Shown one piece after another: positions 1-64,000 of a stretch of DNA of 64,000 nt. The translations under genes were made by a program, and so were the position numbers. Within the stretch, counting starts at the first letter, position 1. Every line of letters starts with the position of its first letter. The stretch is taken from assembly GCA_965262915.1 (NCBI GenBank), contig OZ253564.1, positions 2,592,001-2,656,000 on the forward strand, written 5' to 3'. The notes below the pieces were generated by a model that worked only from the letters and a program-made list of their open reading frames with translations, was not told the origin of the DNA and searched no databases. The stretch comes from Candidatus Spongiisociaceae bacterium. Lineage in GTDB: Bacteria > Actinomycetota > Acidimicrobiia > Spongiisociales > Spongiisociaceae.

Positions 1-521
1 AAGCGAACTCGGTCGCTGGTGTCCGGTACCGCTTCCATGTCGCCCAGCTTCACCAGACCCAGGACGGCCACGGCCGCCCGGCGGTCCTGGAGTCCTACCT
101 CCCCGGCGGTCCTCGTCAGGTACTCACCCTCCCCCAGGCTGGTCACGTAGATGGTCTTTTTCTTCCTCTTGTCGAAAATCTCCAGCGGCCTCGCCTCGAG
201 CGAAGCTCCCGTGGCGAACTTGGCCGACTCCAGGAAGATCCTCCTGCAAGCAACCCGGTGGGGGCGCCCGCACGGGAAACGTAACATCGTGTCATGGTCC
301 CGGTCGATCTCCATGCCGCCCATGACAGCCATGGCCCGTGCCACGAACCGGGTTCGCTCGGCTGCCCCCTCGCGGGAACTATACGAGTGAACGAGGAACC
401 GGGCCCCGTCGTCGGCCGTCTGCTCGTACAGGCCGAGGGTTATGTCCTGGCAGTGCGTGTCCATCGCCACCAACTCGATGCGCCGGCCGATCGACTTCAG
501 ACGTCTGGTCCCTACGGCCAT
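1..521 (-). CDS. Hypothetical protein, runs off the window edge
   Basis: Manual translation gives an open frame from ATG 521 (MAVGTRRLKSIGRRIELVAMDTHCQDITLGLYEQ...) to position 1, with a GGAG RBS-like motif upstream and GC-rich third positions. It is absent from the ORF track because its stop lies outside the window. Confidence 0.65.
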   Translation of the reverse strand, partial: MAVGTRRLKSIGRRIELVAMDTHCQDITLGLYEQTADDGARFLVHSYSSREGAAERTRFVARAMAVMGGMEIDRDHDTMLRFPCGRPHRVACRRIFLESAKFATGASLEARPLEIFDKRKKKTIYVTSLGEGEYLTRTAGEVGLQDRRAAVAVLGLVKLGDMEAVPDTSDRVR

Positions 522-663
522 ATCACTCCGGTGGGGTCGCGATACCTACGGATCGAATGCTATCAGTTTGGGCAATCCGGTAGCCGACCATCAGCGCCAT
601 TGGTGAAACCACCGGCCACCCTTCACCCAGACCGTCCGTCGGTGAGGAGTCCGCAGGTGTAAC

Positions 664-1239
664 TCACCGGTCAGGCACACCGGCCGCTGGCCACTGACCA
701 CCGGCCACCGACCCGTAGGTGGCGGCGAGTCGCTGGTAGGCCACCACGCCGTGACGCTGGCGCTCGATCTCGGCCTCGGTCAACTCCCGCACCGGCTTGG
801 CGGGTATGCCCATCGCCAGGGTCCACGGCGGGATAGTCCTCCCTTCGGGGAGCAGGGCCCCTGAGGCAAGCCAGGCGCCGTTGCCCAGTACCGCTCCGTT
901 CAGCGCGCGGGCGCCGATCCCGACCAGGCAATGGTTCCCGATCGTGGCGCCGTGGAGCACCACGCTGTGGCCGACCGTGGAGTGGTCGCCGACGGCACAC
1001 GGGAAACCTTCGTCCACGTGCATCACGACGTTGTCCTGGATGTTGGAGTAGGTGCCTACTTCGACTCGATCGAACTCGGCCCGGATCACCACCCCGAACA
1101 TGACCACCGCGTTTGCCCGGATCGCAGCGTCGCCGTATATGTGGACTCCGGGGGCGATAAAGGCCGATGGATGGATGACCGGGCTACCCATCGGTATCGG
1201 TTCGGTCGGGTATTCCGGTGGCATCGAGTTTCCGTGCAT
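664..1239 (-). CDS. Gamma carbonic anhydrase / hexapeptide-repeat family protein
   Basis: Left-handed beta-helix repeats and His motifs (NIQDNVVMHVD, VGHSVVLHGATIG). Start ATG 1239 sits 7 nt after TACAGT (-10-like); 1224 is an alternative start. Confidence 0.88.
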   Translation of the reverse strand: MHGNSMPPEYPTEPIPMGSPVIHPSAFIAPGVHIYGDAAIRANAVVMFGVVIRAEFDRVEVGTYSNIQDNVVMHVDEGFPCAVGDHSTVGHSVVLHGATIGNHCLVGIGARALNGAVLGNGAWLASGALLPEGRTIPPWTLAMGIPAKPVRELTEAEIERQRHGVVAYQRLAATYGSVAGGQWPAAGVPDR

Positions 1240-1288
1240 CGGGAGCACTGTAATGGGGCCTATATACTTGAGTGCCCATGCGGGCTGC

Positions 1289-2572
1289 TCAGGCATACTG
1301 TTCTGCGGCGACCACTTGCGTCCCCGCCCCGAGAGGCGAGTCGGTCTCACGGTGGTTGTTTGTAGTGCGCGCCGCGTCAGGTGGTGGCCCCTCCCGACCC
1401 CGGACCTGTGGGAAGGCCCGGGCGCATATGTTCCTGGCGGCGTTGACGTCCCGGCACAGGCTGAGACGTCAACGCCCGCACCGATAGACTCTGGTTCCGA
1501 GCGGCATCGGCTGGCGATGCCCGCACCGGGAGCAATCGGTGCTGGTATGGGAAGGGCTCACCTTCACATACGGGACACCAGCTTTCTCGGCTTTGTGTCC
1601 CAGTACGAGGTCGAAGGTACCCCACCGCTGTTCCGACATCTTCTTGGAGTATCTGCGGGAGCGGAGCAGTCCCGCGATGTTGAGGTCCTCGACGGCGACG
1701 CCGTCCAAGGAAGTAACGAGGTCGTGGGCCAGGCGGAAGTCCGCCGCCCGGGCTCTCTCGGTTTCCCTGCGCCGGACCCTGGCCACAGCAGCCCGCTTCT
1801 TGGCCCGGGACCGAGATCCCCGTTGTGCCCGTGCCAGACGCCGCTGGTACCGGCGGACAGTCACATTGTCGATAGTCCGCGCCGGTACGTACCGCCCGTC
1901 GGACAGTGCCATCCGCGTTGTGAGGCCCTTGTCTATCCCCACCGGGTTCAGGGGAGCGGACACCACCTCAGGATCCGCTCCATGTTTGAGCACCGCGTGT
2001 ATCTCCACCCGCAACGGGGTGCGCACCACCCGCAGCTCCACCACCGTGCCAGCATCGAGAGCGGCGGCCAGCCGTCCGTTGCGATCGCAGAACCTGGCTG
2101 CGGGGACTCCCTTGACCCGCAGACGCCACCATCGACCCACGGGACCCGGCGGTACGAGCATCGATGCCCTCGCTCCCACTATCTCTATGCTTCTCCACCG
2201 GTGTCGGGGCTTGAAGCGGGGGTATCCGGGCTTGGTCCCTTCCTTGCTGCAGCGCTTGTAGAAGGACTTGACCGTACGGTCGAAACGACAGATGACGCCC
2301 CGGCCCACCCTGGTGTCCACCGCCGCCCAGCGGGGATCCTCGTTCCGGACCAGGGTGAACATCTTGAACAGGTCGTAACGGGACAGGTTCCGATCCGCGG
2401 GGTACTGCCCAGCTCCCGGGTTGTGTTCCCTCCACCACGCGTAGGTGCCCTTCCAAGACTCGAGGAGGGCGTTGTACATTTCGCAGGAGATGGCCAGTAT
2501 CTCATCCAGGCAGCGGTGTTGGGACGGGGAGCACTTCGCCGTGAACCTCAACGTCGTCACCCGAGAGGACAT
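1289..2572 (-). pseudogene. tnpB: RNA-guided endonuclease TnpB with an in-frame TGA at 1469-1471
   Basis: Motifs KPGYPRFK, RuvC-I VGIDKGL, RuvC-II VAVEDLNI and Zn finger TSTDCSRCG...YRCGR*. The frame continues past the stop as RLSLCRDVNAARNI (RuvC-III) to a TGA at 1289. Confidence 0.9.
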
Positions 2573-2578
2573 AGTCTC

Positions 2579-2600
2579 ATAATAGTTGGGGGTTGTGACA
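2579..2600 (-). promoter_or_regulatory. Putative leaderless promoter of tnpB, PafBC/RecA-NDp-like
   Basis: TGTCAC-N10-TATTAT-N6-ATG, compared with the actinobacterial PafBC motif TGTCGG-N10-TA-N3-T. Confidence 0.4.
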
Positions 2601-2785
2601 CTTCGAGACAATGTGGGCACTCACGTATATAAGCCCCACTGTAATCAACTGTAGCGGTCCGTACCGCCCGACCACGCTGCGCTGTTGACACCGGCTACGG
2701 CCATCGCATACGCTTCTGACGCTGGTGCGAGGTCCGGCGGGACGGGCCGGATCGGCACTCGGACTGTTACTACGGGGAGGTCGGC

Positions 2786-3562
2786 ATGGTGCGGTTCAAG
2801 GACCGGGTTGCGGTGGTGACCGGAGGAGCGTCGGGGATCGGCGGCGCCACCGCCAGGGAGTTTCTCCGGGCGGGCGCCGGCGTGGTGGTCATCGACCTGC
2901 AGCCCGTGGATCACGACTACCTGACCCGCGATCTCGACTGCTCCCCCGACTCACTCCGGTCGATCCAGGGCAGCGTGGCGGAGATCGACGACTGCCGTCG
3001 TGCGGTTGCCGAAGCCGTGGACAGCTTCGGCCGCATCGATTGCCTGGTCAACAACGCCGCCAGCTTCGTGGTCGAGGCACTGGATGTGACCAAGGAGGAC
3101 TGGGACGCCAGTTGGTCGACCAACGTTCTGGGATCGACCAATATGGTCCAGGCCGCCTTCGAGCCCCTGAAGGATGTGGGGAACGGGGCCATCGTGAACG
3201 TGGCCAGCGTCGTCGCGGTGGTGGCGAAACCGGGTGCTTGGACGTACCACGGTACCAAAGGGGCTGTGCTGGCGATGACGATGTGCATGGCCCTCGACCT
3301 CGGCGTTCACGGGATCAGGGCCAATACGATCAGCCCTGGCTGGACCTGGACCGAAGCGACCGCGGCCATCATCGACCGCAAGGCCTACGAGGAATACATC
3401 GTCCCGCACATGATGCTGAACCGCTGCGGGGAGACCATTGACGTGGCCCGCGCCATCCTCTTCCTGTGCAGCGACGACGCGTCGTTCATAACCGGTACCG
3501 ACCTCAAGGTCGACGGCGGCTACAGCGCCATGGGGCCGGAGGGGAAGTCCCACCCGGTCTGA
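2786..3562 (+). CDS. SDR family NAD(P)-dependent oxidoreductase
   Basis: TGGASGIG, NNAA, YxxxK (YHGTK), ITGTDLKVDGG; GGAGG RBS. Confidence 0.95.
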   Translation: MVRFKDRVAVVTGGASGIGGATAREFLRAGAGVVVIDLQPVDHDYLTRDLDCSPDSLRSIQGSVAEIDDCRRAVAEAVDSFGRIDCLVNNAASFVVEALDVTKEDWDASWSTNVLGSTNMVQAAFEPLKDVGNGAIVNVASVVAVVAKPGAWTYHGTKGAVLAMTMCMALDLGVHGIRANTISPGWTWTEATAAIIDRKAYEEYIVPHMMLNRCGETIDVARAILFLCSDDASFITGTDLKVDGGYSAMGPEGKSHPV

Positions 3563-3590
3563 GTACCGGAGGCCCCCGACCCTCTTAATA

Positions 3591-3617
3591 CAGATTGAAA
3601 GTGGTAGTTTCAATCTG
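3591..3617. promoter_or_regulatory. Perfect 10-bp inverted repeat upstream of the AAA ATPase gene (operator-like)
   Basis: CAGATTGAAA-N7-TTTCAATCTG; TAGCCT -10-like box just before ATG 3644. Confidence 0.45.
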
Positions 3618-3643
3618 CACGGGATGCGGGTAGCCTGATCACC

Positions 3644-4813
3644 ATGATCGAGCGCGAGATCACTCCCCACCTGACCGCCCTCTTCGAGCACTACCCCTTC
3701 GTCACGGTGACCGGACCGCGGCAGTCCGGTAAGACGACCCTGTGCCGGGCGACCTTTCCCGACCTCGACTACGCCAACCTCGAAGCGCCAGACGTGCGGG
3801 AGTTCGCCGAATCCGATCCGCGGCGCTTTCTAGCCCGCTTCAGCCGGGGCGCGATCATCGACGAGATACAGCACGTGCCCTCGCTGTTGTCATACCTGCA
3901 GGTCCTCGCTGACGAGATAGGCCGGAACAGCCTCTTCGTGCTCACGGGCAGCGAGCAGTTCGGGCTTTCCGACACCATCAGCCAGTCTCTGGCCGGTCGG
4001 ACAGCGTTACTCCGTCTCCTGCCCTTCTCCCTGGACGAACGCCGCCGCACCGGCGCCAAGGACACAGTGGACGACATCATCTACTCGGGTTTCTATCCGC
4101 GCATCCACGACCGAGGGCTCGAACCCAGACAAGCGCTCCGCGACTACTTGGAGACGTACGTCGAGCGCGACGTACGCCGGATGGGCGGGATACGCAACCT
4201 TTCCGGTTTCCGGCTCTTCGCCCGCTTGTGCGCCGGGCGAGTCGGACAGCTGCTCAACCTCAGTGCGCTGGGTTCGGACGCAGGCGTGTCACACACGACG
4301 GCGCGAGCATGGATGACGACACTGGAAAGGAGTTACGTAACCTTCCGGCTGCGACCGTTTCACACCAACATACGGAAGCGTTTGGTCAAATCACCCAAAC
4401 TGTACTTCTACGACGTCGGGCTGGCCTGCTATCTCATCGGTATCGAACGCGTCGAGCAGATCGCTACCCACCCCCTGCGAGGGCCGCTGTTTGAGAACCT
4501 GGTAGTCGCCGAGGTGCTGAAGCACCGCTTCAATCAGGGCCGCCGATCCAACCTCTCTTTCTTCCGTGACTCGCAAGGATTGGAATGCGACCTCTTCTAC
4601 GAGAGCGGACAAGCCATCGGCGCCATCGAGATCAAAGCGGGTTCTACCGTGGCCTCCGATTACTTCCGTTCCCTGGACCGCGTCGCCGAGTTGATCCCCC
4701 GAGTCTCTTCCAAAGCCGTTGTCTACGGTGGCCTCACCAACCAGTCGCGAAGCAGGGGTGAAGTAGTGCCGTTGTCCCGGCTACAAGAGCTGCTTCAACG
4801 GTTGGAAACATAG
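3644..4813 (+). CDS. AAA+ ATPase with C-terminal DUF4143 (PD-(D/E)xK-like) domain
   Basis: Walker A GPRQSGKT, Walker B IIDEIQ, LTGS, SLAGR, KSPKLYFYDVGL, ECDL...AIEIK. Confidence 0.92.
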   Translation: MIEREITPHLTALFEHYPFVTVTGPRQSGKTTLCRATFPDLDYANLEAPDVREFAESDPRRFLARFSRGAIIDEIQHVPSLLSYLQVLADEIGRNSLFVLTGSEQFGLSDTISQSLAGRTALLRLLPFSLDERRRTGAKDTVDDIIYSGFYPRIHDRGLEPRQALRDYLETYVERDVRRMGGIRNLSGFRLFARLCAGRVGQLLNLSALGSDAGVSHTTARAWMTTLERSYVTFRLRPFHTNIRKRLVKSPKLYFYDVGLACYLIGIERVEQIATHPLRGPLFENLVVAEVLKHRFNQGRRSNLSFFRDSQGLECDLFYESGQAIGAIEIKAGSTVASDYFRSLDRVAELIPRVSSKAVVYGGLTNQSRSRGEVVPLSRLQELLQRLET

Positions 4814-5019
4814 ATTACAGGATCGATGCGTTGGAAGGCCTCGGCCTGCTCGTCCGTGACGGATCCCGGGAGGGCCTCGTCAGCGGCGGCCCGCACCGAC
4901 GGGATACTGTTCAAGACAAGACGGTCGTTCGCCCGTGACCTCGCCGAGCCCTATCTGTCTTTGGACCCGAAACCTACGAATAGTCGAATCGGCCCCTCGA
5001 CTACCTCACCGGTAACCGA

Positions 5020-6219
5020 TCATGTGATCGACCGGTAGAGCGCGGTCGACAGGGCGCGGGGTCGGCGGTCGGTACCTATCTCCAGATGGGTCTGGTTCAT
5101 GGCGTAGCCGAAACCTACTCCGGCTACGGGATCGGCGTAGCCGAGAGCGCCGCCCAACCCTTGCATCCCGAAGGCCTCGTCGGTCGGTCCGAACGACATG
5201 CCGCCCGGCGTGGATCGGCCGTAGCCGAGGGCTACCCGGGACTCACCTCCGAAGATGGCGTCGGTTCCCCTGGCCTGCTCGGCCGAGTGGATGGCGATGG
5301 ATGACTCGGAAACGATCCGCACCCCGTCGAGTTCGCCTCTGCAGGCGAGCATGGCGTACATGCGGGCCACGCTGCGGGCGTCGGCCACCCCGTTCACGGC
5401 CGGCATCTCGGCCGCCCAGAAGGTCGGATCGTTGCCCATGTCGATGGGCGACCCGCCCTCGGGCCCGATGAACAGGGCGGCGCCGGCCGGGTTCTCGGGT
5501 CCCCCGATGGCCGCCATGAGATCGAACGCGGGAGCGGGATCGTGCAACAACCTGGCCACCCTCGGGCGCTGCTCGTCGGGAAGGCCGATCCAGAACTCGA
5601 GGCCAAGCGGTCGGGCGACCTCCTCTGCAAAAAAAGTTCCCAGGGTGCGGCCGTCGATCCGTCGCACCAGCTCGCCCACCAGCCAGCCGTAGGTGATGGG
5701 GTGGTAGCCGAGCCGGGTTCCCGGTTCCCAGACGAGGGGCGCCGCCGCCAGCCGGGCGGCTATCTCGGTCGTGCGACGCCAACCAGCCGCATCGTCGAAA
5801 CTCACCAGGTTCCAGTAGTCGGGAAAGGACGGTATCCCGACCGTGTGGTTGAGGAGCTGCCGAACCCGCACTCGGTCCTTGCCTCGGGCCGCGAACTCGG
5901 GCCAGTAGCTAGTAACCGGCGCTTCCAAGTCCATCTGACCGCGATCAGCCAGTATCTGGGCTACCAGGGCCGCGGCTCCTTTGGTGACCGAGAAGACCGG
6001 GACCAGCGTGTCCTCGGCCCACGGCCGGTCGGGCGTTGCCATGCCGGACCAGATGTTGACGACCCGCTCTCCGCCCACGTAGGCGCAGAACTCGGCCCCC
6101 ACCTCACCTCTGGTCGCGAAGTTCTCCTCGAAGGCGGCGGCCACCGGCTCGAAGCCCGCGGCCACGTATCCGCTGAGGTCGGGCACTGCTCTCCTGTCTC
6201 TCGTTGTTGTAACGGCCAC
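5020..6219 (-). CDS. Serine hydrolase, beta-lactamase/esterase (EstB-like) family
   Basis: SxxK (FSVTK), LLNHTVG, WEPGTRLGYH. Confidence 0.92.
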   Translation of the reverse strand: MAVTTTRDRRAVPDLSGYVAAGFEPVAAAFEENFATRGEVGAEFCAYVGGERVVNIWSGMATPDRPWAEDTLVPVFSVTKGAAALVAQILADRGQMDLEAPVTSYWPEFAARGKDRVRVRQLLNHTVGIPSFPDYWNLVSFDDAAGWRRTTEIAARLAAAPLVWEPGTRLGYHPITYGWLVGELVRRIDGRTLGTFFAEEVARPLGLEFWIGLPDEQRPRVARLLHDPAPAFDLMAAIGGPENPAGAALFIGPEGGSPIDMGNDPTFWAAEMPAVNGVADARSVARMYAMLACRGELDGVRIVSESSIAIHSAEQARGTDAIFGGESRVALGYGRSTPGGMSFGPTDEAFGMQGLGGALGYADPVAGVGFGYAMNQTHLEIGTDRRPRALSTALYRSIT

Positions 6220-6253
6220 GATCGGATGGCCGATCGGGTGGTCTCAACGCGCG

Positions 6254-6287
6254 GAGCAGGCCCCGGATCGGGCTCCGGGGCCTGCTC
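6254..6287. terminator. GC-rich hairpin after the ABC substrate-binding gene (terminator or stabiliser)
   Basis: Perfect 14-bp stem GAGCAGGCCCCGGA / TCCGGGGCCTGCTC with a 6-nt loop; no clear U-tract. Confidence 0.5.
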
Positions 6288-6300
6288 TCGGTCGGCTGTG

Positions 6301-7665
6301 CTACAGAGGCTTCATGATCCAGGCGACCAGGTCCTCTCGGGCCTGGAGCTTGGCGAACCACTCCTTCTCGACCTCGAAGACACGCCAGTCGGAATCCGCC
6401 GCGACGGTTCCCGCCTCCACCGCGTTCCTGTGCGAGTTGGCGATCGACAGGTCCATGTTGGTGGGTGAACCGTCGGCGAAGTAGTGGTCCCAAGCGTCCT
6501 GGAACCGTACGTAGTCCTCGATGTTGAAGAGCTCGGCCTTGAGGGTCTCGTCGTCCACCAGGACGCCGCCGGCTCGCCTCACCGCCTCGTGCATCGGGGG
6601 AAGCACATCTTCGGTGCGGTTGTGCAGGTATCGGGTGGTCCGGTACCAGATCGCCAGCAAGCGCAGCGCCGTCTCCTCGTTCTCCGCCAGCCACTGCTCG
6701 GTGGAGGCGTAGGTGCTGTACCACAGACCGGTCGCTCCGAACGCCTGGAACGGGGCGGCCGAGGTGAACTTGTCTCTCAGGTCCGGGGCGGTGAGCATCC
6801 GGTGCATCTGGATGCTGTCACCCATGTGGTAGTCACCCTCGCCGGCGATGAACGAGGTGGACGCCACGTTGATGTCGGCGAAGCCGATGATCTCGACATC
6901 GTCGAGCGTGAGTCCGCCCTGCTCGAGTAGCGCCTTGAGGGTCGGGATGCTGCCCGGATCCCAGATGGCGAAGCTCCTGCCTGCCAGCGCCGCGGAGAAT
7001 TCCTGGTTGGCCACTGCGAGGTCTCCACCGGCGTCCACGAAGAAATCTAGCCAAGGCTTATGGACCGCCGCGCCGGTGGCGGGGTCCTTGCGGCCGATGA
7101 TCTGGAAACCTCTCCACTGGTAGGAGGTGATCCAGTTCCGGAACTCCGGAATGCTCTCGTACACACCGAAGCCGCAGGCCGGGCAGGAGGCGATGACATC
7201 GAACGCGCCCCGCTTCAGCGCGGCGGTCGGGAAGAACCCCTGGCTCGAGATGTCCAGCTCGATGTTGAGTTCATCGGCGATGCCCAATGCCTTGGAGGCA
7301 GCCCACAGGTTGAACGGGTAGAAGGGCCCGCCGTTGATCCGCACCGTGACAAGCGGCGCGTCCGGGATCATCGGCCCCATATCCGGTTCCTCCTGCTCCA
7401 CCACTACCACTACCTCTTGCGGCGCGGCCGGCGCTGCTGTTGTTGTGGGCGCGGCCGTGGTGGTGGGCGCTGCTGTTGTTGTGGGCGCGGCCGTGGTGGT
7501 GGGCGCTGCTGTTGTTGTGGGCGCGGCCGTGGTGGTGGGCGCTGCTGTAGTGGTCGGCGCAGCCGTGGTGGCTGCCGGCTCCTCTGTGCCGCCGCACGCT
7601 AGCGCGACCAAGGCCAGTACCGCCAGGATCGCCGTCAAGCGCCATCTCGCTCGTAAGTTTCTCAC
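6301..7665 (-). CDS. ABC transporter substrate-binding lipoprotein (SsuA/NMT1-like) with a Pro/Thr/Ala linker
   Basis: Lipobox LALACG, (APTTTA)n linker, LLEQGGLTLDDVEII; adjacent to two permeases. Confidence 0.8.
   Translation of the reverse strand: MRNLRARWRLTAILAVLALVALACGGTEEPAATTAAPTTTAAPTTTAAPTTTAAPTTTAAPTTTAAPTTTAAPTTTAAPAAPQEVVVVVEQEEPDMGPMIPDAPLVTVRINGGPFYPFNLWAASKALGIADELNIELDISSQGFFPTAALKRGAFDVIASCPACGFGVYESIPEFRNWITSYQWRGFQIIGRKDPATGAAVHKPWLDFFVDAGGDLAVANQEFSAALAGRSFAIWDPGSIPTLKALLEQGGLTLDDVEIIGFADINVASTSFIAGEGDYHMGDSIQMHRMLTAPDLRDKFTSAAPFQAFGATGLWYSTYASTEQWLAENEETALRLLAIWYRTTRYLHNRTEDVLPPMHEAVRRAGGVLVDDETLKAELFNIEDYVRFQDAWDHYFADGSPTNMDLSIANSHRNAVEAGTVAADSDWRVFEVEKEWFAKLQAREDLVAWIMKPL
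7430..7571. repeat. Coding tandem repeat: 18-bp units arranged as a 36-bp super-unit (3 perfect copies plus degenerate ones)
   Basis: GGCGCTGCTGTTGTTGTG-GGCGCGGCCGTGGTGGTG x3 at 7430-7537; encodes PTTTAA. Confidence 0.9.
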
Positions 7666-7746
7666 TTTGTCCTCCCCTTTCTCAGGGTCCCTATGGCTTG
7701 TGTCGGAGGTAGTTACATTTCATCGGTCGCGTTCACATCGCTGGGA

Positions 7747-8607
7747 TCAATTACCGAGCATGCTACCGACCAGTCCCCGCTCGGTGCGTGGGCTCCAGCG
7801 AGTTACTTTCGCCGCGATCAAGCGAACGGTCTGGTCGAAGACGATCGCCATCGTGCAGAATACGAATATGATCATGAGCATTCCCGCCGGGTCGAGATAC
7901 TGGTTCCGGACCAACAAGATGAAGCCCAGACCGGTTCGGGAACCGCCGATGAGTTCTACGGCCGCATCGAGCCCCCATGCAGAGGCTGCGGCCAGGCGGA
8001 GGAACCCGACCAGATGGGGGATGATCGCCGGCACTACCACCGTCCGGTAGATGTGAAACCGGCTCGCTCCTGTGGTGAGTGAAGCCTGGATGTAGATGTG
8101 GGGGACGTTGCGTATCGCTTCCAGGGTCACAAGGGTCCACAAGAGGAACATGGCTAAGGCTACCAGCGTCACCTGGGGCCCGTATCCGACTCCGAACCAA
8201 AGTATGGAGAACGGTATCAGCGCGAACAGCGGAATGGGGCGGACCAGGTTGTCAAGGGTTGCCTCGAAGAAGCGACGGATGAAAGAGCTGTAGCCGAAGA
8301 TGATGCCGGTGGCCAGCCCGGTGACGCTACCCAACGCCATCCCCAACAACACCATTCGCAGCGAGGCCCATGTAGCGGCCGGGAGCAGGTCGATGATTTC
8401 GATGAACGATCTGACGACAGCTTCCGGTTTCGGAAGCTTGGAAGGATCGACGAGGCCGCGGGTCACCGCGTACCAGACCAGCAGGGCAATGAACGGGACC
8501 ACGGATGCATCGGCAAGACGGCGTCCCGGTCCGGTGTCGGCAACCCGAACGCTGATCCGGCTTCTCTCCGCTCGGGTCGGGGGCCGTGAGAGGCGTGGTA
8601 GAGCCAT
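7747..8607 (-). CDS. ABC transporter permease (SsuC/TauC family)
   Basis: Hydrophobic TM segments; EAA-like loop IYIQASLTTGASRFHIYRTVVVPA; AVELIGGSRTGLG. Confidence 0.9.
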   Translation of the reverse strand: MALPRLSRPPTRAERSRISVRVADTGPGRRLADASVVPFIALLVWYAVTRGLVDPSKLPKPEAVVRSFIEIIDLLPAATWASLRMVLLGMALGSVTGLATGIIFGYSSFIRRFFEATLDNLVRPIPLFALIPFSILWFGVGYGPQVTLVALAMFLLWTLVTLEAIRNVPHIYIQASLTTGASRFHIYRTVVVPAIIPHLVGFLRLAAASAWGLDAAVELIGGSRTGLGFILLVRNQYLDPAGMLMIIFVFCTMAIVFDQTVRLIAAKVTRWSPRTERGLVGSMLGN

Positions 8608-8612
8608 CTTCG

Positions 8613-9521
8613 TCAATTCCCCAGCATGTGCCCGACAAGGCCCCGGCGGGCCCTGGGGCTCCACCTCGTCAGGCGACCTGCCGCGAACCGCACCAACTGA
8701 TCGAAAACTACCGCCAGAGAGCAGAAAATGAACACGATGAGCGCCGCGGAAGCTGTGTCCAGGTAGTAGTTGACGCGGCTGATCAGGATGTAGCCAAGCC
8801 CTTGCTGGCTGCCCGCCAACTCGGCGGCAACAAGGAGTCCCCAGGCATAGGCTGCTCCTAACCGGACGGATGCGATGAGATGCGGAGTGATCGCCGGTAT
8901 GACGACGGTTCGGTAGATACGGAACGCATCTGCCCCGGCGGTCAGAGCGGCCTTGACGTAGATCTGAGGGACATTCCGTACGGCCTCCAGCGTGGTCAGG
9001 CTGAGCAGTAGGAATATGCCTATGGCCACCAGTACTACCAAACGCACCGTCTCGACCCTGAACCAGAGAATGAACAGCCAGAGAAACGCGATGAACGGAG
9101 CGGGGCGCACAAGATTGTCGAGGGTGGCCTCGAAGTATCTCCTGACGGTACGGCTATAGCCGAGGAGGAGGCCGGCCGAGATGCCCGAGATACCCCCGAT
9201 CGCCAAGCCGAGCAATACGGTCCGCAGCGAGATTCGCAGGGCGCTCGGAAGAACATCGGAGAGTTCGATCGCACTTCGTAGAATGGCCTCGGGCGGAGGT
9301 AGGTACACGGGGTCGATCCGCACATGACCCGGACTTCCCTCGGTGAAGAACAGGCGGATGGATGCGGGCAGGGTTGCCGGGTCGAGTTGCGTTTCCCTTG
9401 TGAGCACGAACCAGATGATCGCCAGAATCACCGGTACTACCGCGGCTTGGGCGATCAGCAGGGACTGCTTCTCGAGTCGTGCCTGACGGACGAGGGTTGG
9501 CCGACCGGTGCCTCTGTCCAT
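8613..9521 (-). CDS. ABC transporter permease (SsuC/TauC family), paralog of the next gene
   Basis: IYVKAALTAGADAFRIYRTVVIPA, AAELAGSQQGLGY; shares FEATLDNLVRP and the C-terminal RWSPR..GLVG.MLGN with 7747-8607. Confidence 0.9.
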   Translation of the reverse strand: MDRGTGRPTLVRQARLEKQSLLIAQAAVVPVILAIIWFVLTRETQLDPATLPASIRLFFTEGSPGHVRIDPVYLPPPEAILRSAIELSDVLPSALRISLRTVLLGLAIGGISGISAGLLLGYSRTVRRYFEATLDNLVRPAPFIAFLWLFILWFRVETVRLVVLVAIGIFLLLSLTTLEAVRNVPQIYVKAALTAGADAFRIYRTVVIPAITPHLIASVRLGAAYAWGLLVAAELAGSQQGLGYILISRVNYYLDTASAALIVFIFCSLAVVFDQLVRFAAGRLTRWSPRARRGLVGHMLGN

Positions 9522-9651
9522 TCAGTCCTTCTCCGACACGCCGCGGATGCTACCTACTCCCCAGCGATCCGTCACATGCTGGCCGCGTCGATCCCGATTG
9601 GGAAGTAGGATCACAAGCAGGTGGACTGATCCCGGAGGAGGAGGAAGGCCG

Positions 9652-10098
9652 ATGAGGCATCGAGTCGCTCTGGGGATCGCCCTCCTGGTGTTTACCGCGT
9701 GCAGTGGCGATCCCGGCCCGTCGACCACTACTACCACCACCACCGTTGCTCCCACATCTACCCAGGTCTCCACCACTACGCTCCCGCCGCCGACGGTGAC
9801 GGTTGCGCCCACCGAAGGACTCCCGGAGAGATATCCCCCGGAATTGGTTCCACCAGGTGTGACCTCGAGCGAGTGGGAACCGACCGGGGCGGGCACCGAT
9901 GTCTTCTTCGAAACCTCGGCGGGTTTCGAGGAGATCATCGATTTCTTCACCAATGCTCTGGAGCCACCGCTCGACGTAAGGACGGAAGAGGGAGTCGACA
10001 GGGCGATCTGGGTCTACAAGCCCGGCGTGGAACACATCGCGATCATCCTCGAGTCGGACGCGGAGGGTGTACACATCAAGGTATCCGGCCTGTTCTGA
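9652..10098 (+). CDS. Hypothetical lipoprotein with a Thr/Pro-rich N-terminus
   Basis: Strong GGAGGAGG RBS; lipobox VFTAC. Confidence 0.75.
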   Translation: MRHRVALGIALLVFTACSGDPGPSTTTTTTTVAPTSTQVSTTTLPPPTVTVAPTEGLPERYPPELVPPGVTSSEWEPTGAGTDVFFETSAGFEEIIDFFTNALEPPLDVRTEEGVDRAIWVYKPGVEHIAIILESDAEGVHIKVSGLF

Positions 10099-10106
10099 TC
10101 GGTTGT

Positions 10107-10155
10107 GTGCCAGGTGCCAGGTGCCAGTGGCCGGTTGCCGGTTGCCGGTGGTGGT
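10107..10155 (+). repeat. Degenerate heptamer tandem array (GTGCCAG/TTGCCGG)
   Basis: gtgccag-gtgccag-gtgccag-tggccgg-ttgccgg-ttgccgg-tggtgg. Confidence 0.85.
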
Positions 10156-10332
10156 CTAGGGCGTGCTGGTTAGTTGAGTGTACGGCTTGTCGAGCACACG
10201 GTGTAAGCCAAGAAGAACTGATCGACCGGCATACGGATTCCGGTTCTTCCGCCTACGAGCAAAGCTGCCCGAGGGACTCGGCAACAGCGCCGGTCTCGCA
10301 CCGACCACCGCCAACTGACAACTGGAATAGGG

Positions 10333-10416
10333 TGTCGGAGAGAGGACTCGAACCTCCACGCCCTTTAGGGCACTAGGCCCTCAACCTAGCGCGTCTACCA
10401 ATTCCGCCACTCCGAC
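10333..10416 (-). tRNA. tRNA-Leu (anticodon GAG)
   Basis: Cloverleaf: GTCGGAG/CTCCGAC acceptor stem, GGCGGAATTGGTAGAC D-arm, CTAGG-TTGAGGG-CCTAG anticodon arm, long variable arm, GTTCGAGT T-loop; CCA not encoded. Confidence 0.97.
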
Positions 10417-10507
10417 GGGCGGCACCTGAGTATAACCGGGCCCCGTAGCGAGTGGCCTGTCCGGAAGGCGGCGTTGCGGCAGCCGTGGACCGTTGAGTCG
10501 GGCCGTG

Positions 10508-10702
10508 GACAGACGACAGACCACAGGCCGGCAATCACTAACCACTAACCAACCGGCAACCGGCACCTGGCACCTGCCACACACCTGCCACCTGCCACCC
10601 GACACCTGCCACCCGACACCTGCCACCCGACACCCGACACCCGACACCCGACACCCGACACCTGGCACCTGGCACCTGGCACCTGGCACCTGACCCCCGG
10701 CA
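10508..10702 (-). repeat. Long degenerate heptamer tandem array (CACCTGG/CACCCGA/CACCTGC on +)
   Basis: About 27 seven-base units with gradual sequence drift, ending at the MBL hydrolase stop codon. Confidence 0.9.
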
Positions 10703-11332
10703 TCAGTCGATGCCCAACTCCGCTAGCCGATCCAGGACTCCCTGCCGCTCTGCTCCGATCGTTGTGCTGTCGCCGTGTCCCGTATGGACCATGGTCTCGT
10801 CGGGGAGGGTGAGCAGGAAGTCCCGGATGCTGCGCAGGATGGTGGGCTCGTCGCTGAAACTGCGCCCGGTCGCTCCCGGACCTCCGTTGAACAGCGTGTC
10901 TCCCGATAACACGAGACCGCTCGCCTCGTCGCGGAAGCAGCACGATCCCGGAGAGTGGCCGGGAGTGTGGATCACCCCGAGTTCGTGCCCGGCCACGTTC
11001 AAGGTAATCCCGTTTTCCAGATTCCGGTCGGGTTCGGTGTCCGAGTAGACCATGTCCCACAGCATCCGGTCGCCGGCGTGCAGCATGATCGGCGCGTCGA
11101 CTTCGTCTCGGAGCGCCACCGCCGAGTTGATGTGGTCGTTGTGACCGTGGGTGAGCACGATGGCCTCCACCCGCCGTCCGGCCACCGCCTCCACGATCGG
11201 GGCGTGGTCGTGGGCGGCGTCGAACACCAGCACCTCACGTTCGTCCCCCACCAGCCAGATGTTGTTGGTTACCTCCCACGCACCCCCGTCAAGGCGGAAG
11301 ATCCCGTCTGTCGTTACCAGTTCCAGCGGCAT
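10703..11332 (-). CDS. MBL-fold metallo-hydrolase (glyoxalase II-like), partner of MscR
   Basis: THGHNDH, HTPGHSPG, SGDTLF, HTGHG; synteny like M. tuberculosis Rv2259-Rv2260. Confidence 0.92.
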   Translation of the reverse strand: MPLELVTTDGIFRLDGGAWEVTNNIWLVGDEREVLVFDAAHDHAPIVEAVAGRRVEAIVLTHGHNDHINSAVALRDEVDAPIMLHAGDRMLWDMVYSDTEPDRNLENGITLNVAGHELGVIHTPGHSPGSCCFRDEASGLVLSGDTLFNGGPGATGRSFSDEPTILRSIRDFLLTLPDETMVHTGHGDSTTIGAERQGVLDRLAELGID

Positions 11333-11339
11333 AGTCGGG

Positions 11340-12431
11340 TCACATGATCACGACAGAACGGAGCACCTCACCCCGTTCCATCTTGTGGAAGGCTTCCTCC
11401 ACATCCCCGAGCCCGATCGTCTCGGAGACGAACCGATCGAGATCGAGACGTCCCTGGAGGTACAGGTCGATGAGCATCGGGAAGTCCCGAGAGGGAAGGC
11501 AGTCGCCGTACCAACTCGACTTCAGAGCGCCGCCCCGACCGAACACTTCAAGGAAGGGCAGTTCGATGGTCATGTCCGGGGTGGGCACCCCGACCAGCAC
11601 GACGGTACCTGCCAGATCGCGGGCCTCGAACGCCTGGCGGTAGACGTGGGGAAGGCCGATCGCCTCAATGGCTACGTCCACACCGTTACCGCCCGTGAGG
11701 TTCTTGATCCCTTCCACGGGATCCTCGTTGCTGGAGTTGATCGTATGGGTAGCGCCGAACTCCCGGGCCCATTCGAGTTTGCGGTCGTCGATGTCCACGC
11801 CGATGATCGTGGTCGCTCCGGCCAGCTTCGATCCTACGATGGCCCCGTCGCCGACGCCGCCACAGCCGAACACGGCCACGCTGTCGCCTCGACCCACTCC
11901 CCCGGTGTTGACCGCCGCGCCGATCCCGGCCATGACCCCGCAACCCAGCAGACCGGCCACCGCCGCGGACGCCGCCGGATCTACCTTCGTACACTGCCCG
12001 GCAGCCACGAGGGTTGCCTCGGCGAAAGCGCCGATTCCCAGAGCGGCCGACAGTTCGGTGCCGTCCTCGAGGGTCATCTTCTGGGAGGCGTTGTGGGTGC
12101 TGAAGCAGATGTTGGGCCTGCCCTTGAGGCACGAGCGGCACTGGCCGCACACGGCTCTCCAGTTGAGGATGACGAAGTCACCGGGAGCCACCTCGGTCAC
12201 ACTCGGACCTACCTCTTCCACCACACCTGCCGCCTCATGGCCGAGGAAGAAGGGGTAGTCGTTGCTTATTCCCCCTTCCCGGTAGTGGAGGTCCGTGTGA
12301 CAGACTCCACAGGCCTGGATCGCCACAACCGCTTCACCCGGTCCGGGATCCGGGATGACGATGTTTTCCATCGTGACGGGCTCGCCCACCGCCATTGACA
12401 CCACACCCTGCACGGTTCGTGGCATTTCCAT
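11340..12431 (-). CDS. mscR: S-(hydroxymethyl)mycothiol dehydrogenase / S-nitrosomycothiol reductase
   Basis: Zn-ADH motifs [48 protein letters not shown]. Confidence 0.9.
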
Positions 12432-12562
12432 CTCCTGTTGTTGCTATCAGAACCAGGGCCGCTACCGGGATCGATCCGGGCGGCCTACCGGAAGACTAGT
12501 TCAGTAGCCAGGTCGGTTGCTAGGGGAGACCACGTGTGCCCGAGCGAGGAGGTTATTTCCGA

Positions 12563-12943
12563 TCACCTCGGGCGGAGTCCTCCCCTGAGGCTGATCACCG
12601 GGTGCCTTTTGAGGGTCTGGTTGAGCGGGTCCACTTCGATGCCCAACGACTCCAGGGCGGTGGCGCCGAGCAGCGGTTCAGTATCAGCCTCGCCGAAGAC
12701 GATCGTCGCTCCGACAAATACATCCCTGAACTCGACTCGGCCGACGGTGACATCCATCGTGACATCGCTGCCGTCGGCAAGCCCGTATACCCGTTGTCCT
12801 TCGGGCCTCATACCGATCGCCTCAAGATGGGGACGGGGCACGAGGCAGTCGATGGCACCGGTATTGACGAGGAAAGTTCCTTCCCAGACCCGATCGGGTT
12901 CGGCCGGATTCCGTATCGCGGCGGTGGTGCGGATAAGTCCCAT
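12563..12943 (-). CDS. Clan AA (retropepsin-like, AF_0612-type) aspartic protease homolog with catalytic Asp replaced by Asn
   Basis: FLVNTGA in place of DTGA; YGLADG; EPLLGATALESLGIEVDP. Confidence 0.8.
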   Translation of the reverse strand: MGLIRTTAAIRNPAEPDRVWEGTFLVNTGAIDCLVPRPHLEAIGMRPEGQRVYGLADGSDVTMDVTVGRVEFRDVFVGATIVFGEADTEPLLGATALESLGIEVDPLNQTLKRHPVISLRGGLRPR

Positions 12944-13063
12944 CGTGTTCTGCAGTGTATCAGTCCAGTTGTCAGTCGGTTATAATATACTAGTCATTGG
13001 TTGTTAGCGTAGTACAAACACAATTTGATACCGCCTGGGATGATCCGCGCTCGACAGGCCCGC

Positions 13064-13801
13064 TCAGCGAGTTCCCAGGAAAGCTCGCCGTACCTCGGGG
13101 TCGGCTAGAAGTTCCCGGGCGGGACCCTGGTAGCTGTTGCGGCCCATCTCCAGCACGTAGCCTCGGTGGCTGGCCTCGAGTCCCTGGCGGGCGTTCTGCT
13201 CGATCATCAGCACGGTCAGCCCGATCTCGTGATTGAGCCGGCGGATCGCCTCGAACACCTGACGGGTGATGATCGGCGCCAGGCCCGCCGATGGCTCGTC
13301 CATCAGCACGAGGCGGGGCTCGTGCATCAGGGCGCGGCCGATCTCGAGCATGCGTTGCTCCCCGCCCGACATCGTCCCGGCGGCCTGCCGGGAGCGCTCG
13401 GCGAGTCTCGGGAAAAGTCCGTACACGTAGTCGATCCGTTCACGCACCCGCGTCTTGTCGCGCTCCACGTACATGCCCAGCTCGAGGTTCTCGTACACTG
13501 TCATCTGCGGAAAGGTGCTGCGGAGCTGCGGAACCATGGCCATGCGTGCCGTACGCAAGGCGTCCTGCGGGCCGATGTTGGTGATGTCACGACCGTCGCA
13601 CAGAACTTGGCCGGATCGCACCTCCGCCAAGCCGTAGACAGCCCTGAACACGGTCGACTTGCCCGCGCCGTTGGGGCCGATTACGCAGACAATCTCTCCC
13701 TCGGCTACTTCGAGGGTCACGTGGTTGATCACATTGTGACCCGCGTAATACCCGGCGCTCACATCCAGGACCTCGAGCAGCGGGCGCCCGGCGGAACTCA
13801 C
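13064..13801 (-). CDS. livF: Branched-chain amino acid ABC ATP-binding protein (LivF-like)
   Basis: GPNGAGKST, MSGGEQRML, MDEPSAGL, IEQNA. Confidence 0.9.
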   Translation of the reverse strand: MSSAGRPLLEVLDVSAGYYAGHNVINHVTLEVAEGEIVCVIGPNGAGKSTVFRAVYGLAEVRSGQVLCDGRDITNIGPQDALRTARMAMVPQLRSTFPQMTVYENLELGMYVERDKTRVRERIDYVYGLFPRLAERSRQAAGTMSGGEQRMLEIGRALMHEPRLVLMDEPSAGLAPIITRQVFEAIRRLNHEIGLTVLMIEQNARQGLEASHRGYVLEMGRNSYQGPARELLADPEVRRAFLGTR

Positions 13802-14553
13802 CCGGTTTCCTCCGGTGCGGCTCCGAAGTACGCTTCGATGACGGCCGGGTTCTGCATGATCTGGTGCGGCGTGCCCTCGGCCAGCTTGGCGCCGCGATCG
13901 AGAACCACCACCCTCTCGCACAGGTCGGCGACGAATTGGACGTTGTGCTCCACCATAAGGATGGCCACCCCCTCCCTGTTAGCCATCCTGAGGTGGTCTG
14001 CGATGCCGGCTACCAGGGTGGGATTGACGCCGGAGGTGGCCTCGTCGAGCAGGATCAGCTTCGGTTCGCTCATCAGTGCCATGCCTATCTCCAACAGACG
14101 CCTCTGGCCTCCCGACAGATTGCCGGCCCGTTCGTAGCGGAGGGGGGCGAGAAGCAGGAACTCCAGCAGCGATTCGACCCTTCGGCGAGTGGCCGGATCG
14201 GTCCGGCCGAACAGGCGCGCACCGCCGATCCGGGCCCACTGGATGCTCAACTCCATGTTCTCGGAGACCGTCAGGTCGCGATACACCCGGATCAACTGGA
14301 ACGTGCGTGCCAAGCCCAGCCGGGCCACTTCGTGGGGACGGAGCCGGGTGATGTCGGTCCCGTCGAATGTTACGGATCCGGAGTCGATGGCCGACACCCG
14401 GCTCAGGCAGTCGAACAGGGTCGTCTTGCCGCTGCCGTTGGGACCGATCAACCCGACCATCTCACCGGCGTCGACCCTTATGTCCACCCGATTCACCGCG
14501 GTCAGCCCACCGAACCGCTTCACCACGTCATGGGCTTCGAGCAAGGCGGTCAT
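13798..14553 (-). CDS. livG: Branched-chain amino acid ABC ATP-binding protein (LivG-like)
   Basis: KRFGGLTAV, GPNGSGKTT, ARTFQ, LSGGQRR, VEHN. Confidence 0.9.
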   Translation of the reverse strand: MTALLEAHDVVKRFGGLTAVNRVDIRVDAGEMVGLIGPNGSGKTTLFDCLSRVSAIDSGSVTFDGTDITRLRPHEVARLGLARTFQLIRVYRDLTVSENMELSIQWARIGGARLFGRTDPATRRRVESLLEFLLLAPLRYERAGNLSGGQRRLLEIGMALMSEPKLILLDEATSGVNPTLVAGIADHLRMANREGVAILMVEHNVQFVADLCERVVVLDRGAKLAEGTPHQIMQNPAVIEAYFGAAPEETG

Positions 14554-15626
14554 GGCTCCTTCCCCGAGTCTTCCAGCCGGCCGTTCCGACCCAGCCACCG
14601 TCTCCAGAACGCGGTGACGGATGCGCCTCGCGGGTCCACCGTTCCGACCAGGCCCCTTGGGATGAACAGCACTATGACGATCAGGAGCGCTCCCTGTGCG
14701 ATCAGGTGGTAGTCGAGAAGGTGAGCCCACAGGAGCTCGCGCAGCCAGAACAGCGCCACCATTCCTACCACGGGTCCGGCCACAGTGCCGAGGCCGCCGA
14801 GCATGGTTCCCATGACCGCGTCGACAGTACGTATCTCCACGAAGGCGATGTCCGGATCGACGAACGTGTTCTGGTATGCCCAGAGTCCCCCGAACAGTCC
14901 GGTGGAGAAGCCGGCGAAGCTGAACACGGTGACCTTGAGGCGCGTCGTGTCGATCCCGCGCATCTCCGCCCCGATCTCGTCCTCGCGTATCGCCACGAGA
15001 GCAGCGCCGAAGCGAGTGCCGCGCAGCCACCAGGTGAACCCCACCAGCCCGGCCACGAGCACCAACTCGATGTAGTAGAAGAGTGGCCGGTTGAGGTAGG
15101 GAGGCAGGGTCAGGCCCACCCCGCCTCCGGTTAGCCCACCCGATACCCGCACTATCCCCCGCACCGCCACGAAGGTTCCCAGCATGGCGATCGAGAAGTA
15201 GGGACCCTTGAGGCGCATGGTGGCCCTGCCGATGGCTGCGGCCAGGGCGCCGGCCACCAGGGCGCCTATCAGGATGGCGGGCGGGGCCGGCAATCCGACC
15301 TGCGGGCCGTTGGTCTGCAGCGACACCAGGATCGCCGTGGTGTACGCCCCGATCCCGAACCAGGCGGCGTGGCCGAAGTCCACGTAACCGGTGAACCCGC
15401 CGGTGAGGTTCCAGTTCACCGCGATGGCGACCGATGTCAGCATCAGGGTGAGGGTGAACAGCGTCGCGTCCCGGACGGCGGGCAGCAGTGGCAGGACCGC
15501 GAACAACCCGAGCAGTCCGATCGATACGCCGGGAAGCATCCGCCGGAGGCGAGAGTTACCCGGGCGGGTCGTCGGCGGGCGTTTGCGGGCTGGGGTTCGG
15601 TCCATCAGGTCGCTCTCCCGGGCCAT
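14550..15626 (-). CDS. livM: Branched-chain amino acid ABC permease (LivM-like)
   Basis: WNLTGGFTGYVDFGHAAWFGIGAY, RLKGPYFSIAML, AIREDE, GGLGTVAGP. Confidence 0.9.
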   Translation of the reverse strand: MARESDLMDRTPARKRPPTTRPGNSRLRRMLPGVSIGLLGLFAVLPLLPAVRDATLFTLTLMLTSVAIAVNWNLTGGFTGYVDFGHAAWFGIGAYTTAILVSLQTNGPQVGLPAPPAILIGALVAGALAAAIGRATMRLKGPYFSIAMLGTFVAVRGIVRVSGGLTGGGVGLTLPPYLNRPLFYYIELVLVAGLVGFTWWLRGTRFGAALVAIREDEIGAEMRGIDTTRLKVTVFSFAGFSTGLFGGLWAYQNTFVDPDIAFVEIRTVDAVMGTMLGGLGTVAGPVVGMVALFWLRELLWAHLLDYHLIAQGALLIVIVLFIPRGLVGTVDPRGASVTAFWRRWLGRNGRLEDSGKEP

Positions 15627-15669
15627 GCGAAATCGACCATCGACGGGAACGCTCGAAAGAGCCTGGGAT

Positions 15670-17842
15670 TCATGTCGCGGTGGCGTCCACGGGTCGGAGC
15701 CCTCTGAAGAGGCCTTGGGGACGCAGCACGAGCGCCGCGACGAGAAGCACGAACGAAGCGACTACGGCCAGGTTGGTGCCGATGCGGGGAATGTAGATCG
15801 CCAGCCCGGCCTCGACCATGCCGAGCACCATGGCGCCACCCAGTGCCCCACGCACCGACCCCAGGCCTGCCATGGCGGTGATGGCAAAGGCCTTGAGGGT
15901 CAGCGGCGGGCCCTGGAAGGGTTGGACAGCCAGCACCGGGCTGATCAGGGCGCCTGCCACGCCGGTGATCCCGATGCAGATGGCGAAGGTCACCGCATAG
16001 ACCCTCGCGACATCGATGCCGACGATGCGAGCCGCCTCCCGGTTCTGGGCGGCCGCCCGGATGCTCTTGCCGAGTCGTGTCCGGGTCAGGAACATGCTGA
16101 GGCCCACGGCCATGACGAGTGCCACTATGAGGATCCAGAATCGGGTGACCGGTACCGTGACCTCGCCCGCGATAGGCCAAGCACCGTCAAGGCTGGTATC
16201 GGCGCGGCGGAAGTCAGCCGAGAACACCACCTTCATGACGTTCTGCAAGATGATCGCCACCGCGAACATCACCAGGAGGGAGACCAGATGCGAACGGTCG
16301 ATTACCCGGTTGATCAGGACGCGCTGTGTCGCATAGCCCAGGATCACCATCAATACGAACACCACCGGCACGGAGACGAACGGATCCACTCCCCAGAGGT
16401 CGTTGGCGAGCCAAGCCATGTAAGCGCCGATCATGACGAACTCGCCGTGGGCGAAGTTGATGACGCCCATCACACCCCAGATGATCGAGAACCCGAGGAC
16501 GAGGATCGTGTACATACCGCCGAGGGCGATGCCGTTGACCAGCATCTGTGCCATCCGCTGCGCCCCCGAGGGTGTTCCTCCCGGTCCCGGTCCGCCCAAG
16601 GGATAGCGGAGTTCGGACACCGCGGCCGCTGCGGGCGCCACTACCCGGACCTCGCCGTCCTGCACCTGCACTGTGCCCATCGGCTTCGCGGTGTTGACGC
16701 CTCGCTCATCGAAGGCGATCGGACCGTAGAACGTGTCCGCCTGCAGTGAGTAGAGGGCCTGGCGCACCGCGTCCGTTTCGGTTGTTCCGGCAGCCTCGAT
16801 GGCGATGTGCAAGGCCAGAGCGGAGGCGGTGGCGCTGGCCGCCTGGTAGACGGGCGGCTCACCCCAAAGTCTCTCGTAGTAGGCCGCATAGTCGGAGGCG
16901 CTTCCGAAGTAGGGCCCTTCATAGGCCATCACCGATTCCCACTGGGTGGGTCCCAGCACGCCTTCCACGTCCTCTCCCAGTTCCTCGATGAGCTTTTGGG
17001 TTGGACGGGCCGACCGTGATGAGCATCCCGCCGGGCGAGAACCCGAGTTCTTTGGCGGCGTTGACGAATAGCACCGCGTCGTTGTAATGGCCGCCGCCCA
17101 CGAACGCGTCGGGGTCCAGGTCGCGGAACTTGGTCATGATCGCCGAAGCGTCCTGGATGTCCTTGGGGTAGGTCTCGACGGCGAGTACCTCGATTCCGGC
17201 AGCCTCCAGATGACGACGGGCGCCGTTGGCTAGTGCCGTGGGGAAGGACGTGTCCTCGTAGGCGATCACGGCGGTGCGCGCTCCCCGGGCCGCAAGAGCC
17301 TCTACGCCCGACTTGGTGTAGTCACTGGCGATGGTGGCCACCAGGAAGAGGTTTCGGAAGCCGCGCTCGAACATGGTGTCGGAGGTTCCGTTCCCCTCCA
17401 CCATGATGACGTTGTTGGCCTCGGCTATGGCGCTCGCGCCGGTGGTGAGGCCGCTCGAGTAGGGGCCCAGCAGGAAGTCGACATTGTCCTCGTCGATGAG
17501 TTTCTGAACGAGGTTGGCGGCGGTGTCGGCGTCGGACTCGTCGTTGTAGTAGACGATCTCGACGGCGAAGCGGCGCCCGTCGATCTGGATGCCCCCGTAC
17601 TCCTCGTTCACCCGCGTCACCCAGGTGTCGTAGCCCTGGCGTGAGTCACGGCCCTCGACCGCGAACTTGCCGGTTTCGCTGAGAGCAGCCCCGAACCGGA
17701 TCGTGCCCGCGCGACCCTCGCCGGTGGCTACGTCCGGAGGGTCGCCGCTCGTGTCGGCGCTTCCGTCCTGCCCACCTCCGCACGCCAGCATCAACGCCAG
17801 ACCCGCCGCCAGCGTCGTCAGCTTCAAGATTGGTTTGCGCAC
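15670..17842 (-). pseudogene. Fused LivK-like substrate-binding lipoprotein and LivH-like permease, split by a 1-bp frameshift at about 16994-16997
   Basis: Starts at GTG 17842 with lipobox LMLAC and LLGPYSSG. Removing one A from CCA-AAA-GCT gives ...GPSNPKLIEELGEDVEGVLGP..., which runs through the SBP C-terminus straight into LivH motifs (NGIALGG, GVINFAHGEF). Confidence 0.75.
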
Positions 17843-18101
17843 AGAGGCCTGCTCTTGATTGCAACACCGGGAGTTTTCGAAACTGATGCGAGGATAGTTG
17901 CCGGTCTTACAGCGAGACATCCCGGCTTCCAAGCGTCGGATCAGCCGACCCCTTGCCTGTTTGTCGTCTCGATGGAGGGCCGGCGCGGCGCGACAGGCCA
18001 GGACCGCTTTCGAGGACGTGTGTGTGTGCGTCAATGGGGATGCGGCCAGGTGGACGGTTTCTTGAGGAGTGTTCCGTCAGTGCGGCTAGAGGGGTTCGCC
18101 A

Positions 18102-18202
18102 GGAGGGTGGTGCGAACCTCCTTCACGGCCCGTCGACCGATGACATAATGCCTGTTCAGAGGAAGACGGGCTGTTGCTCCCCAGCGTTCTAGACCGCCCT
18201 CC
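18102..18202. mobile_element. 101-bp MITE-like repeat, family B, copy 1
   Basis: Ends GGAGGGTGG...CCGCCCTCC; same length as and strongly similar to 62803-62903. Confidence 0.75.
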
Positions 18203-19788
18203 TATAGCCCCTCTGAACTCCAGAGCCGGGTCTGCGGATGAAACTGGCTCCACGCGAACCAGAAAGCCTCATGAGCAGGAATCTCGGTGCCGTCGGGTCC
18301 CCATGCCCGGAGGCCGCCTCCGTCCTGCGTAACCGTTATGCCTTCCAACTCGACCGAGCCACCGGCCTCCAGGGTTGTGTGTGCCGTGGCCACATGGAAG
18401 GCGACGACGGTCGGCTGCGGTTCCCCGTCGAACAGCACCCCCAGTACCTTCGCCTGCACGGGCAGTCGCTCATCAAGATCCCCTATCGGGAAGATGGGCC
18501 CGTAGTCGTCCCGGTCCCCTAGTGGGTTCTCCGGGTAGGACCTGCCGATCCCGCCATCCATCGCCACTATGAGAGTGTGCGGGTTGGCCTCCGTCCACTC
18601 GCCCCAGCGGGAGGTCACCATGGTGGTCTGGGGCAACCGGACACCGGCTTCCCGAAGAGGTCCGCTCACCGCCTGGCCGGTGAAGGTATCGAACATGGAG
18701 CGGGTATGGAACTCGTACATCATCTTGTTGGAGCGCGACAGGAGCCCGGAGGTGCGCAGCTCGAATGTGTCGGCGCCGCCCAACAACCCGCGGACAGAGT
18801 CCGGCACGTCGTCGGTGAAGTACGCCTGGGCGGATCCGCACAGGGTGCAATAGGGGATGCCGAGCCGGCGGCCCCCGATCGTGATGTTCACCATCTCGTG
18901 GACTTCCATCATGTTTTTGGGAAAGGCGACCGCCTCCCCGTTGACGCTCACCGCGAACACGAAGCTGTCGTCCGGGTAATAGCCGCCTTCCGAAGCAGGT
19001 ACGAGCCGTGGATCGTTGAGCGCCGGAATGCAGCCCCGAGGGCATGGCAGGTGCACCGCGTCGAGCGGGCGATCATCGATGCGCACTCCGCCCCATGTGA
19101 CGTGGCGCCAGTCTATGAGCGAGTCCTCGTCGGCGAAGAACGGTAGCCAACCGGGCTCGACCAGCGTATACATTGCGCCCTTCCATTTGGCGAACCCGGG
19201 CGGGGCGGGCGTATCCCATTCCATGAGCTTGTTGCTGGCGTCTCGCCATGCCTCGGAACCGGGAGCGATCTCGACCACGGTGAGGTCGATGAAGGCAGAC
19301 CGGAGGCCCGATTCCTCTGGATGGAAGAATCGCATCAGATCCGCGATCACCCATGCCACTCGTAGGTCGCCGGACCGGCTGAGTCGCGTGATCGCCTCTG
19401 TGTCGAGCCCGGTTGTCAACGACTGCAACACCGCTTCCAGGTCGGCCGCCACTCCGGCCGGCGGAGATTCTTGAGGGGAGGGCGCCGCACCGTCCCCGCT
19501 CGCGTCGGCGTCGGGTGATGTGGCCGGGGCGGTGGTCTGCTCGGGGGGTTCATCGGGAGTGGTCTCGGTTGGCTCCGCAGCGGTCTGCTCTGTGGTGGCC
19601 GGCGTCGGGTCGCTTGCGTTCTCGCCGACTGGCATCTCCGTGTCGACCGACGATGGGTCATCTGTATCCCGCGGGCCGGCGGAGATCGCTACAACGACAG
19701 CCGCGGCCGCCGCGGTAAGGATCAAGCCGACGATCAGGACCCTGCGGCGATAGGCCGGGTCGCGGCTCTCTTCAGAGGGGTCGGTCAT
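18202..19788 (-). CDS. DUF3179 domain-containing membrane-anchored protein
   Basis: WGGV..D..IPAL, HEMVN, YCTLCGS, TSGLL..SN..MY, FWFAW; N-terminal TM segment and low-complexity linker. Confidence 0.85.
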   Translation of the reverse strand: MTDPSEESRDPAYRRRVLIVGLILTAAAAAVVVAISAGPRDTDDPSSVDTEMPVGENASDPTPATTEQTAAEPTETTPDEPPEQTTAPATSPDADASGDGAAPSPQESPPAGVAADLEAVLQSLTTGLDTEAITRLSRSGDLRVAWVIADLMRFFHPEESGLRSAFIDLTVVEIAPGSEAWRDASNKLMEWDTPAPPGFAKWKGAMYTLVEPGWLPFFADEDSLIDWRHVTWGGVRIDDRPLDAVHLPCPRGCIPALNDPRLVPASEGGYYPDDSFVFAVSVNGEAVAFPKNMMEVHEMVNITIGGRRLGIPYCTLCGSAQAYFTDDVPDSVRGLLGGADTFELRTSGLLSRSNKMMYEFHTRSMFDTFTGQAVSGPLREAGVRLPQTTMVTSRWGEWTEANPHTLIVAMDGGIGRSYPENPLGDRDDYGPIFPIGDLDERLPVQAKVLGVLFDGEPQPTVVAFHVATAHTTLEAGGSVELEGITVTQDGGGLRAWGPDGTEIPAHEAFWFAWSQFHPQTRLWSSEGL

Positions 19789-19835
19789 GCGGTGCTTCGC
19801 CGACTGACCACCAGGCGTCGGCTGCGATCATGGGG

Positions 19836-20075
19836 TCAGCGGCCGAGCAGTATGGCGAGGCTGATCGTCGTGAGCCCGAAGAGCACCGCCACGATCACAG
19901 TGATCCGGTCGAGATTGCGCTCGGCCAGGGTGGATCCGCCCATCCCGCCGGCCTGCATACCCCCACCGAACATGTCTCCCAGCCCACCCTTGCCCGAGTG
20001 CAGCAGGATGAGGAAGATCAGGGCGACGGCCATGATCAGATGGACGATGGTGAGGATTGCGGTAGCGATGGTCAT
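19836..20075 (-). CDS. secG: Preprotein translocase subunit SecG
   Basis: LILLHSGKGGLGDMFGGG, ERNLDRIT; conserved position after tpiA. Confidence 0.95.
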   Translation of the reverse strand: MTIATAILTIVHLIMAVALIFLILLHSGKGGLGDMFGGGMQAGGMGGSTLAERNLDRITVIVAVLFGLTTISLAILLGR

Positions 20076-20107
20076 GGAGTAGTCCCTAGTTTGGTAGTTT
20101 GTAGTTG

Positions 20108-20461
20108 CTAGCAACTAAGCGGTCGCTTGAGGCCGGTCAGCATCCTACCAACCTCGTCGGCGCAGACCAGGACATCGTTAATCTGCTCGTCCTCGGCCAT
20201 TCCCAGGCGGACCGCCAAGATCAGAAAGGTTTCCGTCTCTGCAAGCGATCCGCTCGCAATTCCTAGAAACTGCAGGAACTCTCTGGTGCCTCGGCGCGCC
20301 GCTCCCTCAGCGATGTTCGCCGCGATCGCGCAGGCAGACCGCCGCACTTGCCCCCTCATGCCGTATTTTTCCGAAGGCGGGAACTCGGCCGAGAGCCGAT
20401 AGACCATCTCGGCCAGCTCGAGCGACTTCCGCCAAACTTCCAAATCCTGATAACTACCCAT
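20108..20461 (-). CDS. Four-helix-bundle protein (23S rRNA-IVP / Avd-like family)
   Basis: YQDLEVWRKS, FPPSEKYGMRGQVRRSA.AI.ANIAEG, EFLQFLGIASGSLAETET. Confidence 0.93.
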   Translation of the reverse strand: MGSYQDLEVWRKSLELAEMVYRLSAEFPPSEKYGMRGQVRRSACAIAANIAEGAARRGTREFLQFLGIASGSLAETETFLILAVRLGMAEDEQINDVLVCADEVGRMLTGLKRPLSC

Positions 20462-20496
20462 GACTAAAACTCTAGTCCCTATAAGATATTAAATAC

Positions 20497-20556
20497 TGCT
20501 AACTAGCAACTAGCAACTAGCAACTAGCACCTGACACCTGACACCTGGCCACTAGC
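20497..20556 (-). repeat. Heptamer tandem array (CAACTAG/CACCTGA on +) between gpmA and the four-helix-bundle gene
   Basis: ctaactag-caactag-caactag-caactag-cacctga-cacctga-cacctgg-ccactag. Confidence 0.88.
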
Positions 20557-21292
20557 CCGCCTGAGCGGCTACCGCCGCAGCAGCCGCCTCCGCTGCGGCC
20601 TGGTCGCCCAGGTAGCGGTCGGACACGTAGCGGAATTCGGAGTCCAGTTCCACGACCAGAGGGATGCCGGTCGGGATGTTGAGCCGGGTGATGTCCTCTT
20701 CGCTGATCCGCTTCAGGTACTTGAGGAGAGCGCGGATGCTGTTGCCATGGGCCACCACCAGGATGCGCAACCCGGCTCGCAGGTCGGGAACGATTCCCTG
20801 CTCCCAATAGGGCACCGCACGCGTCACGACATCCGCAAGGCATTCGCTCGCCGGTAGCTGATCGGCTGACACCGACGCGTACCGGGCATCGAAGCGGGGA
20901 TGGTGCGGATCCTCCCGGTCGAGCGGCGGAGGCGGGATGGAGTAACTCCTCCGCCACCGGAACACCTGCTCCGCACCGTGGATGGCGGCGGTCTCCTTCT
21001 TGTCCAAGCCCTGCAGCGCCCCGTAGTGCCGCTCGTTGATGCGCCAACTCCGGCGTACCGGTATCCAGTGCAGGTCCATGCGGTCCAAGGTGATGTTGGC
21101 GGTGCCGATTGCCCGCCTGAGCACCGAGGTGTGCACGACGTCGAAGGACATGTCCTCGGACGCCATCAGATCGGCGGCCGTCCTGGCCTCGCCCGCCCCG
21201 GCCTCGGTCAGCGGCACGTCTGTCCATCCCGTGAAACGGTTCTCGAGGTTCCAGATACTCTGGCCGTGACGCACCATCACCAGCCTGCTCAA
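20552..21292 (-). CDS. gpmA: 2,3-bisphosphoglycerate-dependent phosphoglycerate mutase
   Basis: RHGQS.WNLENRFTGW.DV, NERHYGALQG, AHGNSIRAL, NIPTGIP. Confidence 0.96.
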   Translation of the reverse strand: MSRLVMVRHGQSIWNLENRFTGWTDVPLTEAGAGEARTAADLMASEDMSFDVVHTSVLRRAIGTANITLDRMDLHWIPVRRSWRINERHYGALQGLDKKETAAIHGAEQVFRWRRSYSIPPPPLDREDPHHPRFDARYASVSADQLPASECLADVVTRAVPYWEQGIVPDLRAGLRILVVAHGNSIRALLKYLKRISEEDITRLNIPTGIPLVVELDSEFRYVSDRYLGDQAAAEAAAAAVAAQAG

Positions 21293-21323
21293 GCGTTCAC
21301 TCCTTCCAGGTGTCGACAGGAGT

Positions 21324-22100
21324 CTATTTCCAGTAACGAACGCAAGCCGCGAACGTGTCCGGATCGAGCGAGGCCCCTCCGATCAGGCCCCCGTCGATGT
21401 CCCGCTTCGCCAGCAGTGCGGCCACGTTACCCGGGTTGATCGACCCCCCATAGAGGATGCGGACGCGGTCGGCGGCGGGGCCATGGCGCGCCCGGATCTG
21501 TTCCCGTATGCCGGCGATGGTCTCCTGCGCATCAGCCGGAGCGGCGTGGCGGCCCGTCCCGATGGCCCACACCGGTTCGTAGGCGATCACCAGCGCTGCC
21601 ACAGCGTCGGAAGGGATCCGGGCCAGGGAACCGGCCACCTGCCGGCGCAGGACCTGCCGGGTGTCCCCTGCCTCCCGCTCGTCGAGGGTCTCCCCCACGG
21701 CCACGATGGGCGTGACCCCGGCCGCCAGCGCGGCCTTGGCCTTCCGGTTGACGACCCGGTCGTCCTCCCCGAAGTAGCGGCGGCGTTCCGAATGGCCGAC
21801 TATCGCGTACGACGCCGACAGCTTGGCGAGCATTCGGGCCGATATCTCCCCGGTGTAGGCGCCTCGTTCTGCCCAGTGCAGGTTCTGGGCGACGATCCTG
21901 ATCCGCAGGTCATCCATCTGGATCACCGTCTGGACCGAGCGCAGCGAGGTGAACGGAGGCGCCACGCCCACATCCACCCGGTCGTAGTCAGCCGGGTCCA
22001 GCCGGTAGCTGAGCTTCTGGATCCGCTGGATGGCCTCCAGATGGGAGCCGTGCATCTTCCAGTTGCCGACCATCAGAGGCTTGCGCTTCACAGTGCCCAT
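21324..22100 (-). CDS. tpiA: Triosephosphate isomerase
   Basis: GNWKM, GHSERR, AYEPVWAIGTG, YGGS, GGASL. Confidence 0.97.
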   Translation of the reverse strand: MGTVKRKPLMVGNWKMHGSHLEAIQRIQKLSYRLDPADYDRVDVGVAPPFTSLRSVQTVIQMDDLRIRIVAQNLHWAERGAYTGEISARMLAKLSASYAIVGHSERRRYFGEDDRVVNRKAKAALAAGVTPIVAVGETLDEREAGDTRQVLRRQVAGSLARIPSDAVAALVIAYEPVWAIGTGRHAAPADAQETIAGIREQIRARHGPAADRVRILYGGSINPGNVAALLAKRDIDGGLIGGASLDPDTFAACVRYWK

Positions 22101-23272
22101 CTCCCCAGAGCCTCTACTCCCGGCAGGGTCCGGCCCTCCAGCAGCTCGAGACCAGCGCCGCCCCCGGTGGACAGGTGGGTGAGGTCGCCTTCTCTACTCA
22201 GCAGCCGTAGCGCGGCCACCGAGTCACCCCCTCCCGCCACGATGAAAGCGTCCGAGGTGGCCACGGCAGCCGCCACCGAGGCGGTCCCGGAGCGGAAGGA
22301 CTCCCATTCGAACACACCCATCGGACCGTTCCAGAACACCGCCTTCGACCCGGCGATCACGTTACCGAACAGCTCAGCGGTGCGAGGGCCTATGTCCAGT
22401 CCTGCCAGGTCGTTCTCCATGGCCGTCACATCCAGGATGGTGGCGGGGGCATCCGGCGCGAAGCGGTCGGCCACCACCACATCGACCGGCAGCAAGATCC
22501 GGTCGCCCGCCTCACCCCGCAGCATCTCACCCAGAGGATCGAGGAAATCCGGCTCGACCAGGGAGTTCCCCACTTCGTATCCCTCGGCTGCCAGGAGGCT
22601 GAAGCACATACCACCCCCGACCAGCATCGCATCCACCCGCGGTAGGAGAGCCCGGATGAGCGGCAGCTTGTCCGATATCTTGGCTCCGCCCAGCAGCACC
22701 GTGAAAGGTCGGGGCGGGTCGTCCATCAGGACCCTGAACGCCTCCAACTCGCGGACCAGCAGGGGTCCGGCCGCCGACCTCAGGTGGGTGGCCACCCCGG
22801 TGGTCGAGGCATGGGCGCGGTGGGCGGATCCGAAGGCGTCGAGTACGAACACGTCTCCCCAACGAGCCAGCGACGTTGCGTATCCAGGGTCGTTGGTGGT
22901 CTCGCCCGGATGGAACCGGGTGTTCTCCAACACGATCACTTCTCCGGGAAGGGCGGACTCGACCAGGCGGCCGACGTCCGGTCCGACCGTGTCGCGGGCG
23001 GCGGTAACCGGGAAACCACCGATCTCCGCCAGAGCGGCGGCCACCGGCGCCATGCGGAGGTCTTCGTCGACCCGTCCTCCCGGGCGTCCCAGATGGCTGC
23101 AAACGACGACGACCGCGCCCGAGTTCCGCAGGAGTTCTACGGTCGGGAGGGTGGCTCGCAGGCGGAAGTCGTCGGCCACCGCCCGCTCGGCGAGGGGCAC
23201 GTTCAGGTCGGACCGCAGCAGCACCCGGAGGCCTTCCAGTTCCATGTCGGCCAGGGTCAGGAACGGTTGCAT
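22088..23272 (-). CDS. pgk: Phosphoglycerate kinase
   Basis: DLNVP, SHLGRP, LENTRF, DAFGSAHRAHAS, WNGPMGVFE, HLSTGGGA. Confidence 0.97.
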   Translation of the reverse strand: MQPFLTLADMELEGLRVLLRSDLNVPLAERAVADDFRLRATLPTVELLRNSGAVVVVCSHLGRPGGRVDEDLRMAPVAAALAEIGGFPVTAARDTVGPDVGRLVESALPGEVIVLENTRFHPGETTNDPGYATSLARWGDVFVLDAFGSAHRAHASTTGVATHLRSAAGPLLVRELEAFRVLMDDPPRPFTVLLGGAKISDKLPLIRALLPRVDAMLVGGGMCFSLLAAEGYEVGNSLVEPDFLDPLGEMLRGEAGDRILLPVDVVVADRFAPDAPATILDVTAMENDLAGLDIGPRTAELFGNVIAGSKAVFWNGPMGVFEWESFRSGTASVAAAVATSDAFIVAGGGDSVAALRLLSREGDLTHLSTGGGAGLELLEGRTLPGVEALGRWAL

Positions 23273-23306
23273 GCGCGCTCCCCGTCCGTCGGGAGCCGGA
23301 AAACCC

Positions 23307-24200
23307 TCACCCGTCCACATCCCGGTGCCGGACCGTAGCGTGGTATCCCTGCCCGGCCAGCCAGCTTCCCAGCTCTTCGGCCATGGCAACCGATCGATGG
23401 CGCCCACCCGTACATCCGATACCGATGCTCACGTAGGACTTGCCCTCCTCCCGGTAGCGGGGAACCAGGAATGAAAGCAGGTCGCGCACCCGGTCGAGGA
23501 AACCCTCGGCGTCTTCGTGGGTGAGCACGTGGCGGCGGACCGGCTCGTCCCGGCCTGTCAGCGGGCGCAGATCGGGGATCCAATGCGGGTTGGGCAGGAA
23601 TCGTACGTCGAACATCAGGTCGACGTCCCGGGGGGTACCGTTCTTGAACCCGAACGACATCACCGCCAGGCGCATCGGATGCAGATCGACCAGGGCGGAT
23701 AGGTGGTGGGCGAACCAGCTGCGCAGTTGGTGGACATTGGTCTCGCTCGTGTTCACGTACATGTCTGCCCGCAGGCGCAGGTCGGCCATCATCTCCCGCT
23801 CGACGCTTATGGATTCGGCAAGGGTTTCCAGGCCGAGGGGATGCGGCCTCCGGTGTTCCTCGTAGCGACGGATCAGGGCATCGTCGTCGGCGTCGAGGAA
23901 CACGAGGGTCACTTGGATGCTGGCCTGCTCGAGTTCCTGGATGTGGGTCTCGAGTTCGGATAGAGGGAATCCTCCCCGGCTGTCCAGTACGACTGCCAGG
24001 TGGCGGCTGCCGGCCCGCAGATCGTTGAGGTCGACCGCCCGGCGCAGCAGTTCCGGCGGGAGGTTGTCGATCACGTAGAAGTCGAGATCCTCGAGGACCT
24101 TGGCCCCGGTCGATCGCCCGGCGCCCGACAGACCGGTCAGCACCAGCAACCGGGGGCCGTCTCCGGTGGATGGTCCCGCCGGGGTTTCAGGCTGTGCCAT
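23307..24200 (-). CDS. rapZ: RNase adapter RapZ (YvcJ P-loop protein)
   Basis: TGLSGAGRS, DNLP, RRPHPL, SFGFKNG, DVRFLPNPHW, GCTGGRHRSV. Confidence 0.96.
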   Translation of the reverse strand: MAQPETPAGPSTGDGPRLLVLTGLSGAGRSTGAKVLEDLDFYVIDNLPPELLRRAVDLNDLRAGSRHLAVVLDSRGGFPLSELETHIQELEQASIQVTLVFLDADDDALIRRYEEHRRPHPLGLETLAESISVEREMMADLRLRADMYVNTSETNVHQLRSWFAHHLSALVDLHPMRLAVMSFGFKNGTPRDVDLMFDVRFLPNPHWIPDLRPLTGRDEPVRRHVLTHEDAEGFLDRVRDLLSFLVPRYREEGKSYVSIGIGCTGGRHRSVAMAEELGSWLAGQGYHATVRHRDVDG

Positions 24201-26019
24201 GCAACGTAGCGTAGAGGTTCTCGGCCACCTTGAGCGGTACCACCCGGGCCAGGCGCTCCACGTCGGCGTTCCGGAGTTGCTTGACCGATCCGAACTCGCG
24301 GATGAGGGCCTTCTTGCGGGCCGGACCTATGCCGTACACGTCATCGAGGATCGAGTCGATCATCCGCTTCCCGCGGAGTTGCCGGTGGTACATGAGAGCG
24401 AATCGGTGCGCCTCGTCACGGACCCGCTGGAGGAGGTGCAGTGCCGGTTGGTCCCGCGGGATCACGATGGGCTCCGGCTGTCCGGGTACGTAGACCTCCT
24501 CCATTCGTTTGGCCAGACCGGCTACCGGGACGTCGAGGTCGAACCGGTCGAGAACCTCAACCGCCCTTCCGATCTGTCCCGGCCCGCCGTCGATAAGCAC
24601 CAACGAGGGGGGATAGGCGAACTTCCCTCGCTCGGAGACGGGCTTCTCCAGGTCCTGCAGGTAGGCACTGAAGCGACGCCTGATCACCTCTTCGATGGAG
24701 GCGAAGTCGTCCTGACCCTGCACCGTGCGGATCCGGAACCGCCGGTAGTGGCTCCTGCGTGGGAGTCCGTCCTCCAGCACCACCATCGCTCCGACCGTGT
24801 GGCGCCCTTGGATGGTGGATATGTCGTAGGCCTCGATTCGCAACGGCGGCTCCGGCAGGGCCAGCACCGTCTGGAGGCTTCGCAGGTCCTTCGCCCGGGC
24901 GTTGTGGTCGGTTTGGCGACGGAGGCGGTGGCGTAGGAAGGCTTCGGCGGCGTTGGTCTTGGCGGTCTGCATGAGCCGGCGCTTGGCCCCCCGCTTGGGC
25001 ACCCGCAGCGTCACCCGGGATCCGCGCCGCCTCGACAGCATGTCCGCCCAGGGCTCATCTTCGGGGGGCAGCGCTTCCATTAGGATCCGGCGGGGCGGCG
25101 GTGAGGCCTCGTCGTAAAGGTCCCGCAGGACGGTGGCCATGATCTGTGCCGGGGTGACATCCTCCACCTTGTCGATGATCGATCCGTACCGTCCCACGAT
25201 CCGGCCGTTCCGTACCTTCAGCACCTGTACCGAGCACTCGAGGTCGTCGCTCTCGGTGGCCATCAGGTCGAAGTCCTCCGCACGGTCGGTTACCACCTCC
25301 TGGCGAGCGACAGCCCGGCGCACGTCGCGTATCTGGTCCCTGATCCGGGCGGCCCGCTCGTACTCCAGCATCTCCGAAGAGTCCAGCATCCGCCGATCGA
25401 GCCGCGCCACGAATTCCTCGGCGCTTCCGGTCAGAACCTGAGCCAGGCCGTCCACGTACTCGGCGTACGTATCTTGGTCGACGTATCCGACGCAAGGCGC
25501 CGAGCAACGATCGATCTCGTACTCGATGCACGGGCGTTCCTTCAGTTGGTGGCGGCGGAAGACGGTGTCGGAGCAGGTACGGACGGGGAGGGACTTGAGG
25601 AGCAGATCGAGGGTGTTGCGTATGGCGTATGCGTGGGCGAAGGGCCCGAAGTACTGGGTGCCCTTCTTCTTGGAACCCCGCACGACGCGGGCGCGGGGCC
25701 ACTGGTCGGAGCGGGTGATGGCCAGGTACGGGTAGCTCTTGTCGTCCCGCAGCCGGATGTTGAAGCGGGGCAGGTGCTCCTTGATCAGCGAATACTCGAG
25801 GAACAGGGCCGCTACCTCGCTGTCCACCACGATCCACTCCACCCGGTCCGAGGCCTCGATCATCGCCCGGGTCCGGGGGGCGAGGTCCCTCGTGAAGTAG
25901 GACGCCACCCGCTTGCGCAGCGACTTCGCCTTGCCCACGTAGGTCACCTGACCGTGGGCGTTCCGGAACAGGTATGCGCCAGGCGCGTCGGGTATCTCGG
26001 CGGACTGGGGTCGCTTCAC
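24187..26019 (-). CDS. uvrC: Excinuclease ABC subunit C
   Basis: GIY-YIG YVGKAKSLRKRV.SYF, DDKSYPY, RIEAYDIS, LIDGG.GQ, RDEAHRFA, HhH GIGP. Confidence 0.97.
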   Translation of the reverse strand: MKRPQSAEIPDAPGAYLFRNAHGQVTYVGKAKSLRKRVASYFTRDLAPRTRAMIEASDRVEWIVVDSEVAALFLEYSLIKEHLPRFNIRLRDDKSYPYLAITRSDQWPRARVVRGSKKKGTQYFGPFAHAYAIRNTLDLLLKSLPVRTCSDTVFRRHQLKERPCIEYEIDRCSAPCVGYVDQDTYAEYVDGLAQVLTGSAEEFVARLDRRMLDSSEMLEYERAARIRDQIRDVRRAVARQEVVTDRAEDFDLMATESDDLECSVQVLKVRNGRIVGRYGSIIDKVEDVTPAQIMATVLRDLYDEASPPPRRILMEALPPEDEPWADMLSRRRGSRVTLRVPKRGAKRRLMQTAKTNAAEAFLRHRLRRQTDHNARAKDLRSLQTVLALPEPPLRIEAYDISTIQGRHTVGAMVVLEDGLPRRSHYRRFRIRTVQGQDDFASIEEVIRRRFSAYLQDLEKPVSERGKFAYPPSLVLIDGGPGQIGRAVEVLDRFDLDVPVAGLAKRMEEVYVPGQPEPIVIPRDQPALHLLQRVRDEAHRFALMYHRQLRGKRMIDSILDDVYGIGPARKKALIREFGSVKQLRNADVERLARVVPLKVAENLYATLHGTA

Positions 26020-26087
26020 AGGATGGCTCCTCGGGTCCGAGGCTACCCGGTTCCGGTTGCGGGTCGGGTCACGGCCGAATGGCGTGG

Positions 26088-26129
26088 GGCCGGCGCATAC
26101 CACACCGCCATTTCACAGACAGACCACTA
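26088..26129. repeat. Right-end fragment of the 167-bp MITE family A
   Basis: GCCGGCGCATACCAC...TCACAGACAGACCACTA matches the right ends of the copies at 41856-42022 and 56995-57161. Confidence 0.75.
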
Positions 26130-26130
26130 A

Positions 26131-26274
26131 GAGGGCTAGCGGATAGGTGCTCACCTGGGGAGACACGGGCTGCGACATTTCAAGAGCCGCCCGCGATGAC
26201 CTGGGGTTTCCCGACCAGCAGCCGCCTCGGAATGACTACACGGGCGAGCGCGCTCCGCCTATCCGCTAGCCCTC
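26131..26274. mobile_element. 144-bp MITE, family C, with 17-bp perfect TIRs and a TAA target duplication
   Basis: GAGGGCTAGCGGATAGG (26131-26147) and CCTATCCGCTAGCCCTC (26258-26274); TAA at 26128-26130 and 26275-26277. Confidence 0.8.
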
Positions 26275-26288
26275 TAACTCCGGATGGG

Positions 26289-28370
26289 TCAGCCGAAGGC
26301 GCCGAACCAGCGGTCGTGAACCTGGCGGTAGACGCCGCTCTCGATCAGTTCCAGCAGCACCAGGTTGATCCTCTCGCGCAGATCGGTATCCTCCTCGCCG
26401 AGCATCATCCCGTACTGGACCTTTTCGAAGAGCGGACCGACGGTGGCTACCGCGCCTGCGCCCTCACGGGCGGCATGGAAACGCAGCACCGGCGCGTCGA
26501 AAACGATGGCCTCGACATCGCCCACAGCCAGGAGGTCGTAGGCCTCGTCGATCTCCTCCACCAGCACCGGACCGACCCCGAGCGCCACCATGTAGGTCTC
26601 CCCGGTGGATCCGGATACCGCGGCCACGCGATGGCCCGGCAGATCGGCGGGGCCCGAGATTTCGCCCCGCAACTCGTTCACGGCCAGCGAGGAGGCGATC
26701 GCGGCGGTGAAACTGGCGAAGACGAGGGTTCCGAGGGCGATCCAGACCAGGGCGAACACCCGCCCCAACCCGCCCCGTGCCACCTTGTCGCCGTACCCGA
26801 CCGTGCTCATGGTCACCACCGACCAGTAGAACGAGTCCCAGATTCCCCGGCGGTAGGGTACGGCGAAGTCGGGGTTGTGATGGCGTTCCAGCCACCAGAT
26901 CAAGTGGGCGGCCACCAGGACCGCCACCCCGAATACGATCAGCAGCCACGGCAGATCGGATGAGGCGATGGCTCGGAGGAAGGCCAGGATACGATCCCCG
27001 ATACCCTCCGAGGCGTCGGTGGGCGTCATGACGGTCAGGCCCGTGTCGAGCACCGGCAACGAGAAGTCCACCACCTCCTCACGTGGTCCGGTTATAACCA
27101 CGCCTCCCAGGCCCAACCGGGCGACACCGCGGGTTATGTCGTCGATCTGCTTGGCGACGGTATCCACCGCATAGATCTCCACCTGCATGCCGAGGCGGGC
27201 CCCGATGAGGCGCACCAGCGCCACCTCGAAGCCGCTGTAGGCGCGGTTCTCGTAGATCACGAAGGGTGGGAGGGTGCGCGCCGCCACCCTGAGTACACCT
27301 CCTGCTGCCATCGCATCCGTCCGCGAGTCGTCCAATGCCATGGCGTCGGGGTCCGAGGTCTCGATCCAACGGTTGACCGCAGCCTCGTTGGCCGCCACCC
27401 ACTCCCGGGCGTGGCGCCGGATATCCCCGGGATCCCCCTCGTCCTCGACCATCAGCGCGTTCTGGGCCGAGATGTCGTCGAGAGGGATCACGACCTGCTC
27501 CAGGAGCCTGCGAACCGACGGGTTGGCTTCCAGGAAGCCGGAGTTGGCCACCGCCCGGATGTCGTTGGGGGGCCAGCCGACCTGGCACGGATCGTTCGCG
27601 CACCCGGGAATGCCGGGAATGGTGGTCTGGTCGAGGAAGGAGACCTGACCCGGAGGAAGGGATGGGAACGGTGTCTCCAACCACACCACGTCTCTGCCGG
27701 GCACCAACTCGCCGACCGTCCAGTTAGGGGTCCATGTGTAGTACAGGACGGGTGCTCCGGCGTGGTAGCGGGTGATGGTCTCGGCTATCCGGGGCGAGTA
27801 GTCCCCTTGGACCTGTTCCACTGTTGCCGACAAACCGTAGGCGCCGAGATGGTGGTCGATGATCTTGGCGCAGGCCCAGCCGGCTTCACAGCCGACCAGG
27901 TCGGCCCGGCCGTCACCGTCGACATCGAACAGGGCGGCGATACGCGGATCAGCAAGATCCCCGAGGTTGGTGATACCGTGCGCCTCGGCGGTCACCCGAT
28001 CGACGAAATAACCCTGCAAGGCTCCGTCGTCGACCTGCTTTCCGACCGGCTCCACGACGTTGGGCTCGATGAACAGGTCGTGGGAGGGGAACCAGCCGTT
28101 GGCCCACATGTCCACATCACCGCTTGCCGCGGCTCGGTAGAAATCCGGGTTGTCCATGGTGACCGGATCCTCCACGCGGTAGCCCAGGCGTTGGAGCAGG
28201 ATCCGGTACACCTCTGCCTGGAACCAGCCGGTGTCCCACGTCGCTCGGGCCATCCGCACCGTTGGTTCGTCGGCCGACCCGTCATCCGACTGGGCTGTGG
28301 TCGTCCCGCCAAGCACAAGGGCTAGAACGGTTGCCGCGAGCACGGGAACGAGGATGACAGTACGGCGCAT
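26289..28370 (-). CDS. ProX-like betaine-binding domain fused to a GluR0-type ligand-gated K+ channel (S1-M1-P-M2-S2)
   Basis: Signal peptide; ProX motifs (RATWDTGWFQ, DGDGRADLVGCEAGWAC, YTWTPNW); S1 (LRVAARTLPPFV, ITGPREEVVDFS); TM segment; K+ filter TMSTVGYGD; S2 (GSTGE, IVFDAPVL, ERINLVLLELIESGVY...RWFG). Confidence 0.88.
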   Translation of the reverse strand: MRRTVILVPVLAATVLALVLGGTTTAQSDDGSADEPTVRMARATWDTGWFQAEVYRILLQRLGYRVEDPVTMDNPDFYRAAASGDVDMWANGWFPSHDLFIEPNVVEPVGKQVDDGALQGYFVDRVTAEAHGITNLGDLADPRIAALFDVDGDGRADLVGCEAGWACAKIIDHHLGAYGLSATVEQVQGDYSPRIAETITRYHAGAPVLYYTWTPNWTVGELVPGRDVVWLETPFPSLPPGQVSFLDQTTIPGIPGCANDPCQVGWPPNDIRAVANSGFLEANPSVRRLLEQVVIPLDDISAQNALMVEDEGDPGDIRRHAREWVAANEAAVNRWIETSDPDAMALDDSRTDAMAAGGVLRVAARTLPPFVIYENRAYSGFEVALVRLIGARLGMQVEIYAVDTVAKQIDDITRGVARLGLGGVVITGPREEVVDFSLPVLDTGLTVMTPTDASEGIGDRILAFLRAIASSDLPWLLIVFGVAVLVAAHLIWWLERHHNPDFAVPYRRGIWDSFYWSVVTMSTVGYGDKVARGGLGRVFALVWIALGTLVFASFTAAIASSLAVNELRGEISGPADLPGHRVAAVSGSTGETYMVALGVGPVLVEEIDEAYDLLAVGDVEAIVFDAPVLRFHAAREGAGAVATVGPLFEKVQYGMMLGEEDTDLRERINLVLLELIESGVYRQVHDRWFGAFG

Positions 28371-28579
28371 GGTTCTATCCGTCTGGGGGCACACCGAAGG
28401 TTAGCGATAGTTGAGCAGACGTGAAACGAACTATGAAGAAAATGAATGAATGGCCGACACGGTGTCGGCTCCCGGATGTAGGATTTTGTGACCGGAGGAA
28501 CTCCGAGAATGGCCGGTGACGGCTAGAGACAGCTACAGAGAGGAGCGACAGATGGTTTGTTGCGACACAGGTTCGCGCC

Positions 28580-30346
28580 ATGGCTGACGACCAGGACCTT
28601 GACCTCACCAAGATCTCCGAGGCCTACGAGGACTGGGAAGAGGAGCAAGAACGCCGCCGCGAGGCTGCCATCCGGGATCGTGGGCACTTCGAGGGTCTTC
28701 AGGTCGATGCTGACATCGACTTCTATCCCGAGGTGGCCGACCGGGAGCCCGGTGACAGGAACATAGTCAAGTGGGGATTCGACATACATCCCCAGGTGAC
28801 TTTCTCCGCCGCCGGATTCATGGTGGTGTTCATCCTGGCCACTCTGTTGTTCCCAGATCAGGCGAGCGGGGTGTTCGGCGCCGTCCTCAACTTCATCAAC
28901 GAGAAGGTGGGCTGGCTGTACATCATCTCGTTCAACATCTTCATCGGAGCCGCGCTCTACTTCGCGTTGGGCAGGTACGGCAAGATTCGACTGGGTGGTC
29001 CAAGGGCCCTTCCGGAGTTCTCCACCGGCGCCTGGTACGCCATGTTGATCTCCGCCGGTCTCGGCATCGGGCTGATGTTCTGGGGTGTGGCAGAGCCGAT
29101 CTTCCACCTGACAGCACCGCCTCCCCTGTTCGACGTAGAACCCTTGTCGGCGGGCGCGGCCAGAGCCTCACTGGCGACCTCCTACCTACACTGGGGGATT
29201 CATGGATGGGCGCTGTACGGCCTGGTAGCCCTCGCCCTGGGATTCTTCGCCTACAACCGAGGTCTGCCACTGACCTTCCGCTCGGTGTTCTATCCGATCC
29301 TCGGGCCGAAGATCTACGGCAGATGGGGCAATGCGATCGATACTCTCACCGTGGTGGCGACCCTCTTCGGTCTCGCCACCTCACTGGGATTCGGCGCGTC
29401 ACAGGCTGCCGCGGGGCTGAACAAGGTCTTCGGTCTCCCGGATACCCTGTTGGTCCAGATAGTGCTGATCGCAGGTATTACGGGGCTGGCCACCATCTCG
29501 GTGGTCGCCGGTTTGGATGCCGGGGTCAAGAGGCTCAGCCAGCTCAACGTGTGGCTGGCCGGAACCTTCCTGGTCTTCGTGCTCCTGGTCGGTCCCACCC
29601 TGTTGGTTCTCTCGCTGTACGTGGAGAGCATCGGTGTCTATCTCCAGATACTCCCGGAGTTCTCGTTCTGGAACGCCGCCTTGGTCGACACACAGTGGCA
29701 GCAGTGGTGGACCATCTTCTACTGGGGATGGTGGATCTCCTGGTCCCCCTTCGTCGGCATGTTCATCGCCCGGATATCCAAGGGGCGCTCGGTGCGGGAG
29801 ATGATCATCGGTGTGATCGTCCTTCCCTGCCTCCTGTGCTTCCTGTGGTTCGCGGTGTTCGGGGGAGCGGCCATGGATCTCCAGATGCGTGGTGAGCTGG
29901 ACGTGGCCACTGCGGTCAACGAGAACGTGGCGACCGCCCTGTTCGTGATGCTGGAGGCCTTCCCGTGGACTTACTTCGTCTCGTTAGTCGGCATCCTGTT
30001 GCTGATCTCGTTCTTCGTCACCTCGTCGGACTCGGGATCTCTGGTGGTGGACCACCTCACCTCAGGAGGAAAGCTCGACTCACCCAAACCGCAGCGCGTT
30101 TTCTGGGCGCTGATGGAAGGCTTGGTGGCCATAGTGCTGCTGATCGGAGGCGGCCTATCGGCCCTCCAGACGGCTGCCGTGGCTACCGGACTGCCTTTCC
30201 TCTTCGTGCTCCTGATCATGCTGTGGGCCCTGAAGAAGGCCTTCGATGAAGAGCTCGACCTGTTGGAGAGCCACTACGACGAGGCCATCTTCGAAGCCCA
30301 GCACAGCGGCTTGATCGAGCGACTGGGAAGTGGAGGTGAAAAGTGA
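28580..30346 (+). CDS. BCCT family transporter (betaine/carnitine/choline)
   Basis: AMLISAGLGIGLMFWGVAEP, HWGIHGWALY, WTIFYWGWWISWSPFVGMFIARISKGR, FFVTSSDSG. Confidence 0.96.
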   Translation: MADDQDLDLTKISEAYEDWEEEQERRREAAIRDRGHFEGLQVDADIDFYPEVADREPGDRNIVKWGFDIHPQVTFSAAGFMVVFILATLLFPDQASGVFGAVLNFINEKVGWLYIISFNIFIGAALYFALGRYGKIRLGGPRALPEFSTGAWYAMLISAGLGIGLMFWGVAEPIFHLTAPPPLFDVEPLSAGAARASLATSYLHWGIHGWALYGLVALALGFFAYNRGLPLTFRSVFYPILGPKIYGRWGNAIDTLTVVATLFGLATSLGFGASQAAAGLNKVFGLPDTLLVQIVLIAGITGLATISVVAGLDAGVKRLSQLNVWLAGTFLVFVLLVGPTLLVLSLYVESIGVYLQILPEFSFWNAALVDTQWQQWWTIFYWGWWISWSPFVGMFIARISKGRSVREMIIGVIVLPCLLCFLWFAVFGGAAMDLQMRGELDVATAVNENVATALFVMLEAFPWTYFVSLVGILLLISFFVTSSDSGSLVVDHLTSGGKLDSPKPQRVFWALMEGLVAIVLLIGGGLSALQTAAVATGLPFLFVLLIMLWALKKAFDEELDLLESHYDEAIFEAQHSGLIERLGSGGEK

Positions 30347-31281
30347 TCAAGAGATCAAGCACACTGATCGCCGCTGTCGCGGCTTTCGTGCTGGTGCTCT
30401 CGGCCTGCGGCGTCGAAGACGAAGGTGGGCCCGTGGCCATAGCCCGGGCCAACTGGGACTCCGGCTACATGCAGGCCGCCATCTATGCACAGCTGATCGA
30501 GGAACTCGGGTACGAGGTCACCGATCCCGCCGCCAGCACCCTTAGCCCCTATTCGTTCTATCCGGCGTTGGCCGCCGGCCAGTACGATCTGTGGGCCAAC
30601 GGGTGGTTCCCCCTCCACGATATCTACCTGGAAGGAGAAAACGTTACCGGCCAGGCGGTCGAACTACCCATCGAAGAGGTGGGTTGGCAAGTGGCCCAAG
30701 GGGCCACGGACGGCCTGATGATCGACAAGGCCACGGCTGACAGCTACGGCATCACCTCGATGGACGGCGTGGCTGCCAATGCCGGTCTCTTCGACGGGGG
30801 CGACGACGGCAAGGCCGATCTGATCGGATGCAACGTCGGATGGGGATGTGAAACCGCCATCAACGAACAGATCGCCAATGAGAGTTGGGGCGCCGGGGTC
30901 GAACAGATCTCCGGTGTTTACAACGACTTGGCCGAAGGCGTCGTGGCGAAGGTAGCCGCTGGTGAGCCGGCACTGTTCTACGCTTGGACACCCAACTGGA
31001 CGAACACCGTCCTGGTGGCGGGCGACAACGCGGTATGGCTGCAGTCCAACGTGAATGACATCCGGGCAGTAGCCAACAGTGACTTCCTGGATGCAAACCC
31101 GGATATCCGCCTTCTCCTCGAGGAGGTGGTCATTCCGTTGGGTGACATCGCAGCGCAAAACGCCAAGATGGCAGCCGGAGACTACACCGAGGCTGACGTC
31201 GAAGCTGACGCCCAAGCATGGATTGCCAGTAATCGGGACAAGGTCGACAGCTGGCTGGCAACAGCGCGAGCCGCCGGCTGA
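30343..31281 (+). CDS. ProX-like glycine betaine/proline substrate-binding lipoprotein
   Basis: GTG start overlaps the BCCT stop; lipobox LSAC; RANWDSGYMQ, DLWANGWFPLH, GCNVGWGC, YAWTPNW. Confidence 0.88.
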   Translation: MIKRSSTLIAAVAAFVLVLSACGVEDEGGPVAIARANWDSGYMQAAIYAQLIEELGYEVTDPAASTLSPYSFYPALAAGQYDLWANGWFPLHDIYLEGENVTGQAVELPIEEVGWQVAQGATDGLMIDKATADSYGITSMDGVAANAGLFDGGDDGKADLIGCNVGWGCETAINEQIANESWGAGVEQISGVYNDLAEGVVAKVAAGEPALFYAWTPNWTNTVLVAGDNAVWLQSNVNDIRAVANSDFLDANPDIRLLLEEVVIPLGDIAAQNAKMAAGDYTEADVEADAQAWIASNRDKVDSWLATARAAG

Positions 31282-31316
31282 TAGGTCGAGAACCGAGACA
31301 GCAAACAGCGAAAAAG

Positions 31317-31356
31317 AAGACCCGGCTCCTCATCGATTCATGAGGAGCCGGGTCTT
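31317..31356. terminator. Intrinsic terminator, probably bidirectional
   Basis: Perfect 17-bp stem AAGACCCGGCTCCTCAT / ATGAGGAGCCGGGTCTT between convergent genes, with an A-run on the left. Confidence 0.8.
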
Positions 31357-31377
31357 TGCGTGGCTGGGCGAACCTTG

Positions 31378-32076
31378 CTATCGCCGCCGCCACCGGATCG
31401 CCATGAGGTGAGGGATGTCCCGGTGCTTCGCGAGGATCGGATCCCTGGTGGCCGCGCCCGACCCGACGCCCTGCTCCCGCATCTCCTCCAGTATCCATCC
31501 CGCCGCGGCGGCTTCGGTCAGCAGCGTTCCGATCGGCCGATGGATGAACTCGACGGTCCGATCTCCGGCTGGATCACGGGTCTGCCCCTCAGTCAAATAG
31601 CTGCCGAATCTCCAGAACAGTTCACCGTCGGTCGGGTCGAGTACAGGTCCCGATTCCGGTGCCGTGTAGACCGGGTGGTTGATCACCGCCGCCAGAAATC
31701 CGCCCGGACGGGTCACCCGCGAAGTCTCCGCGAAGAAGAGTCGGGAGTCACCCAGGTGTTCGAGGGTCAGAACTATGTAGGCGCCGTCCACCGCCGCATC
31801 CCGCACGCACGCCATGTCCGGTAGATGGTTGATGAGGACAGGATGGCTGCGGGCGGCGATCCGGGCGAGATCGATGTTGAGGTCGACTCCGATAACACGC
31901 GCTCCCCTGGCGGCTACCAGATCCTGGATCCGGCCGTCGCCGCATCCGAGGTCGAGCAAGACCTGACCACCCACCGGCCCTAACACCTCCAGGAAGAGGG
32001 GTACCACCTCCTCCTCGTAGGCCGGATCGTCGGCCTCCACCAGCCACCATTCGGTCAGTTCGTTCCAGTCGCCCAT
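31378..32076 (-). CDS. Class I SAM-dependent methyltransferase
   Basis: LLDLGCGDG, IGVD, RVTRPGG, INHP; the start could be 32103. Confidence 0.88.
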   Translation of the reverse strand: MGDWNELTEWWLVEADDPAYEEEVVPLFLEVLGPVGGQVLLDLGCGDGRIQDLVAARGARVIGVDLNIDLARIAARSHPVLINHLPDMACVRDAAVDGAYIVLTLEHLGDSRLFFAETSRVTRPGGFLAAVINHPVYTAPESGPVLDPTDGELFWRFGSYLTEGQTRDPAGDRTVEFIHRPIGTLLTEAAAAGWILEEMREQGVGSGAATRDPILAKHRDIPHLMAIRWRRR

Positions 32077-32124
32077 CGGTCGATCAGGAGCGGGTCGCCA
32101 CACCCGCTCCTGGGGGCCCCAGGA

Positions 32125-32673
32125 TCATGCTCCGGTCACCCAACTCTCCACCATCCGGTGCTGCGCCCCCGTCTGGGGCGTTGGCTTGTAGCCGCCCTTG
32201 CGATCGCCCCGACGGCGAAGCGTGCGGAGCAGATCGATCACCTCATCCGGCGAGGCGTAGCCGTGTCTCCGGAGCCAGCAGCCCACCACCGTACCGGTCC
32301 GCCCGCTTCCGCCCCAGCAATGCACGTAGACGTTGCACCCATGAGCGAGGTGGCGGTCGATCACGTCGAGGGTGGTAACCATCTCGGTCTCGGTCGTCAC
32401 TCCGTTGTCCTCTATCTGGCGGCGTACCACGACCGCGTGACGATCGGTCGCGCGGATGTCGTAGCGGTCCATGTGTGCGTCGGTTCCGCCCGGATAGTCC
32501 TGGGTCAGGTTGACGAACACGTTGATGTCGGCGTCCAGCAACTGGCCCGCCTTGTCGTTCCACGGAGCAGGGTTGGGATAGGCGCCCGCCGCCAAGCGTT
32601 CGGGAATCACCCAGTAGGACCGATCGGTCGGGCCGCTCTCCGCGCTGCGCGCCAACGCGAGGTCCATGAACAT
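32125..32673 (-). CDS. Protein-tyrosine/dual-specificity phosphatase family protein
   Basis: CX5R motif VHCWGGSGRTG; SYWVIPERLAAGAYP. Confidence 0.9.
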   Translation of the reverse strand: MFMDLALARSAESGPTDRSYWVIPERLAAGAYPNPAPWNDKAGQLLDADINVFVNLTQDYPGGTDAHMDRYDIRATDRHAVVVRRQIEDNGVTTETEMVTTLDVIDRHLAHGCNVYVHCWGGSGRTGTVVGCWLRRHGYASPDEVIDLLRTLRRRGDRKGGYKPTPQTGAQHRMVESWVTGA

Positions 32674-32717
32674 CGTCCTCTGCCTCCATTCCGGCTGCCG
32701 GTACGTTGCCAGGCTAG

Positions 32718-33746
32718 ATGAGTAGTTCCAAGGGGTGTGGGTGGATAATCCACCGTTTTGGGGGTGGGGGTGTCCAGAATCCGGGGTGAAAAAACTTCCC
32801 CGATCCCGGAGGACCTGGTATGAACCCGGACCTGGACACCCTCGCTACCACAGTATATGTGACGGTTGATGATCTGTTGATCCAGCATCCCGAGTGGGTG
32901 CCCCAGCGACCCGCGGTGGGGATCGCTCCCAAGCTGTCCGACGCCGAGTTGGTCACCCTGGCGGTGATCCAGTCGCTGCTCAGATACACTTCCGAGGCCC
33001 GTTTCTTGCGCTACGCGCACGCCCATCTCAAACCATGGTTCCCGTATCTGCCTACCCGATCCGCCTACAACAGGCGGCTACGCCGCCTCGGCCTCACGAT
33101 GCAACACATCATCGCCTGGCTGGCCCGGGACTGCCCGTCGTGGCATGACGACCTGTGGTTGGTGGACTCCACGCCCGTCGAGTGCGGACGCAGCCGCACA
33201 ACCCAACAACGCTCTGACCTGGGGGGATGGGCCGAATACGGCTACTGCGCCTCCCACTCCCGCTACTTCTGGGGGCTGCGCTTCCACCTGGTGGCCACCC
33301 CATCGGGACTGCCGATAGCCTTCGCGTTGGCGCCGGCCAAAGCGGACGAACGCGACATCGCCACAGAAATGATCGCCCACGCCCGCCTAGCCCGAGCGGG
33401 CCAAACTCTCATGGCGGACAAAGGATACCGAAGCGCCAGCTTCGAGGAAGACCTCAACGAGGCCCACATGACCCTCATCCGCCCCGCCACAAAAACAGAA
33501 GCGCCCAGAAGCGGCCAGCGGTTCCTCCGACCCTTCCGCCACATCATCGAATCGATCTTCCAAACCTTCAAGGGCCAACTCGATCTCGAACGTCACGGCG
33601 GACGCACCAAACCGGGTGTTGTGGCACGTGTCCTCCAACCGATACTCGCCCTCACCACCGTCATCTGGCACAACGAAACCACCTAACGACCAGGCCCAGC
33701 ACGCTCCCTCATCGCATATGACCACTAAAACCTTGGAACTAACCAT
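32718..33746 (+). mobile_element. IS982-family-like insertion sequence
   Basis: TIRs ATGAGTAGTTCCAAGG / CCTTGGAACTAACCAT; CTAG on both flanks (32714-32717, 33747-33750). Confidence 0.85.
32820..33728 (+). pseudogene. IS982-family DDE transposase with a premature TAA at 33684-33686
   Basis: LSDAELVTLAV, VDSTPVEC, YGYCASHSRYFWG, ADKGY, IESIFQTFKGQL. The frame continues past the TAA as RPGPARSLIAYDH*, the usual C-terminus. Confidence 0.85.
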
Positions 33747-36563
33747 CTAGAGGACATCGCGGAGGAACTTGCCGGTGTAGGACTGCGGAACCTGCGCCAC
33801 CTGTTCGGGTGTTCCGATCGCGACTATGCGGCCTCCCTCGTCACCGCCTTCGGGTCCCATGTCGATGATCCAGTCGGCCGAGCGCACCACGTCGAGGTTG
33901 TGCTCGATGATGACCACGGTGTTGCCGCCGTCGACCAGGCGATGGAGGACCTCCAAGAGCTTGCGGGTGTCCTCGAAGTGGAGGCCGGTGGTGGGTTCGT
34001 CGAGGATGTACAGCGTGTTGCCCGTGGATCGTTTTCCCAGTTCGGATGAGAGTTTGACCCGCTGCGCCTCGCCGCCGGAGAGGGTGGGGGCCGGCTGGCC
34101 GAGGCGGATGTACCCGAGTCCCACGTCGTAGATGGTCTGGAGGATGCGGGCAATGGGCGGCTGCGCCTCGAAGAAGACCAAGGCCTCCGCAACGGACATG
34201 TCGAGTATGTCGGCGATCGATCGTCCCTTCCATCGCACCTCGAGCGTATCCCGGTTGTAGCGACGACCTTCGCATACTTCGCAGGGGACGTAGACATCGG
34301 GAAGGAAGTGCATCTCGATCTTGATGTTCCCGTCGCCCTTGCAGGCTTCGCAGCGGCCGCCGCGGACATTGAAGGAGAAGCGCCCCGGTAGGTAACCGCG
34401 GGCTCTGGACTCCGGAGTGGAGGCGAACAGCTTCCTGATCCGGTCGAACAGCTTCGTGTATGTGGCGGCATTCGACCGGGGAGTCCGACCGATCGGCGAC
34501 TGGTCGATATTGATCACCTTGTCCAGGTGCTCGGCGCCTTCGATACGGCGGTGATGCCCCGGGACCGCCCGCGAGCGGTACAGCCTGTGGTGGAGGGCCT
34601 TCGACAGGATCTCCTGCACCAGGGACGACTTGCCGCTCCCCGACACCCCGGTGACCGCGATGAACATGCCCAGCGGGAACTCGACATCGATCTGGCAGAG
34701 GTTGTTCGCGGCTGCGCCCACCACGGTCATTATGCGGCCGTCTCCCGGCCGGCGCCGGTCCGGTGTAGGGATCCTGCGGCGGCCGGCCAGGTAGTCGCCG
34801 GTGAAGGAGGTGGGTTCGGCGATGATCTCGGCAACACCTCCTTCCGCCACCACATGACCGCCTTGCTCGCCCGCCCCCGGTCCGAGATCCACGATGTAGT
34901 CCGCGGTACGGATGGTCTCCTCGTCGTGCTCGACCACGATCAGGGTGTTACCCAGATCCCGGAGGCGGAGCAGGGTCTCGAGGAGGCGGCGGTTGTCCCT
35001 CTGGTGCAGGCCGATCGACGGCTCGTCGAGCACGTACAGCACCCCGACCAGGCCCGAGCCGATCTGGGTGGCCAGACGGATTCGCTGGGCCTCTCCCCCC
35101 GACAGGGTGGCCGCTCCCCTGTACAGGGTCAGGTACTCGAGGCCCACATCGAGGAGGAACTGCAGCCGGGCCCGGATCTCCTTGAGCACCGGCGCCGCGA
35201 TCGTGGCATCCCGCCGGCCCATCTCAAGGGTGTCCAGGCTGTCGAGCGTGCCCCGGATGGAACGGCTGCACAACTCGAAGATGTTGAACTCCCCGACGGT
35301 CACCGACAGCGATACCGGATTCAGCCGCGCTCCCCCGCAGGTCGGGCACGGGATCTCCCGCATGTACTCCTCGTAGTAGCGCCGGGCCGATTCCGACTCG
35401 GTCTGGTCGTGGCGACGGCGCAGGACCCGGATCACCCCCTCGTAGGTCGCTTGGTACTGCCGCCTCCTGCCGAAACGGTTGGTGAACGACACCTGGATGG
35501 ACAGGTCCCCGGTCCCGTACAGCACCGCCCGGCGATGGTCCTCGGCCAGAGTGAAGAACGGTGCGTTCACATCGAAGCCGAGCTCGTTCGCCAGCCCTGC
35601 CAACAGGTGGTGGAAGTAACGGTTCCGGTTGCTCGACCAGGGGGCGACCGCGCCGGCGGCTATCGAGAGCTCGTCGTCGGGGATCACCAGCAGCGGATCG
35701 ACCTCGAACGTGGTGCCGATTCCCGAGCACGCCTTGCACGCTCCGTAGGGGCTGTTGAACGAGAAGGAGCGCGGCTCCAGCTCATCGAACGAGAGGCCGC
35801 ATTCGTTGCATGCCAGGTGCTGGCTGAAGGTCAGCTCGGGACCATCGATGATGTCCACCACCGCGATACCGCCGGTGAGGCCCAGTGCGGTCTCGAGCGA
35901 CTCGGTGAGCCGGCGGATGCCACCCCTACCGGCGACCAAGCGATCGACCACCACCTCGATGGTGTGGGTGTAGTAACGGTCGAGACGTATGCGGTCTGCC
36001 AGGTACATGATCTCGCCGTCCACCCTGGCCCGGCTGAAACCCTGGCGCGAGAGGTCCCGGAACAGTTCCTCGTACTCGCCCTTGCGTCCCCGGATCAGGG
36101 GAGCCAGCACCTGGAACCGGGTCCCCTCCTCCAACTCGGCGATCTGGTCGACGATCTGCTGGGGTGTCTGGCGCGCCACCATCCGCCCGCATTCGGGGCA
36201 GTGGGGCCGGCCGATGCGGGCGTAGAGCAGGCGCAGGTAGTCGTGGATCTCGGTGATGGTGCCGACTGTGGAGCGGGGGTTGCGGCTGGCCGTCTTCTGA
36301 TCGATGGAGATGGCGGGCGACAGCCCTTCGATGAAGTCCACATCGGGCTTGTGCATCTGGCCGAGAAACTGGCGGGCGTAGGCCGACAGGCTCTCCACGT
36401 ACCGGCGTTGCCCCTCCGCGTATATGGTGTCGAATGCGAGGCTGGACTTCCCGGAGCCGGACAGTCCGGTGAACACGATCAACCGGTCACGCGGGAGCTC
36501 GATGGAAATGTCCGCCAGGTTGTGCTCGCGCGCTCCGCGAACGGCCAGCTTGTCTCTCGTCAT
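33747..36563 (-). CDS. uvrA: Excinuclease ABC subunit A
   Basis: GAREHNL, two Walker A motifs ([18 protein letters not shown]), LSGGEAQR x2, Zn fingers. Confidence 0.98.
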
Positions 36564-36703
36564 AGTGCCCGGGTGTGTTGCTGTACGGGGAAGCAGGGGT
36601 GGTGGCACCATGGTAGTGGCGGTCGGCAGTTGCCAGTAGCCCGGTCACCCCGAGTCCCGACTTGCGGAAGCCGGATACGGGCTACCTGTACCATCGCCTG
36701 CTC

Positions 36704-39700
36704 ATGAGTCGGTTACCCGAGTACGTGGTCTTCGACCTGGAGACGAACGCCGACCGACCTGATCGGGCCGAGCACGAGATCATCCAGATCGGCGCCGTAG
36801 CCGCAGTCGGGAACGGCGAGGTGGATACGTTCGAGGCTCTGGTCCGGCCCCGGCGACCGCTGCCCGCCCGGATCACCGAGCTGACCGGGCTGGTGTACGG
36901 CGATCTGGCGGGCGCGCCGCCTCTCGGGCGCGTCCTGGGCGAGTTCTTCGAATGGCTCGGCGACCGGCCCCTGATCGCCCACAACGGGTTCGGCTACGAC
37001 TTCGTGGTTCTCGACGCTGCCGCGGCCGCGGAGGGGATCGTCGTGCCGGCCGGGGACCGGCTCGACACCTTGGAGTTGGCTCACCTCGTTCACCCCCGGG
37101 CCGGGTCCGGTATCCGCAGCGTGGACGGTGCCTCTCCTCCACCCGGACGCAGCCTCGACCACCTGGCGGCGGCCTACGATCTGGCCGGCCGGGACCGCCA
37201 CGACGCTCTGGTCGATTCCCGGATGACCCGGGCTGTCATGCTGGGCCTGCTCGAGGAACTGGATCGGGATTCGCCGGTGCGCCGCTTGCAGCGGTGGATC
37301 CTCGGCGTGTCCGCTCATCCGTGGGCGGGATTCGTGCAGCCGCAGTCCCGACCGCCGCCGCTCGCCGACGTGGTCCCCTCGGTTCCCGTTCCCGGACCGA
37401 TCGTCCCGACCGGCCGGTTCGACGCGGCTGCGATCGTGAGGGCATTCCGGTCGGGTGGTCGGTTGATGACCGGTGGCCGGACGCCCCGCGCCCAGCAGGC
37501 CGAGATGGCGATATCGGTGTGCAGAGCCTTCACCACCCGCGGTGGGCGTCGGATGATCGAAGCTCCCACCGGGACCGGCAAGACGCTGGCCTACCTGGTT
37601 CCCGCCATCGAGATGGCTCGGGCTTCGGGCCGCACCGCGGTGGTCACCCCACACTCGCGGGTACTGCAGGACCAGATCCTGACCACTCTGGAGCAACTCG
37701 AAACCGAGATCGGGCCCTTCACGAAGGTGGTGCTCAAGGGCAGGCAGAACTACATCAGCCTCAAGTCTCTCGATGCGGAACTCACCGGGATGGAGGAGGA
37801 ATCGGATCGCAGCCCGGTCCGCCATCCCACCGCCATGGCTCTGGCCATCCTGTGCGGATGGGTGGCCGAGACGCCCAGCGGCGACTGGGCGGACCTGCGA
37901 ACGAGGGCGCTGGAGGATCACCTGACTCCTCTGAGGTTCCTGCGGTGGAGGTTGCGAGTCGATACCCGGCCCGGGCCGGTGCGGGACCGCCTCGATGCGC
38001 TCGACTTCTACCGCCGCGCCTCGGGAACTCTGAGGACCGCCCACGTGGCCGTGCTGAACCATGCCCTCCTCGCCACGGGTCCGGAACTGGGGGAGGGATC
38101 CTTCAACCTGATCGTGGACGAGGCCCACGGGTTGGAGGACTCGGTCACCTCTGCGGCGACCCTCCAGGTGGAGGGAGAGCACCTAGAGAGGATATGCGAC
38201 GCTCTATGGGACCCGGAGACACGACGGGGTTTGGCGACGAGGCTGGCGGTTGCCATCGGGGTGGGTCTCCGGGACCGCAGGATCGATCGGATCCGCCGCG
38301 CCGGCGTCGAGGCCCGAGCGGCAATCAGGCGTTTCTCGGCGCCCCTGACGGAGTACGTGCGCGACCGGACCGGCGTGAGGCGGGAGGAAGCGGCGCGCTA
38401 CGGCTCCTCCTACCGGATCCGCCGGGGGGTCGACACCTACCACCCCTCGTACCGGACCGTTCTCGAAGCAGGCCGAGCCATGAGGCGCGCCCTCCGCGAG
38501 GTGACCGAGGCCCTTGACGCCATCAGCGTGCCGGAGCAACTCCACGGCCGGTACCGCCGCGACGCTCTGGAGGATGAATTGGCCCGGTTCGGCCGGGAGA
38601 TCTCCGACGCGGCCCTGCTGGTCCACTCCGTGCTCTCAGCCGCGGCCGACATGCGTCTCTTCGACGACGACCTGAGCGATCACCACTTGATCGACTGGAT
38701 CAACATCGCCGAGGTCTCCTTCGAAACGTTCGGGAGGGGACGCGACGGATTCGAGGCCGTTGGCGGGACCGCCGCGGAGGCCGGCCGCAGCGGGCAGGGA
38801 GAGTGGCGCTGGGCGCTACGGCGGGCTCCGCTGTCGGTGGCGGGCCTGCTGTCCGAACTGTGGGAAAGGAGCCACTCGGTGCTGCTCACCTCGGCCACGC
38901 TTCGGGCCGGTGACGACTTCGGTTACCTGGTCGGCCGCCTGGGACTCGGCTCGGTCGAGTCGAAGGTGATCGACACGCCGTTCGGGAATCTGCCCGAGAA
39001 CCATCTCCTCCTGCTGACCGACTACCTGCCCGCGCCACGGGGGCAGCTCATGGATCGGTTCACCGAGACCGAGGCCACCGAGATACCCAGGCTGTGCGTG
39101 GCGAGCGACGGCGGGGCACTTGTGCTCATGACGGCCCGGGCCCGGCTGGACTACGTGCGGGATCACGCCCGTGCCCATCTGGGGCCTCTCGAACTGGAGC
39201 TCATGGCCCAGGGAGACGGACCGTCGCCGGCTCTCGTGGAGCGGATGCGAAACGATCGGGACTCCTGCCTGCTCGGACTGCGGTCGTTCTGGGAGGGGAT
39301 CGATATCCCCGGCGACGCCCTGAGGTTGCTGGTGGTGGAGAAGGTTCCGTTCGATTCGATCGGCGATCCGGTGGTGGGTGCTCGCAGCGATCTGATCGAG
39401 ATGAGGGGACGGGACCCGTTTGCCGACTACATGGTCCCGCGGGCTGCCATCGCCTTCGCCCAAGGGGTGGGACGCCTGATCCGCACTGCCGACGACAAAG
39501 GCGTCACCGTCGTGCTGGACAGCCGCCTGCGCCGCCCCATCCCCTACCGCGACGTGCTGCTGCGCGGCCTGACCGGACCCCCATCCAAGCGGGAGATCGA
39601 CACTCCCGAGGCTGCCTACGACGCCATCACGGATCACCTGGGTCTCGACCTCGACCGGGTCCGGTGGGAGAGGATCCGCCGGATACCCGGGATCGAGACG

Positions 39701-41842
39701 TTGTCGCAGGCGGCCCTCGAGGTCGGTGACGATGGTTCCCCCGACCGCCCGGCCATCGCCCGGCGCTTGGAGAGGGCCCGGGAGTGGCTCGGTTTCGAGG
39801 AGTGGAGGCCGGGCCAGCACGAGGTGATGACCCGGTTCATGCGGGGCGAGGACGTGGTGGCGGTGCTGCCCACCGGGTTCGGCAAGTCGGTCACGTACCA
39901 GGTTCCGGCGCTGGTATCCCCCGGCGTGACGATGGTGGTGTCGCCGCTCATCGCCCTCATGCGGGATCAGGTCGACAACCTGCGGGCCCGAGGGGTCACC
40001 GAAGCGGCGGCCATCTACTCCGGAGTAGGCCAGGCGGAGCAGCAGGCGATCCTTGCCGGCGCGGCCGCCGGCCACATCAAGCTGTTGTACGTCAGCCCGG
40101 AGCGACTGTGGTCACCGGTGTTCCGCACCTGGTTGAAGGAGGTCGACGTGGCGCGGGTGGCGGTGGACGAGGCCCACTGCATCTCCCTGTGGGGCCACTC
40201 GTTCCGGCCGGAGTACGCCATGATCCCCCGTGCGGTTGCCGAGGTGACCGGCGCGAGGCTTCCCACCCTGGCGGTGACGGCCACCGCCACGAGCGAGGTT
40301 CTCGAGGACATCGCCGCCCTGCTCGACCTGCGGCCGTCGGGCCGACCGCTGGTCGGATCGGTCAACCGGCCCGAGATCCGCTACTACCTGGAGCGCTGCC
40401 GGAACCGCAAGGACCGTGATCTGCGCGTCATCCAGGTGGTGGAGGCCTTCCGCCGGCGGAGCGCCATCGTCTACGTGCCGACCCGCAGGGACACGACCCG
40501 CCTCTCCGGCCTGTTGCGCACCTTCGGCAACCGGGTGCGGCCCTACAACGGCGCTATGTGCTACACCGAGCGCCAGCACACCGAGGATGCGTTCCGCCAC
40601 GGCGAGATCGATGTGGTGGTGGCCACCAAGGCCTTCGGTCTGGGTATCGACAAACCGGACATCGCCCTGATCGTGCATCTGGAGATGCCCGCCTCCATCG
40701 AGGAGTACGTCCAGGAGACGGGACGGGTGGCCCGCGGTGCCCGCGACGGTACCGGACCGGACATCGGAACCGCCGTGCTGCTGGTGACTCCCAACGACTG
40801 CGGCATCCACGAGTTCTTCGCGCGCTCGGCGGTTCCCGAACTCGAGGACATCGAGCGAGAGTTGGCTCCGCTGGCGGTGGGGATGAACTACATCGACCCT
40901 GCCCGGCTCAGCCGCCGTCCCGGTACGGAGGACGCGGAGCCCGACCAGCTCCGGGTCCTGGCGCTGCACTATCTGGACCGGGTGGGGGTCCTGCGCCGGC
41001 ACCGAGACTTCGTGCTGCGGGGCCGCGTCGCGCCGGTGGAGGACACCGGGCGGCGCCTCGCGGATCTGCGGACCCGCGATCCCGAGTCGGCTCGGAAAGC
41101 CGACGATGTCCTACGCATCGTGGAAAGAGAGGGAGGCGAGTACCGCGGTCTCGACTGGAGTTCACGTCTCGGTATGTCGCCCGGCGAGATCGAGGCTGTC
41201 CTGTTCGACATGCAGAAACGTGACATCTGCTGGTTCAGTAGCTGGAAGTACGGGTGGGTCTTCGAGAGGATCGAGGGGGTCCGGCCCGACCGGCGCCATC
41301 TCGACCGCTTGATCCGGCGTCGCCGACGGTCGGTCGAGGACCGCGCCCGCCGGGCGCGGCGCCTGGCTCATGGGCGTCCCGACTGCCGTCGCCGGGAGAT
41401 GCTGCGGTACCTGGGCGAGTCCGATCCCTTCGAACGCGGCTACTCCTGCGGGGGTTGTGACGCCTGCACCCCGGAACTTCCCCGTCCCTGGGCGGGGACC
41501 GGGATCGGTGTCGAGCAGATGCGGGAGGCCGTCCACGAAGGAGCCGACGCCATCATCCTGGTGTTGATCGACGATGTCGAAGGTGGCCGGTGGTCGAGGC
41601 GCAACCTGGTGCGGACGCTGCGTGGGGAGGGCGGCGGTCTCCATCCCCTGCCCGAGCGCCTCCGGTTGCACAGCTGTTTCGACCGGCTGGGGCTGCTCGA
41701 CCCCGAAGAGGTGGAAGGGATGATCGACGGGATGATCAGGGACGGCTACCTCGAGGAGGTCCGGCCCGGGGGCCGGACCTACAAGACGCTCCGGCTCACC
41801 GATGACGGTCGTAGCCTCCTCCGGGGCCGCTACTCCCGGTAG
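36704..41842 (+). CDS. Multidomain DEDDh 3'-5' exonuclease / DinG-type helicase / RecQ-type helicase fusion
   Basis: Exonuclease: FDLET, AHNGFGYDF, HDALVD. DinG: EAPTGTGKT, KGRQNY, DEAH, TSATL, SFWEGIDIPG, QGVGRLIR. RecQ: PTGFGKS, VSPLIALMRDQV, DEAHCISLWGHSFRPEY, TAT, ATKAFGLGIDK, QETGR, Zn CRR..CGGCDAC, RQC-like end. Confidence 0.9.
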   Translation: MSRLPEYVVFDLETNADRPDRAEHEIIQIGAVAAVGNGEVDTFEALVRPRRPLPARITELTGLVYGDLAGAPPLGRVLGEFFEWLGDRPLIAHNGFGYDFVVLDAAAAAEGIVVPAGDRLDTLELAHLVHPRAGSGIRSVDGASPPPGRSLDHLAAAYDLAGRDRHDALVDSRMTRAVMLGLLEELDRDSPVRRLQRWILGVSAHPWAGFVQPQSRPPPLADVVPSVPVPGPIVPTGRFDAAAIVRAFRSGGRLMTGGRTPRAQQAEMAISVCRAFTTRGGRRMIEAPTGTGKTLAYLVPAIEMARASGRTAVVTPHSRVLQDQILTTLEQLETEIGPFTKVVLKGRQNYISLKSLDAELTGMEEESDRSPVRHPTAMALAILCGWVAETPSGDWADLRTRALEDHLTPLRFLRWRLRVDTRPGPVRDRLDALDFYRRASGTLRTAHVAVLNHALLATGPELGEGSFNLIVDEAHGLEDSVTSAATLQVEGEHLERICDALWDPETRRGLATRLAVAIGVGLRDRRIDRIRRAGVEARAAIRRFSAPLTEYVRDRTGVRREEAARYGSSYRIRRGVDTYHPSYRTVLEAGRAMRRALREVTEALDAISVPEQLHGRYRRDALEDELARFGREISDAALLVHSVLSAAADMRLFDDDLSDHHLIDWINIAEVSFETFGRGRDGFEAVGGTAAEAGRSGQGEWRWALRRAPLSVAGLLSELWERSHSVLLTSATLRAGDDFGYLVGRLGLGSVESKVIDTPFGNLPENHLLLLTDYLPAPRGQLMDRFTETEATEIPRLCVASDGGALVLMTARARLDYVRDHARAHLGPLELELMAQGDGPSPALVERMRNDRDSCLLGLRSFWEGIDIPGDALRLLVVEKVPFDSIGDPVVGARSDLIEMRGRDPFADYMVPRAAIAFAQGVGRLIRTADDKGVTVVLDSRLRRPIPYRDVLLRGLTGPPSKREIDTPEAAYDAITDHLGLDLDRVRWERIRRIPGIETLSQAALEVGDDGSPDRPAIARRLERAREWLGFEEWRPGQHEVMTRFMRGEDVVAVLPTGFGKSVTYQVPALVSPGVTMVVSPLIALMRDQVDNLRARGVTEAAAIYSGVGQAEQQAILAGAAAGHIKLLYVSPERLWSPVFRTWLKEVDVARVAVDEAHCISLWGHSFRPEYAMIPRAVAEVTGARLPTLAVTATATSEVLEDIAALLDLRPSGRPLVGSVNRPEIRYYLERCRNRKDRDLRVIQVVEAFRRRSAIVYVPTRRDTTRLSGLLRTFGNRVRPYNGAMCYTERQHTEDAFRHGEIDVVVATKAFGLGIDKPDIALIVHLEMPASIEEYVQETGRVARGARDGTGPDIGTAVLLVTPNDCGIHEFFARSAVPELEDIERELAPLAVGMNYIDPARLSRRPGTEDAEPDQLRVLALHYLDRVGVLRRHRDFVLRGRVAPVEDTGRRLADLRTRDPESARKADDVLRIVEREGGEYRGLDWSSRLGMSPGEIEAVLFDMQKRDICWFSSWKYGWVFERIEGVRPDRRHLDRLIRRRRRSVEDRARRARRLAHGRPDCRRREMLRYLGESDPFERGYSCGGCDACTPELPRPWAGTGIGVEQMREAVHEGADAIILVLIDDVEGGRWSRRNLVRTLRGEGGGLHPLPERLRLHSCFDRLGLLDPEEVEGMIDGMIRDGYLEEVRPGGRTYKTLRLTDDGRSLLRGRYSR

Positions 41843-41855
41843 GAGCCGCCGCCTG

Positions 41856-42022
41856 TAGTGGTCTGTCTGCAAAACAACTTGCCGTGCTCTGGCAGCCATC
41901 GACGCCCCTCGCTGTGTTCCGCCTCCTCGATGTACCGCTGCGGGTACGCCTTCGTCGGCGGGCCTTGGGAGGAACGCCGCTGCCGGCGCATACCACCCCG
42001 CCGTCTCACGGACAGACCAGTA
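41856..42022. mobile_element. 167-bp MITE, family A, copy 1
   Basis: Ends TAGTGGTCTGTC...GACAGACCAGTA; internal GTACC-N-GGTAC palindrome; closely similar to 56995-57161. Confidence 0.85.
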
Positions 42023-42036
42023 GTATTCGCAGGTCG

Positions 42037-43845
42037 ATGGCGTTCCTGACACCCGAGAACATCCCCAGCCGTTCCGGCGTGCCGGACCGGCTCCGACAGG
42101 TGGCACGGGCCTTGCGGGACTTCATGCCCTACGAGACGACGGTCTGGCTGGCGGAGAAGGAGGGGGGCGCCCCCTACCTGGAGGTGCTCGACCCCGCGGC
42201 GGGGATTGTCGTGATCGAGGCCCCGCCCATAAGGGTGGGTGGACGCCGGCGCCGCCGCCCGTGGCGCGCCTTCAGCGAGCAGGACATGGTCCGTATCCGG
42301 GATGACATGGCCGAGCGCGCCGAGGATCTGCGGAAGCGCATCGACCGGGCGCTGGTGAGGTCGCTACCCGTGAGGTGTGTCCTGGCTGCTCCGGACCATG
42401 ACGAGGTGCCTGTGAGCGCCCTCGATTCGGTGCAGGGCGATCTGCCGCTACTCACCCGGTCCGACATGACCGGGTCCCGTCTCCGGCCTGCCATCGGCCG
42501 CATCCTCGGCAGCCTGACGATGACCCCGCTGACCGAGCAGGAGGAGAACCGGGCCCGGGCGGTTATCAACCCCGAGATCGTTCTCGGCGCGACCGAGGGC
42601 TACGAGACCCTTCCACTGTTCCAGGATCCCGACATCGCGCCCGGGGACATCATCCGGGTGATGGACCGCGAACAGGAACGGGTGGCGGAGCATCTCGGGT
42701 GGGGGTACAGGATGTTGCGCGGCGTGGCAGGCAGCGGCAAGACGCTGGTGCTCACGCACCGGGTCCGCCATCTCCACCGGCTCTTCCCGAACTGGCGGAT
42801 CCTGTTGTTGTGTTACAACCGGTTGCTGGCGAACGCGCTGCAGATGATGGTGGACGAGAGCGACCGCGTGGATGTCACCAACATCGACCGCCTGGCCTAC
42901 CGGCTGGCCGGGCAGGAGAGCGGCCGTGGCCGGCCCGATTTCGAAGAGTTGAGAAAGCGGGCGGCGGTCAAGGCAGGCCGGCTGCCGGACTCCCGGCGCT
43001 ACGACGTGGTGCTGGTCGACGAGGCTCAGGATTTCGGCCGCCAAGGTCTCGAGCTCGCCTACGCGATGTTGAAGCCGTCGCGCCGGGATCTCGGTGCGGC
43101 CGGGCGTAACCTGCGGTCGTACCGGGCCGGACACTTCGTGATGGCCCTGGACAGCGCCCAGAACGTCTACAGGCGGAGCATGACGTGGAACCCCCCGGGA
43201 CTCACGGCTCGGGGACGCACGACGGTCTTCCGGCGCAACTACCGCAACACCCGGGAGATCCTGGAGCTCGCCTGGACCTTTCTCGAAGGATCGCCCGACC
43301 GCTCGCCGCCGGTCTCCGATGGGGGTGACTCCAAGGACCGTATCGAGCCGGAGGCGGCCCCCAGAAGCGGTCCGGTACCCCGACTGCTCGACTGCCGGGA
43401 CCTGCGGGGCGAGGCCGAAGCCATCGCCGCCGAGATCGGGCGCCTCACCACCGACGGAGTGGATGTCGGCGACATCGCCGTCATGTACGGCCACCGCGAG
43501 CTCGAGACGGAGCTGCAGAAGGCCTTCCGTCAGCGCCGTCTCCCCTACTTCCACATCCAGTACCAGGACCGTCGCGGCCGGAGGCCCAACCGGGACATAG
43601 CCATGGGTGTCCGGGACAAGGTGCGGGTCTCGACGCTCCAAGGTCTCAAGGGTCTCGAGTTCAGCCGGGTGTTCATCGGTGGGGTCAACCAGGCGTACGT
43701 CCACGACGTCGCCGAGGAGGACCAGCCGGTCGCCGTCAAGCAGCTTCTCTACGTGGCCATGACCAGGGCCATGGACAGACTCGTCATCACGATCTCGGGT
43801 GATGGGGAGTCGGGCCGGGCGCTCCGGAACGCCCAGTCGGGGTAG
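42037..43845 (+). CDS. SF1 UvrD/Rep-like helicase with a degenerate N-terminal NERD-like domain
   Basis: IRVMDREQ, GVAGSGKT, LVDEAQDF, DSAQNVY, NYRNT, KGLEF, LYVAMTRA. The ORF-track extension back to 41884 lies within the MITE. Confidence 0.88.
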   Translation: MAFLTPENIPSRSGVPDRLRQVARALRDFMPYETTVWLAEKEGGAPYLEVLDPAAGIVVIEAPPIRVGGRRRRRPWRAFSEQDMVRIRDDMAERAEDLRKRIDRALVRSLPVRCVLAAPDHDEVPVSALDSVQGDLPLLTRSDMTGSRLRPAIGRILGSLTMTPLTEQEENRARAVINPEIVLGATEGYETLPLFQDPDIAPGDIIRVMDREQERVAEHLGWGYRMLRGVAGSGKTLVLTHRVRHLHRLFPNWRILLLCYNRLLANALQMMVDESDRVDVTNIDRLAYRLAGQESGRGRPDFEELRKRAAVKAGRLPDSRRYDVVLVDEAQDFGRQGLELAYAMLKPSRRDLGAAGRNLRSYRAGHFVMALDSAQNVYRRSMTWNPPGLTARGRTTVFRRNYRNTREILELAWTFLEGSPDRSPPVSDGGDSKDRIEPEAAPRSGPVPRLLDCRDLRGEAEAIAAEIGRLTTDGVDVGDIAVMYGHRELETELQKAFRQRRLPYFHIQYQDRRGRRPNRDIAMGVRDKVRVSTLQGLKGLEFSRVFIGGVNQAYVHDVAEEDQPVAVKQLLYVAMTRAMDRLVITISGDGESGRALRNAQSG

Positions 43846-43941
43846 TGGTTGCTGGCTCGACTGCCGGGTTGGTGACATCGGCCTTCCCGGCTTGCAATTC
43901 TGTCAATAGTGGCTTATGTGAGATTGTGGTATACTGCGTGT

Positions 43942-44295
43942 ATGGATAACTCGTCAAGTCTCGCTGCAACCCGCGCTCCGCCGGAGCGACCCAGCGAGCG
44001 GCCTCCGACTGATGATCGGGCCCCGGTAGATGCCGCGGAGGTCGCTGGAGGTGAGGACCGGGAGAGACCATTCCTCGTTATCGACATGTCCAAGATGGAT
44101 CCTGATATCAGGGCGTCGATCGTGGACGACTGCACGCCCCCGGAGGAGACACCCCAAGAGCGGGCGGAGCGCCTCGATCGGTGCAAGGCCGCCACCGCCG
44201 AGTACGACGCCGAGTTCGGTCCCCTGAAGCCCGAGGAGAAGGCTTGGGCGGACTCCGTCTTGGACGGGAGTGGCGACTGGATGGACGAGCCGTGA
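43942..44295 (+). CDS. Putative antitoxin
   Basis: TATACT -10 box 6 nt before the ATG; acidic C-terminus AEYDAEFGPLKPEEKAWADSVL; stop overlaps the PIN gene start (GTGA). Confidence 0.6.
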   Translation: MDNSSSLAATRAPPERPSERPPTDDRAPVDAAEVAGGEDRERPFLVIDMSKMDPDIRASIVDDCTPPEETPQERAERLDRCKAATAEYDAEFGPLKPEEKAWADSVLDGSGDWMDEP

Positions 44296-44672
44296 CATCG
44301 GGGATCACTTACGACACGGGCGCGCTGATCGCGGCCGAGCGAAAAGAGAAACGCGTCTGGCGGTTTCACAGGCGCCTGGTGGATCGGGGCATCGAACCGA
44401 CGGTACCCGCCGGTGTGCTCGCCCAGGCATGGCGGGGTGGATCCCGACAGTACTGGTTGACCAGGTTCCTTTCCGATTGCCGGATCGAAGCGCTGGACGA
44501 GTCCCTGGCTCGTGAGATAGGCGTCATCTGCCACCAGCACGGGGTGACCGACGTCGTGGACACATCCGTGGTGGCCGGCGCATCCCGCCGAGGGGATCAG
44601 GTCGTCACGCGTGACCGCCCGGATGTGGTCTCTCTCGCCAGGTCGATGGGAGTCTCGGTAAGTTACGGGTGA
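44292..44672 (+). CDS. PIN-domain (VapC-like) toxin
   Basis: ITYDTGALIAAER, VPAGVLAQAWRG, DVVDTSVV, VVTRDRPD. Confidence 0.85.
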   Translation: MTSGITYDTGALIAAERKEKRVWRFHRRLVDRGIEPTVPAGVLAQAWRGGSRQYWLTRFLSDCRIEALDESLAREIGVICHQHGVTDVVDTSVVAGASRRGDQVVTRDRPDVVSLARSMGVSVSYG

Positions 44673-44932
44673 ACAATGGGCTGACCGGCGCGGCAAAACG
44701 GCCCACGCGGCTGCATTCCGAAGCGAGTGTTGATCAGAATCACCGTAGGCAGGCCTTCCATATCCCAGCCTGCCACCGCCACGATATCTTGTCTTCCATG
44801 GGTACCTTCTGTATCCACCCTGATGTTTGCGCGAAGCACTCGCTCGATGTCCTCTTCGGTTCTGTGTCTCAGGGTGGCGGGATGAGTATCCAGATATTGC
44901 CCTTGGAACCGGATAGGCAGGTAAAGCCCCGT

Positions 44933-45232
44933 TCAGGCACTTGCAACAGGCAACAGCGCTTCGATCCCGGACCGAACCTCCGGAGGCAGGCGAGACAGAA
45001 GAGACTCCTTATCGGGCCCTACTGCCATGGTGAGTATGTCAGCCGCCTCCTCCATTCCGACCTCGAGCAGATGGCTAACCTGCCGGTCGGTCTCCCACCG
45101 GGCGAAAATACCGAACGCCCATTCCCTTACCTGTTCCTCCAACTCAGGCCCGGCGGGAGTTCCCTTCCACCCCAGCCGCTGGTGAGGATCATCCAAGATC
45201 GCCACCATCTCATCAATACTCATATCTCTCAT
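44933..45232 (-). CDS. Hypothetical protein (lower GC)
   Basis: Protein-like ORF MRDMSIDEMVAILDDPHQRLGW...; no family recognised. Confidence 0.4.
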   Translation of the reverse strand: MRDMSIDEMVAILDDPHQRLGWKGTPAGPELEEQVREWAFGIFARWETDRQVSHLLEVGMEEAADILTMAVGPDKESLLSRLPPEVRSGIEALLPVASA

Positions 45233-45423
45233 ACTCACGAGTCCACTTTCGTAGCCGCTCGTCCGGAGCGGAGGGTCGAAGGGCCGCGCCTGTCGTACAG
45301 CCCTTCCCGTGCCGGCACGGTTTTCTTGTCTCGACCGGATAGCCGAGTGACCGGTCGCGCGCCGGTGCGCCTCGGATCCGCCCCCGATCGGGATGGATCC
45401 CGCCGTGGATGCGGCGCAGGCTG

Positions 45424-45927
45424 ATGTCACCACGGCGGTGGTTGGTCGGGGTCGCCCTGGTCGTGGCCGGCTGTGCAACGTCGCTGCTCCCGAGTGACAC
45501 TTCCTCGGCCGACCCGACTACTCCCGGGCCGCTTCCGGCGACCGGCGCCGGGATGTCCGGAACGGGCCCGGCCTGGCCCGACTTCCGGTCGGCGGTAGAC
45601 GCTGTCGAGACCGAACTTGCTCGGCTCGGATACGAGAACCTCGGAGGCGATCACCCGGGTCCGACTTCCGTCGCCTTCCTGGTGGTCGGCTCGGACGGCG
45701 CGCCCGAGGTGGAGGTCGCGCTGGGTTGGTCCCAAGCTGCTCCCATGGGAGCCTTCAGCACCATCGTCAACACCGTCTCCGGGATGGACGGGATTCAGCG
45801 CGGGCCGGGCCGAGGCGGAGTGTGGTTCCTGTGCGGTCCGCTCTATGTCGAGATGCTCGCCGGGGACCTGCCGGACGCCGCGAGTCTCGCCGACCGGCTG
45901 ATAGACGAGATCTGCCGGCATGCCTGA
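45424..45927 (+). CDS. Hypothetical lipoprotein
   Basis: Signal peptide with lipobox VAGC. Confidence 0.7.
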   Translation: MSPRRWLVGVALVVAGCATSLLPSDTSSADPTTPGPLPATGAGMSGTGPAWPDFRSAVDAVETELARLGYENLGGDHPGPTSVAFLVVGSDGAPEVEVALGWSQAAPMGAFSTIVNTVSGMDGIQRGPGRGGVWFLCGPLYVEMLAGDLPDAASLADRLIDEICRHA

Positions 45928-46153
45928 CCGCCACCGGTCGTCATCGGACGCGGCGCCGGAACGGATGGAGACGCCCCGGCGGGAGACCGACGCGGCGTCG
46001 GCCATGGTCGTGAAGGCTGTCCGGGTAGGGAGGAGAGTCCGGGGAAATCCACCAGCGGCCTGTCGCTTGGCAACAGGCCGCCAGACAATCCGGCGAGGGA
46101 CTCGTGGCAATCGCCGTTGTCGAGCACCCTCCTGGCTGTCAGCTGGGCTGGAA

Positions 46154-46921
46154 TCAGCTGGGCTCGAAGATGGTGAAGGTTCCCTTCTGATCGTCGTTCA
46201 CCACCGCGAAGCGGCCGACCATGATGTCGGTCACCGGAACGCAGACATCCCCGCCCAGACTGGTCACCTTGGCGGCCGTCGCATCGGCGTCCTCCACCTG
46301 GATGTAGACCATCCAGTGGGGCGGTATCTCGCCCCAGTTCTCGTCCATCTCCAGCACCCCGCATACCAGGAAATCGCCGACGGAGGCTAGGTGGTAGTTG
46401 CCGCCCTGAGGCATCGGCATGCTGGTCCACTCCCAACCGAACAGGCTGGTGTAGAAGCTCTTGGTGGACTCCAGGTCACGGCTGTAGAGCTCGTTCCAGG
46501 CCAGGGCGCCGGGGCTGCGGATGATCTCCGCCCCACCGAATTCGAGGGCCTGCCAGAGGAACACCGAAGCGCCGCCCGGGTCCTGCATCAACGCGACCCG
46601 CCCGTTTCCCACATCGGCGGGTCCCATCATGAACGTCGCACCCAGACTCCTCGCCCGCTCCGCGGTCGCGTCCAGGTCGTCGGTGGCGACGTAGGAGAAC
46701 CAGTGTGGCGGGACCCCTTCAGGCAGCATCCCCGGCATTGCCGGTCCGAGAGCCCCGACGCTTTTTCCGTCCAGGTTGAACATGGTGTACGACATTCCCG
46801 AATCGCCCATGGGTACATCCGTCCAGTCCCAACCGAAGAGGTTGCCGTAGAAGGCCTTACCCCGATCCTGGTCAGGCAGGTAGATGTCCATCCAACAGAA
46901 AGTGCCCTGTGGGTGCTTCAC
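46154..46921 (-). CDS. VOC/glyoxalase family protein (CFP32/Rv0577-like, two domains)
   Basis: GTFCWMD, FYGNLFGW, PPHWFSY, DPGGA, WNEL, HWMVY. Confidence 0.92.
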   Translation of the reverse strand: MKHPQGTFCWMDIYLPDQDRGKAFYGNLFGWDWTDVPMGDSGMSYTMFNLDGKSVGALGPAMPGMLPEGVPPHWFSYVATDDLDATAERARSLGATFMMGPADVGNGRVALMQDPGGASVFLWQALEFGGAEIIRSPGALAWNELYSRDLESTKSFYTSLFGWEWTSMPMPQGGNYHLASVGDFLVCGVLEMDENWGEIPPHWMVYIQVEDADATAAKVTSLGGDVCVPVTDIMVGRFAVVNDDQKGTFTIFEPS

Positions 46922-47235
46922 GCTTGCTCCTTGTCATTCGAGGATCACTGGAACTCCGGCGGTGAGAGGACCGGTCCAGATGGTGATCCTAGGAGAATCC
47001 GATGGTTGTGCGGCCAACACGCCGAACGCCTCGGGTTCGGTTCGGCCACTCTCGCGAACTACCGGAGCGGAGGTTGCAGTGCATGGACAGATCTTGCCCG
47101 AGCGACTCCGGCTGCCTTCACTCCTCGGTCGTCACCGGGACGCCGACGAAATCCCCCCGATGAGCCCAGAGACCCTGGCCCGGGTTGGAGACGAAGTAGA
47201 TCCTCTCACCGTCCACATCGTTCCAGCCCTCCACA

Positions 47236-47310
47236 GTTGGCGCCAGATCCACAGCGTCGAGCAGAAAGTTGTCGGGATGGATCACCTCGATGCTGTACGG
47301 CGCGAGGCTG
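47236..47310 (-). pseudogene. Short remnant of a PIN-domain protein C-terminal region
   Basis: SLAPYSIEVIHPDNFLLDAVDLAP resembles the HPDxFL motif of actinobacterial PIN proteins; the rest of the gene is absent. Confidence 0.45.
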
Positions 47311-47433
47311 AAAAGACGGGTAATTGGTTGGCCCTCCGTCCGCTGACGTGGCATTTTGTCATCGACCGTCGGGCCAACGGGGGGTTTCTCAGCCCTCTTC
47401 TAGGTGCGGGTCGAGCCTTGAGGGCCGGCTCGG

Positions 47434-48348
47434 TCAGCGCCGCGCCTCGAGTTCGGCCTTCACCTGCGCGGCCGCTTTCATGTCCGAGACCCTGACCACT
47501 ATCGAACCGATTCCAAGTGCCGCCAGACGCTCGAACCCGGCTACCACCTCCGGTAGCGTGCCGACCTGGAGGAAGGGCGACTCCCGGACCTGGTCCGGGC
47601 CGACACCATGGTCGGCGGCCACGGACTCCACCAGTTGCCTCGATCGGCTCCCCACCGCGACGCGGTACAGCAGCACGTCGATGAGCGCGTTCCTGGTGCT
47701 CTCCGCCCGAGCGGTGCGGACCTTGCCCGACACTTCGTCGAATGTGGTCGAGGCGGCCACCGCCGGCATGTCGGCCCGTTTCCCGCTCGCGAGCGAGATG
47801 CCGATCGACACCACGTCGGCCACCTCGGCGGCGACCCGGAGAATCCTGGGGCCCCCACCTCCCACGATGATGGGAGGGTGGGGCTGCTGCACCGGTCGGG
47901 TCATCGGATCGAGGCGTGCCCGGTACCACCGCCCTTCGTGGTCCACCTCGCCGTCGGTCCAGCACCGGCGGATCAGGTGCACGGCCTCTGCCAGCCTCGA
48001 GATGCGGTCGGCGGGCCGGTCCATGCTCAGGCCCACCGCCCGGTAGTCGGCGGGCCACCAGCCGGCGCCGATCCCCAGCTCGACCCGGCCCTCGGAGAGT
48101 ACGTCCAGGGCCGCGAAATCTCTGGCCACCATGGCCGGGTGACGAAGATCGTTGGCCAGCATGTATGCGCCCACGCGGAGGGACGTGGCCGCCGCGACCG
48201 CGGCCAGGGTGGGCACGGGGGAGATCACCTCGTTGAAGTGGTCGGGGACGTAGAAGACGTCGAATCCCAACGATTCCGCCCGCCTGGCCACCTCGATCAC
48301 GGGCCCTTCCCCCACGGGAGGCGCGAACAGCACGCCGAACCTGGGCAT
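47434..48348 (-). CDS. LLM-class (probably F420-dependent) oxidoreductase
   Basis: GFDVFYVPDHF, LANDLRHPA, LSEGRVELGIGAGW, PVQQPHPPIIVGGGG; the start could be 48390. Confidence 0.9.
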   Translation of the reverse strand: MPRFGVLFAPPVGEGPVIEVARRAESLGFDVFYVPDHFNEVISPVPTLAAVAAATSLRVGAYMLANDLRHPAMVARDFAALDVLSEGRVELGIGAGWWPADYRAVGLSMDRPADRISRLAEAVHLIRRCWTDGEVDHEGRWYRARLDPMTRPVQQPHPPIIVGGGGPRILRVAAEVADVVSIGISLASGKRADMPAVAASTTFDEVSGKVRTARAESTRNALIDVLLYRVAVGSRSRQLVESVAADHGVGPDQVRESPFLQVGTLPEVVAGFERLAALGIGSIVVRVSDMKAAAQVKAELEARR

Positions 48349-48373
48349 CGGCGCTCGGCGGGACGGAACCACG

Positions 48374-48841
48374 CTACGGTCCGGCGCCATGCGAGGACGG
48401 GCCCAGGCCTCGACCGATTGCCCGGGACGCGGCGCGGGCGGTGGCCACGACCCTCGTAGCGACGCTCTCCTCGATCAGCCCCGCGGAGGGCAGGGTGGCT
48501 GAGACGGCGCCGACCAGTGCGCCGCCCAGGCCGAAGACGGGTGCCGCGACGCTCGCCCACCCGAGCACGCACTCCTCCCTCTCGGCGCCCCAACCGCGCC
48601 GGCGTATCTGATCGAACTGTTCCAAGAGCACGGAAGGTACCACGATGGTGTAGGGGGTCACGCTTTCTAGCTCTCGCCCTGCCATGTCCCGGGCGACATC
48701 GGGAGGTGAGAAGGCCACCAGCACCTTGCCGGTGGCGGTGACGGTGCCGCACAGAGGCAGCCGGCCCGCCAGGCGGCTGCCCAGCTCGAACAGCTTCAGG
48801 CCCAGACGGTATCTCCGGCCCTCCCGCTCGATCAGCCCGGC
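48374..48841 (-). pseudogene. IclR-family regulator remnant (HTH missing, internal deletion)
   Basis: GLIEREGRRYRLGLKLFELGSR joins directly to LAGRLPL..TATGKVLVAF, then EECVLGWASVAAPV; no start codon. Confidence 0.75.
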
Positions 48842-49160
48842 CCCTCGACCGTCATCGGGTTGATGGCCCGACCCACGTCGTGGGCGGCCCAGAGGCCGAG
48901 AAGTGTCACCTCTCCCGTGTCCGGATCGACCTCGACCTCGGCAACGTGCGCGCCGAAGCCGTAGGTAGCCGAGATGTTGCCGATGTACTCCTTGTTCCGG
49001 CGTTCGGTTGGCGGGTCGTAGAAGGCCGTGGTCATGATCACCGAGCCCTCTTCTTTGAGAAGGAGCCGGCGGATGGCGCGGGATAGTCCACCCTCCGCTC
49101 CGGATCGGATGCGGAACGGATGTTCCCGTTCTCGATCACCGGGTCGTCCGTCGCGGCGGG
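48842..49160 (-). pseudogene. Fragment of a xanthine dehydrogenase-family molybdopterin-binding subunit
   Basis: TYGFGAHVAEVEVDPDTGEVTLLGLWAAHDVGRAINPMTVEG; truncated at both ends and frameshifted near 49085. Confidence 0.8.
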
Positions 49161-49201
49161 GGATGCGGATTCTCTTCGAGAGCCGGCGACCGTACATGTC
49201 G

Positions 49202-51214
49202 TCAACGGGTGGCCTCGGCCACTTCTCGCATCTCCCTCCTCAATTCGGCTACCTCATCCCGGAGCCGGGCGGCGTACTCGAAACGGAGTTCCCGGGCGGC
49301 CTCTCGCATCTCGTCCTCGAGGCTCTGTATGAGGCGTCCCAGGTCCTCACCCGCCAGCTCGATGGGCGCCCGGACCTCCATGTCGGGACGGCGCCTCCTC
49401 CGGCCGGACGTCTTCCCCGAAGAGACCAGCTCGAGGATGTCGGCCACCTTCTTGCGGATCGTCTGGGGATCGATCCCGTGCGCTGCGTTGTGCTGAATCT
49501 GCCGGCTCCGGCGCCGGTTGGTCTCCCCGATGGCCGCTCCCATCGAGGCGGTCACCTCATCGGCGTACATGATCACCCGACCGGACACGTTGCGGGCGGC
49601 CCGGCCGATTATCTGGATGAGGCTGGTCTCGGACCGGAGGAATCCTTCCTTGTCGGCGTCGAGGATGGCCACCAGGGACACTTCCGGGAGGTCGAGGCCT
49701 TCCCGCAGCAGGTTGATGCCCACCAGCACGTCGTACTCCCCCAGGCGCAGGTCCCGCAGCAGCTCTATCCGCTCCAGGGTGTCGATCTCCGAGTGCAGGT
49801 ACCGGGCCCGCACCCCCATCTCCAGCAGGTAGTCAGTCAGGTCCTCCGACATCTTCTTGGTAAGGGTCGTGACCAGCACCCGCTCGTCGACAATGGCTTG
49901 GGCACGGATCTCCTCCAGGAGATCGTCGATCTGACCCTTGGCGGGACGCACCACCACCTCGGGATCCACCAGCCCGGTCGGCCGGACGATCTGCTCGACG
50001 ATGTTGGCGGATTGGCGGCGCTCGAACGGGCTGGGGGTGGCCGAGGAGAAGACGACCTGGCCGGTCTTCTCCAACCACTCGTCGAAGCGCAGGGGACGGT
50101 TGTCGACCGCCGACGGCAGGCGAAAACCGTGCTCGACCAGTACGTCCTTGCGGCTCCGGTCGGCCTCGTACTGCCCGTGGAGTTGCGGTATGGCCACATG
50201 GCTCTCGTCGATGATGGTGATGAAGTCGTCGGGGAAGTAGTCGAGCAGTGTGTAGGGGGCTTCTCCGGGGGCCCGACCGTCTATATGCCGGCTGTAGTTC
50301 TCGATCCCGGAACAGAAACCGATCTCTCGGATCATCTCCATATCGTAGGTGGTGCGCATCCGGAGGCGCTGGGCCTCGAGCAGTTTCCCCTGCCGCTCGA
50401 GCTCGGACAGCCGCTCTGCCAGCTCCAGCTCGATCTGCACCAAGGCCCGTTCCATCCGTTCCCGGGTGACGGCGTAATGGGAGGCGGGATAGACCCAGAG
50501 CTCCTTCAATTCCTCGATGATCTCGCCGGTTACCGGGTTCATGCGCACTATGCGCTCCACCTCGTCGCCGAAGTATTCCACCCGGGCGATGGTCTCCTCG
50601 TAGGCGGGGAAGACCTCCAGGGTGTCACCCCGAACCCGGAACCGACCCCGTACGAGGTTCACCTCGTTGCGTTCGTACTGGATGTTGACCAGCCGCCGGA
50701 TCGCTTCGTGGAGCGGGTACTCCACCCCTCTGACCAGCCGGAGGACCTGCCCGGCGTACTCCTCCGGACTGCCCAGCCCGTAGATGCAGGACACGCTGGC
50801 GACGATCACCACGTCGTCCCGGAACAGCAGCGACGACGTGGCGGCGTGCCGCAACCGATCGATCTCGTCGTTGATGGTGGCGTCCTTCTCGATATACGTG
50901 TCGGTGTGGGGGATGTACGCCTCGGGCTGGTAGTAGTCGTAGTAAGACACGAAGTACTCGACCCGGTTCTCGGGGAAGAACTGGCGGAACTCCGAGGCCA
51001 GCTGGGCGGCCAGGGCCTTGTTGGGGGCTATGACGAGGGCCGGACGCTGGGTGCCCTCGATCGCCCAGGCAATGGTGGCCGACTTTCCCGATCCGGTGAT
51101 GCCGAGCAGGGTCTGGAAGTGATCCCCTCGCTCCACCCCTTCCACCAGGGATTCGATTGCGGCAGGCTGGTCTCCCGCCGGCCGGAACTCGGAGTGCACA
51201 CGAAACTCGGCCAT
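49202..51214 (-). CDS. uvrB: Excinuclease ABC subunit B
   Basis: [50 protein letters not shown]-terminal UVR domain. Confidence 0.98.
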
Positions 51215-51230
51215 CCGGCCGAGTCTAGGA

Positions 51231-51320
51231 GGTTGCCGGTTGCCGGTTGCCAGGTGCCAGGTGCCAGGTGCCAGGTGCCAGGTGCCAGGTGCCAGGTAGG
51301 TGCCGGCTACCGGTTACCGG
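51231..51320 (+). repeat. Heptamer tandem array (GGTTGCC/AGGTGCC) between coaE and uvrB
   Basis: ggttgcc x3, aggtgcc x6, then degenerate units that overlap the coaE stop. Confidence 0.9.
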
Positions 51321-51891
51321 CCATCAGTCGCTTGACCAGCCGGTCGACTTCCGAGACGAGCGACTCTCCGGGTCCTCCGTTGTCCAGTACCAGATCGGCG
51401 GCCGAGCGCCAGTCGTCACGGCTCGGTTGGGCGGCCATCCGGGCATCGATGTCGTCCTCCGTCAGGCCGCGCCGGCGGAGCCGCTCCTTCCTCGTTTCGA
51501 TGGGAGCATCCACCGTGACCCGGACCCAGCTCGCGTCGGCCAGATCCGCGAGGACCGGGATCTCCACGGCTGCCGGACGGTTTCCCACCTCGCTTCCCCA
51601 CTGCTCGATCGCCTCACGGATCGCCGGGTGGGTGAGGGCTTCGAGTTCTTCCAGTTGCGACTCGTCGTCGAACACGATCCGTCCCAGCCTGCCACGATCG
51701 ATCCGCCTCTCGACCACCGCCTCCGGCCAGCGCAACGCAACCCGGGCGGCCACCGGATGGCCGGGTGCGAGTACCCGATGGCCTAACCGGTCGGCATCCA
51801 GTACGGAGAACCCCCGCTCGGCCAGCATCCGACCGACCTCCGATTTGCCCGAGCCGATACCGCCACCGATGACGATACGAACCGGTCTTAT
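51307..51891 (-). CDS. coaE: Dephospho-CoA kinase (start uncertain)
   Basis: [38 protein letters not shown]; rpsA-coaE-uvrB synteny. Confidence 0.9.
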
Positions 51892-51949
51892 GGTTGGTCC
51901 CGAAGGTCGAGGGTGCGGTCGGGTCCGATCCGCACCACGGAGCCAGCGC

Positions 51950-53374
51950 TCAGCGCCGGCCGATGCCGCGCTCCTTGAGTTCCTGGAGGATCGCTTCGAG
52001 CGAGGCGTCCACATCGAAGGTCCGCTGCTCTTCCTTCTTCTCGGCCCGCTCGAACTCGGCGACGGCCGGTCGGCGGCGGCGGGGCGGGCGGTGACCGGAT
52101 GCCCCCCGGGCGCTGAACTCGGGGAGGGCCTGCTTGATGGAGAAACTCACTCGTCGCCGCGCCTCGTCCATCTCGGTCAGCTTGACCTTCACCATCTGGC
52201 CGATCGACAACTCCAACTCGGGTGACTCCACCCGGTGCATGGCGATCTCCGATACGTGCACGAGGCCCTCGACTCCGTTCCCTACCGCCACGAAAGCCCC
52301 GAACGGAACGGTCTTGATGACGGTGCCCTCGAGGACGGCGCCTACTTCGTGCTTGGTACTGAACGCCTGCCATGGGTCGGGGGTGGTCTGCTTGATGGAC
52401 AGCGAGATGCGTTCCCGGTTGAGGTCGATTTCGAGGACCTTGATCGAAACCTGCTGGCCGACCTTCACCACCTCCGAAGGGTGGTTGACGTGCTGCCAGC
52501 TCAACTCCGACACGTGTACCAGCCCGTCCATGCCCCCCAGATCCACGAAGGCGCCGAAGTTGACCACCGACGAGACCACGCCTGACCGGTCCTCGCCTTC
52601 CTCCAAGGCGTCAAGGAACGCGCTTCTCTGCTCGGCTTGAGCCTCCTCGAGGTAGGCGCGGCGGGAGAGCACCACGTTGTTGCGGTTACGGTCCAACTCG
52701 ATGACCTTCGCCTCGATGTCTTGCCCGATGAACGGTTCCAGATCGCGGACCCTGCGCAGATCGACCAGGGAGGCGGGCAGGAAGCCGCGCAGGCCGATGT
52801 CGACGATCAGCCCGCCCTTCACCACCTCGATCACGGTTCCTTTCACCGTGCCGCTCTGCTCTTTGACCGCTTCGATCTGTCCCCACACCCGCTCGTAGAG
52901 GGCCCGCTTCTTCGAAAGTATGAGGCGGCCCTCTTCGTCTTCCTTTTCGAGGACGAGGACTTCGATGTGCTGGCCGATCGATATGATATCGCCAGGCGCG
53001 ACGTTCTTGCGGATCGACAGTTCCTTGAGCGGCACGACACCCTCGGACTTGTATCCGATGTCCACCAGGACCTCGTCCTGCTCGATGTTCACCACCTGGC
53101 CCTCGATGATGTCGCCTTCCTTGAACTCGAGGACGGTCTCGGCTATGGCCGCTGCGAAGTCCTCCGGGCCTAGATCGTCGGGCAGCGAGGAGACGCTACG
53201 AGCCTTGATGGCCGGTGGTCCCATGATCGAACTGTTGTCGATGTCGGCGCTCAACGGGGCGGTGAATATGGCTGGGCGGCGGTCGGAGAGGCGGTCGGCG
53301 TCCGTAGTGGCCTCCGAGGCCGGGCGGTCACCGGCATCCTTCCGTACGTCGCGTGTAACTTGTGAATCTTGCAT
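51950..53374 (-). CDS. rpsA: 30S ribosomal protein S1
   Basis: Four S1 repeats: VDIGYKSEG, RGFLPASLV, FGAFVDLGGMDGLVHVSELSW, EGLVHVSE. Confidence 0.97.
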   Translation of the reverse strand: MQDSQVTRDVRKDAGDRPASEATTDADRLSDRRPAIFTAPLSADIDNSSIMGPPAIKARSVSSLPDDLGPEDFAAAIAETVLEFKEGDIIEGQVVNIEQDEVLVDIGYKSEGVVPLKELSIRKNVAPGDIISIGQHIEVLVLEKEDEEGRLILSKKRALYERVWGQIEAVKEQSGTVKGTVIEVVKGGLIVDIGLRGFLPASLVDLRRVRDLEPFIGQDIEAKVIELDRNRNNVVLSRRAYLEEAQAEQRSAFLDALEEGEDRSGVVSSVVNFGAFVDLGGMDGLVHVSELSWQHVNHPSEVVKVGQQVSIKVLEIDLNRERISLSIKQTTPDPWQAFSTKHEVGAVLEGTVIKTVPFGAFVAVGNGVEGLVHVSEIAMHRVESPELELSIGQMVKVKLTEMDEARRRVSFSIKQALPEFSARGASGHRPPRRRRPAVAEFERAEKKEEQRTFDVDASLEAILQELKERGIGRR

Positions 53375-53608
53375 CTAGCCGGCTGTGCAGTGGGGGGCCG
53401 GGGTCTTGGTGCTGTGCGGCCCTTCGATGTGGGTAGGGGCCGGTTCAGCACTAGCTTTCGTATCGAACATGAGTGGGTATGGACCTCCGAGCAGCAAGAA
53501 ACGCTCCGCTCGACGCGGAGCCGGGGCACTAGTAGCTTACCACTTCCTGGGCACGTGTGTGCGCCTCATTTTGGGGCGCTTCCTTTGGGTATCGCAATTG
53601 AGCCGCTC

Positions 53609-56290
53609 TCAGCTCTTGACCGATTCGAGGTCCGATCCTATTGCGATGTCGACGGTGAGCGGCACATCCAGTTGGACCACTCCTTCCATGACCTCCTTGA
53701 CCAGGTGAGCCGTGTCCGCCACCGTCACCCGGGTCGCCTCCAGCACCAACTCGTCGTGGATCTGCAGGAGCATCCTGGCATCGCGTTCGGGCAGAAGCCG
53801 GTCAAGTTCGATCATCGCTATCTTGATTACATCGGCCGCCGATCCCTGGACGGGGGCGTTGAGCGCCATCCGCTCCCCCATCTGGCGTATCCGGAAGTTG
53901 TCGGATGACAGTTCGGGCAGGTACCGGCGCCGGCCGAACAAAGTGGTGGTGTAGCCGGTTCTCCGGGCCTCGGCGACCACCGACCGCAGATAGTCGCGGA
54001 CATCGGGGAATTGCCGGAAGTAAGTGTCCATGTGCTCTTGGGCCTCATCCCGACTGATCTTCAACCGGTCGGCCAACCCGAACGCCTCCATCCCGTAGAG
54101 CAGGCCGAAGTTGATGGCCTTGGCCCGGCGGCGCAGGTCGGGGGTGACCAGATCGGTCGGGCAGCCGAAGACACGGGCCGCGGTGGTGGTGTGGATGTCC
54201 TCCCCGGCTCCGAATGCCTTGAGCAACCCCGGGTCCCGCGACAGGTGGGCGAGGATGCGCAGCTCGATCTGTGAATAGTCCGCCACGACGAAGTCGTGCC
54301 CCTCCGGAGCGACGAACGCGCGGCGGAGGGTCCGGCCCGTGCGCGAACGCACCGGAATGTTCTGGAGGTTGGGACGATCGGACGACAGCCGGCCGGTGGC
54401 CGCGCCCGTCTGGTTGAAGTGGGCGTGGATGCGGCCGTCCTGCCCCACCAAGGGCAGGTAACCGTCAACGTAGGTGCTGCGAAGCTTCTCGATCTCCCGG
54501 TACCGGAGTAGCAGGGCCACGATCGGGTGGGCATCCTCGAGCTTGGCGAGGACCGAGGCGTCGGTGCTGGGGGCCCCTTTCGGCGTCTTCTTGAGAACGG
54601 GGAGCCCCAGCCCATCGAACAGCACCTTGCGCAGCTGCAACGTCGAGTTGATGTTGAAAGCCTCCTCCGCCCAGCCGTGGATCTCGGCCTCGAGTCCTGC
54701 GAGTTCCTCGCGCAGCGAGGCGCCCATGGCCTCGAGATAGGTCCGGTCCACGAGTATTCCCGCCAACTCCATGCGGGCTAGGACCTGTACCAGCGGCAGT
54801 TCCATATCGCGGAACAGCGATATCTGGGCACGTTCCTCGAGCTTCGCCTCCATGACCGGGCGCAGCTGCCTGACCGCCACCGCCCGGGATCCGACGGCCT
54901 CGAGGTCCGGGCCGTCCCCGAAGTCCAGCATTCCCTGGCTCGATCCGTTGCCGTCCCCGTCCCCGCTCGTCAGGTCGATACCCAGGTACCGGGATGCCAG
55001 GTCCTCCAGCGTGTCGGATCGGGCGGCCGGGTCGATGATGTAGCCCGCCAGAACGGGATCGAACGCCGGACCGTCCAGGTCGTATCCGAGCTGGATCAGG
55101 CTGCGGAACAGTTCCTTGGACTCGTAGACCGAGATCGGCGTTCCCGGATCGGCTAGGGCACGCGCCAGGTGTGGGAGATGATCGATGGGAACGAAGAACA
55201 CCTCCTCCGCCGTTCCGTCGTCGCCGACCGGGCTATCCGGGTCCTCGCCCTCGCCGTCGGGCCGGAGGTCGTCGGGTATGGCCATCAGCCCTACCAGGTC
55301 GTCCCCGTCGTAGACCGGCTCGATCACCAGGCTCGGAGACCCGCCGAGTCTCGCCACCCGTTCAGCCGTCTGGAGCACCAGGACATCGACCTCGATGGGT
55401 GTGCCGGACATCTCCGATACCCCTTCCTCCAACTCCACCAGCCGGGTCCACAGCGACGAGAACTCCAGGCGGTCGAAGACCGCCCTGGTGGCGTCCCTGT
55501 CCGGGACGGCGCGCTGCATACGCCGGTTGTCGAGGCCGAGATCGAGATCGTCCACCAGAGCCATCAAGGAGCGGTTGCGGAAAACCTGCTCTCGGTGAGC
55601 GGCCAGGTTCTGCCGCAGCCGGGGGGTGTGATCGTCGATGTGTTCGAAGACGCCCTCCAAGTTTTCGAAGGTGGATACGAGACGGGCGGCCGTCTTGACA
55701 CCCACGCCGGGTACGCCGGGGAGGTTGTCCGAGGTGTCGCCCCGCAGGGAGGCGTAATCGACGTATTGATCGGGCCGGACTCCGTATTTGGTCTCTACCC
55801 AGGCCGGGTCGACCAGCACGATGTCGGTGATCCCGCGCCGCGTGTACACGACCTTCACCTTGGGGGTGACCAACTGGAAACTGTCCCGGTCGCCTGTCAC
55901 CACCAGCACGTCCCAGCCGTCCTTCCCTGCCTGGCGTACCAGGCTGGCGATCACATCGTCCGCCTCGTAGCCCGGCAACTCGACCTGGGTGATCTCCATC
56001 GCATCCAGCACTTCGCGGATCAGGGGCAGCTGGCTGCGGAATCGGTCCGGGGCGGATGCCCGATGGGCCTTGTACTGGGGGAAGAGTTCGGTCCGGAAGG
56101 TGGAACGCCCCACATCCCAGGCCACCACCAGCCCCTCCGGTGAATGATCGCCCAGCAGCTTGATCAGCATCGACGTGAAGCCGTACACCGCGTTGGTCAC
56201 CTCTCCGGAGCGGGTGGCCAGGTCGGGAGGAAGGGCGTAGAAAGCGCGGTAGGCCAGGCTGTGACCGTCGAGGAGTGCCAGGGTGGGCAT
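53609..56290 (-). CDS. polA: DNA polymerase I
   Basis: LLDGHSLAYRAF, EADD, GDTSDNLPGV, TGRLSS, ADYSQIELR, KAINFGLLYG, QIHDEL; TACGAT -10-like box just upstream of the ATG. Confidence 0.98.
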   Translation of the reverse strand: MPTLALLDGHSLAYRAFYALPPDLATRSGEVTNAVYGFTSMLIKLLGDHSPEGLVVAWDVGRSTFRTELFPQYKAHRASAPDRFRSQLPLIREVLDAMEITQVELPGYEADDVIASLVRQAGKDGWDVLVVTGDRDSFQLVTPKVKVVYTRRGITDIVLVDPAWVETKYGVRPDQYVDYASLRGDTSDNLPGVPGVGVKTAARLVSTFENLEGVFEHIDDHTPRLRQNLAAHREQVFRNRSLMALVDDLDLGLDNRRMQRAVPDRDATRAVFDRLEFSSLWTRLVELEEGVSEMSGTPIEVDVLVLQTAERVARLGGSPSLVIEPVYDGDDLVGLMAIPDDLRPDGEGEDPDSPVGDDGTAEEVFFVPIDHLPHLARALADPGTPISVYESKELFRSLIQLGYDLDGPAFDPVLAGYIIDPAARSDTLEDLASRYLGIDLTSGDGDGNGSSQGMLDFGDGPDLEAVGSRAVAVRQLRPVMEAKLEERAQISLFRDMELPLVQVLARMELAGILVDRTYLEAMGASLREELAGLEAEIHGWAEEAFNINSTLQLRKVLFDGLGLPVLKKTPKGAPSTDASVLAKLEDAHPIVALLLRYREIEKLRSTYVDGYLPLVGQDGRIHAHFNQTGAATGRLSSDRPNLQNIPVRSRTGRTLRRAFVAPEGHDFVVADYSQIELRILAHLSRDPGLLKAFGAGEDIHTTTAARVFGCPTDLVTPDLRRRAKAINFGLLYGMEAFGLADRLKISRDEAQEHMDTYFRQFPDVRDYLRSVVAEARRTGYTTTLFGRRRYLPELSSDNFRIRQMGERMALNAPVQGSAADVIKIAMIELDRLLPERDARMLLQIHDELVLEATRVTVADTAHLVKEVMEGVVQLDVPLTVDIAIGSDLESVKS

Positions 56291-56308
56291 ACGAGGATCG
56301 TAGCCCTT

Positions 56309-56466
56309 GGTCGGTTGCCAGTTGCCAGTTTCCGGTTGCCGGTGGTCGGTGGTCGGAGATCCGAGGTACTCAACTGCCGAGATAGGCCTTGCTAACGATG
56401 GGCAGGGGTGGTAGCCATTTACTGGCAACTGGCACCCTGCAACAGGTGCTAGGTGCCAGGTGCTAG
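56309..56466. repeat. Cluster of heptamer arrays in alternating orientation
   Basis: ggttgcc-agttgcc-agtttcc-ggttgcc-ggtggtc (56313-56355); actggca-actggca (56421-56434); aggtgct-aggtgcc-aggtgct (56444-56464). Confidence 0.8.
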
Positions 56467-56765
56467 CCCTGATTCTTCAGACACACGGGCCGATGTTCCA
56501 CTACCGGCCGGGTGAAGTCGACAAGTGCGCTCAGTCGCCGCTCACCCTGCGGGTGAAACGCCTGTACGGGACACCGGAGCTCGCCAGCCCTCAATAATCC
56601 CAGGTCAGAGGTCCCTGTGCCACCACCTTCGAGGACGTAGCCGTTCATGCCTGAAGAATTGGGGCTAGGTGCCAGTCCTCGATGATGGGTTCTGTGGCCA
56701 CCGACGGGACGGACAGGTCACCAACCTAGCTCAAAGACACCGAGAATCCTCCAGTCCCGCCACTC

Positions 56766-56808
56766 ACCACTGACACCTGGCACCTGGCAACTGGCAACTG
56801 GCAACTGA
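56766..56808 (-). repeat. Heptamer array at the 3' end of tRNA-Leu(CAA)
   Basis: cactga-cacctgg-cacctgg-caactgg-caactgg-caactga. Confidence 0.85.
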
Positions 56809-56809
56809 T

Positions 56810-56893
56810 TCCTAGGAATGGGACTCGAACCCATACGCCCTCGCGGGCACCGGATTTTGAGTCCGGCGCGTCTACCAATTCCGCCATCCCGGC
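56810..56893 (-). tRNA. tRNA-Leu (anticodon CAA) with a defective acceptor stem, possibly a pseudo-tRNA
   Basis: Normal D-arm, CCGGA-CTCAAAA-TCCGG anticodon arm, long variable arm and T-arm. The 5' strand GCCGGGA faces 3' TCCTAGG (two mismatches plus one G-U). Confidence 0.85.
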
Positions 56894-56994
56894 CGGGAAC
56901 GTCGATGTTAATCGGATGGGCGGCCGGTGCCCTAGGCGGTCTCGGCTACGGCGTCGGGGTGGGAGGAGTTGTCAGGATGCTCGACAGCCCGCGT

Positions 56995-57161
56995 TGGTAG
57001 TCTGTCTGCAAAATAACCTGGCGTGTTCTGCTTGCCATCGACGCTCCTCGCGGTGTTCCGCCTCCTCGACGTACCGCTGCGGGTACGCCTTCGTCGGCGG
57101 GCCTTGCGAGCAACGCCGCTGCCGGCGCATACCACGCGGCCGTCTCACAGACAGACCACTA
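56995..57161. mobile_element. 167-bp MITE, family A, copy 2
   Basis: Closely similar to 41856-42022; ends TGGTAGTCTGTCTG...CAGACAGACCACTA. Confidence 0.85.
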
Positions 57162-57266
57162 GCATCGCGGGCAGTTGTCCTTTGCTTACCCGCCGGTCGC
57201 GGCGAACGACGTGTCCGGCCTACGCGCAGGAACCTGTACCCCCACGATCCGGCGGTTATCAAGTTC

Positions 57267-59060
57267 ATGGATCAGTCCCGCATACGCAACGTCGCCATCA
57301 TCGCCCACATCGACCACGGCAAGTCAACGCTGGCCGACCGTTTCCTGGAGTTGTGCAGGGCGGTGGCGCCGCGGGAGATGCGGGCGCAGTACCTCGACTC
57401 GATGGACCTCGAGCGGGAGCGCGGTATCACCATCAAGCTGCAGAGCGTGCGCCTTTCCTACGGCCCGTGGTGTATCAACCTGATCGACACTCCCGGTCAT
57501 GTGGACTTCGGATACGAGGTGTCCCGCTCCCTGGCGGCGTGCGAGGGCGTGATCCTGCTCGTGGATGCGGCCCAAGGCATCGAGGCCCAGACCCTGGCCA
57601 ACTGCACCATGGCGCTCGAGCACGATCTGACCATCGTGGCGGCCCTCAACAAGGTCGACCTGCCCGCCGCGGACCCCGATCGGGTCGCGGGGGAGATCGA
57701 GCAGGTGCTGGGGATTCCCGCCGAAGAGGTGCTTCGCATCTCCGCCAAGACCGGCGAGGGCGTGACGGACCTGCTCGACGCGGTCACCGAACGGGTTCCC
57801 GCCCCCTGCGCCGACCCGGATGCCGAGTTGCAGGCCCTGATCTTCGACTCCCACTTCGACAACTACCGGGGAGTGATCAGCTCGGTACGGATCGTGCAGG
57901 GCACGCTGCGGGCCGCCTCGCAGGTGCGGTTCATACAGACCGGGGCCGTCCACGGCGTGCAGGAGTTGGGGGTGCGGACCCCGACGGCGACCGGGGTGGG
58001 TGAACTGGGCCCGGGTGAGGTGGGATACCTCATCGCCGGGGTGAAGAACACCGCCGCGGCGCGCCCCGGCGAGACCGTGACCGACGCCCGCCATCCCTCC
58101 GGAGCGCCCCTGCCCGGATACCGCGAGCCCAAGGCGATGGTGTTCTGCGGTCTCTACCCGATCGACGGCGACGAGTACCCGGACCTGCGGGACGCCCTCG
58201 ACAGGCTGCGACTCAACGATTCGAGCTTCAGCTACTTTCCCGAGAGTTCCGCTGCCCTCGGCTTCGGATACCGGTGCGGATTCCTCGGCCTCCTGCATAT
58301 GGAGATCATCACCCAGCGCCTCAAGCGGGAGTTCGATCTGGACATCATCGCCACCAAACCGTCGGTCGAGTACCTGGTGCGTACCACCGCGGGCGAGGAA
58401 CTGGCGGTGGACAATCCCAGCCGCCTGCCGCCGCCCGGCGAGGTGGCCGCCATCGCCGAGCCGATCCTGCTGCTGAGCATCATCACCCCGGCCGCCTACA
58501 CGGGGCGGCTCATGGAGTTGTGCCAGCGGCGACGAGGCCGCCTGATCGGCATGGACTACCTGTCGCCGGAGCGGGTCGAGCTGCGTTACCGCCTACCCCT
58601 GGCAGAGGTCGTCACCGACTTCTACGACCAGCTGAAGAGCCGCACCCGGGGCTACGCCAGCCTCGACTACGAGCCCGACGGTTACGACGACGCCGACCTG
58701 GTCAGGGTCGATCTTCTGCTCCAGAGCGATCCGGTGGACGCGTTCAGCGCCATCGTCCATCGCAGCGAGGCCTACGCCTACGGCCGGACTATGACCGCCA
58801 AGCTTCACGAGCTGATACCCCGCCAGCAGTTCGACGTGCCCATCCAGGCCGCCATCGGCAGCCGGATCATCGCCCGCGAGACGGTGAAGGCCTACCGGAA
58901 GGACGTGACGGCCAAGCTCTACGGCGGCGACGTGACCCGCAAGCGCAAACTGCTGCAACGCCAGAAGGCCGGCAAGAAACGGATGAAGGCGATAGGTAGC
59001 GTCGAGGTGCCACCCGAGGCCTTCGTGTCGGTGATGAAAATCACGTCCGGACGCGGTTGA
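57267..59060 (+). CDS. lepA: Elongation factor 4 (LepA)
   Basis: [54 protein letters not shown]. Confidence 0.98.
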
Positions 59061-59338
59061 GAGCCGTCAACCTCCAGCATTCGGGGCTGTCTCCGTCTCG
59101 ACGGGCTGCAGCCGCGGTATCTATATATCCGGTCGATACGAGAGGTTCGGTTGTGAAAACGGAAAGTGAAGGGGCTGTGGGGACCAGCCCCGTGTTCGGG
59201 AATCTCCTCCTGCGATAGTCCGAGGAGTTCTACTCCGAATTCCGTCTGCTACTCGCCTTCCTGCCGGCGCTGCGGGGAGCCCAGAAGGATTGGTGGATCG
59301 GCTGGGGCGGTTCCCCGGGCGGGGAGCAACTTGTCTGG

Positions 59339-60151
59339 TCAGGTGGCCTGGCGTCGAGTTGGCGAGATGGCATCCGCGAGCGCTCGGGTGGCGGTGGCGA
59401 TGCCCGAGATCGGGTCGTCCGACTCGAGTGCTCTACGGACTAGTGCAGAGCCTACGATGATGCCATCCACATGGGGGGTCAGGGCAGCCGCCTGCTCGGG
59501 TGTTCCGATTCCCACCCCCATCACCAGCGGAACGTCGGTTGCGGCCCTGATCCGGATGGCCAATTGTCGTGGTACATCGGAGACCGTGTCCCGTTCCCCG
59601 GTCACTCCCATTGCGGCCACCCCGTAGATGAACACCGGATCTCGGGCGGCGATGCGCAACAGGCGCTCGTCATGGGTGGTGGGGGCCGCGAACAGGACCA
59701 AGCCGATACCCGCTCGTTCGGTCGCCTCGATCACCGGCGATGCCTCTTCCAAGGGCAGGTCGGCCACGATCAGCCCGGATGCCCCCGCGTCGGCCGCCCG
59801 GCGGGAGAACTCCCCCGGACCCAGCCGGAAGACCGGATTCGCATACGACATGGCCAGCGAGGGGCGACCGGTCGCGTCCACCACCCGTCGGAGTATCTCC
59901 AACCCGCCCCGCAGGGTCATGCCCTGCTCGATGGCCCTGGCACTCGCCAGCTGGATGGTGGGTCCGTCCATGAGCGGATCGCTGTACGGGATGCCCACTT
60001 CGAAGGCGTCCGCCCCCGCCTCGGCCATCGCCACGAACGCCTCCACCGTCTGTTCCGGACTCGGTAAACCAGCGGTCATGAACGGCAGGAAGGCGGTGTG
60101 TCCCTCCTGCCTGACCCGTGCGAAAAGCCTGTCCAGATCCTTGCGACTCAT
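59339..60151 (-). CDS. trpA: Tryptophan synthase alpha chain
   Basis: EVGIPYSDPLMDGPTIQ, DLPLEEA, GVTG, DGIIVGSALV. Confidence 0.97.
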   Translation of the reverse strand: MSRKDLDRLFARVRQEGHTAFLPFMTAGLPSPEQTVEAFVAMAEAGADAFEVGIPYSDPLMDGPTIQLASARAIEQGMTLRGGLEILRRVVDATGRPSLAMSYANPVFRLGPGEFSRRAADAGASGLIVADLPLEEASPVIEATERAGIGLVLFAAPTTHDERLLRIAARDPVFIYGVAAMGVTGERDTVSDVPRQLAIRIRAATDVPLVMGVGIGTPEQAAALTPHVDGIIVGSALVRRALESDDPISGIATATRALADAISPTRRQAT

Positions 60152-60155
60152 CCGC

Positions 60156-61364
60156 TCACCTCATCCCGGTCTTGGTGGCGATCATCTCGACGTCCTTGTC
60201 CCCACGCCCCGAGAGGTTGAGCAGGACCGTGCTGTCCCGCAATCTGTCCGCCTCCTTCGCAACCCAGGCCACGGCATGGGCCGACTCGAGCGCGGGGATG
60301 ATCCCCTCGGTACGGGACAGCAGATCGACGCCACCCAACGCCTCATCGTCGGTGATGGATACGTACCGGGCCAGTCCTACGTCGGCGAAGTAGGCGTGTT
60401 CGGGTCCCACCCCCGGATAGTCAAGCCCGGCTGAGATGGAGTGCGCCTCCAGGACCTGGCCCTCCTCATCCTGGAGCATGTAGGTGCGGGCCCCGTGGAG
60501 GATGCCGGGCGACCCGGCCCCGATCGAGGCGCCGTGCCGGCCCGTCTCTATGCCGTGACCGGCCGCCTCCACACCGATGAGTTCAACTCCCTCATGCCCG
60601 GCGAACGGGTAGAACATTCCGATGGCGTTCGAGCCACCTCCGACGCACGCCACCACCACATCGGGTATCTCCCCTCGCAGTTGGGTGATGCTCTCCTCCC
60701 CTATCACCTTCTGGAACTCTCGCACGATCCACGGGAAAGGGTGGGGACCCACCACCGACCCGATTATGTAATGGGTGGTCTCGACGGTGCGAACCCAGTC
60801 GCGCATGGCCTCGTTGACCGCGTCCTTGAGCGTGCCGGCCCCGGAGGTCACGGGGATCACCTCCGTTCCCAACATGCGCATCCGCGCCACGTTGAGCGCT
60901 TGGCGCTCGATGTCCTTCTCCCCCATGTAGACCAGGCACTCGAGACCTGCGTAAGCGGCGGCGGTGGCGGTGGCCACCCCGTGCTGGCCGGCGCCGGTCT
61001 CTGCAATCAGGCGGCTCTTGCCCATACGGGTGGTGAGTAGCGCCTGGCCCAGCGCGTTGTTGATCTTGTGGGCGCCCGTGTGTGCTAGGTCCTCCCGCTT
61101 GAGGAGCACTCGTACGCCTATCTCCCGGGAGAGGCGATCGGCGCCGTGCAGCGGTGTGGGTCGCCCCGTGTATGTGTTCAACAGATCGTGGAACTCGCTC
61201 ACGAAGTTCCGGTCGGACCACGCCTGGGCGAACTCGGTAGCCAGTTCCCCCAAGGCCGGCATCAGGGTCTCGGGAGCGAACATGCCGCCGTACTCTCCGA
61301 AGCGGCCCCGTTCGTCGGGGCGGTCCAGCCGGAGTCCCTGACCTGTCCTCGCAGTTGCCGTCAT
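60156..61364 (-). CDS. trpB: Tryptophan synthase beta chain
   Basis: [59 protein letters not shown]. Confidence 0.98.
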
Positions 61365-61975
61365 GGCCCTTCCTCCAGCTGTTTGGCGTTCTTTACGAAG
61401 TCCCGGATCCTGGCCGGATCCTTCACCCCCGGCGCCGACTCTAGGCCGGACGAGGCATCCACACCCCAGGGACGGTACCGCGACACCGCGTCCGCCACGT
61501 TGGACGGCTTCAGACCGCCCGCCAGGACGTAGCGGCTCCCGGGAGGAGGGAGCCATTCGGGCGCCACCTGCTCGCCGGTTCCGCCCAGACCGTCGGGCGA
61601 GTAGGCGTCGAGGAGGGCGGTATGTCCGGGAGGGAGCGCTCCGAGATCCACGGGACCCCGCACCCTGACGGGCCGGAGCACGAAAGCCCCGGCCTCGGCG
61701 GCCGCGTGGGCGGCTTCGGGTACGTGGTCGCCGTACGGCTGGACGCCGGCCGCCCCCACCCGGTCCACCAGGTCGACCAGGTCGCCGGGGGTGGCGTCGA
61801 GGGTGAGGATGACTGCGGGAAGGCGGGATGCGGAGGCGAGTCGGGCCGCGTCGTCGACCTCCAGGTACCTGGGCGTTCCCGGGACGAGCACCAGACCCAC
61901 CACGTCGGCGCCTGCCTCCGCGGCTGCCTCGAGATCGGACGCGGTGCGCATCCCGCACACCTTGACCCAGGTCAC
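61361..61975 (-). CDS. trpF: Phosphoribosylanthranilate isomerase
   Basis: [30 protein letters not shown]. Confidence 0.95.
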
Positions 61976-62745
61976 GTCGCTCCCCGGAGCCCCGAGATGG
62001 CCACGGCGGGATCCGGCGATCTGGACAGGTACTCGCCCACGAGGAGAGCATCGTATCCCGCGGCCCGCAACCGGGCTGCATCCCGGGGGCCTGTGACTCC
62101 GCTCTCGGCCACCCGCACATCGACACCGTCCAGCAGGAGGGAGATATCTTCGGAGGTGGCCAGGTCCACATCGAAGGTGCGCAGGTCGCGGTTGTTGACC
62201 CCCACTATCCTGGCGCCGGCGTCCAGCGCCCGCGCCGTCTCCTCGCGGCTGTGAACCTCCACGAGGGCGGCCAGACCCGCTTGCGCGGCGGTACCCAGCA
62301 ACTCCGCGAGCAGCGCATCGTCCAGTATCGCCACGATCAGGAGCACCGCGTCGGCACCCATCACCCGCGCCTCCCAGATGTGCGCGGTATCCAAGGTGAA
62401 GTCCTTTCGCAGCGCCGGAAGGGACGTGGCGGCCCTCGCCGCTCGCAGATCGTCGGGGCTGCCCATGAAATGATCGGGCTCGGTGAGCACCGACATGGCG
62501 GCGGCGCCGCCCGTCTCGAAGGCTACCGCCCGCTCGGCAGGCTCCATACCGGCGTTGATCACGCCTTTCGACGGTGAGGCCCTCTTGAACTCGGCGATGA
62601 CTGACAGTCCGGGTGCGGCCAGCGCGCCGGCAAAGTCCCGGGCTGGAGGAAGACTCGCGGCCGCATCGCGGAGTTCGCCCTCACGTGACTTCAACGGGGC
62701 GAGGCGGTTGCGGACCGAGCCGATGATGTTGTCCAGCATGGGCAT
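61972..62745 (-). CDS. trpC: Indole-3-glycerol phosphate synthase
   Basis: [41 protein letters not shown]. Confidence 0.97.
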
Positions 62746-62802
62746 GAAGGCTAATCGGTGCTGGGGGAATCGTTGAACGATCACCGGAGTCCGGAGGCGC
62801 TG

Positions 62803-62903
62803 GGAGGGTGGTGTGAGATCCCCTCACGGCCTGTCGACCGATGACGTAAGGCCTGTTAAGAGGAAGGCGGGCCATTGCTCCCCATCGTCTTGCAGCACCC
62901 TCC
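62803..62903. mobile_element. 101-bp MITE-like repeat, family B, copy 2
   Basis: GGAGGGTGGTG...CAGCACCCTCC; shares the core GTCGACCGATGAC.TAA.GCCTGTT.AGAGGAAG with 18102-18202. Confidence 0.75.
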
Positions 62904-63838
62904 TACGAACCGATGAGGGGCAGTAGCTCGATCACTGCTCGCGCACTTCCCCGATCCCATGACACCGTCACATGGGTTCCCGGCGGCGCCTCGCGGCGGA
63001 TCAGGGCCAGGGCTACCGGCGCCCGCACCGCCAGGCTCTCCCCCACCGATGTGAGGGTTCCCACCACCTTGCCGGCGTGGGTCACCTGCGCCCCCACCGG
63101 AGGGATGACCGCATCGAGAAGTCTCACCCCTCTCAGGTTCCTGTTCACCCGTCCGCGGCTGTCGATGCGCGCCACCAGTTCCTGGCCGAGGAAGCAGCCC
63201 TTGGTGAGCGAGACCGCCTCGGGAACCAGTCCGGACTCCTGGGGGATGGTCTTGTGGTCCACGTCTATCCCGATGCGGGGTTCACCCGTTTCGATCCGGA
63301 GCGTCGTGTCCACCTGCCGTCCGACGGGCCGCAGGCCTCGCTTCCCGAGATCGGTCGAGTCCAGCCCGGCCACCAGGCGGTGCCTGATCGGTGCGTTCCG
63401 GACCTCCGCCACCAGGATCCCGTCCTCCTCCCGCCAACCGCCCCTAACCTCCAGGGAGGCGGGTGCGGGGCCCCAGACCTCGAAGACCTCCCTCGGGTCG
63501 GGCGCCAGCTCCACATCGACCCGCAGGCGCCAGCGTGACAGGTACCGGATTGTCTCCTCCTGACGGGAGGTTTCGCAGACGAGCCCCACCCGGTCCTCGC
63601 CGCGCAGCATCCACAGCAGCGCCTCCAGCTTCCCCCGCGGCTGCAGCAGCAAGGACCGGGCGATCTCCCCCGGAGCGAGGGCTTCCACGTCCTGGCTCAG
63701 CACCCCCTGCAGGAACGTGACGGTGTCAGGACCAACCGCCCAGAACAGGCTGCTGATCCCCCCGACGAACCCGGCGCCGTCATGGGCGGCGGCGTACTCC
63801 CCGGTCACGTCGCCGAACGAGTCGGGCCACCGGTTCAC
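62903..63838 (-). CDS. ygfZ: Folate-binding YgfZ/GcvT-family protein
   Basis: FLQGVLSQDV, PQE, KGCFLGQELVAR. Confidence 0.9.
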   Translation of the reverse strand: MNRWPDSFGDVTGEYAAAHDGAGFVGGISSLFWAVGPDTVTFLQGVLSQDVEALAPGEIARSLLLQPRGKLEALLWMLRGEDRVGLVCETSRQEETIRYLSRWRLRVDVELAPDPREVFEVWGPAPASLEVRGGWREEDGILVAEVRNAPIRHRLVAGLDSTDLGKRGLRPVGRQVDTTLRIETGEPRIGIDVDHKTIPQESGLVPEAVSLTKGCFLGQELVARIDSRGRVNRNLRGVRLLDAVIPPVGAQVTHAGKVVGTLTSVGESLAVRAPVALALIRREAPPGTHVTVSWDRGSARAVIELLPLIGS

Positions 63839-64000
63839 ACCATCTCCGCGCCGACGATGGCGGCCAGAGCCGCGGCCGCCTTGGCCTCGGTCTCCCGGTA
63901 CTCGGTCGTGGGGTCGGAATCGGTCACCAGGCCCGCCCCGGCCTGGACCCAGGCGGTTCCGTCGGCGATCACCACCGTCCGCAGGCAGATGGCGGTGTCG
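63835..64000 (-). CDS. trpE: Anthranilate synthase component I, C-terminal part (partial)
   Basis: DTAICLRTVV, VQAGAGLVTDSDP..EYRETEAKA; stop overlaps the ygfZ start; trp context. Confidence 0.85.
   Translation of the reverse strand, partial: DTAICLRTVVIADGTAWVQAGAGLVTDSDPTTEYRETEAKAAAALAAIVGAEMV

Follow-up and report, generated by a model that had tools for sequence, protein, structure and literature searches.

A probable transposase-less IS1595-family element carrying a broken tnpB, and a one-sided G beside the insertions of its relatives

The locus and its insertion site

The window, by which we mean the whole stretch of 64,000 nucleotides analysed here, comes from a Candidatus Spongiisociaceae genome. 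Near its beginning an element lies between a gene for a hexapeptide-repeat protein (664..1239, minus strand, the same strand as tnpB) and a gene for a short-chain dehydrogenase (SDR; 2786..3562, plus strand, recognised from its open reading frame and a family match). The probable ATG of the hexapeptide-repeat gene, at 1239 and chosen by eye, is 15 nt beyond the element end. The initial annotation described a 1383-bp unit with tnpB as its only gene, 24-bp terminal inverted repeats (TIRs) identical at 22 of 24 positions and an exact 8-bp direct repeat, and indeed a repeat search and family matches confirm all of this. The unit occupies 1255-2637, and its TIRs start GGGGC. In the orientation of tnpB the left TIR, on the 5' side, is 2614..2637 and reads GGGGCTTATATACGTGAGTGCCCA inward, while the right TIR, on the 3' side, is 1255..1278, reads GGGGCCTATATACTTGAGTGCCCA inward and is the inverted complement of 2614-2637. 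Both are directly abutted by the repeat ACTGTAAT, which occurs at 1247..1254 on the 3' side of tnpB and at 2638..2645 on its 5' side. Between the left TIR and the start of tnpB is a leader (2573..2613, minus strand), defined by sequence only. The tnpB gene, on the minus strand, is the sole family-matched open reading frame between the TIRs; neither a DDE_Tnp_IS1595 transposase nor a second family-matched reading frame of another kind, such as a serine recombinase, was found inside the unit. Having no transposase of its own, the element is to be regarded as non-autonomous rather than as a full IS1595 member.

The inverted repeat is not one among equals: its arms, 1254-1278 and 2614-2638 (25 nt, 92%), rank first among the 79 inverted pairs in the region, of which the remaining ones are 70-88% complementary. 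The history of the site can be read from relatives. When positions 1-5000 of the window were searched against 41 related genomes, three genomes of the same genus (G001, G007 and G002) had both flanks adjacent and no element between them. The empty site of G001 reads gggagaaACTGTAATcacgg, with the octamer ACTGTAAT in a single copy, which is the empty allele that had been proposed as a check; in G007 and G002 the junction has ACTGTA and then cc or ct. Another of the genomes searched, G028, is marked as unpublished, and nothing stated here depends on it. These comparisons show that the element was inserted between the hexapeptide-repeat and SDR genes and that ACTGTAAT was duplicated in the process. 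That the inverted and direct repeats are chance similarities, of the sort that are common in GC-rich DNA (hence the 79 inverted pairs), can be dismissed in view of the empty site, the recurrence of the arrangement with different duplications elsewhere and the identity of the ends to transposase-linked TIRs. In three metagenome runs, each of a different study, contigs bridge both junctions of the occupied allele and none joins across the element; recent movement at this site is thus not indicated.

The broken tnpB and its predicted RNA

The product of tnpB matches the Pfam families OrfB_IS605 and Cas12f1-like_TNB, and its reading frame scores 129.6 bits against the NCBIfam model guided_TnpB (NF040570, cut-off 100), compared with 179.9 for an intact relative. 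This locus does not encode a working enzyme, since an in-frame TGA at 1471-1469 has made the window's tnpB a pseudogene. What is left is a truncated frame of 367 amino acids from the ATG at 2572 (1469..2572, minus strand), in which the RuvC-I Asp and the RuvC-II Glu are kept and the RuvC-III Asp is lost. The premature stop (1469..1471, minus strand) is a change of TGC to TGA at the third Cys of a C4 zinc finger, in the second CxxC; the second copy of the element in this genome has TGC there, and all 9 other aligned family members keep the Cys. Because the TGA precedes the RuvC-III Asp, the window copy is without its third catalytic residue. The former C-terminal coding part (1289..1468, minus strand), delimited by alignment and by the frame translation beside the second copy, now lies downstream of the stop and comprises the rest of the zinc finger, the RuvC-III motif RDVNAARN and the tail. 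Past the TGA the frame stays open for another 59 codons, beginning RLSLCRDVNAARNI, until a stop at 1291-1289 is reached, and this ancestral stop (1289) is 34 nt from the element end (1255). The RuvC Asp, Glu and Asp (D-E-D) and the C4 finger are conserved in the aligned family members and complete in the intact relatives; the window copy has neither in full.

The genome around the window (5.06 Mb, one contig, 64% GC) contains one other copy of the element, at 763876-765066 and 94% identical. The homology of this copy begins precisely with the outermost G of the window's right TIR and breaks off at the equivalent of window position 2446, so that it is 5'-truncated and without a left end. A short TnpB-like fragment is also present. 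A genome-wide scan for paired ends returned only two intact units with TIRs and duplication, namely the window element and an IS1595 element at 248689-250959 (2271 bp, duplication AAACATTG), which holds the single IS1595 transposase of the genome and whose diverged TIRs agree with those of the window at only 13 of 24 positions. For the orphan TIR-like ends at 770653, 772940, 1444943, 1686095, 4452076, 276731 and 277835 no partner ends were found in the genome; a Tn3 transposase fragment beside 4452076 was considered as a partner and rejected for its wrong orientation. Since the change of TGC to TGA removes the RuvC-III Asp and no transposase in the genome has matching inner TIRs, the window copy is a dead, stranded relic.

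At its right end the element appears to carry more than a decayed gene. An omegaRNA scaffold of about 175 nt is predicted at 1255..1429 on the minus strand, from covariation in 12 relatives and with coordinates mapped by hand from the alignment. It overlaps the former 3' end of tnpB and stops at the element end, and the intact reading frames of relatives extend into the right TIR. RNAalifold, applied to the last 200 nt of 12 elements from Acidimicrobiia, gives 37 pairs in 7 helices with 95.7% of cells paired. Compensatory changes occur in 14 pairs, against 5.2+-1.7 in column shuffles (none of 500 reached 14) and at most 4 in slid controls in which the partners were moved by 1-3 columns. In helix 1, AUAUGC about 200 nt upstream pairs with GUAUAU of the TIR, and variation there is one-sided only. 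By eye, the two arms of a hairpin immediately inside the TIR vary together from one subfamily to the next (CCUGAG/CUCAGG, CCGAAG/CUUUGG, CCUAGG/CCUAGG). An Rfam scan of 1150-2750 with E up to 1 gave no family match, a hit to ar14 (E = 0.21) being taken as chance, and an alignment of 18 sequences across subfamilies gave a poor consensus with 11 pairs and was replaced by the Acidimicrobiia set of 12. Thus it is covariation that supports an omegaRNA-like scaffold in the tnpB elements, and the sole cargo of the window element is tnpB with this putative scaffold.

Immediately 3' of the predicted scaffold, the flanking DNA at 1239..1254 (minus strand) would template a candidate guide of 16 nt, ATTACAGTGCTCCCGA, made up of the duplication and the 5' leader of the hexapeptide-repeat gene. 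We also considered the TIR itself as the guide and rejected it, because the TIR is within the covarying scaffold and because a guide of this kind would direct the nuclease to the left end of the element itself.

Relatives of the element and the IS1595 transposase as probable partner

Related tnpB loci with 67-70% DNA identity are present in four other genomes and have the same ends, with the consensus GGGGCTTATATACCTGAGTTGACA. The 8-bp duplication is exact in 11 of 16 close-relative elements, matches at 7/8 in 2 and is missing from 3. A wider scan, with one genome per species, found 412 relatives, of which 80 were kept; the titles of the kept records name metagenome-assembled genomes (MAGs) of Acidimicrobiia (including Ca. 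Spongiisociaceae), Thermodesulfobacteriota, Rhodobacterales, Paracoccaceae, Longimicrobiales, Bryobacterales and others. Ends of the GGGnnTTATA type were then sought at 47 related and metagenome loci, to which the window and one further locus (L036) were added; clean ends were missing at 18 of the 47, and the metagenome scan supplied only 5 tnpB loci, 2 of them with clean ends. The result is 31 independent insertions with their own duplication of at least 7/8 (26 exact 8-bp, 5 at 7/8), in records titled Acidimicrobiia, Thermodesulfobacteriota, Rhodobacterales/Paracoccaceae, Longimicrobiales and Bryobacterales. The initial annotation had asked for more copies, each with an 8-bp duplication of its own, and 30 further insertions of related elements answer to that. 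The design is thus spread over at least five phyla, mostly in MAGs of the sponge-symbiont type. The duplications differ between copies; A and T prevail in them, above all at positions 1-3 and 6-8, and across them there is no fixed target word of 4-5 nt.

Such ends were not seen around distant TnpBs (at most 33% identity) from Poribacteria, Chloroflexia, archaea and Peptococcaceae. In the TnpB phylogeny that had been called for, a quick maximum-likelihood tree of 39 proteins with ends labelled by a loose 10-nt pattern, the TIR-bearing TnpBs are indeed apart from these distant ones, across a split with SH-aLRT 100. Many tnpB copies of the family are decayed by stops; the catalytic residues and the RNA scaffold are conserved across about 35-80% protein identity.

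What, then, moves these elements? By protein search, IS1595-type DDE transposases are present in 19 of 29 genomes of the family, and all 19 belong to the two genera that hold tnpB elements. The partner transposases have the Pfam domains Zn_ribbon_IS1595 and DDE_Tnp_IS1595 in every case tested and score 183-194 bits against the IS1595-family model NF033547 (cut-off 75). TIRs such as GGGGATTATATACGTGAGTGCCCA precede the transposase genes, and seven complete transposase-bearing elements of 2.6-3.2 kb have both TIRs and exact 8-bp duplications. Elements of this kind with TIRs and exact duplications include L156, L157, L159, L160, L162, L163, L164, L069 and L057. The first of them, L156, 3090 bp long and from the congener G007 (one of the genomes with an empty site), has a transposase scoring 183 bits and TIRs identical to the window's left TIR at 23/24 and 22/24 positions. 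An autonomous IS1595 partner with the same TIR, as the initial annotation had predicted, is therefore found in related genomes (22-23/24) but not in the window's own, where the agreement is 13/24. Downstream of the IS1595 transposase these elements carry passengers, which encode DNA methylases of the C5 and N6/N4 types, a nucleotidyltransferase and a DndB-like protein. In other phyla, PF12762 was sought in five genomes with tnpB elements: four have matches (21, 2, 13 and 13) and one, G049, has none, and the ends of the PF12762 elements there show the same outer motif, GGGnnTTATATAC.

In none of 110 tnpB loci is a transposase inside the tnpB element, and 109 of the 110 have no transposase within 3.5 kb; at the remaining locus (L132) the tnpB element has landed in a transposase gene. 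No element combining the two genes came to light, which leaves the capture event undocumented. Still, the empty site, the duplications of the relatives and the NF033547-matching partners all support the proposal of a DDE-type, non-autonomous IS1595-family element served in trans. In our opinion the window element is, with a probability of roughly 0.85, a transposase-less derivative of the Zn-ribbon-bearing group of the IS1595 family, mobilised in trans; the movement is read from ends, duplications and partners. The assignment to the IS1016 group has to be given up, because the partner transposases carry Zn_ribbon_IS1595, a domain which that group lacks according to the family description in PMC8101967.

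It may be asked whether this is an ordinary IS200/IS605- or IS607-type tnpB nested in an older, unrelated TIR element. TnpB elements normally are of those two types, and the protein does score with the IS200_TnpB and IS607_TnpB models, although below their cut-offs. We consider this very improbable, since the same arrangement recurs in 31 independent insertions, the intact reading frame enters the right TIR and the covarying scaffold ends there, and there are no candidate IS605 or IS607 ends between tnpB and the TIRs. Moreover, a profile search found Y1 TnpA (PF01797) in none of five genomes (the window's own and four that are rich in these elements), and the TIR-bearing TnpBs are all on one side of the SH-aLRT 100 split of the quick tree.

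Another thought is that TnpB, or TnpB with its RNA, is itself the recombinase, and the IS1595 transposase is needless. The consistent lack of a transposase inside the tnpB elements would agree with that, as would G049, which has a tnpB element and no PF12762 match, and the asymmetry of the insertion sites, described below, which is oriented by tnpB. However, the ends and 8-bp duplications are those of transposase-bearing IS1595 elements, the transposases co-occur in the same genera and in four of the five other genomes, and G049 is a 2.1-Mb assembly of uncertain completeness. In the elements covered by PMC8612924, TnpB is also dispensable for transposition. We give this idea very little credit, and return to the trans-mobilised IS1595 derivative for what follows.

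The one-sided G, its readings and known systems

When the 31 insertions are oriented by tnpB, the base directly outside the duplication on the side of the tnpB start (position -1) is G in 29 (background G 0.22; binomial 2.6e-17). The pattern was first seen on 26 insertions, and the five added later all have G. The mirror position, after the other copy of the duplication, is C in only 10 of 31 (background 0.32), and the two sides differ with a Fisher p of 7e-7. In 13 transposase-bearing elements with exact duplications, tabulated by hand, G or C is found at the corresponding positions in 6/13 and 6/13, and the comparison of 29/31 with 12/26 gives p = 9e-5 by Fisher's test. A T precedes the -1 G position in 12 of the 31 insertions. 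In the window the two bases are TG on the tnpB strand (2646..2647, minus strand), immediately 5' of the duplication, a candidate target-adjacent motif (TAM) if our functional interpretation is right. It is worth adding that a TAM of one or two bases would be unusually short for TnpB and that an asymmetric transpososome is the main rival source of asymmetry.

To us the one-sided G looks like a TAM beside a guide-matched target in the unoccupied allele, which would be the simplest account of it. The sequence of events that we propose is as follows. An IS1595 transposase made elsewhere would bind the 24-bp ends, and staggered cleavage of an 8-bp target would move the unit. In intact relatives, TnpB would bind an RNA with two parts, a scaffold ending at the right TIR and a guide transcribed from the duplication and the flank next to it. 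The complex would then recognise only the unoccupied allele, with G (often TG) just 5' of the duplication as TAM, and cutting of that allele would favour re-copying of the element. On its own, the part of this scheme that concerns guide and TAM stands, in our estimate, at or a little short of an even chance. The whole, in which a functional TnpB would act as retention module for a DDE transposon, the transposase itself would pick no TAM, insertions would persist almost only where G (often TG) is present, and 29/31 would be the footprint of RNA-guided homing, we put forward tentatively, as a reading about which doubt prevails.

The most serious competitor keeps the trans-mobilised IS1595 element and makes its tnpB inert cargo: in that case the -1 G would reflect where the transposase prefers to insert, and differences between the left and right TIRs would account for its being found on one side. 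Sister IS1595 elements carry unrelated passengers (methylases, a nucleotidyltransferase), they show a mild G/C preference on both flanks (12/26), and many tnpB copies are decayed, the window's included. On the other hand, 29/31 on one side versus 10/31 on the other is significantly unlike the transposase-bearing elements, and conservation of the RNA scaffold and of the catalytic residues over about 35-80% protein identity argues for selection on TnpB function. We therefore believe that the inert-cargo explanation is unlikely, but it deserves to be kept in mind.

How new is all this? In general terms the idea has a precedent. Altae-Tran et al. (2023, PNAS, PMC10691335) describe six DDE-associated TnpB branches (DDE-1 to DDE-6) with inverted terminal repeats, as well as solo TnpBs whose ends are near-identical to those of transposase-bearing elements and which presumably moved in trans. 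The main text of that article names only IS630, while IS1595 occurs once, in a list of search profiles in the SI; a 2026 review (PMC13565253) names ISL2, IS630 and IS1031 as TnpB-linked. In the literature searched we found no paper linking TnpB to IS1595, and the additional files of PMC10691335 may bear on the point. In outline, then, TnpB as a trans-moved cargo of DDE transposons is known from that 2023 paper. An IS1595 partner may not have been reported before, and the oriented -1 G is the one result beyond what the literature searched describes.

Our elements share with the branches of PMC10691335 a prokaryotic tnpB between inverted repeats, with the 3' end of tnpB within 250 bp of the element end. 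They differ in that a DDE association was counted there only with a DDE gene within 1000 bp, and such a gene is never found around the tnpB loci here. For DDE-5 the SI of that paper reports a TA motif 8 bp from the end, a short motif which is the same type of observation as our -1 G.

With IS1595 elements that have passengers, the window element shares GG-starting TIRs and AT-rich 8-bp duplications, and the family has a transposase with Zn-ribbon and DDE_Tnp_IS1595 domains and passengers downstream of it; the window element, in contrast, has no transposase and carries tnpB with a predicted omegaRNA. Its end motif appears to fit that of the ISNwi1 group of IS1595 in ISfinder (ggnnatTAT). In the account of PMC8101967, the family makes an 8-bp duplication and has a Zn finger except in the IS1016 group.

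There is a close formal parallel in the mobile insertion cassettes (MICs), such as MIC231 of Bacillus cereus, which likewise have the ends of an insertion sequence, a duplication, cargo and no transposase, and which are mobilised in trans. Here, though, the cargo is of the RNA-guided nuclease type and the predicted RNA scaffold is fused to one end. Solo tnpB elements of the IS1341 type, within IS200/IS605, are also non-autonomous, with tnpB as sole gene and an omegaRNA at its 3' end, but they have no TIRs or duplication, insert 3' of a TAM-like target and need Y1 TnpA. This is contradicted here, where TIRs and a duplication are present and there is no fixed target word. IS607 does not fit either, with TIRs and a duplication present and tnpB as the sole family-matched reading frame of the unit. 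Fanzor (Bao & Jurka 2013, PMC3627910; Saito et al. 2023) is comparable as a TnpB homologue in DDE-type TIR/TSD transposons, and different as a eukaryotic protein of a separate lineage; an association with Merlin/IS1595 has no occurrence in PMC3627910.

Why should such an element carry a nuclease at all? In IS200/IS605 and IS607 elements TnpB is thought to be useful because the excision is scarless and the site left behind can be recognised by the guide. For DDE elements its value is debated (PMC13565253), and with the present family the benefit of an RNA-guided nuclease to a DDE transposon can be tested on a concrete case. As for the window copy, it is an ordinary dead relic. The interest is rather in a whole TnpB clade that is found only as transposase-less cargo between IS1595 ends. 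The family also supplies a number of compact nucleases, and the TAM they need may be very short. If the retention reading is true, the one-sided G would be a population-level footprint of RNA-guided homing on a cut-and-paste element.

Probable origin of the tnpB nonsense codon

The premature TGA of the window tnpB lies among zinc-finger codons, where the genome's other copy of the tnpB element (94% identical) carries a cysteine codon. Two substitutions separate the copies at this place, AGT TGC in the other copy having become CGT TGA in the window (1439-1476), and with both of them present the stretch that they lie in forms a perfect complement to nearby DVNA-coding words (GGCGTTGACGTC ... GACGTCAACGCC). 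Such perfect complementarity is what a quasi-palindrome template-switch mutation leaves behind, and for this reason the nonsense codon probably originated in that single event.

The other copy (within C1:763552-770356 of the same genome contig, outside the window) is fused in frame to 105 unrelated N-terminal codons, giving an ORF of 493 aa. It adjoins a tyrosine integrase and a Type ISP restriction-modification gene, and the region is probably a genomic island.

Surroundings of the window element and an intact-looking IS1595 element

A hexapeptide-repeat gene (664-1239, minus strand) has its probable start codon 15 nt downstream of one end of the window element (interval 1239-1254). Since the element has cut this gene off from its earlier upstream region, and tnpB has the same orientation, the gene may now rely on read-through or on a promoter within the element. 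On the other side, the short-chain dehydrogenase gene is followed by an AAA_14 + DUF4143 ATPase gene (3644-4813, plus strand).

The single intact-looking IS1595 element of the genome lies outside the window at C1:248689-250959 (2271 bp, target-site duplication AAACATTG); its passenger sequence of about 1.2 kb includes an ORF of 183 aa for which Pfam gives no match.

Related elements in other genomes

A second TnpB subfamily of 480-495 aa, with 23% identity to the first, occurs at three loci (L027, L028, L029) on a 182-kb replicon of the related genome G019. Its members sit in 1.6-kb units whose outer ends are the same as those of the first subfamily; the end GGGGCTTATATCTCTGGGTTGA is present in six copies on this replicon, and neither of its two complete units has matching duplications. 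In one ORF among these loci, 638 aa long, TnpB is joined with an MT-A70 methylase domain in a fusion protein.

In a Rhodobacterales MAG (L132, about 2980-4802) an IS1595 transposase gene is split near residue 97 by the insertion of a 1193-bp tnpB element with duplication ATAAACTG; here a potential helper is disrupted by a passenger element.

Another tnpB element, L036 1031-11138, measures 10.1 kb and has an exact duplication ATAGAATA. Its tnpB is in two halves, and the roughly 9 kb between them code for an ABC transporter, an alcohol dehydrogenase, an M20 peptidase and a luciferase-like monooxygenase. The left junction of this element recurs in a second genome (L035).

Follow-up and report, generated by a model that had tools for sequence, protein, structure and literature searches.

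GluR0 itself is not known to carry any N-terminal domain other than its signal peptide, and in NMDA receptors the clamshell of the amino-terminal domain (ATD) binds allosteric modulators. Eukaryotic ionotropic glutamate receptors (iGluRs) with an ATD are built in three layers, an outer clamshell, a ligand-binding domain (LBD) clamshell and the pore, with a flexible linker leading to S1. GluR0 of Synechocystis, its Nostoc punctiforme homologue and the 'Group 1' channels of Ger et al. (2010, PMC2950845) share the order S1-M1-P-M2-S2 and a K+-type filter, and likewise have no helix beyond S2. The same paper has prokaryotic iGluRs binding the alpha-carboxyl through an Arg of S1 and the alpha-amino group through an Asp of S2. 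An engineered chimera of the ectoine-binding protein EhuB and the GluR0 pore was functionally coupled, and by this account (Bernhard and Laube, bioRxiv 2021, 10.1101/2021.01.27.428399) osmolyte-binding clamshells can gate a channel of the GluR0 kind. The words 'Betaine', 'OpuAC' and 'ProX' are absent from the main text of Ger et al., and a full-text literature search found no paper on a natural ProX-GluR0 fusion.

The window analysed here, a stretch of 64,000 nucleotides from a Candidatus Spongiisociaceae bacterium, encodes such a fusion. An open frame runs uninterrupted from 26289 to 28394 on the minus strand, and the ATG at 28370, which agrees with the MRR start of the homologue consensus, gives a protein of 693 residues starting MRRTVILVPVLAATVLALVLGGTTTAQS. 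The initial annotation had put the gene at 26289..28370, and both limits proved exact by open reading frame and translation. A signal peptide opens the protein; behind it come a full ProX/OpuAC domain, some 20 linker residues and the S1-M1-pore(TVGYGD)-M2-S2 series of a GluR0-type channel, with the following coordinates.

26289..28370, minus strand: ProX-GluR0 fusion channel gene, 693 residues, stop codon 26289-26291 (open reading frame, translation, Pfam, NCBIfam)
28290..28370, minus strand: signal peptide, residues 1-27; TTAQS follows a hydrophobic core (1-26), and the cleavage site is putative
27354..28262, minus strand: ProX/OpuAC clamshell, residues 37-339, with W93/W165/W213, H97, C161/C167 and C257/C262 (coordinates checked)
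27297..27353, minus strand: linker between ProX and S1, residues 340-358
26991..27296, minus strand: S1 half of the amino-acid-type LBD, residues 359-460, with T427 and R430
26673..26990, minus strand: channel module M1, pore helix, filter and M2, residues 461-566 (Ion_trans_2, Lig_chan, hydropathy, model helices)
26787..26804, minus strand: K+ selectivity filter TVGYGD, residues 523-528 (translation)
26292..26672, minus strand: S2 half of the LBD, residues 567-693, with S588 and D625, to the protein end

Pfam searches of the fusion protein returned OpuAC at residues 37-326 (E 5.6e-50), SBP_bac_3 at 362-690 interrupted by the membrane part, Lig_chan-Glu_bd over S1 at 361-450, Ion_trans_2 at 483-562 (E 1.2e-14) and Lig_chan at 475-578. 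The NCBIfam ProX equivalog NF008334, with a cut-off of 215 bits, scored 351.9 bits over residues 12-339. When the PDB was searched by sequence, residues 38-337 matched E. coli ProX (1r9l, E 1.7e-66), and residues 360-459 and 569-690 matched domains 1 and 2 of the ligand-binding core of the Nostoc GluR0 homologue (2pyy), the best solved match to these segments. Hydropathy marked just three segments as hydrophobic, at the signal peptide (1-26), at M1 (about 467-496) and at M2 (about 533-564), with none past residue 564 and hence no M4 beyond S2. An AlphaFold2 model with a mean pLDDT of 89.3 placed the helices of the channel module at 473-495, 506-522 and 534-569. With Foldseek, the modelled N-domain superposed on 1r9l with a TM-score of 0.90 by target length and an rmsd of 2.4 A over 307 columns at 39% identity, while the modelled remainder matched LBD-TMD chains of AMPA receptors. 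The central proposal of the initial annotation, a ProX clamshell placed ahead of an entire S1-M1-P-M2-S2 K+ channel of the GluR0 type, was thus borne out by Pfam, NCBIfam, the 1r9l and 2pyy matches and Foldseek. The fusion architecture at 26289..28370 is real, and chance is excluded by the E-values.

The S1 Arg and S2 Asp of GluR0 and the Group 1 channels are also found in the fusion protein. Unlike those channels, however, it has an entire ProX/OpuAC domain, some 300 residues long, ahead of S1, and for this reason we call it a variant of the GluR0-type family. Its N-domain has the fold, tryptophan box, His and Cys pair of E. coli ProX, the component of the ProU ABC transporter solved with glycine betaine in 1r9l, but unlike ProX it is not a free periplasmic protein, being covalently joined to an ion channel whose gene has no adjacent ProV/ProW genes. 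With ATD-bearing eukaryotic iGluRs it shares the three layers and the flexible linker, and AMPA, NMDA and delta receptor chains are structural matches of its LBD-TMD part. It differs from them in having neither an M4 helix nor a cytoplasmic tail, in its K+ filter where the eukaryotic pore is cation-unselective, and in an outer domain that is OpuAC-type and not LIVBP/ANF_receptor-type. Within residues 1-340 Pfam reported OpuAC and neither ANF_receptor nor Peripla_BP_6. ProX was therefore correctly placed in the position where eukaryotic iGluRs carry a LIVBP-type ATD, and since Pfam, NCBIfam, the PDB search and Foldseek all assign it to the OpuAC type, the arrangement represents an independent solution. 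Whereas the EhuB-GluR0 chimera is man-made and has the binding protein replacing the LBD, the ProX-GluR0 fusion is natural and widespread, with ProX added to an intact LBD. In OpuA-type ABC transporters (P0190, P0247), OpuAC shares a chain with the permease domain BPD_transp_1; the fusion partner here is a K+ channel.

The fusion proteins are entered in databases as 'ABC transporter substrate-binding protein ProX'. This name fits only 44% of the protein, because the domain is covalently joined to an ion channel and ProV/ProW are not nearby, and it is misleading because the channel gene has neither an ABC permease nor an ATPase gene beside it. The source names given for 9 of the 120 best homologues listed, and for 2 of 10 in another listing, all include a ProX or betaine-binding-protein part, and only one source name, the JGI name of P0130, mentions the channel.

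An artefact, either a chimeric assembly or read-through of two separate genes, is an explanation that we consider practically negligible: the frame is uninterrupted in a single-contig genome, nothing was found in favor of an artefact, and over 140 sequences, drawn from many assemblies and several phyla, share the architecture. PF04069, PF00497 and PF07885 were present together in all 120 of the best homologues listed (622-733 residues, 71-100% identity), and 11 representatives at 33-49% identity (A2 alignment) were also full-length fusions. By record title, full-length fusions, with identities down to 33-50%, occur in Acidimicrobiia and Nitriliruptorales (Actinomycetota), Desulfobacteraceae, several Cyanobacteria, Chloroflexota and Bacteroidetes, so that the absence of the fusion from all homologs, which the initial annotation had named as grounds for rejecting the idea, was not what we found. 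Within the window's own family, 19 of 24 other genomes yielded the full-length fusion, and in one more it is divided between two contigs. A query spanning the junction (residues 300-480) matched single open frames in 4 further genomes among 400 sampled from the phylum. Judging from this distribution, the ProX-GluR0 fusion is old and selected and not a chance join.

A quick tree of the channel part held 63 rows (26 fusions and 37 GluR0-only), with 19 of the fusions in one starred clade of 22. One row of that clade labelled GluR0-only, P0180, starts within the end of a ProX domain, and its gene call is probably truncated. A single origin of the fusion was considered but did not emerge clearly from this tree, on which the fusion label needs at least five changes, four of them forced by starred branches. 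The OpuAC lipoprotein encoded beside the channel gene is not supported as donor of the channel ProX domain: free ProX proteins from Chloroflexaceae and Acidobacteria MAGs score 347-402 bits against that domain at 52-56% identity, compared with 212-333 bits for the OpuAC neighbours. An apparent BCCT-OpuAC fusion in genome G010 was dismissed, its 953-residue frame (L015) holding OpuAC only, with BCCT in another frame.

Alignment to the 1r9l sequence paired W65, W140, W188, H69 and C136/C142 of E. coli ProX (our count for the E. coli numbers) with identical residues W93, W165, W213, H97 and C161/C167 of the fusion protein. Trp65 and Trp188 are described in PMC8601584 as part of a betaine box held by cis-prolines; in the fusion protein P95 and P215 come after the two box tryptophans and align to E. 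coli ProX residues. Each of W93, W165, W213, C161 and C167 was found in 121 of 121 close sequences, and H97 in 105, with Q in the other 16. In the LBD, R430 was present in 121/121 close and 22/23 distant sequences, D625 in 117/121 and 18/23, and S588 in 111 of the 121 close sequences, the other 10 having T. The filter TVGYGD was likewise invariant among the close relatives and was kept in 21 of the 23 distant fusion proteins. The tryptophan box of ProX, the Arg/Asp pair of the LBD and the K+ filter are thus each found in 117-121 of the 121 close relatives. The channel module was the most conserved region among these (88% mean identity), and the ProX domain, at 77%, was no less conserved than the LBD halves, at 75% and 69%; among the distant relatives the corresponding means were 51% for ProX and 39% and 42% for the LBD halves. 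The linker was the least conserved stretch apart from the signal peptide (49% mean identity, close relatives), and the spacing from W335 to V362 was constant at 25-27 residues across the 121 close sequences.

AMPA-type receptor amino-terminal domains act mainly in assembly, and by analogy the ProX fold might serve only to assemble, stabilize or position the tetramer at the surface, without any ligand role. The distant members lend this reading something, since a full aromatic box (W/W/W or W/W/F) was found in 16 of 23 and was partly lost in the other 7, which still keep the ProX domain. Two of these seven, P0125 and P0136, also have a non-K+ pore, REGWGK, and the partial box loss together with these pores indicates that the fusion family is not uniform in ligand or in ion. 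In the window's clade, however, the box residues and both cysteine pairs, C161/C167 and C257/C262, show little or no variation, and the N-domain exceeds the ProX equivalog cut-off and fits onto betaine-bound ProX in superposition. In a purely structural part, a ligand pocket would not be expected to stay so conserved, and we regard a structural role alone as decidedly unlikely. The fully conserved aromatic box supports a predicted betaine-type ligand class for the ProX domain, in line with the quaternary-amine ligands that the initial annotation had put forward.

The models are less decided about how the ProX domain sits on the LBD. The AlphaFold2 model had a pTM of 0.54 and a pLDDT below 50 at linker residues 344-355, which leaves the ProX-to-LBD arrangement uncertain, and the outer ProX domain could swing freely relative to the LBD. 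Docking of the ProX part (residues 30-345) against the channel part (356-693) gave a median ipSAE of 0.58 (runs 0.59, 0.38 and 0.58), with contact agreement of at least 83% and partner pLDDT of at least 87, while the best of the three controls reached 0.00. In the calibration of the docking tool, whose counts are only approximate here because our own alignment was used, 58 of 80 solved complexes passed the mark and so did 2 of 110 mismatched pairs; both of these mismatches, but only 7 of the 80 complexes, passed at 0.60 or below. Docking thus hints weakly at a contact of the ProX domain with the channel part.

Upstream of the channel gene, on the other strand, lies a pair of genes.

28371..28579, no strand: intergenic region of 209 bp separating the divergent channel and BCCT genes
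28580..30346, plus strand: BCCT-family transporter, 588 residues (Pfam BCCT, E 2.2e-185)
30343..31281, plus strand: OpuAC/ProX-type lipoprotein, 312 residues (Pfam OpuAC, E 1.1e-35)

The BCCT protein scored 491.7 bits with TIGR00842 (cut-off 407.55), and its best named model, betaine_BCCT, gave 541 bits, under the cut-off of 650 for that model. It is the sole BCCT match in the whole genome. The start of the lipoprotein gene overlaps the BCCT stop by 4 bases, and the two genes are translationally coupled. The lipoprotein scored 228.9 bits with NF008334, above the same cut-off of 215, and is a paralogue of the channel N-domain, with 45% identity to channel residues 7-233. We read LVLSAC as its probable lipobox, and NGWFPLHD, GCNVGWGC and YAWTPNW as its candidate box motifs. 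The other genes around the channel are uvrC, rapZ, pgk and tpi, and no ABC permease or ATPase of the ProV/ProW type was found among the neighbours. The divergent BCCT and ProX operon reported by the initial annotation therefore holds as a conserved neighbourhood, but its BCCT gene is coupled to an OpuAC lipoprotein and the operon is not an ABC-type ProVWX system. The BCCT-OpuAC pair was present at all seven relatives' loci that were fetched. Of the 29 actinobacterial-type loci in the public species set, 28 have BCCT followed by OpuAC adjoining the channel gene, in divergent (19), same-strand (5) or convergent (4) orientation, and this conserved pair may be a binding-protein-assisted BCCT system. 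A more distant BCCT lies about 1 kb upstream in 2 of 3 Desulfobacteraceae-type loci, and none was found in the examined flanks of the cyanobacterial (7), Chloroflexota (1), Bacteroidetes (1) and unassigned (1) loci. As BCCT linkage is not universal, an osmolyte-exchange module may be a lineage-specific use of the fusion.

With a transporter gene adjoining, with the database name ProX, and with OpuAC and BPD_transp_1 known to occur fused in P0190 and P0247, the N-domain could be viewed as a tethered binding protein that hands betaine to the BCCT or to an ABC system, the channel part being mainly an anchor. We find this very unlikely. The BCCT has a coupled OpuAC lipoprotein of its own, an ABC permease or ATPase gene is not adjacent, and 12 of 42 fusion loci have no BCCT nearby. 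An anchor, moreover, needs neither an invariant filter nor an intact amino-acid site, yet TVGYGD and R430 are without exception in the close sequences and the membrane part is so highly conserved.

Another reading keeps the two sensors and the K+ pore and gives them a different purpose, namely sensing of host metabolites or nutrients. A betaine-type compound and an amino acid, probably from a sponge host, would be converted to a membrane-potential signal that tunes uptake or metabolism, with no special role in K+ and osmolyte exchange. Because the molecular mechanism is shared, the structural evidence counts equally for both. The MAG titles of the closest relatives include Candidatus Poriferisocius, the locus is present in RNA runs labelled sponge metagenome, the window genome (G000) has 7 matches to ProX paralogues, and the fusion occurs without a BCCT neighbour in the examined cyanobacterial, Bacteroidetes and Chloroflexota loci, all in keeping with a sensor. 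Against it, the BCCT-OpuAC linkage is kept through three gene orders in the actinobacterial-type loci, which points to a betaine-type transport function rather than to general sensing, and no downstream signalling partner is nearby, the neighbours being the four genes named above. On balance we judge sensing of this general kind unlikely.

The explanation that we favor, and hold to be somewhat probable as a whole, is a two-sensor K+ channel that works with BCCT-OpuAC in osmolyte-linked K+ flux. We infer its tetramer formation, the identity of both ligands, their allosteric coupling, which way K+ flows and its physiological role in the following way. Four copies of the fusion protein would make up a ligand-gated K+ channel of the GluR0 type, with two extracellular clamshells stacked in each chain. 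The inner sensor, S1/S2, wired straight to M1 and M2, would bind an alpha-amino acid and act as the primary gate, as in GluR0. The tryptophan box of the outer ProX sensor would take glycine betaine, proline betaine or a related solute of the quaternary-ammonium or sulfonium kind. Since ProX is joined to S1 only by a flexible linker of about 20 residues, its action is most likely allosteric on the ligand-binding layer, and its ligand would raise or lower the open probability, as amino-terminal clamshells do in NMDA receptors. In this lineage, the channel would work together with the adjoining BCCT and OpuAC lipoprotein: a betaine-type solute outside the cell would be imported by the BCCT, and the channel would adjust K+ flux and membrane potential in step. 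This module would fit the textbook order of osmoadaptation, where cells build up K+ before exchanging it for compatible solutes; that exchange step is part of the current model (PMC8844918). The direction of K+ flow is not deducible; by our reasoning, an open channel would let K+ in, not out, where the membrane potential is more negative than the K+ equilibrium potential.

A more specific version, which is possible but which we hold doubtful, would make the protein a natural coincidence detector that opens only with both an amino acid and a betaine-type solute. It would belong to a three-part osmolyte-exchange unit in which the OpuAC lipoprotein feeds the BCCT, as a new class of binding-protein-assisted secondary transporter, and K+ passing through the channel balances the charge and osmotic load of betaine import; the whole would be an independently evolved bacterial counterpart of the three-layer NMDA-receptor design with its allosteric modulation.

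If the favored explanation is correct, bacteria would naturally possess a channel whose LBD is topped by an outer modulatory clamshell, drawn from a class of binding protein other than that of the animal ATD, and the three-layer plan would have arisen more than once. The protein would also serve as a small, K+-selective model, free of M4, for communication between an outer clamshell and a gate, and a direct protein link from an external compatible solute to K+ flux. A bacterial relative of the glutamate receptors of the brain may in this way tie osmolyte sensing to K+ flow.

An Rfam scan of 25900-31500, with hits allowed at E up to 0.1, matched no RNA family, and a scan of 26000-28700 for consensus sigma-70 promoters and terminators found none. 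Contigs from RNA runs cannot rank genes, may include DNA carry-over and prove nothing by the parts they leave uncovered; on the channel gene they comprised only short low-depth pieces, at 26772-26941 and 28154-28379 in X19, 27373-27541 in X17, and 26776-26916 and 27426-27513 in X18. Contigs of X19 and X20, which are labelled sponge metagenome, and of X17 and X18, whose RNA nature is a guess, cover BCCT-OpuAC and bridge the junction at 30343.

The gene lies on the reverse strand in an open reading frame running from 28394 to 26289, and translation from the ATG at 28370 yields a protein of 693 residues with the N-terminus MRRTVILVPVLAATVLALVLGGTTTAQS. The start chosen is the same as the consensus start of 33 relatives. 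The domains and the K+ filter were placed as follows.

Residues 37-326: OpuAC (Pfam, E 5.6e-50)
Residues 362-690: SBP_bac_3, interrupted by the membrane part (Pfam)
Residues 475-578: Lig_chan, inside the SBP_bac_3 span (Pfam)
Residues 483-562: Ion_trans_2, inside the SBP_bac_3 span (Pfam)
Residues 523-528: TVGYGD, K+ filter (translation)

The NCBIfam ProX equivalog NF008334 scored 351.9 bits over residues 12-339, against a cut-off of 215. Hydropathy analysis revealed a signal peptide, M1 (residues ~467-496) and M2 (~533-564) as the hydrophobic segments, and none after S2. The initial annotation, which had described a glutamate-receptor-like K+ channel carrying an extra N-terminal ProX domain, was correct in its coordinates and domain description.

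The roles of the ProX ligand-site residues are reportedly to be found in work by Schiefner and colleagues from 2004. In alignment with the E. coli ProX structure 1r9l, with chain numbers counted by hand, W65, W140 and W188 of ProX correspond to identical W93, W165 and W213 of the fusion protein, and H69 and C136/C142 to identical H97 and C161/C167. The available text of PMC8601584 describes the Trp65/Trp188 box and two cis-prolines of ProX, citing Schiefner et al. 2004. In prokaryotic glutamate receptors, the accessible text of Ger et al. 2010 (PMC2950845) names an Arg of S1 as ligand of the alpha-carboxyl group and an Asp of S2 as ligand of the alpha-amino group; these are R430 and D625 in the fusion protein. 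Conservation was examined in an alignment of 144 fusion proteins, comprising the window's protein, 120 close and 23 distant homologues.

Conservation of ligand-site and filter residues in the close set (121 sequences, including the window's protein) and the distant set (23)
W93: close 121/121; distant 20/23
W165: close 121/121; distant 19/23
W213: close 121/121; distant 19/23 (F in 3)
C161 and C167: close 121/121 each; distant 23/23 each
H97: close 105/121 (Q in 16); distant 18/23
R430: close 121/121; distant 22/23
D625: close 117/121; distant 18/23
S588: close 111/121 (T in 10); distant 19/23 (T in 4)
TVGYGD: close 121/121; distant 21/23

The complete aromatic box was present in 16 of the 23 distant proteins. 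The ProX domain is conserved equally to the two halves of the ligand-binding domain or more, at 77% versus 75% and 69% among close relatives and 51% versus 39% and 42% among distant ones. The linker had the lowest sequence conservation of all regions, and the W335-V362 spacing across it was constant at 25-27 residues in the close set. The outer ProX domain is under strong purifying selection. As it also shows all the features of a site for betaine or proline betaine, it very probably binds a solute of this type.

A search of solved structures matched residues 38-337 to E. coli ProX (1r9l, E 1.7e-66) and residues 360-459 and 569-690 to 2pyy, the ligand-binding core of a Nostoc GluR0 homologue. 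An AlphaFold2 model, built from an input alignment of 66 rows, had a mean pLDDT of 89.3 but a pTM of only 0.54, with linker residues 344-355 below 50, so that the single domains are well defined and their mutual arrangement is not. The top Foldseek match was betaine-bound ProX, with a TM of 0.90 by target and 39% identity at an rmsd of 2.4 A; LBD-TMD chains of AMPA receptors came next. When the ProX part was docked onto the channel part, the median ipSAE was 0.58 (runs of 0.59, 0.38 and 0.58, sharing at least 83% of contacts, with partner pLDDT at least 87), and the best of three controls reached 0.00. In the calibration of the docking tool, 58 of 80 solved complexes passed the mark, as did 2 of 110 mismatches, with only 7 of the 80 and both passing mismatches at or below 0.60; these counts hold roughly, as our own alignment served as input. 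The docking points weakly to a possible contact between the two parts.

The genes surrounding the channel gene were the following.

Downstream, same strand as the channel gene: uvrC, rapZ, pgk and tpi
28580-30346, forward strand: BCCT transporter, upstream and divergent from the channel gene
30343-31281, forward strand: OpuAC protein of 312 residues, its start overlapping the BCCT stop by 4 bases

The 312-residue protein has the same box motifs as the N-domain of the channel, exceeds the ProX model cut-off (228.9 versus 215), and carries an LVLSAC motif that we read as a putative lipobox. Its BCCT neighbor, the sole BCCT match in the genome, scored above the TIGR00842 cut-off; the best named model was a glycine-betaine BCCT, with a score below that model's cut-off. 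Elsewhere in the genome were one TrkH match and one further Ion_trans_2 match.

The trio of channel, BCCT and OpuAC genes is conserved, being found in all seven loci fetched from relatives. We also examined 42 loci with full-length fusions from the species set, all of them among the 80 best out of 567 confirmed stretches; this sample is no census, and some loci may repeat genomes of the seven. BCCT followed by OpuAC lay beside the channel gene in 28 of 29 actinobacterial-type loci, the single exception being a 5.6-kb contig, and pair and channel gene were divergent in 19 of these, shared a strand in 5 (order BCCT-OpuAC-channel) and converged in 4. A more distant BCCT was located ~1 kb upstream in two of three Desulfobacteraceae-type loci, and no BCCT was found in the flanks examined of the seven cyanobacterial, one Chloroflexota, one Bacteroidetes and one unassigned loci. 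The BCCT-OpuAC pair, translationally coupled in the window through the 4-base overlap, is conserved in both Acidimicrobiia and Nitriliruptorales and is also found without the channel gene, at loci L069, L074 and L076. To our knowledge, no BCCT carrier is known to use a binding protein. The pair may represent a binding-protein-assisted BCCT system. The 2025 account of the TAXI-GltS system shows that binding-protein-dependent secondary transporters are still being discovered, with no mention of BCCT in its accessible portion (PMC12344293).

By homology, the fusion protein would form a tetramer with a K+ pore gated by the S1/S2 clamshell, which connects directly to M1 and M2; as in GluR0, the filter of this pore would face the cytoplasm. 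On the outside, the ProX clamshell would bind the betaine-type solute and influence the rest of the channel allosterically, the sole route open to it since a flexible linker is its only connection to the remaining protein. Linkage of the channel gene to the BCCT-OpuAC pair suggests a coupling between K+ movement and the sensing of an external betaine-type solute during import of that solute. Upon osmotic upshift, K+ is taken up and exported later while compatible solutes accumulate, as stated in the available text of PMC8844918, a model that the proposed coupling would match.

A word-indexed search scoring 8000 candidates returned 627 proteins at E <= 0.001, the best 120 of which were 622-733 residues long, 71-100% identical, and all possessed PF04069, PF00497 and PF07885. 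Against 1.84 billion cluster representatives, an exhaustive search yielded 7769 matches at E <= 0.001; among the top matches, representatives P0124, P0126-P0133 and P0136 were full-length fusions at 33-49% identity (A2 alignment), and P0125 was a 1008-residue form with two OpuAC domains ahead of the channel. In P0125 and the 689-residue P0136, both metagenome representatives, REGWGK replaces the K+ filter and W93 is missing, and the two form a sub-branch of the family without the K+ filter. The distal OpuAC domain of P0125 retains the first box tryptophan. The longest contig listed for both is 29437, and the two may be neighbors.

The window's genome is a single contig of 5.06 Mb, of which the window occupies 2592001-2656000. 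The full-length gene was found in 19 of 24 other genomes of the family and was split over two contigs in one more; two genomes of one genus had ProX paralogues only. Seven ProX matches in the window's genome reflect a strong expansion in this lineage, and tandem double-ProX proteins of ~705-816 residues, with two OpuAC domains in one frame, recur at 1884342-1886285 of its contig and, in relatives, at loci L086, L090 and L095. Family genome G016 encodes a 397-residue GluR0-like channel without a ProX domain (locus L020, 7969-9162, forward strand); it has SBP_bac_3 and Lig_chan, is 36% identical to the channel part, and adjoins an aminotransferase in another context.

Sixteen genomes belonging to other families of the order gave no match at E 1e-10, and a query made of residues 300-480, across the ProX-S1 junction, found single open frames in 4 of 400 genomes of an even phylum sample, in four different families. 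Among named species genomes, full-length matches came from Acidimicrobiia (titles including Candidatus Aldehydirespiratoraceae and Candidatus Poriferisocius), Nitriliruptorales (54% identity), Desulfobacteraceae or 'delta proteobacterium' (49%) and seven cyanobacterial MAGs (39-48%), with others in one Chloroflexota (44%), one Bacteroidetes (40%) and one unassigned MAG. The distribution is wide but patchy. A quick tree built from the channel part puts 19 of 26 fusions in one starred clade, with too little resolution to count gains and losses of the domain.

The ProX-GluR0 fusion is a real, conserved gene, and its function is inferred. Its nearest relatives are GluR0-type channels and ProX itself. 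Eukaryotic glutamate receptors with an amino-terminal domain share the overall plan; the fusion differs in drawing its outer domain from another binding-protein family and in lacking M4. An engineered chimera of ectoine-binding protein and GluR0 shows that osmolyte binders are able to gate the GluR0 pore. The OpuAC-channel architecture must surely be recorded in InterPro. Source names seen for homologues all include 'ProX' or a betaine-binding-protein part, and one JGI name also contains 'voltage-gated ...'. Full-text literature searches found no paper on a natural ProX-GluR0 fusion; betaine, OpuAC and ProX are absent from the main text of Ger et al. (PMC2950845), whose supplements could still list it, and ion channels have no entry in a review on binding proteins in signalling. 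The fusion is clearly interesting for osmoregulation and for the evolution of glutamate receptors.

Other features of the window were observed. At 15670-18034 on the reverse strand, Peripla_BP_6 is split over overlapping frames 18034..16919 and 16968..15670, the latter running on into a BPD_transp_2 branched-chain amino-acid permease; the arrangement is a frameshift or else a fusion of binding protein and permease. A 117-residue frame at 20108-20461 (reverse strand), with no rRNA nearby, matches (E 4.9e-35) the family '23S rRNA intervening sequence protein'. The stretch separating the OpuAC gene from uvrA (31378-33686) holds a SAM methyltransferase, shared with loci L013, L017 and L019 of relatives, a dual-specificity phosphatase-like gene with PTP-SAK and Tc-R-P matches, also in L013, and a DDE transposase not seen in those three loci. 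Adjoining uvrA at 36662-41842 (forward strand) is a 1726-residue frame joining an RNase_T exonuclease domain to DinG-like Helicase_C_2, DEAD/Helicase_C and a RecQ zinc-binding domain; a multi-helicase fusion of this size is unusual.

Follow-up and report, generated by a model that had tools for sequence, protein, structure and literature searches.

A DEDDh exonuclease-DinG-RecQ fusion followed by a UvrD-type gene in an Acidimicrobiia family: a predicted three-motor cassette with a tentative role in genome maintenance

DinG helicases that carry an N-terminal DEDDh exonuclease and lack Fe-S cysteines (ExoDinG) are an already known class; the initial annotation of the locus described here had named exonuclease-DinG fusions in Firmicutes. 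In Bacillales, their pseudo-Fe-S region is reported to hold none or one conserved cysteine (PMC11981726). The DinG of S. aureus, according to one report, exhibits both 3'-5' exonuclease and 5'-3' helicase activities and is required for resistance to mitomycin C and formaldehyde (PMC12345164), and the DinG of B. subtilis has been tied to replication stress (PMC12525004). A comparable arrangement is found in WRN, where a 3'-5' exonuclease of the DnaQ fold and a RecQ helicase lie in one chain, while RecBCD, AddAB and AdnAB couple SF1 motors to RecB-family PD-(D/E)xK nucleases at DNA ends. Moreover, a DnaQ-DinG-RecQ fusion was noted on megaplasmid pTT27 of Thermus thermophilus HB27 by Omelchenko et al. 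in 2005 (PMC1274311), and the fusion architecture itself is therefore previously described. The initial annotation had named, as grounds for refutation, an architecture that already belongs to a described system; the 2005 mention goes part of the way, since it puts the fusion on record, though not as a characterised system. No functional study of the fusion was found in a literature search, and searches for the wording 'DinG-RecQ' or 'RecQ-DinG', as well as for a defence combination of NERD, UvrD, RecQ and DinG, retrieved no paper; the main text of a review of DinG-like proteins makes no mention of RecQ, although its supplementary tables might list such architectures (PMC11981726). What is new here is the constant UvrD-like partner, the distribution in one family, where none of the genomes with the fusion has a standalone DinG of standard size, and a second, repeat-flanked cassette.

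The window (the whole 64,000-nucleotide stretch of DNA that was analysed) contains, on its plus strand, a single unbroken ORF from 36662 (TTG) or 36704 (ATG) to 41842, the features of which are collected in Table 1; residues are numbered throughout from ATG 36704. This ATG is the likelier start, since alignments with the relatives begin at residues 1-7 when the protein is read from it. No indels were seen in contigs of four runs (four studies) placed on 36600-43900, and one X5 contig (36769-40185, six substitutions, no gaps) joins the exonuclease, the DinG part and the start of RecQ. The earlier claim of an exonuclease, a DinG and a RecQ helicase in a single frame of about 1710 aa is confirmed: all three catalytic modules lie intact and conserved within one chain. 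The two Walker A motifs (APTGTGKT at 287, PTGFGKS at 1056), the two DEAH boxes (472-475 and 1155-1158) and the quoted strings KGRQNYIS (at 345) and LDFYRRA (at 433) were all found.

Table 1. Coordinates of the fusion gene, its modules, the spacer and the partner gene in the window
Feature	Position	Strand	Remarks
Fusion gene	36704..41842	+	1712 aa from ATG 36704; 1726 aa from the alternative TTG at 36662
DEDDh 3'-5' exonuclease domain	36725..37237	+	residues 8-178; Pfam RNase_T 72.5 bits
DinG/XPD-type SF2 helicase without Fe-S cysteines	37484..39538	+	residues 261-945; ResIII, Helicase_C_2
RecQ helicase core	39779..40834	+	residues 1026-1377; DEAD, Helicase_C, TIGR00614
Family-specific insertion of ~150 aa	40835..41287	+	residues 1378-1528; length conserved, AF2 model
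Zn-binding domain of RecQ type (1529-1589) with a putative RQC-like winged helix at the C-terminus	41288..41839	+	RecQ_Zn_bind
Spacer with ~163-bp MITE-like dispersed repeat	41843..42039	.	outside the machine
Partner gene	42040..43845	+	601 aa; N-domain ~1-156 and UvrD/PcrA-type SF1 core

All Pfam domains called in the fusion pass their curated cut-offs. To assess conservation, the query was aligned with 109 of the 119 listed relatives (the window's own protein excluded), the 109 having lengths of 1640-1780 aa. In the exonuclease, D99, H166 and D171 occur in 110/110 sequences, D11 and E13 in 109 and N94 in 107. The DinG part, matched by ResIII (261-336) and Helicase_C_2 (796-945, 121 bits), keeps K293, the DEAH box, Q920, R924 and R927 in every sequence, and its PDB sequence matches include E. 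coli DinG (6fwr, 3.6e-31) and S. aureus DinG (8zef, 1.6e-30). The four 4Fe-4S cysteines that define canonical Fe-S DinG/XPD helicases between motifs Ia and II are absent, as had been claimed: the 110 sequences have 0-3 cysteines each in residues 300-470, with one conserved column (86%), and S352 occupies the site of the first ligand. The DEDDh exonuclease followed by DinG is shared with the S. aureus (8zef/9ii8) and B. subtilis proteins; unlike the fusion, the Bacillales proteins have neither a RecQ half nor an obligatory SF1 partner, and the fusion scores below the NCBIfam ExoDinG cut-offs (TIGR01407, 327.5 against 547.7; PRK08074, 369 against 789; PRK07246, 169 against 794). Only weak P-loop matches were obtained with Pfam in the linker 180-260.

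The RecQ part is matched by DEAD (1035-1201, 122 bits) and Helicase_C (1245-1344, 74 bits), scores 289.7 bits with the RecQ family model TIGR00614 (cut-off 219.8) and has RecQ 4tmu as a PDB match (4.8e-76). Q1038, K1061, D1155, E1156, R1341 and R1344 are found in 110/110 sequences and H1158 in 109. With the bacterial RecQ proteins of E. coli (1oyw) and C. sakazakii (4tmu) it shares motif 0, Walker A, DEAH, the aromatic-rich loop WGHSFRPEY, a four-cysteine Zn domain and, putatively, a winged helix resembling RQC; it differs from them in the insertion of about 150 aa, in its position behind an ExoDinG and in its score with TIGR01389 (356, cut-off 640). An HRDC domain, present in E. coli RecQ, gave no match up to E 1 in residues 1366-1712. 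The match to the RecQ core ends at 1377 and the Zn domain begins at 1529 (RecQ_Zn_bind, PF16124, 28.5-31 bits, cut-off 25), with C1561, C1582, C1585 and C1588 kept in all 110 sequences. The stretch between them measures 149-172 aa (median 152) in 110/110, confirming the long insertion noticed before the Zn site; most of it is modelled by AF2 with pLDDT >90, as helices and long beta-hairpins, and is probably winged-helix-like, since a Foldseek search with the whole C-terminal model matches winged-helix domains (aligned part not specified). The putative RQC winged helix reaches 15.7 bits with Pfam RQC (cut-off 23), and its model superposes on the WRN RQC (3aaf) with a target-normalised TM of 0.74. 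The best sequence and fold matches of the RecQ part include the WRN helicase and RQC, but WRN has no DinG motor in between and no SF1 partner, and common descent of the two fusions is unsupported.

Directly 3' of the fusion, on the same strand, lies a UvrD-type SF1 gene in 17/17 loci of the family and in G340 (40% identity), and because it follows in all 18/18 lineage loci the conserved unit is predicted to be a two-gene, three-motor cassette, not the one-chain machine of the initial annotation. The partner is matched in Pfam by UvrD_C, AAA_19 and UvrD-helicase, in the PDB by UvrD1 (9dci, 3.9e-22) and in Foldseek by UvrD (2is4, 1e-17). Motifs I, II, III, IV, V and VI of the UvrD/PcrA/Rep SF1A helicases are present; across 57 sequences, GSGKT, DEAQD, Q374, YRNT, KGLEF and TR either do not vary or are retained in at least 90%. 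The N-domain, ordered alpha-beta-beta-beta-alpha-beta in an AF2 model of the partner (pLDDT 75), appears to be a catalytically degenerate PD-(D/E)xK/NERD-like fold: D51 is kept in at least 90%, the ExK site reads E/D/Q/T-A-P with P62 invariant (57 sequences), and the catalytic triad of NERD and PD-(D/E)xK nucleases is missing. Pfam returned only weak P-loop matches in the N-terminal 260 aa, and no RecB-family PDDEXK_1 domain in either the fusion or the partner. A single-chain form including the partner was sought as well; seven weak matches of 26-30% identity were obtained, none of them Exo-DinG-RecQ, which is weak evidence.

The two genes are separated in relatives by anything from a 17-nt overlap to 49 nt. 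The repeat in the window's spacer has 107 blastn matches in the genome (median length 163), and a depth spike of about 70-fold covers 41724-42211 in four runs. Between 36400 and 44200, the intergenic stretch included, no terminator-like site was found and a sigma-70 scan gave a single promoter-like site, which lies within the gene on the minus strand, both scans being uninformative for a high-GC actinobacterium; no LexA-box-like site occurs in 35959-37698 at up to three mismatches from the consensus.

Within the Acidimicrobiia family, 20 of the 29 species genomes contain the fusion, including every sampled species of three genera (7/7, 3/3 and 2/2). The gene is accessory in this family, because the other 9/29 genomes are without it. 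In a scan of this family for Helicase_C_2, a standalone DinG of 669-698 aa was found in 0/20 fusion genomes, 19 of which have no other Helicase_C_2 match at all, the remaining one (G001) having a weak extra match (34.8 bits, in a 927-aa frame). A standalone DinG of that size is present in four of the nine fusion-less genomes (G008, G011, G012 and G016), a distribution that reflects few independent evolutionary events. The trees of fusion and partner give the same four groups. G000, G001 and G022 each contain divergent paralogous cassettes, with the second copy of G001 split, and the partner of G004 is spread over two frames. The window's genome itself holds a second, divergent cassette, as a 7.4-kb insert between 507-bp direct repeats. 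A divergently oriented uvrA accompanies the fusion in the window and in three loci of the same genus; the neighbours in the family are otherwise mostly metabolic genes (74 ORFs, 16 loci). Genome G035 was considered as a split DinG/RecQ form and rejected, the 408-aa ORF downstream being DEAD-box-like (DEAD, 154 bits) and without a Zn domain.

In all, the fusion forms at least 73 full-length clusters at 50% identity, with differing partner genes. Besides Acidimicrobiia, its carriers include a MAG from elsewhere in Actinomycetota, MAGs of Deinococcales and 21 megaplasmid records of Thermaceae. A single tblastn piece (query 703-1381, 32-34% identity) on Thermaceae and Deinococcus plasmids establishes homology across the DinG-RecQ junction, and RNase_T, Helicase_C_2 and DEAD/Helicase_C/RecQ_Zn_bind occur in that order in the window, T. 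thermophilus JL-18 and D. actinosclerus. The HB27 protein (WP_011174436.1) also has the module order of the window; in the JL-18 copy, 97.6% identical to it, RNase_T covers 9-169, ResIII/DEAD_2 follows, and Helicase_C_2 covers 741-892, DEAD 966-1129, Helicase_C 1168-1280 and RecQ_Zn_bind 1475-1518, so that the Zn domain is again preceded by a long gap. Unlike the window's gene, to which it is about 32-34% identical over 703-1381, the HB27 fusion is plasmid-borne and has no UvrD-like gene next to it: three genes without significant Pfam or PADLOC match (two hypotheticals, one 'BglG') follow, and then reverse gyrase. T. thermophilus HB8 retains a 249-aa remnant only, and the SG0.5JP17-16 copy is in three pieces. 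Both the HB27 type and the window's relatives are annotated 'RecQ family ATP-dependent DNA helicase'. As to non-fused kin, the nearest are exonuclease-plus-DinG proteins, 46 among the best 150 matches of a representative search; those listed at 895-1010 aa are 33-40% identical to the fusion.

The function tentatively preferred, with confidence short of even, is that of an elaborated ExoDinG in replication-stress or crosslink repair, which is placed slightly ahead of defence against foreign DNA. Gene 1 would be an ExoDinG (DEDDh exonuclease and Fe-S-less 5'-3' DinG) extended by a complete RecQ (3'-5'), and gene 2 a UvrD-type SF1 motor whose nuclease-like N-domain is catalytically degenerate. 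Opposite polarities within one chain are a fair inference, given the two activities reported for the S. aureus DinG, exonuclease in the 3'-5' and helicase in the 5'-3' direction. When the substrate is a fork, a flap, a gap or a 5'-tailed duplex, DinG would track one strand 5'-3' and RecQ the complementary strand 3'-5', so that the two motors would advance into the duplex in a common direction; the displaced strand, be it nascent DNA or the RNA of an R-loop, might be trimmed from its 3' end by the exonuclease, and the partner could add a 3'-5' translocase, for instance for stripping proteins. In the Acidimicrobiia lineage the cassette would replace an ordinary DinG in elaborated form, with a non-essential maintenance role at blocked forks, crosslinks or R-loops. 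Counted in favour of this maintenance role are the intact motifs, the constant partner and its congruent tree, the lack of a terminator-like site between the two genes, the lack of a standard-size standalone DinG in the fusion genomes, the genus-wide presence, the uvrA neighbour, the reported roles of the S. aureus and B. subtilis DinG proteins and the ExoDinG make-up of the nearest non-fused kin; counted against it are the patchiness, the HB8 remnant, the reported dispensability in HB27, the swapped partners, the paralogous cassettes within single genomes and the repeat-flanked insert, the CRISPR-Cas and methylase contexts, the absence of a LexA-box-like site upstream and the few evolutionary events behind the DinG pattern.

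Several of these last points are what an anti-phage or anti-plasmid system would lead one to expect, in which the three-motor helicase-exonuclease would recognise the free ends or replication intermediates of an invader's DNA, unwinding and degrading them, and the lineage-specific partner genes would serve as sensors or regulators, a possibility ranked narrowly behind genome maintenance. The spread of the fusion is patchy and crosses phyla, the 73 full-length representatives fall into about 25 subgroups at <40% identity, partner genes are swapped between subgroups (five partner types, one locus each), presence varies between strains (HB27 and HB8), broken copies occur (SG0.5JP17-16, the second copy of G001, the partner of G004), and one of two divergent cassettes in the same genome is a repeat-flanked insert. 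Furthermore, the fusion changes faster than UvrA (61-71% against 79-89% in full-length matches), CRISPR-Cas modules of types I-C and III-B flank the HB27 copy, and the operon of a distant variant, in G221, consists of a ResIII helicase, a type III methyltransferase (906 bits), a 184-aa ORF, the fusion and a DrmD/BrxHI-like SNF2 protein (233 bits). The best defence-library match of the partner is the candidate 'NERD+UvrD' (PDLC01087, 149 bits; GajB models reach at most 50 bits). On the other hand, the PADLOC-DB v2 matches of the fusion are generic for its domains (DpdF for RecQ, type IV DinG for DinG, and PsyrT), no dpd or CRISPR type IV genes are among the annotated neighbours in the window, and none of 11 ORFs (six lineage-specific partner genes, five window ORFs downstream) had a PADLOC match. 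The two defence-rich contexts are one locus each, against chiefly metabolic neighbours in the window's family; retention by all sampled species of three genera would be unusual stability for a defence system; the ExoDinG proteins that have been characterised are repair factors; and the 37 matches in phage records are each to the RecQ part only, none to a fuller fusion. Judged only a little less probable than this is the broader proposal that Exo-DinG-RecQ fusions form the core of an undescribed, widespread, modular surveillance or defence class destroying free-ended or replicating foreign DNA, in which the bipolar exonuclease would be joined to swappable partners (UvrD-like; methylase and SNF2; Thermus proteins of no known match).

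A bipolar machine of the RecBCD/AdnAB type, preparing double-strand breaks for RecA, was what the initial annotation had in mind. The cassette resembles such machines in joining motors to a nuclease, here two motors of presumably opposite polarity in one unit with uvrA as a repair-gene neighbour, and the bipolar helicase-nuclease is plausible as far as the three intact modules and the likely polarities are concerned. The end-resection part is improbable, because canonical AdnA and AdnB, both with UvrD-helicase and PDDEXK_1 domains, are encoded in the same genome, in addition to a standalone RecQ (721-aa frame) and UvrD (771-aa frame). All four PF12705 matches of the genome lie outside the cassette, which has no RecB-family nuclease; the lysine position of the partner's ExK-like motif is a proline in all 57 sequences; a 3'-5' exonuclease would presumably eat the 3' tail that RecA loading needs; and the fusion gene is dispensable and patchy. 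The least probable of the readings is RNA or R-loop quality control, with an exonuclease acting mainly on RNA 3' ends and helicases remodelling RNA-DNA hybrids. It has a precedent in Listeria, whose DinG is reported to clear unprocessed rRNAs and to interact genetically with a DEAD-box helicase (PMC12774634). Moreover, a DEAD-box RNA helicase gene is divergent to the cassette in loci L012 and L015, and a DEAD-box-type helicase gene comes immediately after a DinG gene in G035. Yet such a neighbour occurs in only 2/17 cassette loci, and the RecQ, Zn and RQC-like modules handle DNA, as do the UvrD-type partners, helicases of this type being DNA translocases.

A further combination of motors exists in the window's genome: ORF L036:5650-11013 contains DEAD (313-484), Helicase_C (533-638) and UvrD domains (1126-1605), and thus shares RecQ-type and UvrD-type motors with the cassette, without a DinG module. 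Kinship of the partner with its UvrD part was considered and rejected, the match (27% identity, E 2e-5) being like those to UvrD and AdnA; the likeness is taken as an analogy, homology being unsupported.

If the proposed activities hold, two SF2 helicases of opposite polarity and a proofreading-type exonuclease in one chain, together with an SF1 motor, would make a mechanistically new helicase-nuclease design, in a large family (at least 73 full-length clusters) named just 'RecQ family helicase' in the source names encountered. One homolog sits in the genetically tractable T. thermophilus HB27, where 'recQ' has reportedly been placed among the dispensable 'shell' genes (PMC13140390), which makes the question of repair versus immunity, and of how the motors cooperate, open to direct testing. 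It also matters to work on Thermus that what is listed there as 'recQ' is apparently this three-enzyme fusion.

The fusion gene, which joins an exonuclease, a DinG and a RecQ helicase, is a single unbroken frame in which Pfam detects six domains, each above its cut-off (Table). The nearest NCBIfam models of its first ~960 aa are the exonuclease-bearing DinG of Bacilli (PRK08074, 369 bits; TIGR01407, 327.5 bits; both below the equivalog cut-offs), and the closest solved relatives of the first half are E. coli DinG (6fwr, 3.6e-31) and the S. aureus "3'-5' exonuclease DinG" (8zef/9ii8, 1.6e-30). The remainder belongs to the RecQ family (TIGR00614, 289.7 bits, cut-off 219.8), the closest solved relatives of the second half being RecQ 4tmu (4.8e-76) and 1oyw.

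Coordinates of the features discussed (window positions unless residues are stated; residues numbered from ATG 36704)
Feature	Position	Strand	Basis, conservation or remark
Fusion gene	36662/36704-41842	+	1712 aa from ATG 36704
RNase_T	residues 8-178		Pfam
ResIII	residues 261-336		Pfam
Helicase_C_2	residues 796-945		Pfam
DEAD	residues 1035-1201		Pfam
Helicase_C	residues 1245-1344		Pfam
RecQ_Zn_bind	residues 1529-1589		Pfam
Exonuclease	D11, E13		kept 109/110
Exonuclease	N94		kept 107/110
Exonuclease	D99, H166, D171		kept 110/110
DinG	K293, DEAH 472-475, Q920, R924, R927		kept 110/110
RecQ	Q1038, K1061, D1155, E1156, R1341, R1344		kept 110/110
RecQ	H1158		kept 109/110
Zn domain	C1561, C1582, C1585, C1588		kept 110/110
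Partner gene	42040-43845	+	601 aa; UvrD/PcrA/Rep-type SF1 helicase
MITE-like repeat	41843-42039, 56997-57165		fragment at 26089-26129
701-aa OpuAC ORF	26289-28394	-	
DDE transposase ORF	32820-33686		DDE_Tnp_1
ORF downstream of partner	43914-44696	-	
ORF downstream of partner	44669-45424	+	
ORF downstream of partner	45409-45927	+	
Candidate 1065-aa ORF	49028-52225		

A word-indexed search yielded 335 relatives of the fusion, of which the best 120 were listed; the query was aligned with 109 of the 119 listed non-self relatives, those of 1640-1780 aa (n=110). Beyond the residue conservation given in the Table, two traits are common to all 110 sequences: the canonical DinG Fe-S cysteines are absent (the region from motif Ia to motif II holds 0-3 Cys, with just one conserved Cys column), and 149-172 aa separate the RecQ core from the Zn domain. 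Moreover, contigs from four runs of four studies carry no insertions or deletions across the two-gene cassette, and single contigs bridge the module junctions. Since the motifs are kept in relatives and the contigs are free of indels, the observation made in the initial annotation (one chain, a DinG part devoid of the usual cysteines, a long insertion before the RecQ Zn site) is confirmed in every detail. Its reading as a bipolar helicase-nuclease is, judged from sequence, a reasonable one.

Residues 1335-1712 were modelled with 19 sequences (pLDDT 78.8 overall, above 90 over most of the insertion). The predicted model consists of helices with long beta-hairpins as caps and, taken whole, matches WRN helicase (4e-5), WRN RQC (TM 0.74 on target) and BLM RQC (0.65), as well as PadR/MarR winged helices (0.57-0.65). 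Because the fold-match output does not localise the aligned part, the insertion is regarded as putative extra winged-helix DNA-binding modules.

The conserved unit consists of two genes. When the window's genes were compared by tblastn with 17 loci from relatives (nine loci belong to the window's type, the other eight are ~50% identical), the sole neighbour always kept was the same-strand gene directly downstream of the fusion (54-72% or 43-45% identical); in G340, a genome from another family of the class, it is also present (37% identical, the fusion being 40%). This partner (in the longer GTG frame, the alignment with relatives begins at residue ~52) contains UvrD_C, AAA_19 and UvrD-helicase domains, has M. 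tuberculosis UvrD1 as best solved sequence match (9dci, 3.9e-22; UvrD 2is4, 1e-17 by Foldseek) and has six SF1 motifs, all of which are either invariant or at least 90% conserved across 57 sequences. The first ~156 residues of the partner match no Pfam family and are predicted to fold as alpha-beta-beta-beta-alpha-beta (pLDDT 75); the best match of the partner in the defence library is a "NERD+UvrD" candidate (149 bits), and x-A-P stands at the (D/E)xK position, its proline being invariant in the 57 sequences, from which we infer a degenerate nuclease-like domain. The scan detected no terminator-like site between the two genes, and the same four groups appear in the tree of the fusion and in that of the partner (19 rows per tree, quick IQ-TREE runs, SH-aLRT support). 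The spacer measures 197 nt in the window, whereas relatives range from a 17-nt overlap to a spacer of 49 nt; the difference is due to a ~163-bp MITE-like repeat (~100 genome copies) that sits in it. This dispersed repeat, with terminal inverted repeats, gives 107 blastn matches across the 5.06-Mb genome, with a median length of 163 and, the query itself aside, at most ~94% identity; the depth of metagenome contigs spikes ~70-fold at the copy in the spacer. In genome G004 the partner is decaying, split across two frames (L024 11999-13736).

Queried with 271 aa across the DinG-RecQ junction, 20 of 29 species genomes of the family proved to carry the fusion (by genus: g1 7/7, g4 3/3, g3 2/2, g7 7/12, g2 0/1, g5 0/1, g6 0/2). 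Beyond the family, junction-spanning matches occurred only in G340 and G221 within the class sample (401 genomes), and the phylum sample (401 genomes) gave none outside the class, just RecQ N-termini. G724, counted in the phylum sample, and G028 and G039, counted in the comparison of relatives, all lack the fusion. Furthermore, residues 1-1200 were searched exhaustively against 1.84 billion 50%-identity representatives. Among the best 150 matches, 84 join DinG and RecQ in one chain, 62 of them with the exonuclease too (blastp), and 73 reach at least 1550 aa, in ~25 groups at ≥40% identity, the window's group accounting for 10 of these 73. A further 46 are exonuclease-plus-DinG proteins without RecQ part, by sequence the nearest non-fused kin in this set; those of them listed at 895-1010 aa are 33-40% identical.

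The architecture itself is not new: a DnaQ-DinG-RecQ fusion was noted in 2005 for plasmid pTT27 of Thermus thermophilus HB27 (Omelchenko et al., PMC1274311). By plasmid tblastn, single pieces over query residues 703-1381 were found on Thermus, Meiothermus and Deinococcus megaplasmids. The 1649-aa gene of T. thermophilus JL-18 resembles the window's in its complete module set and long gap before the Zn domain, and relatives covering at least 80% of it occur in 21 plasmid records, all Thermaceae, HB27 pTT27 included; in HB8 just the first 249 aa are left. The 2005 paper was the sole match joining Thermus, DnaQ, DinG, RecQ and megaplasmid, "DinG-RecQ" and "RecQ-DinG" were absent from the literature searched, and the main text of a 2025 review of DinG-like proteins (PMC11981726) does not mention RecQ. 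No functional study was found. A 2026 Tn-seq paper describes the pTT27 "recQ" as a "shell" gene highly permissive to insertions (PMC13140390); the annotated position of the "recQ" of Thermus papers is that of the 1649-aa fusion (L121, NC_005838.1 107273-136219). What is new is how large and widespread the family is, that in Acidimicrobiia the fusion is strictly paired with a UvrD-like motor, that it apparently replaces DinG and that the cassette is mobile as a unit; the tractable Thermus homologs would allow a decisive test.

Partners differ between subgroups, surveyed at one locus each. The window's family and G340 have the UvrD-like gene downstream; a D. actinosclerus plasmid has a UvrD-type helicase upstream and an 886-aa uncharacterised protein; in JL-18 and HB27 two hypotheticals, a "BglG"-annotated gene and reverse gyrase follow, the HB27 fusion heading a conserved gene string flanked by type I-C and III-B CRISPR-Cas modules. 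A Deinococcales MAG has HrpB upstream and uncharacterised ORFs of 432 and 611 aa downstream. In G221 the fusion lies in a tight operon, in the order ResIII helicase, type III methylase (906 bits), 184-aa ORF, fusion and DrmD/BrxHI-like SNF2 (233 bits). None of six uncharacterised partner genes had a PADLOC match.

As to its role, a tentative but plausible reading is that of an elaborated ExoDinG for genome maintenance, in replication-stress or crosslink repair. The Fe-S-less S. aureus DinG, a 3'-5' exonuclease and 5'-3' helicase, is described as needed for crosslink resistance (PMC12345164). In a family-wide Helicase_C_2 scan, standalone DinG was found in 0/20 fusion genomes (no other match in 19, one weak match of 34.8 bits in G001), while among nine fusion-less genomes four have a DinG of 669-698 aa, four none and G020 one weak match (26.6 bits): the fusion apparently replaces DinG in the family. 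It is, moreover, present in all sampled species of three genera, lies divergent to uvrA in four genomes of the window's genus and is surrounded across the family by mostly metabolic genes. An accessory, defence-like role against foreign DNA, close to the anti-phage function initially proposed, is only slightly less likely. It would accord with the losses and broken copies, with the CRISPR-Cas (HB27) and methylase/SNF2 (G221) contexts, with divergence faster than that of UvrA (61-71% versus 79-89%, full-length UvrA matches) and with divergent paralogs coexisting in one genome.

Two fusion types each occur in G000 (the window's genome), G001 and G022; the second G001 copy is decaying (frames of 1225 and 516 aa, G001:C133:25708-30682). 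The second, divergent G000 cassette (G000:C1:2015786-2034792), alone on a long branch in both trees, lies inside the cdsA-dxr-rseP-ispG-proS cluster as a 7.4-kb insert containing the cassette alone, between 507-bp direct repeats (99% identical, L018:4633-5139 and 12537-13043) that are the duplicated rseP 3' end; this repeat-bracketed insert also speaks for the defence-like role. A substitute for RecBCD is unlikely, because the genome has AdnA/AdnB (1022- and 1095-aa frames, each UvrD-helicase plus PDDEXK_1), UvrD (771-aa frame) and RecQ (721-aa frame), and the sole intact nuclease of the cassette is the 3'-5' exonuclease; on the same grounds the RecBCD-like motor of the initial annotation is not borne out.

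Elsewhere in the window, the DDE transposase ORF between the phosphatase gene and uvrA looks like a genome-specific IS insertion, since both genes are adjacent in three same-genus loci. The three ORFs in the ~2.2 kb at 43846-46140 have no Pfam or PADLOC match and no tblastn match in syntenic same-genus loci, in which the homolog of 45920-46390 comes directly after the partner. The candidate 1065-aa ORF, without Pfam match, is overlapped by a 670-aa candidate on the opposite strand. The 701-aa ORF, which combines glycine-betaine-binding OpuAC, SBP_bac_3 and the ion-channel domains Ion_trans_2 and Lig_chan, resembles a ligand-gated channel equipped with a betaine-type sensor; its neighbours are a BCCT transporter and another OpuAC gene. 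Finally, a 1787-aa ORF at ~4.73 Mb of G000:C1 (L036:5650-11013, minus strand), adjoining a DUF4143/AAA_14 ATPase gene, unites a RecQ-like core and a UvrD helicase in one chain (DEAD 313-484, Helicase_C 533-638, UvrD helicase 1126-1605), with akin frames of ~1790-1840 aa in G005, G006, G019, G021 and G022.
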